The notes: generated from the sequence alone by a model not told the origin. Numbered from the stretch's first letter, positions 1-64,000 are shown. The stretch: 64,000 bases of DNA from Moniliella sp. 'wahieum' (GCA_003971905.1 RSEE01000019.1:186001-250000); one strand, 5' to 3'. Translations and numbers: made by a program.

Positions 1-347
1 GTTTTGCTTTGCTTTTTTCATTCGCCTAACCTTCTTCACCTTATTCACCCCGCCTACTCAGTATATCATGTCGCCATGATGCATGACGACAGCTGTTGCA
101 AATGGTTAGGCTGACGTAAATGGTCCGTGCTTCCTCCAGGCCGTCGAGCCTCACGCCGGCCTCACGCCGGTCTCACGCTCACGCCTCACGCGCCATCGTC
201 GACCCCAAATCGCAATCTGCAGTCCCTAGTCACTATCACTAGTCCATCACTAGCCACCTTACTCAGTACACAGACACTGCCCCAACACACCCCTGATGAC
301 CGATGACCACCCCAGTAGAATTCTTCTACCAAATTGGACGCGGGCCC

Positions 348-1255
348 TCACGAGCTTGTTCGTGGCTTGCGGAAAACGACAGTCGACGTCGCCGAGCCCG
401 ACTTTCCTCCCTGCCAATGGAAAACACCAAGGTAGTCAGCACCTACTTTCCCAATCCAGGTCCACACCCTTAGCCCGACATGCCCAAGCATCACGTACAC
501 AACGAAACGTTGGTGCTGGCACGACTGTCCCACGCACTCCAAGCCCGCCGGGGAGGAGGTGAAGCGAGCGCGGAGCTCGGGGGCGGTAAAGTTGCAAAGC
601 ATCAATACCAGCAGTCCCTCGTCGGCCAACAGGGTGGGTACCAGCTGCTCGTACCGCTGCACGGGCGTTTGGCCGTCGGCATTGGCCTGGGACTAGAGCG
701 CGATGGCATCGTGGTGCCCTTGTCCAGACCAGGTCCCCATCCTTCGTCTGGCTTGGCAGGATTGGCTTGGCCCCGCAGCGCCGTGATTGACGCCGTATCA
801 AGCACGTCGGCGGTGGCAACCGGACTTGCTGCTCGGCCACGCCTCGCTTTTTCCGCCACGGCACGGGCGAGGGTGACCTGTCCTGGCAATAGTCCACCCA
901 ACATCCGGGTTGGCGATGGGGCGTGCTCGGTCTCGGCCTGGACCAGGCCAAAGAGAACATTGCCGTTGCCCGTACCTAGGTCCAGAATGCTGAGCTGGTC
1001 AGGGGCACGGGCAAAGGATGAACCTTGGTATCCCCCCGTCGTCGTGTCATCCCTCCTCGTCCTCGTCCTCGTCCTCGTCGATATTGGCAGCGCGCTCAAC
1101 AACCTACCCCAGCCGGTCGACCGCCTCGTCGCCAAACCACACTTCGCCTCGTCACCATGATCAAAGAAGTTGGCCGTTTCGCGCGCATAGACGCTGTCCC
1201 AGTGGGCCTTGGTGCCGAGACGCGATTCGGGGAGTGGGCTGCCGGGCCGCGACAT
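348..1255 (-). CDS. EFM4: Protein-lysine N-methyltransferase EFM4/SEE1 (METTL10 family), frameshifted in this assembly
   Basis: N-terminal SRLGTKAHWDSVYARE..NF.DHGDE; SAM motif ILDLGTGNG; DKGT; LCNFT..EL; C-terminal GGKSGSATSTVVF. Spread over ORFs 602..1336 and 348..662. ATG at 1255. Confidence 0.85.
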
Positions 1256-2455
1256 TAGAGGGCGAGAGACGGACGCACAAGAAAAAAAGAAAAATGCGGC
1301 ACATGATACGCCAAAAATGAAATGCCGACTCGCCATGCCTTCAGCGACGGAATGTGCTGGATCTGATGTGCGGCTTACGTCAGCTATTCCTGCTTCCTTG
1401 CTCCAACAGTTCGGGCGCGCTTTGGAGGAAGTACTGAAAAGATGCTATCAGGTAGGGCCCTGTACACAAGAAGAAAAGAAGGCGGAAAACCCGCTCCCTT
1501 TCTGCCCTCCCTCAAACTCCCCCTCCCTACCTGCACCACGAATACCAACCAGCATCAACACCATCGCCAAATCCACCCTCACGGTCAGAGGTCACCTCCA
1601 CGGTTCACAAACTATATAATGGGCCCTTACTATATTGATGCTCATGCTGCCACGGTGTCATCTCCATCATCTACCGTTCCTCTTTCCTTTCCGCCCTAAG
1701 CCCGACCCCAGGTCACAACAACAACCCCTCTGGCTCTTGACACTCTATGAGATTAATATATCGATTAATAGGACACAGACTTTATTGAGTTTGACATTTG
1801 ATGGCTTCTTTTTCCTGGCCATCTCACACGCGAAAATGCGCAACGCCAAGTCTTCTAATATGCATTTTTGCGAAGAAGAGGCTACTGTACTCCTTGCTAT
1901 AACACACCCCCAGAGGATGACGGTGAAAGATCCAGAGAGATTTCCGATAGAGTCTGGCAAAAGGAGGAGATGATAAATCTATTTCAAACGGAGGGCAGGA
2001 ACAGACACGCAGAAATCGAAGGCGGGCCTACAAACAGGTATACGAGAAGATCCACAAGTATAATAGTATACGCTGTTGGCGGTTTCCAGAAACATGACTC
2101 GATATGTATCGATGCAATACAAGAAGAAAAATAAGCCAGAGATCAAAGGTCATACTTGCCAGCAGTGGCCAACAGCAAGAGTGGGAATCAAATCAAGGGG
2201 GCGTATTATATTGAAACCAGAAACTCCCCCCTTTCTGGCTCTATCAAGAAAGGCGTACAGGGCGAGTGTGGAAGAGCGGCCCACTTGGGAGAGTGCACCA
2301 CACACGGAAGATCGAGGCTTGGTGTCAATCTTCTCGTCCCTGCTAGTGCTCCCTTCTCGTTTCTCCCCAGGAGTCTGTGGGGCACGATGACATTGAAGAT
2401 GGATCCGAGGAGTTGAAAAACGTCGGTATATATGAACTCTCACCCTATACATTAA

Positions 2456-2908
2456 GTGCGTGTGACTGGTCTTCCAACTTATTGTGTTGAGGTGAATCTT
2501 CGCCGAGCGAGACTGCAAGCCACTCCATCCTCCTCGGATGTGGAGATGGAAATTGTAACAATCGAAAATGGGATGTCGCCGAGCTTTTATGTTACCGATG
2601 CGTCGATGGATGCAGAAGAACTGAAAAACAATGGTTCACTCGTGAGCGCAGCATGCAGTACCGACACCCGTGGGTGCCAAAAAATCACTTTGGGTGGGGG
2701 GGATTACGTGTTGCACAACGATTCTGACGGGTACAATCTGATGGTTGGAGCGCCACCGTACGTGGTCCTCTCGGTGCCTTCTCTTAAACCAATGAACCAA
2801 TTCGTCCACCAGCACTGTGACGGTACACCACTGACCGAGCTCTCCTCGGCATTTGTCGGCATCAGACCCACTTGGTCACCGTTTGTCACCAATTGGACTG
2901 GTCCCTGA
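2456..2908 (+). CDS. Hypothetical protein or gene fragment
   Basis: 150-aa ORF with globular-looking composition; no motif recognised. Confidence 0.25.
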   Translation: MRVTGLPTYCVEVNLRRARLQATPSSSDVEMEIVTIENGMSPSFYVTDASMDAEELKNNGSLVSAACSTDTRGCQKITLGGGDYVLHNDSDGYNLMVGAPPYVVLSVPSLKPMNQFVHQHCDGTPLTELSSAFVGIRPTWSPFVTNWTGP

Positions 2909-5403
2909 TTTGTTCTGAACCCTGTTTTCCCCCTTTGACTATGCTCCCTTTCTTCCTACGTGTGACTCACTCGCAAGGTCTCTTCTTCTCCGAGGCATAT
3001 ATACTTCGCCCTCTTTCCACTCGATGAATATGATCCTCATCCTTTCCCCCATCTCCATCTCCTCTATTAGCATTTATTTTTCTCCATCGGACCGGGAGAG
3101 GAGACATGTACCAGTCCTGTGGCTATAGTTGAACAGGCAAAGATTTTGGGTCTGTTGGGACCGTGGAAGTGCGCACCAGAGTAGTACAAGTAGATAAGGC
3201 TACTCCCCTCGTACATGCCTGCCTTCCATGGTTGTTTTTATGCGCAAAGAAAGTCTGGCACCAAAAAAAGAAGTTTAGGGCAGGCTCAATAGGGGCGGGG
3301 GGAGCAAGCCGAGTGTGATGCAGAGCGACTCACACAGGCGTATGGATACCACAAAAGTTCTCAAAATCATTGTCGCTGGAGACAATTGCTGCTTGGGCAG
3401 AGGGTGTCTAGGTGACGCGACGCAGACACGCCTTTCATCGTTAAGGTCCAATGTGATCCCCTGCCCCATTCACCAGAAATAGCGACAATACCAGTGACGA
3501 ACATAGAGGGGGCATGCTGATTGTGTGGACTTGTGCTTGGACGGCTGGATTGCAGCTCGGTAAACGTCAAACTGTATAGAGGGGCCACTGAGTCCGAGGG
3601 GCTTGTCGGAGGTTTACCAACAGGTATTGCTGCATACTAAGCCAGAAGCTGAACCACCTTTTGCAAGGCTGGTGGAAACGTTATCGCCTGTGTTTTTGTC
3701 ACGCATGCGAGTATAACGTCTTTTCGGCATCATCAATCATTGCCGATATTCACTTCGTCGACAGAGAGAAGAGACTAGAAGGGAAACTGACCGCAAATAG
3801 GTCCCACAAAAGGCGGTACTTTCCTCTGAGCTGGGAAAGAATAAGAGGGAGTGTCTACGTTGAGCATTATGGTCCTCGATCATAACTAGAGCCAACGCAG
3901 GAATACCTGCCACGGATGAGACGGCGTGTGGGCGAGACACGCGGATGCCCCATACACACTCTCCCCTTGTCTCCGTTTCATTTCAACTATATATACCCCC
4001 AGACGGGACTGACTCGCCGCCTTAGTTGACCAACCCAACTATTCTTGGTTATAGCGTCTATAAAAACCGAGTGTGTTTCTTTGAATTTGAGCTATGCTAC
4101 CTACTAGCTGTATAGATTAAGTCCCTCTTTCGTATGACCTACTAAGGTAGTCCGTGCCCTTTCCTGTTTGTACCTCTCTTTCTTGCTTTTATTCTGCTTC
4201 GAATCATTTGTACTTTTCAACCTAAGTTTGTACGTTAATGAGCTCTGAGAGTTGTTAAGCCTCTCCTGATCTGTATGCATGCGTCCCCGGCGTTTATTAT
4301 ATGTTGGGAAGCTCTCCCCTCAGTGCATTTTTCTAGTTCTTGGATGAGAAAGGCCGGAGAAAGCCCACCTTCTTTGGGATCGTTCTTCCTTCTGGGCTCT
4401 TTTGTTCTTTGCTGAGAGAATGGGGCGTTTTCCCTTCTAGGATCTGTCCCCTTTTCCTGAGGACTGCAACCCTCATCGTTTTCTTTTTGCTTCCGTTTGC
4501 ACTATATCTATTCTTTTTCCTTTATAGTTCCTCTCTGCTGCCTACACCTACATGATCTCTGATCAGTCTCTTTTTCCCCCCATATCATAGGAGTTCAACT
4601 TTTCTCTTCATCCTACCAGTTGTCCTAGACCAGCTTCAACAGCAATACGCGGTTCTTGATCTTCCAGTACATGCCGAGTACATGCTTTCTCCATCCAGCA
4701 TCCAGTGCCGTTGAAGTCCACAGCATCCAGTCTGTTCTTCCCTCCGGATCCCCCACTGCGAACCTCTGAGAGTCGAGTTGTTCCATATAGCGACTCCATA
4801 CAGGGAGTCACTGGCTATAGCAGTCAGCCCATGACATGTAACCTCCTTACAGCACACTTCAACAGTGAAGTGTGTGTTTGAAGACAAAGAAAAAGGCCCT
4901 CAAGCACAAAGCCGGGCCCTCCTTCATCCGCATTGATTTCCAGTGTTTGTCCGCCGCTGCCTCCTCCCGTCCCTAAGCCCCGGAGGATTGAGATTCAGAC
5001 ACGTTACTACGGCCTAAGCCGGTGCAGACGCAGCCTTGCCACACGTGCAGCCGCCCACTAAAGGCCTCGCCTCGTCCCTCTAGCTTCGCTCGGATTCACC
5101 AACTAGCCCAAGCCCGAAACTACCTTGAGTCGTCCTTCCGTCTCCTAAGGGATGATACCCCACCGAACCTGGGTGAGCCCCTGGGGCGCCCGCCGTGACT
5201 GATACATCATATATGCGAAGAGGAGAGGAAACACATCATGACGATGAAGACATGTTGTGACACACAATGGATTTGTTTCCTACAAAAGGCCTTCAGCCGA
5301 GAGAGGCCCACGGGGGAGTTGAGCCATAGTAGGTGCAGCTCGTGCACGCTCCATGACATGCATGGCATCCCCTTCCCACACTTGTGGGATGTTGTTTCAA
5401 GAA

Positions 5404-5484
5404 GGCCTCTTGGCGCAGCGGTAGCGCGTGAGATTCCAGCTCTTGGTATCCTCAAGGTCATCCGTTCAAATCGGGTAGGGGTCA
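5404..5484 (+). tRNA. tRNA-Trp(CCA) with a short intron
   Basis: Acceptor stem GGCCTCT/AGGGGTC+A; D arm GCGC-AGCGGTA-GCGC; TT-CCA-G followed by a ~9-nt intron; T loop GTTCAAATC; T-run downstream. Confidence 0.9.
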
Positions 5485-5828
5485 AGTTTCATTTTTGAGA
5501 TTCCCGCTTTTTTATCCTTTCGCAGGCATGTGCCAATTTGTTCGTATGGACAGCAATCATTCATCACCCCCCCTCCCCCGCTGTGCATTTCCAAACTCGA
5601 GCGTACTCAGCCTACCATATCCCCCCGTCCAACGGCCGTCGCCTTCACCATCTCATATAATACAGAGCAGGCTGATATTATGTTGCATTGCATCACGACG
5701 ACGTCAGTCGACATAGAGAAGGATAGACACATGAAACAAGAGTAAAAAAAGGATTATGATGATTCGAGAGAGCAGAGGGGAAAGTGGACGCTACCAAGGT
5801 TAACCGTACTTGTGTTGAACCGTGGTGG

Positions 5829-7396
5829 TCACACTAACCCCATACACTTCGTTTTGGGACGCAGGAGCTTCTGTGGGGGGATAGTCCAGCCCCATCGACG
5901 TGCGGGTCGCTTCAGGACCGGAAACCCCTTCCGCCTCAAGGGGCGAGGGTCCATTTTAAGTTCCTCAAACGAGTCGGGGCCCTTGAGAAGGGTTGGTGGC
6001 CCATTTCCAAAGGCGGAGAGCGCGGGATCTGGCGCCACGTCCGTGGCCACCGTTGGTCTGGGAGGAAAGTAGTGTTCTTCCGTGGTTCCCGTTGGGGAAC
6101 GAGCCGAACGTTCCATCCTTGCTAGGTGTAGGGGAGGTAGCTCGGGCTTCGAGATGCAGGTACGGAAGCCGATTGCGGGCCCATCGACCGTTTGTCACCA
6201 CTACCTGTTGAACCCTCCTTGACACCATCGGACGATCGACCGAACGAATGACTGTTGGGAGTTTCCATTGGCAACAGTCCGGCACGGGGATGGCGGCCTG
6301 CGCGCTTCAGTGAAGTGACGCAGCGTGGACTGTTGTGGTAATAGAGCGTGTGAGTAGATAAGTTCCGGCCACGTCGGGAGGAGAGGGGATCGGATGTGGC
6401 AGTAAAACATACCAATGACAAATCCAAGGAATGAGTGGATGCAGAGAATGAGGGTTGCCCTGAGAGCATTGTAGTTGTGCACGGGACCAGAGAGATAGAA
6501 GGACGCCCAGATGATGGCAAACAGTTCAATCGTCGCCGCAACAGTGCGTACCTGACCACATCGGTAAGGAAACGACGCGTGATGAAGCTCAAGCGGCCCA
6601 AGCTGCGAAGGGTGCTCTGTTGCTGTCCCCAGTCGTTATTGGGGGGTTCTCCTTCCCTGGATCGATGGAATCGATTGCGCACGATCTGGGGCATGTGGGA
6701 CCGATGCTTGGACGGAGCAACAGCTTGGAACGTGATGGTCACAACCGACAAATCGAGGACCAAGCACACGGCGTAAATGGCGACGGGCAACTGTTTTGTA
6801 CTTGCGGTTGGCCACACACAAATCCAATCTTCAGGTTGGGTACCGGCTGGGGCAGGGTTTCCAAATGAGTCGACCCGATAAACCACATCCACAATCCCAA
6901 CACGATCGTATTACCGCACCACAACAAATAAATGATGATTTTCTTCTTGCCACCGTTAACTGCTGCCGCTCGCAACGTGAGCAAGCACTGGCAAATGACG
7001 TTTCCTAGCGCAACACATGCGACATAGGCCCTGGCCGTTGCCGTGCAATTGTTGGTCCGCCGTCCGAAGGAATCGTGAGAGCGCAACACGGGATGGTAAG
7101 GAGCGCGCAATCAGGAGTCCAATTGCAGGGAAGTGCGGCCACGCCCTCTTCTCTCTTGCTCGTTGCCACCAGTGCTGTTCTCCTCGGTTGGTGGTTCCAA
7201 GAACGACAAGGGGAGGGGGAAGGATAGACCGTCGGAATTCGGGGTAAAGTACGTACTTGATGTCGGCGGGAAGCTGGGTCAGCAGCTCCCACACCAGGAC
7301 ACCAGTCATGACCAAAGACATCCACAGCAGTACACCTGCATCATATGTCAACTCGTCCACCTGGGCCGGGGTGGGAGTCGGGATGGAGGTGGACAT
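5829..7396 (-). CDS. Multi-pass membrane protein, DUF6533-like N-terminus (frameshifted)
   Basis: MSTSIPTP..LTYDAGVLLWMSLVMTGVLVWELLTQLPADIKYV resembles the basidiomycete 'xWDxLLTLxxEVxxIW' pattern. Further hydrophobic segments lie in ORFs 6739..7110 and 6122..6892. Confidence 0.55.
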
Positions 7397-8145
7397 AACG
7401 ACGATGCGATAAGGGGAAAATGATAGAAAAGAGGCGACGAGGAGAGCACACACTCGGTGGGGAGGCAGAGAAGTTAATGAGGGGGAGTGTGTAGGAGAGG
7501 TCAACAGACGCTGCCTGCAGCGAAAGAGGTGGACCAGAGGAGATGTGGCAGAGAAAGAAAAAGTGAATGGGTCGGAAGAAGAAGCTTGCTAGGCAGAGGT
7601 GCAAGTCCTATTAAAGGGTGTGGGGCGGAAGGGATGTGGGGAATGAAATGATTAATGAGAGCAACAGTTGTGGGACTGAGCTTGCGTGTGCCTGAGGTCA
7701 GGCGGTCACACTTGGAGCTTGAAGCTTGACGTAGGTTGGGCTGGACGATGGGAATACGCCGAGCTAGGAACTGCCCACAAAGTTCGCTGTCTCTCACCGC
7801 TTTTTGCTGGCTGCGACGGTTGCCCAACACACCCGCATATGGGGACACATGATGGACAGGTGAGGCGGGACGTGAAGGGTGAGGGGGGCGGGCGGTAGGC
7901 ATCTGGATGCAGCCGTATACATAGGATGGCAGGGCAGGGCACAGCATGCTGTAATAGAACGCGGCGGAGCCCCATGGTGGCAAATGTTGCGAACGTGCGA
8001 TGCTGAGCGGCTGAGCCAGGCAGAGCCGGACCCCATCGGCGCCCACCGACGTGCGGGGCAGAGGGCTGGACAGGGCAGAGGCGGTGGGCTTGGCTGGGAC
8101 ACTGGGAACATGCCACGTCGTACTGAGGCGGCCTGTGAGGCTTCC

Positions 8146-8285
8146 AGCTTCAAGCTTCAAGCTTATTCACTTCACCACTAGTCACCTAGCCACCTCAGCC
8201 TGAGGCCCGAGGCCTGAATCTTGAAGCTCTGAAGGATCTGAGACACGGTGCCTGAAACTTTTAATAGTCACTAGTCACTAGTCAC
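8146..8285. repeat. Cluster of period-7 palindromic micro-repeats (AAGCTTC)n, (AGGCCTG)n, (ACTAGTC)n
   Basis: agcttcaagcttcaagctt at 8146-8164; tagtcactagtcactagtcac at 8265-8285. Confidence 0.8.
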
Positions 8286-11200
8286 CGAGCGGGATGGTCA
8301 ATGGTTAATGGGATGGGACATGGCAGGTGATCGATGAGATCAGATCTGAGATGGCTACGCGTGGGGCATGGGAGTGGTGTTGCGCTGATGTGGGGACCAA
8401 CCGTCAGGAACAAGCAACTCATAATGCGTCACACACCCCGCAACCGTCGGGTCGGGTGCATGTGGCAGCAACGCCACACGTCACCGCGTCACCGTCACCC
8501 ACATTGATTTTGTTCCGGTTGGGTGTATTTGCAACCAATCAATTTAGTTCATTGAACACTGGTTCCGGCGATGTGTCCGATGAGGCCTGAGGCTCAGGGT
8601 CGAGCTGGTCGATGGCCGATGGTCTATGCACGTCTATGGTCGATTGTTGCGAGTTATAGTAGGCGATGGTACTGGGGGAGGACGAGTTGGCCATTGGATT
8701 GGCCACCCGATCAGTCGGTTGTTTTCCCAGTTTAATTGCAAGCGGGGATACCGGTTAACCGGTTACCGCCTGTAAGGGTTAGGGTTAACTTTATCGGTTT
8801 TACCCTCTGTTATATACCCGCAGTCATCGATCATCTTGAGCCTGCGTGGGTCTGGTTACACTACCGTAACCAACATTATCTGTACCAGCTGACAGATACG
8901 TGGTGTGTAGCATGCTTCCTGGGCGATTCCCTGCAGCCTGATCGAGGCCTGGCGGAGGCGCCTGGGTCTGATTGGTGTTGTTCCGCACTTGCTAGTTGCC
9001 CCACTTCAAGCTTTTGACGCATGAGCTGCATGTGTTGCATAAGAAGATTGAGAAGCTGTGGGGCGGATGCGCCGCGTACGACGTGGAACGCATATTACTA
9101 GCAAAACACTCTCCTGGGCAGTGCCGTGAGCATCGAACCAGACGATAAGACGGTGTTAAACGTTAACATGTTAATCAGTAATGCCTAAGATCCTAAAGAA
9201 GGGGAAGACAGTGTTTTGCTATATACATAGTGGGAGAACAACGGCGGCCGGGTAGCTACTGAGTGGGGCGAAGAGCAAAACCGCAATGTTAATCGCGATA
9301 CACGGGGGAGGATATGAAAGAGAGAGAATGATTAATGACAACTAAGATGAGGGGAGTGTTGGAGGCTGCGTACGCATGCGGGCTGCCCGCACCAACGTCC
9401 CAACAAAACGCGTAGGACCCTGGGTCCCTGGAGGCTTAAAGCTTAAAAAGCTTTTGCAGCATTGGCTTCGATCTTATGTAAACGTTAAACCTACTTTTGG
9501 ATCTTTTTTTAGCAAGTTAAGCCGGTTAAAACCCCCATTTGAAGTTCAATTTAAAGCCACATTTTTAAAGCGTTTTGGAGCTTGTGCGATTCGAATGCCC
9601 AAGCTTTTGATTCGAATATGAAAGCGTTAAGCTTGAAGCTTATAGCTTGAAGCTGTTGGTACAAGAGTAAAAGAGAACAGAGGATGAAAAGTGATGAACC
9701 GAAGAACGATAAACTATCGATGAACTCGATGAACGTACAGGCGTTGACGTTGAGACCAGAGATCTCAGATCTCATGCACATGCAGCATCATGCACATCAT
9801 GAGAGTTGCGGTGCAATAGATACCAAGTGTACAAAAGTGGCGGGGTTTACGTGCGGAGCGATCGAGATGAGCGAGGACGAGGAGTCGGTCACCGGAGAAC
9901 GCTCCCTACCTGGTTTGGTCCGATAACACCGGCATAGCTATGAGCTTCCTATGGGTTGAAGACATGTGCATAGGGAGGGAAGGTAATTAGGAAACAGTCA
10001 ATGATAGTGTTTCTCTTGTAAACTCATTCCTATAATAGTGGTGAGTAAATAGCATGGAGAGAAATAAGGAAAAAGGAGGGGGAGACTGTGGCGCCACACT
10101 GGTGTATAGTGAGTGGTGCGTGGGTAGTCCAAGATCGGGCCCTTCCCGTTCATTCCTTCCAATATTCCTTCTTGGAGAGGGTGTCATAGCTTGTTGGCTG
10201 ATCTCGCTCCCATTTCCAATTTCTTCGTCCTGAGCGTCTCGCCCTTTCCCTGTTTCTTCCACTTCGCACCATGTCCTCTGCTCTTGCTTTTTCTCCACGA
10301 ACGATTGTTGCTAAGTATAAATAACCCTTGGCCTAGTGCCTTAGCCCGTCCTGTGACAGAGGGCAGGAATTTTCTCGAGTAGCTCATGTGCAATGCAATA
10401 TACATGACACACCCCGTCAATTGACTCCTCTCTTTGGTCTTAATTCTATTGCAGGAACCAAACGCGATGAAAGTATCTGGATTCGGAGAGCGCGAGTCGC
10501 CGAGAAGAATTACTGTATAAGTGTTGACCGCCAGTGGATCAAAGCCTCTCCGCTTTCAGTGAAGATACGTGCCCCCCCGAAACACACCAGTGCATCTTCG
10601 AGGTAGGGCGTCCCGGACCATCCAGGCTTCCACTGGCTTCCGGGCCCGGAACCCATCAAGACCCAGAGGTCAAGCTCTCTTAGCTCTGAAATACTGTCTC
10701 AATTTCCCAACACCAGCATCGCTAGCTATATAGGCCCGTGACACTAAGAAGTTCCTCTTAGGTCTTATTACCGGTTCCCCGCAGCGACTCGGCCGATAAT
10801 TGATGAAACGGTGGTATAATGGCAAGAAGCTTGGGAACTGGAAGGATTTGACTACTGACTCTCAATGGAGACGGTTCACAGTTCGGATGCCTACCACGTT
10901 CATCACGTTCATCCGTATCCACACACGCTTCTTCAGGTACGGGGAACGGATGGTGGCTGGCACCAGAGGGTCCTGATCTCCTGTGGCGATTCCCCTTGTT
11001 TGTTAAGCGGGGTTGGTGCTAACAAGCAGCACAAGCCAGATGAACGGGTCGGTTTAGGCGCAGCGTTTCTCTTTGTCCCAGCCTTCAAGCTCTGTCAATG
11101 ATATTGTTGCAGTATAATGAGCGAAAGCTGGCACGCAACAGAGAGGAAATACAAATTGGAGCGGGGCCTTTTGTCACATGGTCACATGACATATTGCCAC

Positions 11201-12282
11201 ATACCACATGCATCATATGCATCATCACATGTCACAGTCGCAGGGACAATAGGGTGCCACCTGGGTATAACCTGCTCTGACGTGCTATAACGCGTAACGC
11301 GTTACGTCCTATATATAGATGCTGTTGATGGGTTGGGTGTTGGACATACGACTTTTTGGATGTTGGAGCTTTTGAGCAGCTGGAGCGTTTCAGCGGTGGG
11401 ACCCTTCCAATCTTTTGAAGGGAACCTTCCTAAAAAATCCGTTGCAGTCAGCATCTGACAAGTCAGTTTCAAGCTTCAATGGTGTTTTTGCAATAACGCT
11501 GAGAGTTGATAGGCGAGAGTCCGGAGAGTCCGGCGAGTCCGGCGAGTCCATTGTCCTTTTTTTCTCTCTTTTTCGCTCTTTGAACCTGAGTACATGATGC
11601 ATGGGAATGGAGATACTCCAGAGACAGTTTTGCAGAGAGGAGAGACGAGTTCTTTTTGGAGCGGAAACGGAAAGATTGTTAGTGGGGAGAAGAAGGAAGG
11701 AGGATGAGTACTGAGTGGGCGAGCCTTTTTGCCACAGGGAACAGAAAAGAAAGCGTGTGGAGGGAGAGGTGGGCGGAGGATGAACCCACACAGAAGTGTG
11801 GGCCCTCTCTCTCATAATATTTTTTACAGCACATGTTACTTACAGAAGTTAGGATATATTGCGCGGTGAGCAACTGGCCGCAGCCAGATGGTCCTTACTG
11901 AAAGAGCGAGGGTGCTGATCAGGGGGACGGAGGTGCGAACGAGAAGTATCGAAGAGGGGAAGCGGCGTTGGTCACGGACTAGAGAGAAGGGAGAAGGCAC
12001 ACGCGCGCGGAAGGCAATGTTACCGCCATGCCAGCGTCGCAGACGGTCTGTCTGTCTCGGGAAGCCATCATCAGCTCCACGCCGCAACCTTTATATTTGG
12101 CTGAAATTTGAAAGAATGCTATCCGATCCATCGGCCATTGTGCACTCGGGCACAGGGGCGGAATGCAACAGGGAAACGGAAAAAAAATAAAAATGAAATC
12201 CCTGCCTCCGTCTCCAACCGTCGGCGCGTCGCGTTGGGGCGCCCGAGTGCGGACACCATTGTCCCTCCACCAGCAGCAGCCG

Positions 12283-14140
12283 ATGGTTTCGAAGCGCAAA
12301 AGGACATCCGCTCCAGCCGCGAAATCCATCGCGGCTGACCAGCCGCGTGCGAAGCGGATCAAGGCCAAGGTGGGTTCGGGCACGGTCGCTGCAGACGAAG
12401 ACGCGCCGGCCCAAGACACCGAGGTCGAACTTGCCCGCGAGGAGTATGTTCCTCCTGCTGGCCCGGTGGAGTTACCGGAACTGGCGGGGCTGTTGCCTAC
12501 GCCTCCTGTGGCGCCTCGTCGCGACGCAGCCCACGCTATGCATGCGCTGGTGCAGCATCTTCTTCCTTCGGATGCGGGCGCGTCGGCGCCCCTCGCCACT
12601 CCCCCCGAGCAAGGGGAAGAACCGCCGGACGATACCCCTCTGACAGAGAAGGACGCCGAGGCGCTTGTTTTGGTTATTTCCGCGCTCCAGAAGGAGTTGG
12701 GCGTCTCTCCATTGCCCTACCTACATCCAAGCGCAAGGGAGGCAAGCAAGGTACAGTGGGTCAGCTCCTAGCGCGCGCCGAGAGAGGCGACGCCCCCACC
12801 CTCTTCTCGATCAGACAGGCTCTTAGGGCGACCCCTTGTTCATCGGATGGGGACAAGGTGGTTTTGTCTTCGCTGGACTCGATTCTTCATGCATTGCAGC
12901 CCCGACGCGCTCCCCCTCAAGGCGGCGAGGAAGAGCCTGTCCCGCACTCCCCACTGCTTCTCTCCCTCGCCAAGGGGGACGCTGCCCGGCCGCCTGCTTC
13001 GAAGGCTGCAGGCCGGTATGCTTTGCACATGCATACGAGCGCTGGCGACCTTTTTTCTACCGAGACGCGCTTGAGTCCATCAGCCCTTGCTCATCTTGAT
13101 CCTGGCCCCGCCGGGGTGGTGGAGGTCCATTCGCTCGCGCCGCCTCCACTGGAAAGTAGAACACTTCAAAATCGGATTGAGACGCTGGACCACATGCTTG
13201 CTACACCCTTGACGTTCCCCCGCTCGATGCAGACCGACCATCTGAGGCGCCAGGGACGCTGCAAGGCCGTACGTTTCTCTTTCTCTTATCCTCCCCTTGT
13301 CTGAGCTAACATCCTACTATGTCACAGCCGAAAACTTGTACTATGGCCCCTACGACTCCTTCTTCCCTGTACGCCAAACGGACAAGGCCGCACTCTCCCC
13401 CGATATCGATTGGCAGCTACGGCAGTTCAAGCTCGATCCGCAGCGCAGGAGGGTGCGACGACAGTGGTCTTCCAGGGCCGCTGCAGCGGCCTTGGCGCCC
13501 CCCCCCGGCTCCGGTACCTGCTCTGTCCCCTGCTGCCCAGTCGTCTGAGGAGCAGGATGAGGATGTGATTTTGCCTGACCTAAGCGCGTTTACCTGCCCT
13601 GCTGCTCCTTTGCAGGGAGACCTTACGCGCTTGGTTGAGGCGGTGGAGGAGCGAGGACGCATATCAGAAGAGATGGAGCCGGTCCAGGTTGACATGGCGG
13701 CCTACTTGGCTGAATTCCAATCGCGTCAGCTTGCCCGTCTTCGCAGGATGCAATCTCACCTTACCCCGCCGCCTCCAGGCCCGATTCAGGAAGCGATTGC
13801 GGATGCCGCTACCGATGCGGGACTTGCACGTTCCCGCCGCACCAAGGCGTACGAGTTTGTCCCCACCCCCTCCGACGGGGAGAGGGACTTGGCTCACAAG
13901 GCTGGCGTAGGCTTGGCCTCTCTGCTGGAGAAGAGGGTCCGAGGCACCGAACCTGTGCCTCATGCCAAGGTGGTGGCAAATGTGCAGTTGGAGGCCCAGG
14001 AGGACGTGCAGGGACTCCTTCCGCCTCCAGCACTGAAAGCCATGGCTCTCCGGCACCAGGGTATCACGCCTTCGTTGGCATCGCTCTTTCCGCCGCCGGG
14101 TGTCATGTCCCTGGATGAACGTCTTGGGCTGACGCGGTGA
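12283..14140 (+). CDS. Hypothetical nuclear protein with a YYGPYDSFFP motif (Rsc58 / BRD7-9 DUF3512-like), frameshifted
   Basis: NLS-like MVSKRKR start; chained ORFs 12163, 12756, 13297 and 13319; intron 13269-13327 (GTACGT..GCTAAC..CAG). Family call is inferred from a short motif. Confidence 0.5.
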
Positions 14141-14261
14141 AGGTGGATTGAGGAATTTGCCTTTGAGTTTATGAAGAAGAGGGGCAGAGTGGAAGGGGCT
14201 ATCTTCTAGCGATCCTTGGTCGCCAGATCAGTTCGATGCGAAGCGAGATGAATGTATCGTA

Positions 14262-15926
14262 TCATAAGGACTGGCGGTAGCGGCGCCATACGTTGACCAT
14301 TCCTGTGCCCATAGTAGACTCTTCCACCTCCTTGGTCGAAGCCCAGCGGCGGGGCTTGGTGGGCTGCCCCGACCCCTCGTCAACGGAAAAAACAAAGATG
14401 TGCATGGTCAGTTTAAAGTGGGAAAAGACATGGACCACCTGACCCTTTTGGCCCACAAGCTTGACGCATCCTTCTCCCATGGACTCGGCCATTTCTGCAG
14501 CGTACGCTTCCACCTCGTCAAGAGCATGCGAATAGTTCTCCAAAGTGGGGAACTGCCACATGGAAGCCAGGAGACCTGTAGCGGGGCGTTGCTCCAATGC
14601 ATACCCTCGAGAGCCATGAAGAATACAGACTGCCACTTCCTTCTCTGGTTTGGGGCCTTCTTTCTTTTTAAGGGGGAAGAATTGAGCGTAAGCCCGCGCC
14701 GCGTCTTCTGCTGTGCCTGTGAGCAAGATGGCTCTTGCTGCTCTATTTTGGGTGGGGGGGCAAACGATAAGGTGGCTTGTTTCCCCCTTGGCTTGGCCTG
14801 GGGTTTGGATTTGGCTAACTTGGACTTGCTCTTGGGTGCCATTGCGGCCAAGAATACATCTTCCTCCACCGGTTCGCATACGGTGCACAAGTCTTCCATA
14901 TCGGGTTCTTCGCCTCTAGGCAGGCAGAGGGAGGCACCCTACCAGCTGGTCAGCTCTCAGTAAATAGGTCACACAAGGTTTCAACATACCTCCATGTATG
15001 TTCGGCAGGTAGCCTGGATGGGGCATGCGCCACAAAGTGGATTAAGGGGGACACAGACTGTGCTGCCAAGTTCCATGATGGCTTGGTTCCAGTCCCCTGG
15101 CACACAGGAAGGGGTTGGCCCTACGTCTTCAGCCGCCTGCTGAACCAAGCGCTGTGCCACGACCCATAGCAAGTCCGTGACCGCCTTATCCTTCACAGGT
15201 GCTCTCAACCCCAGTTGGCGGGTCAAAACCCGCACCACGTTTTCCAGCACCGCTTCCGGGTTGCCATATACAATCGAGCTGACAGCGCCAGCGGTGTAAG
15301 GCCCAATACCAGGGACCCCACGAAGTTGGGCTGCGGTAGAAGGGAGCTTGCCATCATACTTTTTCACAACTTCTTGGGAAGCTTGGTGGATGCGGGTCGC
15401 GCGGGAGTAGTAGCCCAATCCTTTCCACTGAGCCAGCACTTCGTCGGAAGTGGCCTTTGCGAGAGAGGGAAGCGTAGGCCATCGTTCAGTCCAGCGAGTA
15501 AAGTACTCAACGACGGTAGCCACACGAGTTTGTTGCAGCATAACTTCGCTCAGCCAGACGCGATAGGCACGTACTCTGACCTTGTCCTCCCATCCTTCTT
15601 CGTCAGGAGAAAGAAAAGGTTGACGCCAGGGCATGGGACGAACATGCTTGACCTCTTCATACCACTTGAGCAACTTGGTACGCGCTTCGACACCCGATGA
15701 CGTTGAAGCAAGAAGGAGGGGGTAGTGGTATCCCTTGTTATGTGGACGACTAGGCGGGTATGCCGCAACCGAGGAGGAAGGGCCAGCCAAGATAGCTTGC
15801 TCGAGCCCGGCGTATTGTCCCCCGCTTTGGTACGCACGCGCTTGGCGGGACGGTCTGGTTCCTCCGTCAATGGTTCATACTCCTCCGAGTCGCTGGCGGC
15901 GCGGGTGGCTCGGCGTCGCGGGGCAT
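14262..15926 (-). CDS. MYH1: A/G-specific adenine DNA glycosylase (MutY/MUTYH)
   Basis: WLSEVMLQQTRVATV; WKGLGYYSRA; HhH LRGVPGIGPYTAGA; Fe-S motif CVPLNPLCGACPIQATC; NUDIX-like QRPATGLLASMWQFP and HVFSH. Intron ~14939-14989. Confidence 0.95.
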
Positions 15927-16242
15927 ATTGCACGCAATGCCGACGCGAGATGAGGCACGAGAGAAGGAAGACGGAGATGGAGCCAAGGCAGCGAGTCGGG
16001 GGCGGCTGTGGACGCGTTCTTTCAACGCGCCGCGACAAGCGCATCTGAAATTTTCGCCGTTAAAACGTTAACCTGCAACCGGTAGCCCCCACCTGCTTGC
16101 TGGCTGGCTGTGCACAAAAACAAAAACACGAACAGGGCGGAATGCCCGGTGGCGGCACAGAGCCCATTCGAGCATATCGCCATTAGGATGAGTGACCGGG
16201 TCCACTTTAAGTCGCAGCTCTGACGTCCTGACTTCCACTAGG

Positions 16243-17062
16243 ATGGCGGCGTTGCAACAAGGAACGGTTGAGGCAGCCAAGAAGCGTGCTCCCAAGCCGA
16301 AGGTCGCAGGCCTCACCTACACCTATACGCCCGCCCCCGACGGAGCCGATTCGAACCTCCTCATCTTTCTTCATGGTTGGGAGACAATGAGGCGGCCTTC
16401 ACTCAGCTGGGACGACAACTCCAACGTGGCCCTAGTGGCACGGGTGGGCCGTTGCCACAGATGGCTACGTTGGCCGTGCGGGGACCCGAACCGTTACCTT
16501 TCTTTCACGACGAGGGCAGGTTTCTTTGGTGGAAGGCCTTCTCCCCCTTGGGGAAGGTATGTCCATTCTGCCCCCCACCACATCTGTGCGACTGTGTTGC
16601 TAACCCAGAAACAGAGATGCCACCTGATCCACGAGCTGCGATTGATGCACTCCAGACGCTGCTTTCCCACCTGCGTGAATGCGGGTGGAAAAACGAGAAT
16701 GTGCACCTGTTTGGGTTCGCGCAAGGCGGGAGCATTGCTCTTGAACTGGCTATTGTTCTTGCCCGAGCAGGTGGGCCGCTGGGGAGTGTGGTGACTGTCG
16801 ATGGTCCTCTGGTGCAGCATCCCACGTTTACTCTCCGCCGGTAACGACCCCGGTACTGTGCTTCCACCGCGGCGCGGCGCCTCCGCTCGCCAGGGCATTC
16901 TCAAACGTTACGAACCTTCGTGCTGCCGCTACGGATGGGCCAGCGATGCCGCGCGCGAGGGAGGGCGAGTGGGACGGAATCATTCGCTGGTGGGCAGGGA
17001 CGGCGCGATGGCGGAATCGGTCGGCTATGGAGTTGACAGGGGAGGTAGTGCCGTTGCAGTAA
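16243..17062 (+). CDS. Phospholipase/carboxylesterase-family alpha/beta hydrolase (frameshifted)
   Basis: NLLIFLHG(L)GD; VHLFGFAQGG (GxSxG position reads A); C-terminal MPRAREGEWDGIIRWW; intron near 16557-16607. Confidence 0.75.
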
Positions 17063-18251
17063 GCGGTTATAACCAACCACACGAATGGAAACGCTCTGGC
17101 GTAAGCGTGCTGAGGTACCGAGTGAGGTCGAGGCCAATAGCGAGCTAGACAACCCACGCACCGCGGGGGGGCTGGACATATGCGGCCTGCCTGGCACGCG
17201 ATGGCGGCACGTGACGCGTGATACACCCAGCCGTCACGCGCAAAGAATGGACGCTGAGGCGCCGAGGATAATCGATAAGGCTGAGCGCTGATGCATGATG
17301 CATGATGGCTGGTGCATGGTGGGCTGGTGGGCGGAATGGACCATTCCGCGGCGGTGGGAGATAAGCGCAAGCGCAGCGCGGGGCGCAGCGCGAATTAAAG
17401 CAGATCATCGATCAGGGCGGGCTGGCTGGCCTGGCGGACGAGGCGCCAGGAGAGCCCGAGCACCCGCTGACACTGCCCGTCTGGCGAGAAGAAGGTTGCG
17501 GGCAGGCCGCAGCCGATCGAGCACCGATGCTACATGCTGGGCGATTTAATCTCGATCAGGCAAGGGGGCAGGCGCTGGGTTGCAGGAGCACGGCAGTGCG
17601 GAGTCCAGGAGACGCACATTCTTCGTCGCATCTCCCAGCAGGCCAGCAGGGTTGGCGCGCCGGCGCTCGGGCGGAGGGGCAGGCGCGCGGGGGCAGTGTG
17701 GGCGGGCTGCGCTGCGTGGCGCCAGATTCGAATGCCAGCGTGGCGCTGCGGCTGTGGGCGGGCGGCATGCATCCATGCAAGGTGCTGCGTGCCAGGCTTG
17801 CCCCGCCCGCCACACTGGCCCCCGCCCCCTGCATCTGCCACCTCTCCTGGGTTCCGCTGTGGGGGCTGCAATGCCGACGACCGGCGGCGTCAGGCGGTGC
17901 AGAGCGACAATGGGCGCGCGCGGGCCCACACTCGCGCTGTGCCGGTGGCGCTGGCGCTGGTGCGGCGGGAAGCGGCACGAAGCGGCGGGAAGCAGCCAGG
18001 AGGCGGGGCAGCGCAGCATCATCCATCATCCATCCACACCCACCTTCCAGGTCCCACCCTGCCCGCCTTATAAGGGCACTGCCCCAGCCCGCTCTCCCCC
18101 GCTTCCACCCATCTCCGCTCCCCCCCCCCCCATCTGCTGCCATCTCCTCCCCACGCAAGCCGTCCTTCGTGTGTACCAGCCCCTCCCCGCCTGCCTGCCT
18201 GCCTGCCTACCTACCTGCCTGCTGACCCGCCGCAGATTCGTTGATCCCATC

Positions 18252-19442
18252 ATGTCCACTACTGCAACCGACACGGGCGGGCTGGCGGCGCTGGCCTCGG
18301 CCTCTGCGCATGCCCATATCCATGCACCCACCCACTCTCCCCCACCCTGGGCGGGTATGAAGGCCCCTCCTCCTCCTGGGGTGCCAGCTCCGTCCGTGTC
18401 GGGTTCCGCTTCCAACCCCGGTACCAGTGTCGGCGGCAAGAAGCGGTCGTCACCCAAGCCCGACGATCCGTCGCCCTTGACCAAACGGCCCAAGGCAATG
18501 ACCCCCGAGCGCCTTGCTCGTCTTGAGGCTCGTCAGGCCCGCAACCGTCTCTCGGCCCAGGCCAGTCGAGACAAGAAAAAGAACTATGTGTCGACCCTGG
18601 AAACCCAAGCCGGTGAACTGTCGAGGCACAATGCTGAACTCTGGCGCCAGGTGCAGGACTATCCCGTTTCCACGCGATTGCCACTCTGGTCCAAGCTTCA
18701 TCTGAGGACCCCAAAGAGCAACTGCGCCAAGTCGCCGCCCTTCTTCCCTCCCTCCTTGCTGGTGCTGTTGACCCTGCCGCCACGCTATCCGGTCTCCCTG
18801 CTCCCCCGGCGCCGGCCGACACTCATTCGCCATCTGCCTCCTCTTCCCCTTCATCTACATCGGAAACGCAGGACTCCCAGCCGACCGGGACGTTAGCAGC
18901 GCCTCCCCCCTCTGAATCTACCGCGCCAACCGTTCAGTCCACCTCCCCTCCCGTCGGACCCGTTTGTCCACCCAAGGGCACGAGTGAAGAAGAAGGATTG
19001 AGCGCTCGCCTTCCAGCAGCGAAGGCGGTTCCCAGCAGCGGGCGCTCTCCCTCTACCTTCGCTTGTGCCCTCCCCACACGGGACGGATAAGGTGCGCCTG
19101 GACGGTTTGGCCGCTCTGGATCGGCCCATGCCCATTGCAGAGTGGGGAAATGGCAGCAGCAAACTCCCTGTCGCTCCCCTGCCCGTAAAGGTAAAGGAAG
19201 AAAAGGAGGACAAGATGGAAGATGTGTTCGAGCCGTCGCCGATGGCTGATGAGCTCCTCTTTTTTGATGGTCTTCCCGAGGCCGAATGGGGGCTCGACCC
19301 CTGGCTCAAGGCGGACGTGGATGCGACGGCGGCCTCGTCGCCTTTGTCTGTAGGATCGGCCAACGACTCGATCTCGACCGAAGTTGACGAGGGTCCGGCC
19401 CCACCGGTGGTGGGCAACGGAAGAACGGGCGATGCTCCTTGA
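18252..19442 (+). CDS. HAC1: UPR bZIP transcription factor, Hac1/Cib1/XBP1 homologue
   Basis: Basic region RLEARQARNRLSAQASRDKKKNYVSTLE with zipper; RLPAA motif at an IRE1-type double stem-loop; the spliced frame gives an acidic C-terminus. One apparent indel near 18658. Confidence 0.85.
19017..19035 (+). other. 19-nt unconventional (IRE1-cleaved) intron
   Basis: Two CAG'CAGC loops at 19014-19020 and 19033-19039; perfect stem CGCCTTC/GAAGGCG; basal stem GAGCGC/GCGCTC; excision joins the upstream frame to ORF 19065..19442. Confidence 0.8.
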
Positions 19443-19633
19443 ATTCCTGCACTAAGAGACTCTTACCTGACGAGGGCATGCCCTTTCGGGTAAGTACCCT
19501 ATTGAGTCTTGGGGGGGAGGGTTCCTACGGTTGGACACTCGCAGCTCTTCTCATGATTTGATGAGCTTTGCCCCCCCCCCCACAAAACGCCCCGACGATG
19601 TGATGACGTTCGTTGATTGACCTTGGACCTTGT

Positions 19634-20540
19634 TTACTGGGCTTGTATTGCCTGTACTATCTGCCTCTGTTTCGAAGACACCAATGCTACATTCCTTGAT
19701 TCTTCATTTTTTCCTGTACCCTGCCCCATAACAGGTTTTTGGCTCTGCAGCGCTGGTGATCGATGGATGGCGCCGTGATGTAAGAAGGGCAAACCAAATG
19801 GGTCAAGACTGACCGACAGTGAGTGAACGATGTTGAACCTATAGTGAACGATGTGTGGGGCCCAAAGCTGGGGGTGGCGATAGACCTTTGCCATGGCTGT
19901 GCTAACGTCGGAGACTGGGACTAAGGTAGAGATCGCTCCGTTGGGAGTGCTTCCGAACCGCACATATCTGGTGAATCCTGTCCCCTGTGGCATCATCAAC
20001 AAGCCTTAAACGACACGGACAGGTCGGTCGTCCGGACACATCGTGCATCCTGTTCCGCCTAATACTATGAACGAGGATCCTGTTACATTACAGTGTGCTC
20101 ACTCAGTACGAAGTACCGAGAGCGTAGTGCAAAAGACGCCGGCTCCCTCTTGCCTTCTTGACAAGACTTCTTAGTAGCTGAGGGTGCTTTTCTGCCAGCT
20201 CACTGCCTCTTGTTCAAACCACTGTCCAACATGCATCCTGTGCACACCCCCTCTCCCGATACAGACACCCGCATATAGCTGCTGAGCTACGCTGCTCGAG
20301 GAAGGAGTTGTGGGCTTGGCAGTGCTAATAGGTCCTGTGGGAGGCCATAGAGGGGCCTGGGTAGGCACACGTGGAACTGAGTCGAGAATGCGTATGATCA
20401 AAGGGAAAATCCACCGCCACACAGAGAGAAGCACCTACATATACCACTGAATTGGCAGCGCCAAGCGCCACCAAAAGCTTAAGAAAAAGTGAGGATGTTG
20501 GTGTTCCATGAAGTGCATGAAGCAGAGGAAACGCCGGCAT
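19634..20540 (-). CDS. Possible hypothetical protein (fragmented ORFs)
   Basis: Three chained minus-strand ORFs with a hydrophobic N-terminal part; no motif recognised. Confidence 0.2.
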
Positions 20541-21870
20541 CTTCTCCACTCTGTGTGTGCTAGCTGCGAGCACTGGGAGAGGTGGGACTGGTGTCCCGAT
20601 TCGCATTCTTATACTACACGTTTATTGCTCGTATACCACAAGTGGAGTTCGTGGCTTTTGTATGCTTGTATCTGCCCCCCTCGGTTCATCTGCTTCGTTT
20701 TCCACCTCTCTCTCCAGCTCCCTCGCAGCCCTGCACTCCTACCGCACACACAATCAATGTTCCCTAGACCACGTCCATTTCATTGACAGAGCTTAAGGCT
20801 GGGACAGGGGGAACGCTACGTCTAGACCTAACCGTTCATCTTGCGGGGGTTACTTGGAAGCGCCACCAAGGTTAAGGAACCAGCGGGATCGCCAGGATAT
20901 CAGGACCCTCCGGTTCTCGCCATCCGGTCCCGTACCCTAGGAAGCCCGTGTGGACACGGATGAACGTGGTTGACATCCGAGCGAGGAACCATTTCCACTG
21001 AGACTTCCCTAGTATATTTCTCACACCCTCCCTTCTCTTCCTTCATCTTTTCCGCCTTCGTGCCTCTCGTCCATCCGGGTCGGCCGCCGTCCTGTGAGCT
21101 CGCTGATTGCTCTTGGGCTCGTACCAGTAGTCTCTCTCATGACGTTTGTACCCATCCACTGGAATCCTCCCAACAGCGCATTCGGTCCCGCTACACTTTC
21201 CACCTACTCTTTCTCTCTGGCAGCGTCCCTAGCTGCTATTATACCATCTTTCTCGGCGCCCCCCCCCCCCCTTTAGCCCATTTAGAAGGAAGCGAGGGCC
21301 TGGTTGTTGCCCCAAAGGCTGCGATGTATTGGGAAATGATGCACATACCGGTTCACCTTGATGACCAGGGCACAGTACAGCCAAACTACAGCCGACCTCT
21401 CGCTTGTCAGGGGTCCGGTGTTGGGCCGGGCATGGGACATGGGACATGGGCGTGTGGTGTGGTTAGGGTCGGAGTTGTACCGTTATGCGGTACGCGGTAC
21501 GACGGTCCGCGACGGTCCTCCGTTGTCACATATGCAGCGCCATGGACTGCGCACCATCACCATCTGCTTTAGTTGTTGGGCTGCTATCCGGTTTGGCTCT
21601 AGCACGTAGCTTTCCCCACCCCCATCGCACCCTCTCCATCTCGACCTCGGCCTATCCTCAATCAGTAATCCTCTTGGTTGGTTCGTTACTTTGCTCACAA
21701 CACTGTACAGTGTGGCGCTGTCGACCAGCTACGTCTCGGTAAAAGTGTACTATTAGTTTGCTCGTTGACCTCAACGTTCTTGCAAGTCTCTGGCGTCTAC
21801 TTGTCGCCTACCTACCTCAATCTTCCTGCTCCTTGCCCACGATTTCTTCTTTATCGTCGAGGCCTATCCC

Positions 21871-21968
21871 CCAACCGCAACCCAACCGCAACCCAACCGT
21901 GGAACCAGAACTGCATCTCTCGTCAAATGTCAAATGCCAAATGCCAAATGCCAAATGTCTAATGTCAA
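21871..21968 (+). repeat. Short tandem repeats (CCAACCGCAAC)x~3 and (CAAATGY)x~6
   Basis: Read directly from the sequence. Confidence 0.75.
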
Positions 21969-22086
21969 CCACACGGCTCGAAAGCGGGAAATGCGAATAC
22001 AAGAGTGATGATGAGAAACGATACCAACTAGCTCCGTCGATCTTCCTCCATGTGCCGCGCGGCAGCCAAGAGGGGGTCAAAGTACC

Positions 22087-23753
22087 TCAACGACGGTAGG
22101 GAAGGCGGGACTTGCGAAGAAGGCACCTTGGTACCAGCATGCACCAGCGTCCAGCTGGATGCACCTTTGGCCTCTTGTCCCAATGACGGGGGAAGGTGAG
22201 GGGAGGCAGGGTGATTCCCATGCCCCTATGCGAACGCGGTGGGAGCGGCAGGTCTGACGAAGCTGTCCTGGCATCTTCTTGCGGTGCAGGAGCAGGCACA
22301 GGAGCAGGCGGAGGTACAGGATCAGGCGCGTGAGCAGGCGCAGGCGCAGGCGCAAACCCAGGCGGGTGGGTGGCAACCCACGCTTGAAACCCAAGTTGGC
22401 GCATGCGGTCGTTGTGTCCCTTAACGTGGCGGTTGAGCGTGGTGCGACGGGTAAACGTTTTGCCACAGCCGGGCAAGGGGCAAGCGTGAGGCCGATTGCC
22501 CGAGTGGGTGCGACGGTGGCGCGCCAGAGAGGAGGAGTCGGAAAAGCTCTTGGTGCAGCCGGCCACTTCGCACGCGTGAGGACGTTCGCCCGTATGGACC
22601 CGACCATGCACCGTGAGTGCACTTCGCTGGATAAAGCTTTTGGTGCACCCAGCAAATGTGCATTGAAATGGTCGTTCGTTGGTATGAATACGCCAGTGCC
22701 GTGCAAGTCCGACCGGCGCGAGAAGGATTTGCCACATTCGCCACACACGTGTTCGCCCCGGGCCTCCGGACTGCCACTCGGGTTGGCTCCACTACCAAAT
22801 TCGCGGTGGGCGTGCGTACTTGCATGTGCATGGAGATCTTCTTGACGCGCAAAAGTCCTGTCGCACACATCGCACACGAGGAGTTTGGGGAATACGCGCC
22901 GTGGCGCCCGCCGCTTCGGACGAACCTCGTCTTCGACAGGTGAGACGGGCGTAGCAGGCCTGCAACCGTGGTAGCAAGGACGGGCGGGGGACGGGTCATG
23001 AATGCCGTGAGGGACACGCTTCCGTTTTCGTACAGACTCGGCAGACTTGGGCGATAGCACGCGTGTTGGCGTGGAGGGTTTGGCAGAATCGGGGCTTGAA
23101 ATCGGCCCAGGAGGGTGGCGGGATTGACCCAGCTCCTCTGCCACGGAGTCAACACTCAGTTTTTCATCATCATCATCATCTTCTTCTTCTTCTCCCTCCA
23201 TGTCTTCGTCTTCCTCGTCTTGCTCTTTGGTCATTTCAGCGTTGAGATCAGCAGAGCCGGGGTCCATGGGGAAGGCAGATGTACCGGCGCCTGAAGTGGC
23301 AAAGGGCGCGTCCGTGAGGTATGGAGGCCGGATGGCGCACGCTGGAGTATGCGGGAAATGGAGAAGTTGCTGTTCGGGGAGTACGGGGGATGCTCGTGTC
23401 CTCGGCGGGAGAAGGGGATGCGGTGCGCTTGGATTCCTGCGAGAGGGCAGGAACCATATCAGGGGCGTCGGCGATTGGCCGTACCCGGCGCAAGGGGAGG
23501 GCGCATGCGGGAGACGAAAGGGCAGTATGGTAGAGCGACGGAGCGGGAGGAGCTGCGGTGGAGCGGAGGTGGCTGGTGGCGGCGGCGGTGGACGTGGCCG
23601 GGGGCGTGCGCTGGTAAATGTGGCGGGGTGACAATCCGCGCAGCGCGGTGGCGGGGGCGCGGCGTGGGCGAGGGCGGCGAGCTTGGGCGCGTCGGGGTGG
23701 CGGGAGGAGGGGCGTGCCGCGGCGGAGGCCGGGGTGCCAGGGGTGTCGGCCAT
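22087..23753 (-). CDS. C2H2 zinc-finger transcription factor (5 fingers)
   Basis: CDVCDRTF..HASTH; CGECGKSFSRRSDL(A)[64 protein letters not shown]..HVKGH. Frameshift near 22700; acidic tract upstream. Confidence 0.9.
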
Positions 23754-24408
23754 GGTGCGTGGGCAGGTGGTGTGGGCAGGAGAGGTGGTGGCAATCTGCG
23801 TGCGCCACTTGGCAAAATACAGGGCAAAAAGCCGTCGCAGGCAGGACCCCCGCAGGCGCGTCGGGGCACACTGCCCGGGTGCGGGGCGCCCTTCGGTCTT
23901 TTTAGCGTGGCTAAAATTTTGCGGTGCGGGTGTCCTGTGCGCGCCCGCGTGGGGCCGTGCGCAGGGTGCTGCCGCGCACAGCGCCAGTGCTGGGCCCTGC
24001 TGGGCCCTGCTGGCGCCCCCACGCGGGCGTGTCTGTGGCAAGCCCGCGCAGGCGCACCGCAGCAGCCCCGCCTCCCCCGCCCCGAGAGACACGCGCCCCT
24101 GCTCGCCACGCCTCACGCCTCACCAGGCCTCACCCGCCCCCCCGTCGGCCTCAGGCTCACTGCGTCAAGTTTCACGCTTCAGTCTCCTGGGCCTCACCTC
24201 GTGTCCGCCGGCCTGCTGTCACCGTCACCTCAAGCACGCACCCATCCGCTCCTCCTGCAAACGCCCCGCGATCCATCGATCCAGCCCAAAGATTGCATTC
24301 TTTTGCTGTGCCTGCAGCCAGGGGCATAAGCTATGTCTCTTCTTTCCCCCGCCCTGGTGCTTCCAAGCCGCATCCCCCGCCTCGGGCGAGCAGCACGCGC
24401 CGGCGCAC

Positions 24409-25097
24409 TCACCCGGCACTCCACCAGCTCCCCGTCGTACAGCGACAGCGCACCCAGCGTAAGGCCCCCCGGTCGGACGAGTCGGGACGGCGCGGGGCGG
24501 CCCGCAGTGCCAGCTCTGCGTGCGGACCAAGGATGCGGCGCAGCGCATGGTCCGGTATCCGCTCAATGCTCTTCACCGTTCCCGACCACCGCCGCGGGCA
24601 GAGAGAATTGCTCCGGGGGTCAAACAGAAGGACACGGAGGTTAAACGTGCTTTGGGCCGTGGCAATCCCAGTCGCTGAGTGGACCAATTCCATAATGGTC
24701 CGCAGCTGGGTATTGTCAAACGCGTACACAATCACTTCCAACACACGTCGGTCCAGCTTTTTGTCCCGGCCGATGCGCTGCTCGGGAGTGGGACCGGCGA
24801 GCCATTGGCCCGGGCTGATGGACCGCAATTGGGCAGCGTTCATCCACTCGGGTTCAGTGTGCACCAGCAGCGTACCGCTCGTGGTGTGGCCTGGGAAATG
24901 CGGCGGGACACGCATCAGCTCACGAGCGCGTCGGGCGGAGCGTGGACCGGGCCGGGGCACCGGCTAGCTCCGAAGAGGGCAGACCATGTGCCGCCCAGAA
25001 GAGATGAATGGAGGCGACGTACCTCGCTCCCCTGAGCATGAACCACGTGTCGATCAGGCCTGTGCTGGGGCGGGGGCGCCGAGTAGGCCTCGCTCAT
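24409..25097 (-). CDS. Possible SAP18-like protein
   Basis: LEVIVYAFDNTQLRTIMELVH..STFNLRVLLFDPR..SGTV resembles the SAP18 pattern ELQIYTWxDATLxELxxLV..FxFxxVFxD. Weak, by eye. Confidence 0.4.
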
Positions 25098-25427
25098 GGC
25101 CAGCAGTCGGTGGCGATGGGAGTGCAGGGGAGCAGATGGATGGGTATCCGCAGCGCCTAGGCCTCCCAGCGGCCCGTCTGCTGATGTAAGCAGATAGGGT
25201 GTCTGCACTGCGAATTGGAATTGGCTGCGGGCTCTGGCATTTTATAGTGGGCCCAACGCCTTCTAACATCTGAAAGGCCTAACCTGCCCAACATAGCAGC
25301 CCCCCCCGGCTGCCAGCGGCCCACTAGAACGCAGCCGCAACCACCACCACTGCACCAACTACAGCCTCCCTCCACAGCCAATGTGTTCGTCGCGCACGCC
25401 ATCGCATGCTCGCTCATCCATTCTATT

Positions 25428-28400
25428 CTACCGTCTGCGGCCAAGCGGGGGAGGAGGCCCGGAGCGCGGCGGCGCACGCTGACCGTACGAGCCATAGCCC
25501 TGTGGCGCCTGCGCAGCCTGGTGGCCATAGCCCCCATAGCCTCCCTGGCCCCCGTACCCCTCATACCCCGGCTGCTGGCCATACCCGCCGTAGCCATAGG
25601 AAGCCGGGGGCGGCTGGGCCGCTTGGCCGTACCCCGCGTACCCTTGGTACCCGCCGTATCCCGCGCCTTGCCCCGCATACCCGCCATAGCTGGCGCCGTA
25701 GCTCGACGGGCCGTAGCCCGGTTGCCCGTAGCTCGCTTGGCCATAGGCCGCCTGGCCATAGCCACCATACCCCTGGCCTTGCCCAGGCGGCGGATACTCC
25801 TGCCGGTAGTTGCCGTAGCCTTGCCCGTACCCCCCCTGGCCATGGCCACCCGCACCTCCGTATCCACCTTGGCCATAGCCATGAGCCCGCGGCTGGCTGC
25901 CTCCGTAGCTGGCGTACTGCGCCGGGGGCGTCGAGTACGACCCAGGCGCTCCTCGGTGGCCACCTTGCCCATACGAGCTATATCCACCCCGTGGCGGCGG
26001 CGGCGGCCCACGCCCCATGCCCTGCGAACTTCCTTCGCCCGTGGCAAAGGCCGGCGGGCGCTGCGGAGCGGCCGATCCACCATTGGCAGCACGCCACTTC
26101 AAGTTGGAAATATCCTTCCCTCCCAACTTTGCCCGCGGCTGCTCCACTCCCGGAAGAAGGATGGCACGGTGAACAAATTGGGCCATAGGTAGCTCGTACT
26201 GCACCGAAATGGACTGGTCATTGGCCACGTCCGGCAGGGCAGGGTAGCGGGTGAAGGGACTGGGGAGAGTGCTGCCCGGGATGCAGGTCGGATCAGGCTT
26301 GACGTGGCCATGGATCGACGGGAGTTTGCCCGTGTCAATCTCCAAGTCGGTGGCCTTTCCCGCGTACAGAGTGGCAAAGTCGTCGTATATCTTGCAGGAA
26401 GAGCCAACAAAAAGGTAGTCATGGCCAAACTCATTCCTCCTTTTTTCATCCGGGGTGAGAAGCGCGGTACGAGCCTCCATCGCATTGAGCAGCCGGGTCT
26501 GGTCGATGAATGGGAGGAGCACAACACCTTGCCACGCATGCTTCTTTCCATTCATGTCGACCTGGAAATCGACAGGATAAAAGTCGTAGATCTCGCTCTG
26601 GGGTTCGGTCATGAGCGAGTGGTAGGCTTCAGGGATGCTCGCCCGGGAGGCGGCTGGAAGCACGCCCATCAGCTGCTCGTACGGATGGAACGGCTCTCCC
26701 TTCTCAAAGTCCACATTCACCGTCTTCATATCAAGGGCAGCCATGTCCTCCGCATAAGGGGCAAAGTGGTAGGGATAATACCAATGCCAAGACGGACAGC
26801 CCTGGTAGTAGTACTTCAACACCCAACACAAGCCCTCAATATAGTGACGCGCCACATCCAGCTTCGACTCTTGGTCGTCGAATGCGATTCCAAATTTGTC
26901 CTTGTAATATTGTTCGCGTGGGGTGCCTTCGCGCGTCTCGACAGACGTGTTGGGTACGCGGTAGTTCTCCAGCAACGCTGACTGGGCCTCTTCCTCCGTA
27001 TCGGTGGAAGACTCGTTTTCCTCCTCTTCCTCAGCATCCTCTTCCTCGTCAGCGGAAGAACGTTTCTGACCCGCTACAGACGGGGGAGGGGAAGTCTTGA
27101 CCTCGGATGTAGGCTCGGCTGTGGTCCCTCCTGCTCGAGTTTCACCTTGCTCTCGGCCTGATCCTCAGATACCTCCTCAGCCTTAGGCTCTGCAGATCGA
27201 TCTTCGATGGGGGGTTCCTCCAAGATTTTGGGGGGCTGGCCGTCTTCAGCATTCGGAGTTTCTGGCTGTTCCGCCTCACGCCCGACAACTGGGCCTTGAG
27301 TTTAGCCGCAGCAGATAGGTTGGCAGCATTGGCGTCCATCTGAGGCATAGGCCGGTGCTTGGTCCCCTGAAGAGGTTTGATCTCCTCATCTTCCTCGGCC
27401 TTGGGCGGACCAGCCATGCGTCTCTTTTTAAGATTCTTCCGAGCGCGTTCACGAGCTCTGCGAGCCTCTTTGACTGCAGTCATCCGATCCAGATCGCGCT
27501 GCTTTTGGGCCTCATGTTGCTCTTTTTTACGCGCAATCAACTCATCTTCCTCGGATGCAATCCCGCGAAGGATGTGATGGACAGCCTCGAGGTTAACGTC
27601 GCCCCCATTGGTTAGGTAGTCCGTCATGCGCTGCAATTCTTGCCGCCAAATCCGCATGAGAAGGTCGATCGCGCCCTCGCGGATGTCCAGCGCGGGCAAG
27701 TGAGGGAGGAAATCATTTCCCACAAAAAAGAAGGAAGACCCAGTCATCAATGGCACGCTCTGCATTGTACTCGAACCTAAGACCCGGCACACGGAGCTCG
27801 ACAACCAAGTACTCCCGCAGCACTGCCACATCAAGGAACACAAATGGTTTCTTTCCGGGTTCGGCCTGAGGTTCTTCCGGTGGATCGGGAAGATCAGGTC
27901 GGGAGCGGCAAGCGCGAGCCATATGACCTCGTTTGCCGCACTTGGCGCAGCCGCGGCTGCGACCGGCTTGGTCAAACACGTCCTCACGCAGAACTTTGAA
28001 GTGCGGCTCGTGGGTCGCAAGGGAGAGGATGATCAAATCGGCATCCAGACCGTAAATGACGTGACGCGTGTTGGGGTCGTAGTCAGGGAAGGAGCGTTGG
28101 CGTCGGACAAAGTCCATAATCTTGTGCTCCCCTTCTCCTGGGACAGACGCGTCAGAGAGGATAACGGTAAGGTGTTTCCACCCCGGGTCCTCATTGATCT
28201 TCTTGGCCACCCAGTATCGGAGAGACTGGGTAAGACATCCATAAATGGCGTGCCGGGGGTAATCGCGTTGGAATCCCACGATGTCTTGGTCAACTTGGCC
28301 AGTTCCTCGTCAGGGATGGGTTCCCCCTTGGCCCGGAGGGTTGCCAGCTTGGCCGCGTTCTCTACCCGTTTTTCTTCAGCCTCTTGAGCTGCCCGGAAAC

Positions 28401-28827
28401 GACGCGAACGCTGTTGGTTCATTTTAGCACGGGGGGCAACACCGTCAATCGCCATCATCAGAACACGACGCGGGCGGATCATGTTGACAACGCGTTCGGT
28501 GTAACGCAGCACCTCGACCATCATATCCTCCTCGGTCTCAGGGGCCGGACGGCCTTCAGGATGGGTACAAGGATGCACAATGCCATTCATGTCAAGGTAC
28601 AGACAATCGAATTCCTCCCCGTTTGGATTGGGTCCGCTCATGTCGACCCCTAGCCGCACGTCGCGGCCATCCTCACCCCCCCCACTACGACTTGTTCCTC
28701 CTCCTCCTCGACCGCCTGGACGATCTTGGGATACCTTCGCGTCAACCAGCGGAAAAGAGCAGGGACACCCTTTTACGGCGACAGTCAGCAGAGCTCGAGC
28801 AACAAAGAGTGGGCAGACACGTACCAT
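25428..28827 (-). CDS. RAT1: 5'-3' exoribonuclease 2 (Rat1/Xrn2/Dhp1), frameshifted
   Basis: ATG | intron 28770-28824 | [71 protein letters not shown]; zinc knuckle [40 protein letters not shown]-rich tail. Confidence 0.96.
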
Positions 28828-28969
28828 CGAGTCGCGTGGTGGTGGTGGCAAGGACCGATGCTGCGCTGGATCGATTCCCCCTGTGGTTCAACGGTCACCG
28901 GCGATGTACATGAGCTTGAACATTCAATGCCGTCCAGCGGCAGGCGGCCGGCGAGCCAACCGAGTCCCG

Positions 28970-28979
28970 TGAAATTTTT
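28970..28979 (+). promoter_or_regulatory. RRPE-like element TGAAATTTTT in the divergent RAT1 / RGG-LRR promoter
   Basis: Matches the TGAAAWTTTT consensus; function is inferred. Confidence 0.4.
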
Positions 28980-29352
28980 CTTCTTCCTGGCGGTTGGTCG
29001 ATGATTGGGTATCGATGATTGACGCGATCATGACCGTGGCAGGTGATGTTTGACGCGTGATCAGGGACTGGATACCCCCGCAGTGCCCAGTGCTCATTGT
29101 AGCATGCAACACTGAAATGGTAGACTTGGGCGAATCGTCACGCGTCACACGTCACTGGTCATTAATCAGGACTGGCTTCTGTCTTGAGAAGCGCTTGAAA
29201 GTCACTTGGTTCAGCAAACGTTCCAACCTGTCCGCCTTTTCCGCTGCGATCTTGCACCGATAATTTTTTGCAGCGGGTGCGCTAACCATTACCAAGCCGC
29301 CAACCCTTCGAAACCCCAGGTCCGCCTAGCTCCCCTGACCCACCCCATCAGC

Positions 29353-31787
29353 ATGGCGCGTGACGCCTTCTTTACTGCTCAAGCGCGCATCCCCCCCTGC
29401 ACGTGGCGGCGAACCGAGGGATCGAGGTGCCCCTCGTGGCCGGGGCGGTGGTAGCAGGGGGACGCGCGGCACTCCCCGTGGCCGAGGCGGCCATGAATCC
29501 GGAGGCCGTGGAGGCGGTGGTTGGAGCCGGACGACTGATGGACACGGCCATACTGGCGATGAGTCAGGCTCTCATGGCGTGGGAGGGGTGCATTTTCTGA
29601 CTCCCGAGGCCGTGGGAGGGGTGGATTTTCTGATTCACGCGGCCGTGGCCGAGGCGGCTTTTCCGAATCGCGTGGCCGTGGTCGAGGTGGATTCAGTGAT
29701 TCGCGAGGAAGGGGCAGTTCCCGGGAGGTGGCCGTGCAGGCTTTCGTGGGATCCCACGAGATCACGGATGGGCAAACGTTTCCGACCGCCCCCACTCTAA
29801 CCAGCCTGGCGAGGGGTTGGATGATTCTGATGCGCCTCCCGCCAAGCGGATGCGCCAGGGCCCCCCTCACCGACCCAAGTCCAAGCCTCGTCGCGAAAAG
29901 CCCGAAAGCGATGAAGAGCCGAGGAGCCCACTTCGATTTTTGACAAGGACGCGCTAGACTTGTCGTCGCACCCACTTCCTCCGTTTGACGACTTGGTGGA
30001 CACACTTTCTCAGTTCAAGCGGCTGCGGAAGCTCAATGTAGCGTCCATCGAGCCTAACGAGGAGCACTCGGAAGGGCAACTCGCTCTCATGGCTTCAAAA
30101 GGCGGTTGTCAAGTCCAAGTCTTCCGCGCGCAAGGCCTCCAAAGAGGAAGATTCGCCCCTGGAGTGCGTGATTTGTGGTTTGGGCATGATTTGACGACAC
30201 TCAACCTGTCTGCCAACCATGCTCTGGGTGAAGCCCACTCCAAGCAAGGCGAGGAGGTTTTCAGTGCTACGGCCTTTCCTACTCTTTATGGTTCGTACCA
30301 CTCCTTCATTTTTTTCACCATTATCGTTCGCTGACCTTGTATCCCCCTTCAGCCTTGGACCTGTCCCATACATCCTTACATTCGCTCCCTCTCTTGACTC
30401 TGCAAACGTCCCTCCGTGCCCTGGTTCTCACCGGAAATGAGCTGACATTCTGCCTACGCTTCCACTCCTCCCCAACCTCAACACACTCATTGTGTCCAAG
30501 AACAAGTTGACCAGTTTACCTTCTACGCTCCCCAGTTCGCTTCCCTCGCTCAAGAAACTGAGTTTGGCCAACAACGACGTGAACGATGGAGCGGCACTGC
30601 CAGACTTCACGCCCTGTGGGACCTGCGGGAAGTACGGCTAAACGGAAACCCCAAACTGATTTCTCTCCCGAGCCACCTGTCTTCTTGGGGTCGCGGCCGG
30701 AATGGCACAGCACCCGGCTTGGACCTATTAGATTTGGGTCGCTGCGGCTTCACCTCTGGGACGCTTTGCAACCTATCCTACAACTTGGGCAGGTTGCCTC
30801 AACGGGTGGACACCGTGGCCTGCGCAATCTCAACTTGAATGGCAATCCACTTTTCGACTCGGACGACCCGGCCGAGGTGGCAGCAGCGCGGGAGCGCATT
30901 TTGCAGGTTCACCCAGGCCTGCGTACCTTGAACAATGACCATATCGGCCCTACAAAGAAAGTGGGCGACGACAAGCCCGAGGCGGAGGATGAAGACAAGG
31001 CCGGTGCCCCCGTAAAGCCTACAGCCTCTGTGGGGCAAAAGCGCAAACGGGATGAGGACCAACCCACCACAGCCCCTGCCCCTGTCCCTGCCCCTGTCTC
31101 CACAGGAGAGGCGGAGAAGGAGCACGGCAAGCATAAGCGTGGCGCACGGGGTGGCAAGAAGAAGAAACACACTGAGGTTGAGACGACGGTTTCGCTGGAG
31201 AATGTACCCGTGCCTGAGCCTGAGCCTGAACCTGAAGAGGAGGAGGTGCGGTCCGACTCGGAGGATGAGATGATATCCAAGCGGCAGCTGGAGCGGGACG
31301 CTCTGGCCGACGCGGTGGCCTTGGATGCGGACGAATCGGATGACGAGATGGCAGGCGTCCCGGACAAAGCTACGGCCGAGTCGTATTTGGTGGAAGCTCC
31401 AACCGACAAGTCCAAATGGGTGGACAAGACCTTTGACGACATAAAGAAACCTGCGGAGGGTGGTACCCTGGGCAAGGGGCCCACTAAGAAAGTGTCCAAG
31501 AAGCCACCCAAAAAGGCGTCCACCAACCTCTTGGCTGGTCCAGCTTCGACGGCCCGGCCTGGTACTGGTGCCAAGGCATCAAAGGAGGAGCAGAAAACTA
31601 AGAAGGAAACGGCTGCTGCAGAGGTGGACCGCAGTGCCGTGGTCGGTATCGTCGCTGTTGATAAGAAGGCCGGCAAGAAGCGTAAGGAAAGTAAGGCGAT
31701 GGCCCTCCCAAGCCCCGTCCTTCCGCTCCTGCTAACTTTGGACTTGGAGGGGGAGGTGCATGGGGTGGGGGACAATCGAGCTGGTGA
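29353..31787 (+). CDS. Leucine-rich-repeat protein with RGG-rich N-terminus and acidic/Lys-rich C-terminus (frameshifted)
   Basis: RGRGG repeats at ~29400-29730; LRR units LRKLNVAS, LTTLNLSAN, LNTLIVSKNKLTSLP, LKKLSLANN, LRNLNLNGNP; KHKRGARGGKKKK; probable end GGGGAWGGGQSSW*. Confidence 0.75.
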
Positions 31788-32128
31788 AGTGCTTGTTTGC
31801 CTCGAAAATGATATTAGGATGGGTTGTTTCCCTCATTTCGACGCTGATTAGATGATAATCAGATCAGCTGGAAGGAGTGTGTATAGGTTGCGGCAAGGGT
31901 GAATACCTCAAAGAACGTTCCGTCGTCCAGTAGCCAACGTCTTGTCGAGTATTACCGATGTTATCGGTCTGGCTGCGTGTCAGCGACCACAGGCACAGGC
32001 ACAGGCACAGCAACGCGAAACTGGAATTTGTCACCCGTTTGTCATCAGCGCATCGGTACAGCGACCGGTGACCCAACCTTTCCCGATCTCCTTCTCCATG
32101 CTACACCCTTTAAGCTTCACCTCCAATC

Positions 32129-32899
32129 ATGTCTGCCTCATTGGTACTGGCCCGCTCGCAGATCGACGCATTACACCAAGAGGATCCGGCTTACGCGGCC
32201 CACAAACGGGGGGCAGCTCGACGTGGTGGATGAGCTGCAGTACGCCGATTCGATGGAGCGGTGGGCAGAGGAGCTTCTTGCCTCTCGTCCGGACGAGGAA
32301 AAGAATTCATCCCCCTTGGACAGCGACCTTGTTCGTCTTGCAGCACGGTGCCAGCACCTGGAGCGATTCAAGACCCCACGTTCATCTTATCCGGAGGGCA
32401 AGGCTGGGTACCTGCGCTGGCGGAGCAAATTGTATGTTCTCCAAGCGGACCGAGCCCGCGAAGTACTGCTCGCATCGGGGGTGTCGGAGACGGACGCGGG
32501 GAAGGTGCACAAGTGGGTGCGCAAAGGTGAACTCAAAGCTGGCCAGCAGGACGTAAAGATCCAGGTGCGTATCTATTTTCCCTCTTGGATGGATCTAATT
32601 CGCCTGATTACGAACAGGCTCTCAGCTTCTCGAGGACGCGGCTGTGCTCGTCTTCCTAGAGAAAGAGATTGCGGGTTTTGCTCAAAGCACAAAGAGTATA
32701 CGGAGGACAAGTTTGTCGAGATCCTGGCCAAGTATGTGGTATTTGGGGGAGAATCATGGGATCGGAGACTGACTCTCTTTCCAGGACCTTGCGCAAAGTC
32801 TCGCCCACTGCTGTTCAGGCTGCCCAGCGCATCGACATGTCCCCCGCCATTGCTGCCTTGCTACAAAAGGCAGCGACCCAAGCGACAGAATCGGCATAA
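32129..32899 (+). CDS. DUF4202 family protein
   Basis: IDALHQEDP; ELQYADSMERW; LAARCQHLERFKTPRSSYPEGKAGYLRWR; LEDAAVLVFLE; KFVEILAKTLRKVS. Introns 32565-32617 and 32732-32784. Confidence 0.88.
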
Positions 32900-33988
32900 G
32901 AATTCACCTCTAGCTGGTTGGTAGATTACATTCCAGGTTTAATTCATGGGCAGCAGTTTCCTTTCGGAGGGATCGCGATTGTGGGTCGTCGTCCATTGCT
33001 GCCCCAGAACTAGAGCGGCATGCCCCCGGACGAGAATGTCGGGCTGCCGCATGATTCGACTGCGAACCTCAGTAGGGAGGGTATTCACCCACTGCATCAC
33101 CTTCTCGGTGGAAGCATCGGGCTGTCGGGGGAAAAGTTAATACCGATGCTCGTCGTATTGAGACCGACGTACCTGGATCCACAGCGATCTGGCTCGCATC
33201 TTGAGCGCCACCTTGGATTTTAGTAACGCTTCCTTGGGTCACAGGAAATCACTACACCGGCCTTGGATACCAAATCGGGAGGACAGTCGGACAGGTGATG
33301 GTACACCGGTAGCCCAAACGTTGCAGCGGTAAAAGTCATGTCACCTCCCACTAAGCTTGGTAGAGTCCTGGTGAGAGAGAAGGATAAGTCAGTACCACCC
33401 CCGCGGATCAAGAATCCCGTCTTACTCCTGCTGCGAAACCAACGCTGAACCTGGAAACGATAAAATCAGAAACACTGCCATCCCAGATCAATGAGCGCTG
33501 CGACGTACCTTGTGGGCCGGTGACTGGATGTTAGTGTCGACACCAACGATCAAAAAATGTGGGGCCTGGAAGAAGTTCTAGGGAGAAAGAGATGTGTTAG
33601 TCGTGTGAGCAGTCCTTCTCTCACATGCGACAAATGCGCACAATCATGTCGGCAGAAACCATCCAGTTTTGCGGTTGATTATGGCGCAGAACGTTGCGGC
33701 ATACCCCCATGAAGTTGGGGAGTGAGGTGGACGGCAGGAGCGAAAGACCAGGTGGGAGCGGCAATGGTCGCGGCGGTACCCTGGGGGGTGGACGCGCATT
33801 GCGAGGGCTTTGGCGCGCGTTTTTTCAAAGAAGGCAGCGCATTCTTAATGCGCATGTGACCCGACATGATCAGAGTGGTAGCGGTGGTGAAGGTTTGCGG
33901 GAGCGATGATGGTAATTGTGTGTACATGGATCCGGCTTGCATTTTTGAGGAAAAGAATATTACTTAAGACAATTTCATGCAAAAAGAG

Positions 33989-34085
33989 CGTTCCATGTTG
34001 GGCTCGAACCAACGACCTCCCGATGCCAAAGGGCAAAGGCCGTCTGTTTAACGTCGGACGCTCTAGCCAACTGAGCTAATGGAAC
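33989..34085 (-). tRNA. tRNA-Asn(GTT) with intron; U33 apparently missing in the assembly
   Basis: Acceptor stem GTTCCAT/ATGGAAC with G73; D arm GCTC..GAGC; anticodon stem TCCGA/TCGGG; loop reads C-GTT-A; T loop GTTCGAGCC; TTTTT terminator. Confidence 0.8.
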
Positions 34086-34464
34086 ACGATACTGACGACG
34101 AAACAATATAGTCCTGATTGTTTACAGACAAAATCGGTCGTCAACTAGAAAACCCATAAAACCCCGTTTGGGAAGGGGAGGGGGGCGAGCTGGACATACT
34201 TTACACTTGATAAGGAGTCATTAGGTGAAGAGCATTGAGGGTGAGGTGACTATAGTTTATAGGCCTAAAGCTCTGCAATGAGATACGAGAATACATGGCA
34301 GTAGTATAGGCGTATAGCCATAATTAAGGATGCTTGGAATAGGAAGAGAACTTGAACAAAAACAAGAGGGTAGTAGATGAGACATGCGAAGGTTAGCCAC
34401 AGTCTCTCTGAAGAATGAGTCCGGATTGGAGAAATCGAGAGGAAGGGTGCAGAGGGAGACTACG

Positions 34465-37400
34465 TGTTAAGCCATCGGGTGGCTCGTGCTTTGTGGCCAA
34501 TGTCCCTTCAGTTCCTCCTCAAGCCTGGGAGTTCCGTTGTTTTCTCTCTCTCTTGTTTTTCCGTTGCGCAGCTTAGCCCCTGGTGGCGACTCGCTGCTTG
34601 TTTTGTTCCTCTGTAGGCGTTGCTGGTTGGCTTAGACCACCACCACCACCAGTATGATTGCATCACCCTCGAGGACCATCAGGACTCCAGGTCTCATCAG
34701 AGTTACAACTCTTCGCTCATCCAGAAGTGAGCAACGCGGTGATCAACTCACAATTCTCTTTCTCATCCCTCACACTCTCCAACCATTTCCTTCGACGTCT
34801 TTTCAGCAATGAGCGCCATTCCACTTCCTACCCCTCAGCTTTCGAACCCGGACTGGCCGACGAACACCTTTCGTCTCCTTTTCCTAAAGACGGCATTACC
34901 TTCAAACACGCATCGCAGCTGGCCAAAGAACAGCTTAGCCAAAATACCAAACTCTTTACCATATTCTTGAGGATCACAACCCTCTGGTGGCCAACGGGAA
35001 TGCACCTGATTTTCCAACCCGTCGCGCCTATATTTCAGGCAAACTCTCAGCTCTCGAGCAAAAGATCGTGAAAATGATCGGCGATCCTACTAAGCTGATT
35101 CCCAGCGATCCGTCTTCCCAGATGACTGTCGCACGTAAATTCAACGACTTGAGTGCTCTATTTCACCGCGTTATGTTGGGTTTTTGTGATTCATCTTGGT
35201 TCCCCTCTTCTTCCTCTCAGCAATCCTCCGAAATGTCTGAACCTCCTGTGGATCCTGCCGCAACCCCACGAGCAAGCGTCCCATGTTTGCCTGATGTGGA
35301 AAACATTACTGCTGTCAATGCTTCCGTTTCTCCGCCAATCGACGATGAGATGATGTCTATGTTGACAAGGCTCAGCTCCACTAATGTCTGCGAAGTGTCT
35401 CCTGGACGCGGCCCAGAAAAGGTGGTGTGCCGAAGCGGGCGTGTCAGCTGCCATGGCGGTGCTTGACAAGACCGTCTCTGCGAAGCAATTGTCCACACAC
35501 GTCCTCATCTGTGCCTATACCCACGAATGAGGAGCCCTTCCATCTCTGGCAAAGCTTACACGCGGTATCAACACTACGGACAAGTACATATCGGACAAGA
35601 CTTTTGGGCGTGGGCGGACTTAGTTTTGGACCGCCTTGATGATGCAATGAGTGGTGCACGTGAGCTTCTTCGAAATGGCGAAAGTGATCCTCACTAAAAC
35701 AGCCTTCTGGACCGCAAACTCCACGCTCCCCTCATGGCCCACCTTCACCGTGATGTTGCCTCGACTATTCCCTCTTCTGAGACTGAAGGCATGGCTTCTG
35801 CGTGTTCCGCATTCTACTTCAACATTACGGTCGGTCATCCCCCCGATCGCGTGGCCCTTTTTCGGCAAAAACTTGGTGATCTTAATATTGGCATCTGGTC
35901 CGGCGCTAAATACGTGGAACGTCTTCACCGCAGTCTCATTTATAAGCTACGGATGCGCTCGGGTTCTCCACCTATCCCTAACTGGTTGTTTAGCACATTT
36001 TGCTCAATGGTTTGCACGATCCCAATTTTACGGCGTCACATCTCAATGACGACTATGACCATCTTTTGATGATCATCTCCGATCGTGAAGCCATACGACA
36101 GCCGGTGTTTTCCCAGAGTGCAACGCAGCGTTCGACTTTGCGCCCCTCCCCTTGATCTCACCCATCCTGTCCCCGATAACCCCCAAGATCCGTCTTTTAT
36201 TCCTCTCTTCGCTCTTAACGTTCCCAGCTCTTCTTTCATCCTCCCATCTCCCTTTCCACTCTCGACTTACCCCCTTTGTTAAACATCTTATTCCCATGCC
36301 CAACACTTCCATGATCCCTGCCTCAAACTGTACACTTCATCCTCCTCTTGCCTCTGCCCTCGACCACACGCCAGACGAGGACGCACTTCTCGTCACCGCC
36401 GATGATGTTCCGTTGGCACCCGAGTCTGTGCGGTATCTGTCGCTACACCCTGCTTTTGACGATGTCCTTGCTGCCATGCGCGTTGAGCTAACGCGTTTTG
36501 ATACTCGGAAGGTGAAGAACGTCGAGTCCATTCCTCCAGGGGACGTGTACTACCCGTATCTGGGTCCTAAACATCAAGACAGATGCAGAGGGGCGCTTTG
36601 TCAAATACCGTGCCCGCTATGTCGTGGGGGGGGGATCATCAGCTACCCGGGTCGTGGACCAAATCGTTTGCTCCCGCGGTTCGCACTTCAGCTGTCAATA
36701 CTTTGATTGCCATCTCCGAGGAGGAAGGGCTCCAGCTCTTCACAGCCGATATTGAAACCGCTTATCTTGACGCTGATGTCACGGAAGAGGTCTATGTTCG
36801 GCCTCCTCCCTTTTTCTCCGAAGGGAAGGGCAAGCGCTGGAAACTGAAAAAGAGCCTTTACGGATTACATCAAAGCGGGGCTAATTTTGGTGATTGGCTG
36901 CATACTTTCCTCTGTGATCGACTTGGGTTTACCAGTCTCAAGTCAGAGAGCCATGTATCTTCCTTTTTCGTCATACCGATTCCCTGAACCTCATTGTCTT
37001 GGCGATCCACACTGACGATTTCCTTGTTGCTTGCCGTTCGGAGGAATTTTACGATTCCTTCCTTGTCGAGCTTCGTCGTCATATTGAGATTAAACCCAAT
37101 GGGCCCCTTCGTTTCCACCTCGGATGCCATGCCAGTACGACCGCATTTTGATGGCCGTCTCTATGTGAGCCAGCCGAAATTCATTGCTGAAACGAGTTGC
37201 TACCCACGACATGACCCATGACCATCCTCGGCGTCTCCCCCTCAGCCGCACCCTTCCCCCCCCAACGTCCCGAGCACGAATCACGTTCGACACACGCGAC
37301 GAGAATCACGCCTACCGCTCTATGGTCGGGTCCGCTATGTGATCGGCACGCATGTCACGCCCGGACACATTATTTGCCGCCACCTTCATGCATCATGGGA
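34465..37400 (+). mobile_element. Decayed, 3'-truncated Ty1/copia LTR retrotransposon
   Basis: Putative 5' LTR TGTTAA..CATCA (34465-34699; left edge uncertain), then GAGTTACA PBS, gag and integrase remnants, and RT (ADIETAYL, LKKSLYGLHQSG, IHTDD). Many stops and frameshifts; no 3' LTR seen. Confidence 0.85.
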
Positions 37401-38154
37401 TAAGCGGAGCGATGGGCGGGAGAACGCCGCCTTTTTCTGGGTGTTAAGTATTAGAGATCTCGTTTTGGATGTGGGATCTTTTTTGGATAGTTTATGGGGT
37501 CTGTTGTGGGATAGAGCAGAAGTGTGGGTCGGTGGCTCTCGGGATAAGCTAGGCGTTGGCCCTGTGAACTCTGAGGCTCAGCGCTCCGGCAGCATGACTG
37601 GCACGGCGGGTCCACGTGGGCGGGGCAGAAGGCGGGCGGGGTAGCGTGTGTTTGGAGCATGGGGCAAGTGGGGCCCGGACAGAAGCCCACCGTGGTTAAT
37701 CGGTGGAGGTGACCACAGCAGCTGAAAAGTGCAATTCCATCTGCTGACGGTGAAAGTGATGAAACATTGGGTGCTGCTAGCGACAGGGCGGCAACGTTCA
37801 ACTTGAACGTTCAACACGGAATCGGCTGGTGGAAGCCAGGTGGAACCGCATGAAGCTGGAACCTTGAACGTTCAGGCAGTTGGGGTTTGACGCTTGGTGT
37901 TCGCGCTCCTCTCGGCTCCTCCCGCGCCTCCACGCTCCTCGTGCTTCCTGCTGTGCTCCCCTCGTGCTGCTTGCGCTGCAGCAGCTTGCCGTCTGCTGCC
38001 CCGCCGCGTCCTTCATCGCCACCACCATCCGCCGTTTCTTGGTGTGGCTGCGTGTGTGTCTGTCGGTCTGCTTGCCTCCCGGCCCTTCCCTCCTCCCTCC
38101 CAGCCCCCTCTTTTCCTTTGCTCCTGCTCTTCGTCCCGTTTGCTCCTCACGCCC

Positions 38155-41331
<3,177 letters not shown>

Positions 41332-41768
41332 GTGGGGACCCCCTCCTGCGAACAAGATGTGAGAGAGCAAGAATGGGACGGAGGCGTTTACGACCTGCTG
41401 CAGGCGCTGATAATACGTTTGCTCGACCTGCTCATGCTGTGCTTGCCGCTAGCCCAAGTCTCATCCCATTCTCCTCTTCTCTATCTCCTCGAGTTTGTAT
41501 ACTATACTACTATTTGTTGCCTTTCTGGCAACTTCTGGGTCCCCCATGTTGTCCCCAGGCCACGCTTACACGCTTCACGGGCAAACACGTTCATGAGCTA
41601 TCTCTACCATTCACTCCACGGGACCTTTGCGGGTACAAATTCTTCTGATATGATGTTTCTCTCTTCCATCTTTGGTCTCGTGCAGTGACGTAACGAGAGC
41701 AAGTCGCTACAACTCGATGATGGTTAGTACCTTGGCCTCTATTCAAAGCAAGGGGAGTCCACAATCAA

Positions 41769-42670
41769 TCAATTTGTGCAAAGGCGCCGGTCGAACACTG
41801 CCGCAGTCGCACCGCTCGCTGGAATACATGGGTGCGCCCGGGTCCACGAGTGCCCAAGACTCGTCCACTTCAGATCAGGAGGCAGCAGAAGAGTCGAATG
41901 GTACGCCATGGCTGGAATCCGGCCGGCATCACTGTTCCTTGGGACATCTCGCACGTCAGCGTCCAAAGGAGTGCGCAGGGCGTGGCAGATTGGAAAACAC
42001 TAGCCGGAACTCCTTTTGCGGCAAGAAAAAGACGGTGCTGTCAGCATGTTCCTTCGCGATTAGAGCTTGAGTTGCGGATATACACATCTAGTGGCTCCAA
42101 TCGACTCTATGTGGCTTCGCAACAGATCCCGCCTAACGCCAGACATTAGCCCGTATTAACCCTGCCTTTCCTTCGGGGGCGGTGATAACGGGCGGTACAT
42201 ACTAGACAGTGCTGGGCTCAAAATGTTTGGCAGTGTGGGAGGGGAAGCGATAAACGTCGGTAACATCCCCGGCTCAGCGCTCTCGGGATCACCCAAATCA
42301 TTGTCACCGTCGCCTCTAACAGAAAGCGCAATCTTACCGTTGTGAGGAATCCTTCCCTTCCTCCTCCTCATCCGCGTCAACGTCCCCTACCTCATTTTCG
42401 GTATCAGCTGTTGGGCACGACAGTCCCAAGCTCAACGACGTAACGAGAGAGGCAGAGGGTAGCTGTCTCCGTAAACAACCCGCCATGCGCATCCACAGCA
42501 AGTCCAGCACGGAGGCTCTTCACGTATGCGGTGTTTTCGGCATGGTTGCATTGTTGGCGCGCGGCGGGGAGGGGCCCCGGCAAGCCAAACGGGGGCGGTG
42601 GGTCTAAGCAATTCTGTGCGATGGGCGCCGTGCTCGTCATGGAACACAGATGCAGCAATCGCACCGGCAT
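41769..42670 (-). CDS. Possible hypothetical protein (fragmented ORFs)
   Basis: Chained short minus-strand ORFs, divergent from PET100; no motif recognised. Confidence 0.2.
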
Positions 42671-42988
42671 ATTGAGTGAGTGGTAGATGCTATGGCGGGG
42701 CTAGGGTCTGGAATGGCGACCAGCGATGCCGACGTCTTTCGATGTCTCCCTTGGCGTCGTTGCCCGTCGGCGTCGATTCTGCTGAGCGATGCATGCCGCG
42801 GTTGGGTGGGGCCACACGGCCGACGGACTTGGAGATTTGAAGAGAGCGGAACATGGAACGTGAAATGTTCAGTCTGTCCTCGGCGGGCTTGCCGGTCGCC
42901 ACCACTCAGAACATTGCTCTGCCCTCAAGCTCAGATCGACGACGGCAAGTACTGCATCGCCACCACCACTACTACCGCCGCCACCATC

Positions 42989-43355
42989 ATGGCCGGGGCC
43001 AATCTTAGATCCTGAAGTTTGCCTTTTATCTTGCCGTTCCCATTAGCATCATGGGCTACTTTGGCAACACCGACTTTTTCTACAAGCCCTTTGTCTACCC
43101 TGAGCGCAACCGCTTCTGGCCAGACACGGACGTCGTGCGTATCCCATCGTTCTCTTCAGGTTCCGTGGATGCTAGGACTCTTTTTTGGAACTACCTCTGA
43201 CACAGATTTGTTTGTATATGCTTGCTGCTCCTTAGCACGAGATTCCCAAAACACGGGAAGATGTACAGGCTGCGGTGGACAAAATCAACGTTCAGCGAGC
43301 AGAGTGGCGTGCGGCAGCGGAGGCCGAGGGTCTTCTTCCTAAGAAGGATGCTTAA
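42989..43355 (+). CDS. PET100: Cytochrome c oxidase assembly factor Pet100 (one frameshift; not recovered by the ORF track)
   Basis: Manual translation: MAGANL-ILKFAFYLAVPISIMGYFGNTDFFYKPFVYPERNRFWPDTDV | intron 43135-43235 | HEIPKTREDVQAAVDKINVQRAEWRAAAEAEGLLPKKDA*. Confidence 0.85.
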
Positions 43356-43822
43356 AAGTCTTCGACTATGCATTTCCGACTTCAGACCTTCCAATATCTT
43401 TGCGTCATGGGATAGGCGAAGCCAAGCGTGCTTGCCATATGCTTGGGCCACTTGCTGGTCGATGCGCCGTGGCATGTGAACCTGTCCGCTCGGTCGGAGC
43501 TTGTCTGTACTATTACTGCACCACTCTAGCCTTCATACCCGATCTCGTCATCGCCATCGCCATCAATACAGCCTTCTTATGTAGCAGAAGAGGGACTTTC
43601 GAGGCAGGCCTACAACGGCGACTGCAGTGGATATGTGCAGGTGTGGGCTGAGTTATGTACCAACTGTTATTACTATTGCAGCAAGCAGGCCTGCCGATTA
43701 TATAATCGAGGCTCCACGCCGCCACGTTGCTATACAACAGGTGTCCTCATTAACTTCATCAGTATCGCTAGCCTCTTCCTGCATCTGTCCCACCACCACA
43801 GCCGACTCCCTCGCGCTGCACT

Positions 43823-44831
43823 ATGCGCTTTGGTACCATTGTGCTTGGGCCTGTCTTGGCCGCCCTAGGGACGCTGAGTCTCGTGTCGGCTGGCACCACT
43901 GGCGATAAGTTCGCTGCCCTGTCCTACAAGCAAGGTGGGGCAATAGACTTATCATCTAGTGCGTTTGGCGAGCTGGCTGACGCACCCCGCGACACGGGTG
44001 CCGCTGTTCTCTTCACCACGATGTCTGGTGGGCGCAATGTGAAGCATGTAAGCAAGTTCAACCTCAGTGGGACTCGCTTTCCAAGCAATGGTCCAAACGT
44101 CATGACTCATCCTTGATTTTTGGTACGCTCGACTTCTTCAAGTCGCGCGAGGTCTTCACCCGCGTACGTGATCACCCTTTTTTGTAGTAGAAATGATCTC
44201 AAGCTAATGTTGGAGGCGCGACAGCTTCGTGTAACCCATGCCCCAGTACTTCTCTACTTCCCCCCCGGGTCGAGCAGCCCTAGCAAATATGATTTTGCCA
44301 CGGGCTCATACGACGCGGAGGATATCGCCGAGTGGCTCGAGACCCAGCGGGGAAGGCCGGTTCCCTACTCGCCGCCCTTCCCTTGGCTCAAAGCGGTTAC
44401 TGCCGTAACATCCTTGTCAGTGGGTACAGCGACTATGTTCTTCTTGCGGCAACACGTGCCGATCGGCGCGGTCCAAGCTCGCCTGGGCCCTCATCGTGCT
44501 GGGTATCATCGTGACACAGACCGCGGGCTACATGTGGAACCAAATCCGTGGTGCTCCCTTTGCCGGGTATGGGCCAGGAGGGCAGGTGAACTACTTTGCA
44601 GCTGGCTTTCAGAACCAATACAGCGCCGAGACGGGTATCATCGCGGGTCTTTACACACTATTGGCCTTTTCGTTTGTGGCATTGGTCAAGGCGGTGCCCA
44701 ACCAGCCGTACAAAGCGCGGCAGCGCGCAGGGGTCTATATCTGGTCGGCAATTTTATTGGTGGGCTTCTCGGTGCTCATCGCCATCTTCCGAATGAAGGC
44801 AGGGGCGTATCCTTTCCGTCTGTTCCTGTGA
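43823..44831 (+). CDS. OST3: Oligosaccharyltransferase subunit OST3/OST6 family
   Basis: Signal peptide; APRD..AVLFT; APVLLYFPP; AGYMWNQIRGAPF; YFAAGFQNQYSAET; C-terminal IFRMKAGAYPFRL. Confidence 0.92.
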
Positions 44832-45657
44832 GGCATGCGGTCCTTGCCGCCATCGCCAGCAGGCATAAGGTGCATGACACATGATATGAAGGATGCCCGG
44901 CCTCCCACGTCAGAATATGTGGCCCTTGTTCGACTGCTGGCCGTAATGCATCGCGCTGAATCAACGGTTGCTTTGCTGGGTGGAGCTATGCCGCACCGGC
45001 CGAGGTGGTTCTGGTGTATATAGTAGTGGAGCGACGCAGAAGACCTCGGCTGTTGGGATGCAGTCAATAAGAAGTGACCAACCCAAACCAGCAAGAAATG
45101 TTGACAAGTATCAAGTGCATGCCAAGCCGAGCGAAAGAGGACAAGAAAAGATGTGGTTTGGGTGGTGCACTTTGGGGGGGAAGAAGAGGACATATGGTGG
45201 TATCACACGTTGCGCGTGGCGCGCGTTACAGCATGCATTGCCAGTAGTGGCAGTAGTGGCCTGTAGCAGGTAGTGGCTCGTGCACAGTGTGGCATGAACA
45301 TTTCAGTTCCCCAAAAGATCGCTATCGAAAGCAAGGGGCTAAGCCTGAGCGGCTGATTAATGATTGATGCAATTGATGATTGAGGATCGATGGGATCGAT
45401 GAGATGAAGGCTGAGATCCGAGGCCCAGACTCAGCCGCTAATAAGGCAGGCGCTGATACAAGCGCAAGCATGCATGAATCACGCACACCCGCGCTCAGAT
45501 CTGACAGCAGATCTAAAGCGCATGGTTCCCAACGGCAACCACCAGCACCACCACGACCATCCTCTCCCCCATCTCTCCTTCCTCTTCCTTCACCGCACGG
45601 TCATTTACACCTCATTGGATGACCAAGGGTGAACAACCGTGAGTTAAAGAAGCCATC

Positions 45658-47205
45658 ATGGGTTCTCCCCTCAACTTCCTGCGCGCAGCAGCCGTTCGAC
45701 GTCTGTATCTGCCGCCACACGTCGTCGACCTCTGGACCCGCGAAGTTGCGCGTCCACGCTACACACTCCTCATCCTTATTCTCCTCAGTGCTTACCTTTC
45801 ACCATCCGCCACCGACTATTCCACCAAGGGCCTGGACAAGAAACAGCAACACAAACAACCGCACCCCCCAGTCGTCCTGTCTCCTCCACCACTCTGCCTA
45901 CCGATTTGGACGCTTCTGATTCATCTGGGCCCCTCCGTGCCTCACTCTATGTCCTGATTGGAGTGGGTGTCACGGGCTCTGCAGTAACCATTGTGCAGCT
46001 TCTGGGTCTTTGGGGGTTGCGCCTTTTGGCTGTAACCGTTGATCATTGGCTGGATTCTATGCCGTTCGCGCCTCGCAGTTACTCCCTTCATTTGAAGCTC
46101 CGGATTTGGGTCATCGCTCTCGCCCTAAGTGCTGCTGCGGTAGCCACGGCACAGCCTTTTATGGCCAGTGCTACTGCCTCGCTCGTATTGCATGTCTGTC
46201 ATTGGGGTGGCCTTAACCTGCGTGATCCCCTCGCCCTCACCTCACCTGGTCCCTTGAAGCTAATCGTCTGCCTCGATTCCTTAGCCGCTGTGGCGAGCGC
46301 ATTTACCATCCTCCTTCGGATTGAGCCATTTCTTTCCACCCAAGTCACATGTCCGAGCCCATCTCATGCTCCCTCCTTAGCCCGTTCGGCATTTATGGCG
46401 TCGATCAAAGCGTTTTTCTAGGCCCCAAGAATGCATCCACAGCTCGAGCGCAGCAACGGTACCAGCGCCGTCTCGCCCGCCATCGAGGCAAGTCCGAGCT
46501 ATGGGCCTGCAAGCTTTCCCCGCGCCACCTCCACCAGTGTTTCGGGAAGCTTCGCCTCGTCCAACATCTCGAGTTGGGACGGTCCCCAGTGGACCCCCCG
46601 AAATGGCTGTGCCGGCTGTTAAGCCGCCTCGTCAACGAGGGCACAGTGTGAGGCTTGATCTTGCCTGGGTAATGGAGGTGGCGCTGGCATTACTCAACCG
46701 TGGGTTGACAGCATGCAGTACACTGTCATCCTGGCTTTACTGCCGCGCGTAATCATCATCACTCTTGTGGTTGGTCTGGCACTACATCAGCAGGCCACCA
46801 CCTTTATTGATACTGGTCCGAGGCCCGGGGGGCAGCCGAGTGCCTGGAATATGTGGTTCGTCGCTGGCCTGGACCGAAGGAGGGACAGGATTCGATGGAG
46901 GAGCAAGTCTGTGCTATGTGTTTTGAGCCCTTGTCACGCATGTTGCGGTGCCCGAGGGGGAAAAGGCGACAGAGGAGGATCTCTCCAGTGCCCATTCAGC
47001 TCGTAAGGGGGTCGCATGTTTGGATTGCGGGCACTGGCTCCACCCAACATGTCTTGTGACCTGGCTGACTAACCAGGCGTTTTGTCCTGTTTGTCATATG
47101 CCTCTCCAGCTTGCCCCGCCAGGTCAGCGCGACTTCGCCCGTGGCATCCAACCATCCGAGGTCGGATTTTTCTCCCAACGGCCCCGACGTGCCCACAGCA
47201 GCTGA
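45658..47205 (+). CDS. Membrane-anchored RING-H2 E3 ubiquitin ligase (frameshifted)
   Basis: Several hydrophobic helices, then CAMCFEPL..LDCGHWLHPTCLVTWLTNQAFCPVCH. Confidence 0.75.
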
Positions 47206-48015
47206 GCGAGAGAGAGCGTTGACGACCCACTCTCCATGCCCAGACTCATTCATCATCATTGTGTATGGCCATCCATTGCTTACCATAATTGACGTTTCTT
47301 CACCCTCGTTCCAACTTCACTCTTCGCTGTAATAGCACGCATTCTTTAAACATATAATGTCCACTCCCGCCAACGGCCAACGGGCGTATCATCACCGGCG
47401 GGGGGCTCCATACTTCGCCGTTTTCAAACTAGGCAGAGTAGCAGAGGTTCTATCTCAAGGCAAAGGCACTTTCGGCCCCTTGCTGCTGCTTTTATTCCTA
47501 GTATGCAGAGCTACACTGCATAATAGTCTCAAAACTATTGACAGGCGGTGGTTATAGTGCACACGGGAGTAGATTGTCAAGGCACTTTGATGGCCGGGTT
47601 TATGCACAGAGTTGGGGAGAGAGAATGAGTGGGGGGGCTGGGGGAGACGCTCGTGTATGTTGGGAGCTTTGTCCCTAGGCCTCCTCTCGAGCCTCAGGTT
47701 GATGAGCCGATGAGCCCAAACCCCCAATCCCCAAACCAAATGCTCCTAAGGCCAATGGCCATCGGAGTGGTGTGGGGCAAACCAAACCCCACCACCTCGC
47801 AGCGGCGAAAAGAAAATGGCAGTCACGTGATGTCTCAAGGAAATGGATGGGAACAACCCTATTCTAATGAGTGTGACCCCGTGCTACTGTTTCCTCATTA
47901 CTCGCCGCAGCAACCCTGGCCTTGTTCTGGCGATCCTCAGTATAGTTGCTTCGGGTCGCCTGGTGTCGCCGCAGACCCGAACGTCCCAAGCCAGTCCACC
48001 GACTCTGCATCCGAC

Positions 48016-48649
48016 ATGGTCTCCTCCAGCCGTCGCACGAACCGCAAGATCCAGCTGAGCGCACCGGCGCATCTGCGCCGCAAGCTCATGAGCTCGCCTC
48101 TGAGCAAAGAGCTCCGCGCTGAGCACGGCGTAAGTACCCTTCCCTGTTGGAATCGGGATTGTTGTACGGGACAATCTGGGGCGTAACGAGACCACGGGCG
48201 GGATGGCGGGCATTGCGCCATTCGCAACTGGGGAATTATTTCTCCTCCCGTTCTGGAGGACGTATGCCCGGGTGGCCCGTACTGCGCCTGGATACTTCAT
48301 ATCGGCACTTAACTGGCGCGAATTGGCGAAGAAAACCTTGACTGACTCGAGTGGCCCTTTACAGATCCGCTCCATGCCCATCGTCAAGGGCGATGAAGTC
48401 CAGATTGTCCGCGGCTCGAAGAAGGGCGCTGAGGGTCGTGTGACCCAGGTGTACCGCAAGAAGTGGGTCATCCACGTTGACCGTGTGGAGCGTGAGAAGG
48501 CCAAGGAGCAGACTGTGCCCATCCCAGTTGCCGCCTCCAACGTGGTGATTACCAAGCTTAAGCTCGACAAGAGCCGCAAGGTTATCATCGCCCGCAAGTC
48601 GGGCAAGCCTGTGGCAGATGCGGAGGGTGACGTTGAGATGAAGGCCTAA
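48016..48649 (+). CDS. RPL26: 60S ribosomal protein L26 (uL24)
   Basis: [34 protein letters not shown] | intron 48130-48364 | [33 protein letters not shown]. Confidence 0.97.
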
Positions 48650-49990
48650 AGGTTGGTTAGTCTCTCTTCCTGTCCTTTATCCTCAACTTTCCTCATCTCC
48701 ATTCCGTCTTCCTCTTCAGAGACGTCCATATCCCAAAAAAAACACAGGAGCACGGTACCAGCTCATGGCCATGGCCAAGGTCGTGGTTGCTGGTCTTTGC
48801 TGGTGGCAGTTCTTGTTGCCGTTGGCGCATGCTGGCGAAAGTTGGTATTGTGGCCAACGTGTGTGCGTTGTTATGCGAATGCCCATGATCTAAGTGGCCT
48901 ACAAACGGCATATGGCTGAAACGGTCCGTGTCAGAGGAAGAGGCCGCCAGCTCTGAAGGGTCGTCATCGATAGATGTGCAGGGAGGAGAGAGGAGAAGAT
49001 CGATACGGCGGCTCACGCCCGGTTGGTGGCCGGTGAGTGGCACAATAGAGAGGATGCTCTGTAGCACGTAACACGTAGCGCGCAACGCCTTACAGCTTAC
49101 GCCCACAATGCAAGTGTCCTCGGTGTGCTCCTATTTAGGCCGTATGTAGGCGGGAAAGGGACCGATGGCTCATGCACTGAAGTGAATGAGGGGCAAGGGG
49201 CTGGGTCCCAGCGCTCGGCGGCGGCCCACAGGGCGCAATCGAATTGGGCAGGCCGGCACGTTGAGTCGCTTGGGCTAGCAATGCGGTGGCTGCCAGGAGA
49301 CCCGAAGTAGGCATTGCAGGGAGTAACATGTAACAGCGGATCATGTAACGTGTGGCGCGTGGCGCGTACCAGGGTATTGATGCCGACGGTGTGGGGATCA
49401 AGAGGGCGGAGTGGGAATGAACACACCAGGCGCGCTCACAGGCGCTCAGGCACTCAGGCTGACGCTGAGGATTGAGTTCCTGAGTACTCCCTCAGTACGG
49501 AGTCGGACCTTAGCCAGGCCTAGACGCCAGCGCTTGTGACATGTGGCCCGTGAGGCGTGGCGTCACGCGTGACATGTGGCATGGGAGTGGCTGGGCCAGC
49601 ACGGGGCGAGCATGGGGCGAGCTGCAAGGAGTGGGTCTAAAGCTTTTAAAGGCATTGACGTTCCCATTGTTGGTGTTTGACCTCCGTTGTTTACCCAGAC
49701 GGAGGACCGCACGTTGAGCGCGCCAGTACGCAAGTCCTCAACGTCAACGTTCAACCTGCTCGGGAGATCAATGACTTATGAGGTCATGGGGATCGAGGAA
49801 CAGATCGTCAGAGAGAACTCCACGTAAGCATGGCAGCAGTGTGGCTCTCTTTCTCCTCCAACCCACACCTGTGACTTTTGCCCCTGCTCTACGTCCACAT
49901 GGAAGCAGACGCCATCGCCATCGCCGCCGCCCTCATCATCAGCTCCAGTTGAGCGAGTTTTTCCAAGAACGTTACAGACCAGCCCTCGCC

Positions 49991-52627
49991 ATGCCGTCCC
50001 ACCGCATCAAGCACTTCCCAATGGTCAAAGAGCATGGGCTCACCACTCAGCTCACCACCCTGGTTTCCCTCCCTGTTTCCACCTCCTCTTCCAACCCCAT
50101 TTTGCGCCAGCCGGCGCCCGACTTCGACATGCTTGATCACCACGGCCAAGTCCACACCCTGCACTCCTATATCTCCATGGGCAAACCAGTGGTCCTCTTC
50201 TTCTACCCGCTCGCGGGCTCGCCCTTTTGTACCAAGCAGCTCTGTGCCCCCGCTCTATGCAGCTCGTCGCGCCTTCCTTCTCTCCTGCCGCCGTCACCCT
50301 CATCGGTGTGTCACAAGACTCGCCCACCCGCATCGCCCAGTTTGTCCAGCAGCACAGCATTTCCTATCCGGTCCTCTCCGATGTCGACCGCACAGTACAC
50401 AACGCCTACGGCGTAGGCACCATCCTTATGGGCTCATGAACCGTAAGTCACTAGTCAATAGTCACTAGTCCTTTCCCGCCACCGGCACCCTGACCGACTG
50501 ACCCTTCATGTTTCTGATTTGCCTTTGTTTGTTGCACCTTGAACGTTCAGAGCGCACCACCTTTGTGATTGACACACGGGGCATTGTTCGAGGCTCCGCA
50601 GAGGGTACATTCAATTACAAAGGTCACATCAAATACGTCGAGCGTTGGCTAACTCGCATCGGTGACGAGGAAGCATTCCTGTCTCAAGGTGGCCCAGCGG
50701 CCGAGTTGATCCAGCAGCGCTTTTTCGACACAGCCCCAACACCGTCCCGTCTCACCTCCGAGCCTCAGGATACACCATCAGAACCCGAGGGGTCACCCTT
50801 ACCGGCAGCCGTCTACGCCTCCTCCCGGGTCGCCACTAGCTCAGGTCTCATTCGCCCGTCCCAGGCTGTGGTCAATGCTCTCCGCACCGACGTCTCAAAT
50901 GAAGAACTGAACAGCTCCGGCCCTCTATCCAAGTTGGCTCCCGTACCTGCGCTCACACACTCTTTACTCTCTCCGGAGCCGCCTGTGTACGAGAACGTGG
51001 ACGAGAGATCCAATTCTAGCTCCCTCGCTCCCTGGAACAATTCATCCTCCACCAGTCGCATCAGCCCCTCATCCAGTGAATGGCAAACTCACTACCAGAG
51101 TCAACCGCAGAACAATTCCTATCCCGATCTGAATGCCCCATCACTTCTCCAAGGCATGGGCTTAGAACCGGCAAGCCCTGAGGCGGTATATGGTAGCCCA
51201 TTGCAGCAGACTCCATCAGCCCGACCAAGCGGATGGGCCCCAAGCATCACGAGCCTCTTGGGCGCAGACGTGCCCTCGCGTCCTCCAGCTGATGACTCGA
51301 TCTCTGAACCGGATTCACCCTTGGACCAAAACCCTCCCATCGCGCGGCGGACTCGGCCATCCAACGTTGTCTCCACAAGAGGATACGAGGAGAACGAAAG
51401 TGCTTCCGACTCGGAATGGTCGATTGCCAATGATTTTCCCAGCCCTGTACATGATTCTGTTGCGGAAGACGCACCGATACCTCCAAAGGCACAGTCCATG
51501 GCTTTGGGCGGATATCCGTCACCCCACTTCTCTTTCATACCTCTCAGTCGGACTCGAACCTACGCCGGTCCTCTAGGGGACACAGTCGCAATGGCCCATG
51601 TATCGCCGGCTCCAGTACGCGAGCCAGCTTCAACTTGTCTTTACCTTACTCAGCCACGAAGCGGGGTGGAGAGGCGCACGAGAGTGTGCAATCCCCCAAC
51701 CGGGTTCGGGTTCACCAAGGCCTTACAGAGCCTCCTGTTCCTTCACTTCCATCTGGTTTACCTCTTATACCTGAGCAACTTGGCTTGACTACACCTGATG
51801 CGAGCAATGCGAATGGCCTTGTGCGCGTGGGTTCTACACCTACTATCAACCGCCCCCCTCCGATTATGTCGGGCTTCAAACAACTTGGTCCCCATGCTGA
51901 TTCAGTCAGTTCCGATTGTCGCCCTTCTGCGTCACTCAGCGTTCCCAATCCCACTGGGTGCACAGGTGACCTTACCGTACCCGAGGACTCCGGAATGGTC
52001 CCAGCCCTCGCTGCTTCTAACTTATCGGTAATCGCACCGAGAAAACGCACTTCTGCCCCTGTACCTATGGCTCCTCCTCATCCCCCAGCGCAGGAATCCC
52101 GCCCCACACTTTTAACCCCTACCTCTGTAGCGCCAAGTTCGTATCTTGAGCAACGCGGTTCTGGTGAAGTCCCTCCTTCATTTTCCCCCCTCGTTTTGCA
52201 TACCCCGCTTCCATCTGAACGCGGCAGTGTCAACCAAGATGTCACCTATCCCCGCTCAGCTCCGTCGCGGCTACGTTCCGCTAAGTCTTACAACACCCTA
52301 GCCACGGAAACGCTTACGCCGGAACACTTCCGCACCCGCGTGCGCTCCCGTCCCACTCGTAACAAAGGTATTAGTGCAACTCCTTCCTTCTCTACCGTGC
52401 CTGGATACCAGCATACAAGTACTGCCGCCTCGGGAAACCAGGCCCTCTCCCCCAACGCGGGGGTGGGTGCGCGTTGGGTTCCCCCTTCCCGTGGCGGCTC
52501 CACACCTTGGCCCTCCAACATTAGGCGCCCCTTATTTTCCTTGGGCCTGGAGCATGCCCACTCGTCCCCCAACTTACTGGACTGGGAAAACCGATTCGGG
52601 CTGCCCCTCGACAAACGACGGAGGTGA
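49991..52627 (+). CDS. BCP/PrxQ-type peroxiredoxin domain followed by a long Ser/Pro-rich disordered tail
   Basis: APDF..VVLFFYPLAGSPFCTKQLC (PxxxSxxC, CxxxxC); LIGVSQDS; YPVLSD; intron 50443-50550; RTTFVID. The frame stays open into ORF 50508..51788 and, after a shift, 51635..52627. Confidence 0.75.
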
Positions 52628-53093
52628 GGCCAACGTCGCTGCGTCACCCCCACTATTCTATAGAACCTGGGCATGATTCTTATATATAAGTTCCATTCTT
52701 GTGTGTCTTCCTGTGCTGGGGGTATATTGTGGGTACATAATACCTCTTTTGGTTCTCTGTCCGGTTTCCTGTCAACCAATCGTCAACGCATTCATGTGCG
52801 AGCGACAGCGGAAGATGGCGTCGATATTGGCACGCTGACGAGATGGAAAACACAGTGAATGCGGTAAGCGTCAGACGAATGTGAAAATGGAGACGTTGTA
52901 GAACGCGGATGTACCCTTCTCCCTCATCCGTTCATCGGGAGAGCGGTGATATATGATACCAGTGATAGGTGGCAATATCGGAGAAGAAAGGAAGTGGGAT
53001 GGGCTAAAAAGCTGTGGAGGCGTGTCTCCTCCGCATGTCCACTACAGCTTTGCCAAATCCCATCACACTTCCGCTGTTTCTCCTAGAGGGAGA

Positions 53094-54420
53094 TCATCGA
53101 TCAGTACCTAGGTACTCAGTACATCGGTAAGTACTGAGTCACAAAAGAGGCACTTGTCACCCGCACCGGTCACTAGGATCATCGATCACGGGTCACTAGT
53201 CACTAGTCACAGATCACTTATAATCATTTTTGTCGGAGGAACATGTGCAGCATCACGCATCACACATACGTGGGGAAAAGACGGCACCGCTAAACGCCAG
53301 AAAAAGGGAAGTGGAGACCTAGTAAGCAACGGAGGACACGGTATATACTGCACACTCACAGTTAGTACTTAGTAGTCCTTGCATGCTGAGGGCGCTGAGG
53401 AATAGACGTCCAAAATGATTGCGTTCAGTTTGAACGCGTTCAATGTCAGCCATGGATAGGAGTTATCTAGTTATTGAACTCAAAATTGGCATCATGCAAA
53501 AGAGGAATACTTTGCAGTATCTCCCCGGTGCGACAGAGTGCAATGGCCAACGGAGTACCAATAACCGGATGTGACCTGTGTTGACAGCTTGGTCCGGCTA
53601 CGTACGTGTAGCTCTCGCAGGCCACACGTACGTGATCGAGATCGATCACGATCACCGACCGAGTCTGATGGATTCTCAGGTGTGGGGCCGGTGGCCGGTG
53701 GAGGAGGAGAGGGCAAGAAGCTCGGCCGAAAAGGGGCACAGGCACTGCAAATAAACCTATAACCGTCGGCACGGAGATGCAGGGCCCCGATCACACAGGC
53801 ACAGATAGTTCAGTACTCAGTGGCACAGACACAACAGCCACCCACACGAAAGAGTGTCTCTGCGACATGTGGAGAGATGGCCGTACAATCTGCTTCTCCC
53901 AAAAATGACTTCGCGGTTGGTACTCCCGAATACTCAGTAGTGTATACTCAGTACTCAGTACTCCGAACTCTTCACAGTTCAGAGTCTGAATACTCTCGAA
54001 CTCATCGAACTCATCAGCAATCAATTAATCAATATTCAATACTCAGTACTCAGTATACACTCACCGATGAGCAATCAGCGCTAAGCCGTCGCCATTACCA
54101 TCTCTCCTCAGGCCTCAGGGGCCACAGGCCCCTCAGGCCTCAAGCTTCAAGCTCCTTCAAAAACCTTAGGTCCTTTTCAGGATCGGGGGATCGGTACTCA
54201 GTTGAGTACTCAGTGACTAGTGACTAGTGTGGCAAATGAGAGCCGCGAACAGTTCCGCGACTTGTTGTAACCAGATTGGCTGAGACTTGAGAAGACTTTT
54301 GAGAGTCTCTAAGGATCTAAGTCTAAGATCTAACGTGGCATATGCCATGTGATGCGTGACACCTTAATATGTGGCCTTAGGCCTTAGATCTTAGAGTAAG
54401 CGCTTAAAGCCGTATTGAAC
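53094..54420. repeat. Dense field of period-7 palindromic micro-repeats (TNA + 4-bp palindrome)
   Basis: TCA-TCGA-TCA-GTAC at 53094; (TCA-CTAG)n at 53193; (TCA-GTAC)n at 53945-53963; TCA-GGCC-TCA-AGCT-TCA-AGCT at 54133-54153; GGCC-TTA-GGCC-TTA-GATC-TTA at 54373-54393. Confidence 0.85.
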
Positions 54421-55620
54421 ATCAGTGCACGTCACACACTGAGCAACTGCTGCCCAGGATAACACTCGCCCCGTTCTATGTTGTGGCGAGGCTTGGGCCA
54501 GTGTATTTCCAAGCTACTGCACTGGCGGGGCCCTTCCAAAGTCCCGTACAAGTGTGTTGTGGGGCCCGCAAGCTTTTCAAGCTTCAGCGCGCTCAGCGCT
54601 TCAGCACTCCAACTTCGTCGACAACATTTACTGACACAAAAGAGTATAGTTTCTGACTTGGTAGTAGATTACAGGTCGTACCCCCGTAGGATGGAGGCTG
54701 TATAAACCGTTGGCCAAACAGGGATGGGGCGAGAACCACGCGGTTATATCTCATGCGTGTGGATAGTCGCGCCCAAAACCGGCCACTGTCATTATAAGCT
54801 GCCTCAGGCCTTGGCCTCAGGCATCACTAGCATCACTAGCACTGGCAATTGCAATGTGTGGTCTTGCGAAAATGGAAATGACGCCTCCCGGGTACGGCCT
54901 TTGGTGGTGAATGCGGAGTTGTGTGTGCAGTGCTTTTTGGCGACTGCGGAGTATGTTGCAGTGTGCATGTTTTGCACACACTACGCGAGAAGAGTCACTG
55001 GTACGATACTCACAGTCACTGTATATTGTCACTAAAAGGGGTTTCATCGCCACGAAACGCTCTTTGCAGGTCCTATATTCATCGATGTGGACGTTCAACG
55101 CGTTCACCACATTGCAAATTAACACTATTCCATGCGGTACATTGGGCCTCAGGCTGAGGGCTGAGGCCTGACCTCAAGCCTCTCAGGGTAGTAAAATCCC
55201 CCGTCGACATCATGCTTGAGGTACAGGAGAGGGAACGCACATATAGCTGTGCAAGAGGCTTCTGCCGAGTGATGGCCCGAAAACAAGGTGTAGTACTATT
55301 ACCTCTTCACTCCGAAGCACGCAGTATAAGGCCATATCAATCCAACTGTCCTCCAACCGTCGGTCCCCTCAAAATTCATGTGCACTGGTACATGCAGTGC
55401 AGCTGTCTATACCGTTGTATAGTGTCTCGCCTCACGCGTCGCATTAGCCCCCCGCGATCACCCCACGTCTTTCCACAGTGGTAAGCCATGTGCTGTTATG
55501 CCGAGAGAGACAAATATAGGTGAGTTTTGGATAGGACACTCGCTTCTTCTGCCCGTTAAAAGAAGGAGGCAGTGAGACTCTTTTGTATCGGTATCGGCCG
55601 GTATAACGATGATAAGTGCG

Positions 55621-55780
55621 TGTTGACATCCGTCCTAGGACCGCGCGGACCCTGAGTCACGTGAGTCAGCTTTCATTCCTTCCGAGCTCGCACCAGTCTT
55701 CTGGACGAGTCAGTCGCAGAAGCTTCTTAGTCCAATACGACGTTCAGTGCTCACATTCTGTGGTAGTAGCGAGGCCGACA
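55621..55780 (+). repeat. 5' LTR
   Basis: Direct repeat of 60488-60647. Confidence 0.98.
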
Positions 55781-55832
55781 GAGTTACATCCTTATCTGCT
55801 CATCCCTGAGCTGGCCAAAACTACACCCACCC

Positions 55833-57069
55833 ATGGCGCCAACGCTAACACCGATCTCTCGGTCAGCGACACCACAATGGTGAACAAGCGCGATTACTGG
55901 ACACCAACCGGTCGCGATCCGCCACCGATTGGCACCGACAACGAGGAACTCATGATGCTTTGCGCCGAAGCGCACCTGTGGTTCAAGAAGACGAACGACA
56001 TCGATGTCGTTAAAGAGAAGATCAACAGAGCTATACACGACAGAGCCGAGTGGCTTGGATGGAAGGACGAACCTACGTCTATCACGACAAACTGGGTTCG
56101 ACGGGCTACGAATTTGTGGTGCAAAACATCCACCAAATGGAAACTCAACCCAACGCAACTTTGGGGGCACCTACAGGCGCAGCCTCGCGACCCGAGTACG
56201 ACCTTTACAGATCACTACGCGAGTCTCCCACCAAGAATATCAAGTGGCCTGATCTGAACAAAGACCCGTCCGCCTACAGCGCTTGGAACGAATTTCTCTT
56301 CGCGATAAAGATGCCCACCCCCACGCAAGCGACGTCGTCCAGAATGGTCGCAGCTCCCGCTACTTCACCGAGGACCTCGACAGACGCTTGCACAACCTTC
56401 TTAGGGAAGCCATGCCGTCAACCCTCTTCCGGACGATCCGCACCCACCACGAAATATCATGCACCCAGGACACGCTGAACATGCTGCGTCAGCGGTATGG
56501 ATATACGCCTACCGCAAACAGAGGGCCTCTACTCATTCGCTACTTTCGGCCCGACCAAGGAAACCGATCGGGTCGAGACTACCTCGACTACATGGAAGAG
56601 ATCAGTGCAAGCCTGACGCGAGCGGGCATCCCACTTACGGAAGAGCAGGAACGCACTGGGATCCTACTCGGCTTACGCGACATGAGCATTCGCCAGCGTG
56701 AAGAGCGCTCGAGTCTAGACAAGTTACGGCAGGCCGTGATGGACATACCAGCCGCCACGTATCCCGTGGAGAAAAAGAGAAACGGAGGCAAGCCGGTCAA
56801 CGGAGGAACGCCTTGGACTCGACCCGACAGCGGGGGACGACCCACCAGCGGGGGAAAAAACTCCAGCGGGGGCAAAGCCGGCGACGACAACCTCGCGGAC
56901 ACAAAGACCAAGGGGCAAGACCGCACCAACCAACCCTGGCGCAGCGCGACGTCTAATAAACCTGTTGTCCTCCGCGCAACCCAGGCCGAGCCAACGCTCA
57001 CGTCGCTCAGAAGCGAGCTCTCCCGAGTCTGAAGTGATTGACGTTGATGCGGGCACAGCTGACTACTAG
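55833..57069 (+). CDS. gag: Copia Gag (frameshifted in the assembly)
   Basis: ORFs 55616..56257 and 56283..57032; DYLDYMEEISASLTRAGIPLTEE..ILLGL is UBN2-like. Confidence 0.75.
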
Positions 57070-60000
57070 GAACTCGGGGGCGAAATGCGAATCATCCGGG
57101 CATTATATGACAGTGGGGATTCCATCCATTTGGAAACAAATCCGTCTTCACATCCATGACCCCTTGCGACGACGAGATAGGTTGCTAACGGGACACATGT
57201 AAAGGCGGAAGGACGAGGCACGGCCACAATCCGTATCCGATGCTTAGGAGACACCAAATGGAGATAAAACTCCCCAACAGCCTATACATGCCCCGTTGTC
57301 CCGAAATCTCGTCAGTGTAGCACACCTGTCGAACACCGGAATCGCATCATACTTCGCCCCACACCAGAAGGGTATCTGGCTTGGTAACCCAGGATCCACC
57401 CTACGAAAAGTAACCGGCAGTGACTATCAATTCACGATCTTACACAACCCGCGAACGCCACCCACACCCCTGCGGGCCATGGCGACCAAACCGATCAAAC
57501 CGGCCGACCCACCCTCACCCCAAACTCCCTCGCAGCATCCCTGGCCCTGGACCACGTCTCTAAAGCCCACAAACGCTGGAACCACGCAGCCATCGACCTC
57601 CTCCCCTGGCTTACACGATCGGAAACCGCAGGCCTCCGCGTCACAGCCAAGCATATCTCCCTCTGTCGTTCAGAGTGGGATTGCCCACATGCGCGGTGGC
57701 ACTAGCGACAGCATCGCCCCATCCGAGCCGGGACCGCCTCCGATCCAAAGACCTTTCGAGGTCCTCCACGTCGACGTAGTAGACCTCCCCCGGGTAACCG
57801 GCATGGGGCACGGATACGCCCTCGTCGCCGTTGATGACTTCACGCGGTACGTCTTCACCACACGATCCCGACAAAGGGCGCTGCAACGAAGGAACTGCGG
57901 AACCTCATATTGCGGGAGCAACGCTACGGCCCGGACAGACTGCTGCGGACTTTGCGCACGGACAACGCCCCGAATTGACAAGCGCACTGCAACCTTTTCT
58001 GGACGAGCAAGGCATCACGTCAGAACGACATCCCGGGGCAGAGTGCTAGCAACGGTTGGCTGAGCGTGCCATCCGAACCATAACGACTCGTGCAAGGCAG
58101 TTGCTCTGGGTACAGGTCTTCCGACGTCGGACTGGTGGAACACAGCCTCCACGCTGCTGCTTCACCCAAAACCAAATGCCACTCAAAACATCCGGGGAAG
58201 ACAACAAATCGCGATTTGAGCGATACAAAGGCCACGCATACTCGTTACCGATGCAACCCTTTGGCCGCGTTGCATACCTCCATCTGCCCGAGTCACGCCG
58301 CGAGCACAAGCTCAGCGCGCGGGCAGAGGAAGGTATGCTGGTAGGATACCACCATCAGCGCGGATCAAAGGGATGGCTCTTCGCCACATACCAACCATCC
58401 CTGGGTACCTTCACCTACCGCTGGTCGAAACCGTACAAATGGGGCAACGCCATCTACCCCCATCTCCACCCCGACCACTTCCCACCCGACATCTCCAAAT
58501 CACCTCAAATTAAAATCGACAGTGAAAAAGACGCTAACCCTACTCCGCCAGCCGCGGCAGCACCCATGCCCCGAACCGCCGCCACACCCCAGACACCCGC
58601 TCCCACCACCACCCCCCCTCCGCGCCGCTACCCCTCCGCCAGCGCACCACCCGCACCTCCCTCGACCTGCACACACTCCCAATCGCTGACGACCCCACCG
58701 ACACGACCTACCATGCTCGTGCTGCAGCCGCCACGCCCCACTGCGCCGCACCAGAGATCGGCATCGCCCGCCCCCTACCTGACACATCCGCCCCCCCGTT
58801 TGCCGACACAGTTCAACCTCCCGAATACGCCGCCATGACTGCTCTCAGCGCACCCATCCACCCGGACACGGTTCAGCTCACCAAGGATGGCGTACCCCTC
58901 GCTCCCAAGACGCTCAAGGGTCTCGAGACTCACCCCTCCTTTGCCATGGTCAAGCAGGCTATGGCCGACGAGGTGGCCACACTCGCGCGATACGGCACCT
59001 ACGAGGCTACGTACCCACCACCGGGTGCACAAATCCTCATAGGACTATGGCGCATCACCACAAAGACGGACGCCGAGGGCCGGTTCCTGCGCCACCGCGC
59101 GCGCTTTGTCGCGGGCGGACACCAACAATCGGCCGAGACTTGGGGCCAGACGTTCGCACCATCGGTGCGCACACCTGCCATCCTGACCCTCGTCGTGCTG
59201 GCCGAGAAGTATAAGTTTGGCCTCTTCTCGGCGGACGTCAATGCAGCGTACCTGAACGCCCCCCTCGAAGAAGCAGTCTACATCCGCCCACCCCCCTACT
59301 TCCCCGAAGCGGGTGGTCGCGTGTGGCGTCTCAAGAAGAGTCTATACGGGCTACATCAGAGCGGAGCAAACTGGGCACGATACATCCGGAACCTGCTGCG
59401 TGACAAGCTCGGCTTCACGCAAAGCTTGACCGAGCCCTGCTTGTTCGTGCGCGCTGCACCACCGGGTGAGCAGATCCTCCTGGCGGTCCACACCGACGAT
59501 CTGCTCCTCGCATGCAAGTCACACCAAAAGTACGAGGAGTTTATGGCCGAGATAAACACACACATTGATGTTCGTGGTAACGGTCCCCTTCACTACCACC
59601 TGGGATGCCAATACGATCGGATCGGTGGGGAGCTGTACCTGAGCCAACCAAAGTTCATCGAGGAAGTGGTGGCAAAGCACCACATCAAAGCCCCGTGGAT
59701 CCGGACTCTCCCACATCCCGTACGGATGATACCGCCCCGTGCCGACCCTGAACCCCCATCCCTCCCAGCCTTGCGCAAGGCATATCAGGGGAAGATCGGA
59801 TCGGGACTGTGGGCTGCACGAATGGGCCGGCCTGACTCCCTCTTCGCTATCACGGCCCTCAGCAGAGCCGCTGCCGACCCATCGCAGCAGCATCATCAAG
59901 CAGTCGATGACTTCCTTCGCTACCTGTACCATACTCGAGGAAAGGGCCTGAGGTTGACCCCAACATCAGATGCACCGGCCATTGCGCTGTATACAGATTC

Positions 60001-60493
60001 CGACTTGGCGGGAGATCCCATCCAGGCACGCTCCACATCTGGATGCCTACTGATGGTGTACGGTGTGCCGGTGTCGTGGCGATCCATTCTTCAGCCGAAG
60101 AGCGTTACCAGTACCGCCGCCGCCGAATATACGGCAGGATATGATGGACTGGTTGACGCCAACTATGTCAAGAACATCATGATCGAGCTTGGGGCCATCG
60201 GCGAGGGTACACCCATTCATTGGTATTGCGACAATAAGTCTGTCGTCGATCTCGCCCACAAATTTGGCAGCACCGGCAAGCTCCGAGAGCTGAAGATCCG
60301 GTACCACAATGTACGGCAACACGTGGACTCGGGCGAGGCCATACTTGTACACATCCCCGGCGAAAGGAACCCAGCGGACGTCCTCACCAAGCCTCTCGGC
60401 CGTCCCGCCCTGACAAGCCATCTTGCTCAACTCCGCGTCGAGGAGATGGATCCAGTCCACATGACTGGGCCCTCCGGTCAGCGGGGGTGTTGA
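57070..60493 (+). CDS. pol: Copia Pol: protease, integrase, reverse transcriptase, RNase H
   Basis: LYDSGDSIH and VANG (PR); LHVDV, VDDFTRY, LRTDNAPE, AERAIRTI (IN); RARFVAGG, DVNAAYL, LKKSLYGLHQSG, HTDD (RT); YTDSD..RSTSG, AEY, CDNKS, NPADVLTK (RH). The stop lies inside the 3' LTR. Confidence 0.95.
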
Positions 60494-60647
60494 CATCCGT
60501 CCTAGGACCGCGCGGACCCTGAGTCACGTGAGTCAGCTTTCATTCCTTCCGAGCTCGCACCAGTCTTCTGGACGAGTCAGTCGCAGAAGCTTCTTAGTCC
60601 AATACGACGTTCAGTGCTCACATTCTGTGGTAGTAGCGAGGCCGACA
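60488..60647 (+). repeat. 3' LTR
   Basis: Direct repeat of 55621-55780. Confidence 0.98.
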
Positions 60648-60983
60648 GTGCGAACTGTGTCTTTGAGTCCAGAGGCTTTTCCTCTTTAAAGATTGTTCAC
60701 ATGCACCATAATGGATGAACACCAGGCGTGACTGTTGGTGGGTTTTGTGGTCAAGCTTCGCATGTTGTCTTGCGGATATAGCACTGCCACACCCTGGCAC
60801 AGACGGTCTGAACCATCAGAAGGAGCACTCCCTTATGCTGCCGCCTGCAGCCAAGGATTGGTCATTGCCGGTCATGCAATCACAACGTTGTGTGGGCTAC
60901 ATAGGATAGCTTCATAATTCCAAGAAGAATCACATCCTCGTCGGCTGGATGCCGCGTTCATTAGTTGGACCCACTCAGTGAGA

Positions 60984-60990
60984 TATAAAA
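60984..60990 (+). promoter_or_regulatory. TATA box of the aquaglyceroporin gene
   Basis: TATAAAA about 80 bp upstream of ATG 61067. Confidence 0.55.
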
Positions 60991-61066
60991 GTAAACACAG
61001 CCAGCTCCCTCGTTTCTAATCTTCCCCATCCTATTTCCCCCAGCTCTTCGGCCGTGTTCTGCCAAG

Positions 61067-62305
61067 ATGTACGATTCGTCGGAAAACGAGCAGTTTATCC
61101 ACCAGCTGCAGGCCATGATCCGCAGCGAGGTGCAGCATGCCATGGACGAGTCTCAAGCAAAAACTATTAGCCAGCTTAAGGCCCACGGTGACAACTTCAA
61201 CTTGCATTACGAGAAGGATGCTGTTGTGCTTGAACCTCGCAGTGCAGTCCGTGAAGACGGCGTTTTCACCGCTGAGCCGGCCATTGAAAACCAAGCCAAC
61301 GATCACGCGCTTCACAACGAACGTCTGGTGTTTCCCAACCCGTGGGTGCGTATTCGCTGGCACTTGCGTGAACCATTTGCGGAGTGCATTGGCACCTTTA
61401 TGCTTGTCTTCTTCGGCACGGCGGTGAACTGCCAAGTCAATGTTTCGGCGGCGTTGCTTGGTAACGACAGTGCCAAGGGCAACTGGCTTAGTGACTGCTT
61501 TGCGTGGGGTGTGGGAATTGGCTTGGGTGCCTGGATGTCGGGTGGAATTACAGGTGGTCACATCAATCCCGGTACGTGAACTAAAACCATTTTATCGGGG
61601 AAGTTCATCAACTGACCTTTTATCTCTACTCTTATCCGCTTAGCCGTCACCCTCGCTATGGCTGTTTTTCGCAAGTTTCCCTGGAAAAAGGTACCTGTGT
61701 ACTGGGCCGCACAAGTGCTCGGTGGCATCCTCGCTGCTTTGGTCACCTACAGTATCTACTGCAACCCCATCCGGATGGTCGATCCAGAGCAGACACAGAA
61801 GACCGCATCGAACTTCGCCACATTCCCTGCGGGCAATTGGCTCGAGACGCCCAGCACACGGATTAGTACTTGGTGGAACGAGTGCTTCGGCACGATGATT
61901 CTAATTATGACGGTGTTAGCTGTCGGTGACTCCGCGAACAACGCGCCTCCCAATGGAATGGCGCCATTGGTGCTTCTCTTCATGCTGGCCGGACTTGCCA
62001 TGGCAATCGGATGGCAGACAGCGTTTGCGTTCAACCCAGCCCGCGACTTTGGTCCTCGTGTGGCAATGTGGATTGTGGGCTACCCCAAGCACGTCCTTTG
62101 GACTCGAGACGCATGGTACTGGATCTGGACCCCAATCATTGGTCCCTTGTCGGGTGGATTGTTTGGCGCTTTCATTTACGACGCTTTCATCTATACTGGT
62201 TCCGAATCGTGGCTAAACGCTCCATGGTTTGGCCACAAACTTCCTGAGGTCGCTTCCGATTTTACCGACCCTGAGACGCAGCAGGGGTCTTCCATTCAGA
62301 AGTAA
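61067..62305 (+). CDS. Aquaglyceroporin (MIP family, GlpF/Fps1-like)
   Basis: AECIGTFMLVFFG; GGHINP|AVT across intron 61572-61643; FPWKKVPVY; AFNPARDFGPR; WIWTPIIGPLSGG. Confidence 0.96.
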
Positions 62306-64000
62306 GACCATCAGATATTGATCCTCGCACTAAAAAACGCACCATCAATACTATCTCGCGGGTATATTGCCCCTCTTTTTCGCGTCTCATCACACTCGTC
62401 ACTTGAACATTCACTATCCTTCGCATGCACTCATATGATGCGCCGTCTCGAGCGGTGGGGCGCCCCCCCCATTCCATTGCCTACATCATATTTGTGTGTG
62501 CTCGCTTTTTTGCATCCGCAACTTGGGGTATTGGTATGCCCTCTTTTGGGGGATTATACGAGGCTGTGTAGGTATAATCCCCTCTCCATATAGTCCTGTT
62601 GCTCCTCTCCCTCTCATCGAAGAATTGTCGACCGTCCACACTTTTGAACAGCTGTTCTGGTAATTTTGCCCTTTTTGTATCTCATGGGCTCTGTTCAGCG
62701 CTTGTTTTCGCTCCCCCCTTTGCCTCTTCCTGTCTCGTGCATGCCATGCCTTGCTTCTGGTCCAACGTCCCACACATTGAATCGTTTTAACGGAACTGTT
62801 ATCGGTAATCATTTTTTTTCCGCGTTAATAGCTCGTGACCTACGCCTGCTGATGTGACCCGATTCCAGTTGTCTCTGTTCCGGTCGCTTATGTGTCAGAC
62901 TCCCCATCTTCTTTTTTGTGTGGCATATATTGCACCCGCACCCAGTCCACCTTTTTGGTGCATTGCATTATGAGGCGGTGCGGGAGCCTATTCTACCAAC
63001 CGTGCCCTCCATCCCTGACACCCACGTCCACAACGAGCCAACTGGGGGAAAAGGAGAAGGGATAAGAGGTGGGAGCAACGAAGGCGATGCCTGTGACTGC
63101 CGAGTGATGGGGCCGGGAGCATTCATGGTAAGAGGATCAGGAATGGAGGTGGACGGCACGTGCAGGACTCGGGAAGACTGGTGTCGATGTTTGCGTACCG
63201 GATGGTGGTACATCAGAGCACTGCGACCCTTTGAAACACCCTAGAAGGAGCTGCTTCGGCTGTTGGAACAAGCAGAAAATGAGACAAGAATGCCAAGGAC
63301 CAGCACGGACGCACCCAAGGATAACACTTCTTCACTCAGGTGATGACGATGTGACCTCACGAGGATATGCTATGCCACCAAGACAGCGAGCAAGAAGTTT
63401 GGACGCTGGAAAGAATAAAGGCTTTTCATTTAGAAGTGCTTTCCCTTTTGGAGAACGAGGATCTACTCACTGTGTTTATCGAGCTTGAACACTACTGACG
63501 GATCAGAACGGGGCGAGAGGCGAGGTGAGGCCTTTCAGTTGGGGCGTCGGCTCCCGTGGCAACGTTGTGTATGCACCGGAAAGAGCAGCAAGAGCGTATC
63601 CGTAGGCACAGAACCTTTTGAAAGGTTTTGGCCGGAAGGCAGTGATATACAGACAAAGAGACAGGGTCGGAGAGGTCCTGTCACGGACAATTTAACTTTT
63701 GTAGAGAATCGCAGCGGGATCCGTACTACAGACTCGGACACTGAAAGTTGGAGGGAGTGGATGGACAGCAAAGAATGTCTAGACGATAGGATTCCGAAAT
63801 AGGAAGAGGCAGTCGCTGAATCAACTCGGCAGTGGGACTGCTGGTGAGCTAGGGAGAGTAACGTGGGTGTTGTCTGGTGGGTCAACTAAGGATGGATTCT
63901 CACGGATATGGTGTTACAAATTGACCCGCTGATAGGAGAATGAACGCAGAACAGAGGGTATACAGACAGGAACTTTAAGGAAGCAAATACTACAACGTAC

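Follow-up and report, generated by a model that had tools for sequence, protein, structure and literature searches.

We found that the period-7 repeats in the non-coding DNA of a 64,000-nt window from Moniliella sp. 'wahieum' (GCA_003971905.1 RSEE01000019.1:186001-250000, the whole stretch analysed here) are built from one stereotyped object, a 7-bp insertion scar at T-N-A sites. This should replace the hidden grammar, a T-N-A triplet alternating with any 4-bp palindrome, by which the first-pass annotation had described the interval 53094-54420. The underlying T-N-A-palindrome pattern is real, highly non-random and window-wide. On balance, we take it to be the insertion-excision scars of a hairpin-type DNA transposon, itself unseen, that makes a 7-bp duplication centred on T-N-A; that the pattern is a mutational scar and not a code is a claim we hold with more confidence than the identity of its agent. 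The most fitting reading is of repair scars, thousands of years old, that together form a dense fossil record in non-coding DNA.

Across the whole window, T-N-A triplets flanking a 4-bp palindrome (TNA-pal4-TNA) occur 70 times in 54 clusters and those flanking a non-palindromic 4-bp spacer 139 times, a ratio of 0.504, as against 0.026-0.092 for the 15 other X-N-Y flank pairs in the same DNA. Markov shuffles of order 1, 3 and 5 (100 each) give means of 8.5, 7.2 and 14.3 such matches and maxima of 19, 15 and 28, and the strong enrichment of palindromic spacers over this kind of background, for which a count had been suggested, is thereby borne out in the window. The excess is limited to the 4-bp spacer when other lengths are compared, with observed versus expected counts of 34 and 31.2 for 2-bp palindromes, 70 and 13.1 for 4-bp, 5 and 2.4 for 6-bp, and 0 and 0.5 for 8-bp palindromes. 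All 16 possible palindromic 4-mers are used, and the eight examples from which the grammar had been drawn, at 53094-53107, 53193-53209, 53945-53963, 54029-54038, 54108, 54133-54153, 54214-54229 and 54373-54393, have exact coordinates on re-checking. Tandem Repeats Finder recovers many short period-7 arrays throughout the window, beyond 53094-54420, and exact tandem duplications number 36 at period 7, 7 at period 8 and 9 at period 9. A 6-bp palindrome lies inside 15 of the 36 period-7 duplications, in every case (15/15) of the A....T form; six-base palindromes overall show no excess in the window (1006 versus 1000 expected). For control DNA, a metagenome scan with a 19-nt array matched at least 127 stretches, and the 126 loci analysed (738,479 bases of unrelated contigs) have a ratio of 0.047 (143 versus 3018), computed with the seeded CTAG unit left out. 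These 126 loci carry the GTCACTA unit as single heptamer arrays, without the multi-palindrome rule.

The unit itself is revealed by what surrounds the palindrome. The two N positions of the 70 matches hold the same base in 53, complementary bases in 12 and unrelated bases in 5, and no flanking consensus is found outside the motif. Period-7 identity continues for two extra bases on one side only: among 50 distinct runs, the direct repeat measures exactly 5 nt and has T-N-A at one of its ends in 23, one run extends symmetrically by a base on each side, and four have no extension. Since identity reaches two bases past T-N-A on one side, the elementary object is the 12-mer [TNAwx][x'w'][TNAwx], whose middle two bases are the reverse complement of the repeat's two non-TNA bases. 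A site yz-TNA-wx thus acquires a 7-bp insertion, and the palindrome is copied from its own flanking dinucleotide. With identical N, the 12-mer occurs 53 times on both strands together, against 0.25-0.73 in shuffles (maximum 7) and 0-6 for each of 15 other triplet shapes.

This specificity emerges equally from searches that presuppose less. A blind scan for [U5][reverse complement of its last or first 2][U5] yields 38 and 41 matches, with 3.9 expected for each; most have T-N-A at the far end, and the P-nucleotide side faces away from T-N-A by about 27:1. In the corresponding (4,3) scan, 26 of 33 matches have A with a matching T before it, both T and A being required. Among all forms [abc][pal4][abc], T-N-A accounts for 53 and other triplets for 1-11, including the self-complementary ANT, CNG and GNC at 2-11. 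Identity runs at offset 7 peak at length 5 (87, versus 49-59 at offsets 4, 5, 10, 11, 13 and 14). N is C or G in 43 of the 53 12-mers and in 381 of the 550 available sites, a preference too weak to claim. The notion of "any 4-bp palindrome" therefore stands in that all 16 are used and falls in that the identity of each is fixed by the dinucleotide flanking T-N-A.

These properties bear directly on whether the pattern is read by proteins. A cis-regulatory grammar, in which factors recognize TNA-N4-TNA geometry or A....T hexamers and selection maintains them, would suit the location of matches in promoter-like blocks, such as those upstream of bZIP and XRN2 genes, and some A....T hexamers presumably resemble known factor sites. 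We nonetheless regard it as very unlikely, given the use of all 16 cores, a palindrome dictated by the neighbouring dinucleotide, and an N pair that is directly copied rather than complementary in 53 of 70 cases within flanks lacking a consensus. A replication error is a second candidate, wherein fold-back or template switching on a quasi-palindromic T-N-A yields a tiny inverted triplication that then slips. The 12-mer can indeed be written as U, its reverse complement and U overlapping at T-N-A, mismatch correction at N could explain 53 direct versus 12 complemented pairs, and small inverted triplications arising from replication errors are described at the scale of ~150 bp (PMC13334657). However, it leaves the strict need for T and A unexplained (ANT, CNG and GNC reach 2-11 versus 53), the copy is always 2 nt, with pal2, pal6 and pal8 at or near chance, one switch junction would be without microhomology, and exact 16-mers with a 7-nt repeat (see below) do not follow from it. 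Polymerase fold-back as the main cause, which had been offered at the outset, is accordingly improbable.

The interval first described is part of a 3-kb non-coding block between a serine/proline-rich ORF (50502-52624) and a copia element (55620-60648). Its scars, and one just beyond the range of the first-pass annotation, are as follows:

53092-53103, core 12-mer of the form [yzTNA][z'y'][yzTNA], GATCA-TC-GATCA; identical copies lie at 53177-53188 and 17403-17414
53192-53210, heptamer array TCA+CTAG of 2.7 units, read as two successive scars of a single site or as one scar plus slippage
53362-53373, single 12-mer TTAGT-AC-TTAGT (N = T)
53810-53821, single 12-mer TCAGT-AC-TCAGT, with a direct repeat of exactly 5 nt
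53945-53963, heptamer array TCA+GTAC of 2.7 units, near-inverted partner of 54040-54055
53996-54015, period-9 product of 2.2 units, the 7-nt repeat AC-TCA-TC plus palindromic GA
54029-54055, 12-mer TCAAT-AT-TCAAT followed by a TCA+GTAC array
54106-54153, composite site with CCTCA-GG-CCTCA (54131-54142) and TCAAG-CT-TCAAG (54140-54151)
54203-54229, complemented-N 12-mer TGAGT-AC-TCAGT with a 2.6-unit TGA+CTAG array after it
54322-54333, 12-mer TCTAA-GA-TCTAA, with a period-8 variant alongside
54373-54395, composite site with CCTTA-GG-CCTTA (54375-54386) and TTAGA-TC-TTAGA (54384-54395), from one ancestral CC-TTA-GA
54822-54841, period-9 product CA-TCA-CT plus AG

In-phase switching from one palindrome to another does occur as originally stated. 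Five sites in the window show it, and it reflects no code but arises as a by-product when the same site undergoes such events repeatedly. Three of the five reduce fully to a single ancestral site (CC-TCA-AG at 54131-54151, CC-TTA-GA at 54375-54395 and GC-TGA-TG at 17280-17307), one does so in part (53092-53107) and one does not (9155-9175). At the reducing sites the left palindrome is the reverse complement of yz followed by yz, and the right palindrome is wx followed by its reverse complement. Removal of both 7-nt inserts from 54106-54153, for instance, leaves CC-TCA-AG, so that the switch from GGCC to AGCT there is a left-flank scar next to a right-flank scar. As a switch consists of both flank scars of one site, no rule that admits any palindrome is needed. 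Within this block, 53939-54061 forms a 22-nt near-inverted pair, 79 nt apart, whose mismatches fall solely at the N of the TCA+GTAC units; the unit reads in one and the same strand form in either arm, although the outer flanks are inverted.

Two further blocks and one isolated duplication complete the sites that we discuss individually:

7647-9801, second dense block with 18 TNA-pal4-TNA matches; 8146-8164 and 8265-8285 are arrays, and there are period-9 products that form exact 16-mers
10895-10913, 9-nt TNA-centred duplication, absent from the paralogous copy 20777-20968
17210-17414, block upstream of a bZIP gene, in which 17280-17307 is one ancestral GC-TGA-TG site scarred once on its left flank and twice on its right

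Many sites have undergone more than one event, more often than random re-hitting would give, and this calls for either re-targeting of scars, each of which would offer a perfect 7-nt odd palindrome, or slippage. As the origin of the pattern, ordinary microsatellite slippage of heptamers, with preferential expansion of hairpin-prone (quasi-palindromic) units, could draw on these multi-event sites and on the arrays of 2.6-3 units. A microsatellite changes by whole units in any frame, whereas most instances here are 12-mers of 1.7 units (the modal length) in a fixed frame and the unit switches at five sites; neither the T-N-A specificity nor the flank dependence is explained. Because a 7-bp tandem duplication cannot yield a fixed-frame object of 1.7 units, we reject slippage as the origin, rating it very improbable, and the first-pass annotation was right that simple slippage should show no preference for palindromes with many different identities.

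Minor products hint at the cutting geometry. A scan for longer repeats of the type [U7][2 nt][U7] gives 8 and 9 matches versus 0.24 expected, and the period-9 form with T-N-A in its centre, [yzTNAwx][x'w'][yzTNAwx], occurs eight times (controls 0-3, shuffles at most 0.06), as four exact 16-mers and four full tandem 9-mers. The period-8 intermediate [zTNAwx][x'w'][zTNAwx] occurs five times versus 0-2 in controls, and 12-mers whose second N complements the first seven times, again versus 0-2. All product classes fit a 7-bp duplication yzTNAwx, symmetric about N, with palindromic nucleotides at one copy's end, and the other copy is trimmed by 2, 1 or 0 nt in 53, 5 and 8 cases, respectively. The products predicted for no hairpin opening ([yzTNAwx] twice) or for opening by 1 nt number 4 and 6 in the window, no excess over the 0-9 of controls, the period-11 product that keeps both overhangs is absent from it (0), and the visible 5-nt repeat is simply retained no more often than chance would give (13).

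We propose a four-step cycle by which such products could arise. A cut-and-paste transposon, absent from the window, would insert at nnTNAnn and duplicate 7 bp (yzTNAwx); a dimeric transposase with 7-nt staggered cuts would be expected to leave exactly such a duplication with a symmetric T-N-A core. On its exit, both flanks would be closed as hairpins exactly at the duplication edge, in the manner of RAG/Transib, MULE and hAT systems, and host nucleases would then nick each hairpin open at a distance of about 2 nt from the tip. The two flanks would thereby acquire self-complementary 3' overhangs of 4 nt, one reading wx x'w' and the other z'y' yz. End joining would retain one overhang and drop the other, for a net gain of 7 bp; the product would be yz TNA wx x'w' TNA wx, or the mirror image of this. 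Lesser trimming of the second flank would give the +8 or +9 products, and opening at 4 nt or more from the tip would carry the complement of N into the joint, potentially producing the complemented-N minority. Each scar would then hold two T-N-A sites, one of them inside the perfect odd palindrome, and repeat visits, aided by slippage, would build the heptamer arrays, with use of the left versus the right flank yielding the in-phase switch between two palindromes. The suggestion that these are hairpin-opening footprints of a nuclease or transposase is supported by the observations: like P-nucleotides, the inserted half reverse-complements the flank next to it, and a sharply defined 12-mer unit is accompanied by a 7-nt TNA-centred repeat in the minor products.

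The transposon as actor is our inference, since the window contains neither an element of this kind nor a transposase: searches there recovered no inverted-repeat (TIR) element flanked by 3-, 5- or 7-bp T-N-A duplications and no DNA-transposase Pfam domain in any of 148 ORFs of at least 120 codons. Several other geometries were set aside. A 3-bp T-N-A duplication with a palindrome formed from 2 nt of each transposon end conflicts with the occurrence of all 16 palindromes and their match to the flank, and a 5-bp duplication with P-nucleotides on either side conflicts with the ~27:1 asymmetry and the 7-nt repeats. A hairpin tip at N, TA targets and an LTR-integrase 5+2 scheme do not, on paper, produce the observed 12-mer; the duplication of the copia element, GTGCG, lacks T-N-A.

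The distribution of the scars supports the transposon reading, and their density counts against it. Eight non-coding blocks spread over the window, 9,037 bases in total, contain 51 of 53 core 12-mers, and none (0) lies within the young copia element with identical LTRs. When core 12-mers more than 25 bp apart are counted separately there are 43 loci, 30 of them outside any stop-to-stop frame of at least 150 codons and the remaining 13 under frames that look spurious. Besides the missing actor and the product counts given above, two observations count against a transposon: 43 loci in ~9 kb is a very high density for excision scars, to our knowledge far above anything known for transposon footprints, and four of the eight period-9 cases are full tandem 9-mers. 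The density, together with the confinement of scars to promoter-like and intergenic blocks and a 64-kb window free of transposon or transposase, would favour a host or domesticated hairpin-forming nuclease that repeatedly cuts T-N-A in open intergenic chromatin, with no mobile element involved and the scars as its repair products. We think this unlikely, in that a 7-nt direct duplication needs a staggered cut filled in before the hairpins form, which an insertion-excision cycle supplies, and no candidate gene is seen in the window. The arrays also occur as inverted pairs 0.1-1.5 kb apart, as might be expected of decayed subterminal repeats or termini from one transposable-element family, an origin that had been kept in view from the start. 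Self-BLAST of the window, however, finds no similarity between the eight blocks and no family common to them; its matches are confined to the copia LTRs, a single 200-bp pair and tandem repeats of local extent, and the inverted arms differ exactly at N, so that both carry the same strand form; descent from one family is therefore the least probable of the readings weighed here.

A dispersed pair of ~245 bp in inverted orientation (10860-11104 and 20777-21010, 77-81% identical) has indels that are not multiples of three, and shows neither an Rfam match nor terminal inverted repeats. It provides the sole in-window check of ancestral state: the copy at 20777-20968 lacks the duplication at 10895-10913, and the repeat is therefore the derived, inserted state. 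As the duplication-free copy already carries the palindrome ACGT, this particular case may be a plain tandem duplication.

The window is eukaryotic and resembles fungal DNA, and its other landmarks are:

5404-5484 and 33988-34085, two tRNA genes, both longer than 71 nt and probably intron-bearing
25431-28887, minus strand, XRN2-type exonuclease gene, whose best named relatives are fungal with at most 50% identity over the aligned part
55620-60648, complete-looking, young Ty1/copia LTR retrotransposon with 162-nt LTRs, 100% identical, and TG...CA ends

One of the tRNA genes is tRNA-Trp (CCA), and the anticodon of the second is unreadable for ARAGORN. The copia element has rve, SH3_retrovirus and RVT_2 domains over several frames and the 5-bp duplication GTGCG; in a metagenome scan, its reverse transcriptase gave 95 pattern matches, of which none was confirmed. 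A lone RVT_2 fragment at 36571-36984 (E 1.8e-19) is likely an older, degraded copia copy, and several T-N-A scars lie just past it (37386-37865). Other repeats include two telomere-like units (GGGTTA GGGTTA) at 8769-8782 inside an intergenic block, a 33-bp tandem repeat of 2-3.6 copies (29578-29705) that lies immediately upstream of the XRN2-like gene, and ~103 copies of the hexamer GCTCAA (86% matches; 39622-40227) within the long open frame 39338-41011, which would encode a dipeptide-like repeat.

If the transposon reading is true, palindromic heptamer repeats would constitute a readable log of visits by an element that is itself unseen, with each scar recording which site was targeted, how far the cuts were staggered (7), how far from the tip the hairpin was opened (~2 nt) and how the host tends to join ends. 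Excision scars could then rival point mutation in shaping promoters (43 loci in ~9 kb), microsatellite-like arrays could arise from repeated insertion and excision and not from slippage alone, and [TNAwx][x'w'][TNAwx] would serve as a simple signature of the same process in other eukaryote genomes. More speculatively, and as a possibility we rate as rather doubtful, an undescribed cut-and-paste system with a 7-bp stagger on T-N-A and flank hairpins might be, or have been, so active in this lineage that its scars, and not its copies, are a leading source of non-coding indels. Each scar would recreate an ideal palindromic target and, consequently, further events would be drawn to existing sites in a self-reinforcing manner, lengthening heptamer arrays there and supplying promoters with new 6-bp palindromes. 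The interest of the pattern lies mainly in the density of the scars and in this way of building repeats; the open-access literature that we searched on TNA target sites, Harbinger footprints, templated insertions and 7-bp duplications contains no description of it.

Among known sources of repeats, a palindrome bound by a transcription factor is a poor likeness, as there are 16 different cores here and N is a direct copy in 53 of 70. The cut-and-paste superfamilies come closer. Target duplications are 8 bp in hAT, 8-10 bp in MULE and 5 bp in Transib elements, and the hAT target consensus is nTnnnnAn or nnnTAnnn, as distinct from the 7-bp duplication centred on T-N-A seen here. In place of the 8-bp hAT duplication, the repeat is 7 nt (nnTNAnn) in full and 5 nt in the main class, with 0 and 2 matches in the (8,2) class; the P-nucleotides and short deletion typical of hAT scars are matched by a 2-nt reverse complement of the flank and trimming of the other copy. 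A 5-bp Transib duplication with hairpins on both flanks disagrees with the ~27:1 sidedness, the 7-nt repeats and the chance-level count (13) of plain 5-bp duplications. The window has no element of the hAT, MULE or Transib type that combines terminal inverted repeats with a DDE transposase. PIF/Harbinger and IS5-type elements target TNA or TWA with a 3-bp duplication, and PIF/Harbinger thus shares T-N-A as the target core. PIF/Harbinger elements are described as excising precisely, with the staggered duplication serving as microhomology (PMC4561436). Here, by contrast, the repeat is 7 nt (5 nt visible), taking in 2 nt of one flank or of both, and every event leaves a scar, of 7 bp.

A 7-bp target duplication is shared with Galileo and Dada, and we know of no P-type excision that gives flank hairpins. 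Transposons with 7-bp duplications do exist, as in the account of Galileo (P superfamily), whose near-palindromic consensus GTAGTAC (PMC2775673) is centred on A-N-T rather than on T-N-A. Small inverted triplications share the direct, inverted, direct layout and are reported to span ~150 bp with 6-bp junctions tied to Okazaki ends (PMC13334657), whereas the insertion here is a fixed 7 nt at T-N-A. In hAT, MULE, Transib and RAG systems, as reviewed in PMC5499845, hairpins form on the flanks and are opened by Artemis/Pso2-like enzymes of the host, after which end joining leaves footprints; Ac/Ds footprints in Candida albicans are reported to consist of short deletions or of palindromic P-nucleotides inserted on either side, two products being dominant (PMC5873905). 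Unlike Ac/Ds scars, those described here have the palindrome axis exactly at the duplication edge and not on the complement of the adjacent base, and unlike those of hairpin-on-flank transposons generally they are dense enough to build arrays, with no element in the window. What they share with the footprints of that class (Ac/Ds, Hermes, MULE, Transib and V(D)J coding joints) is a retained duplication combined with P nucleotides and a short loss on the far side, resolved into a few dominant products (PMC5873905, PMC5499845).
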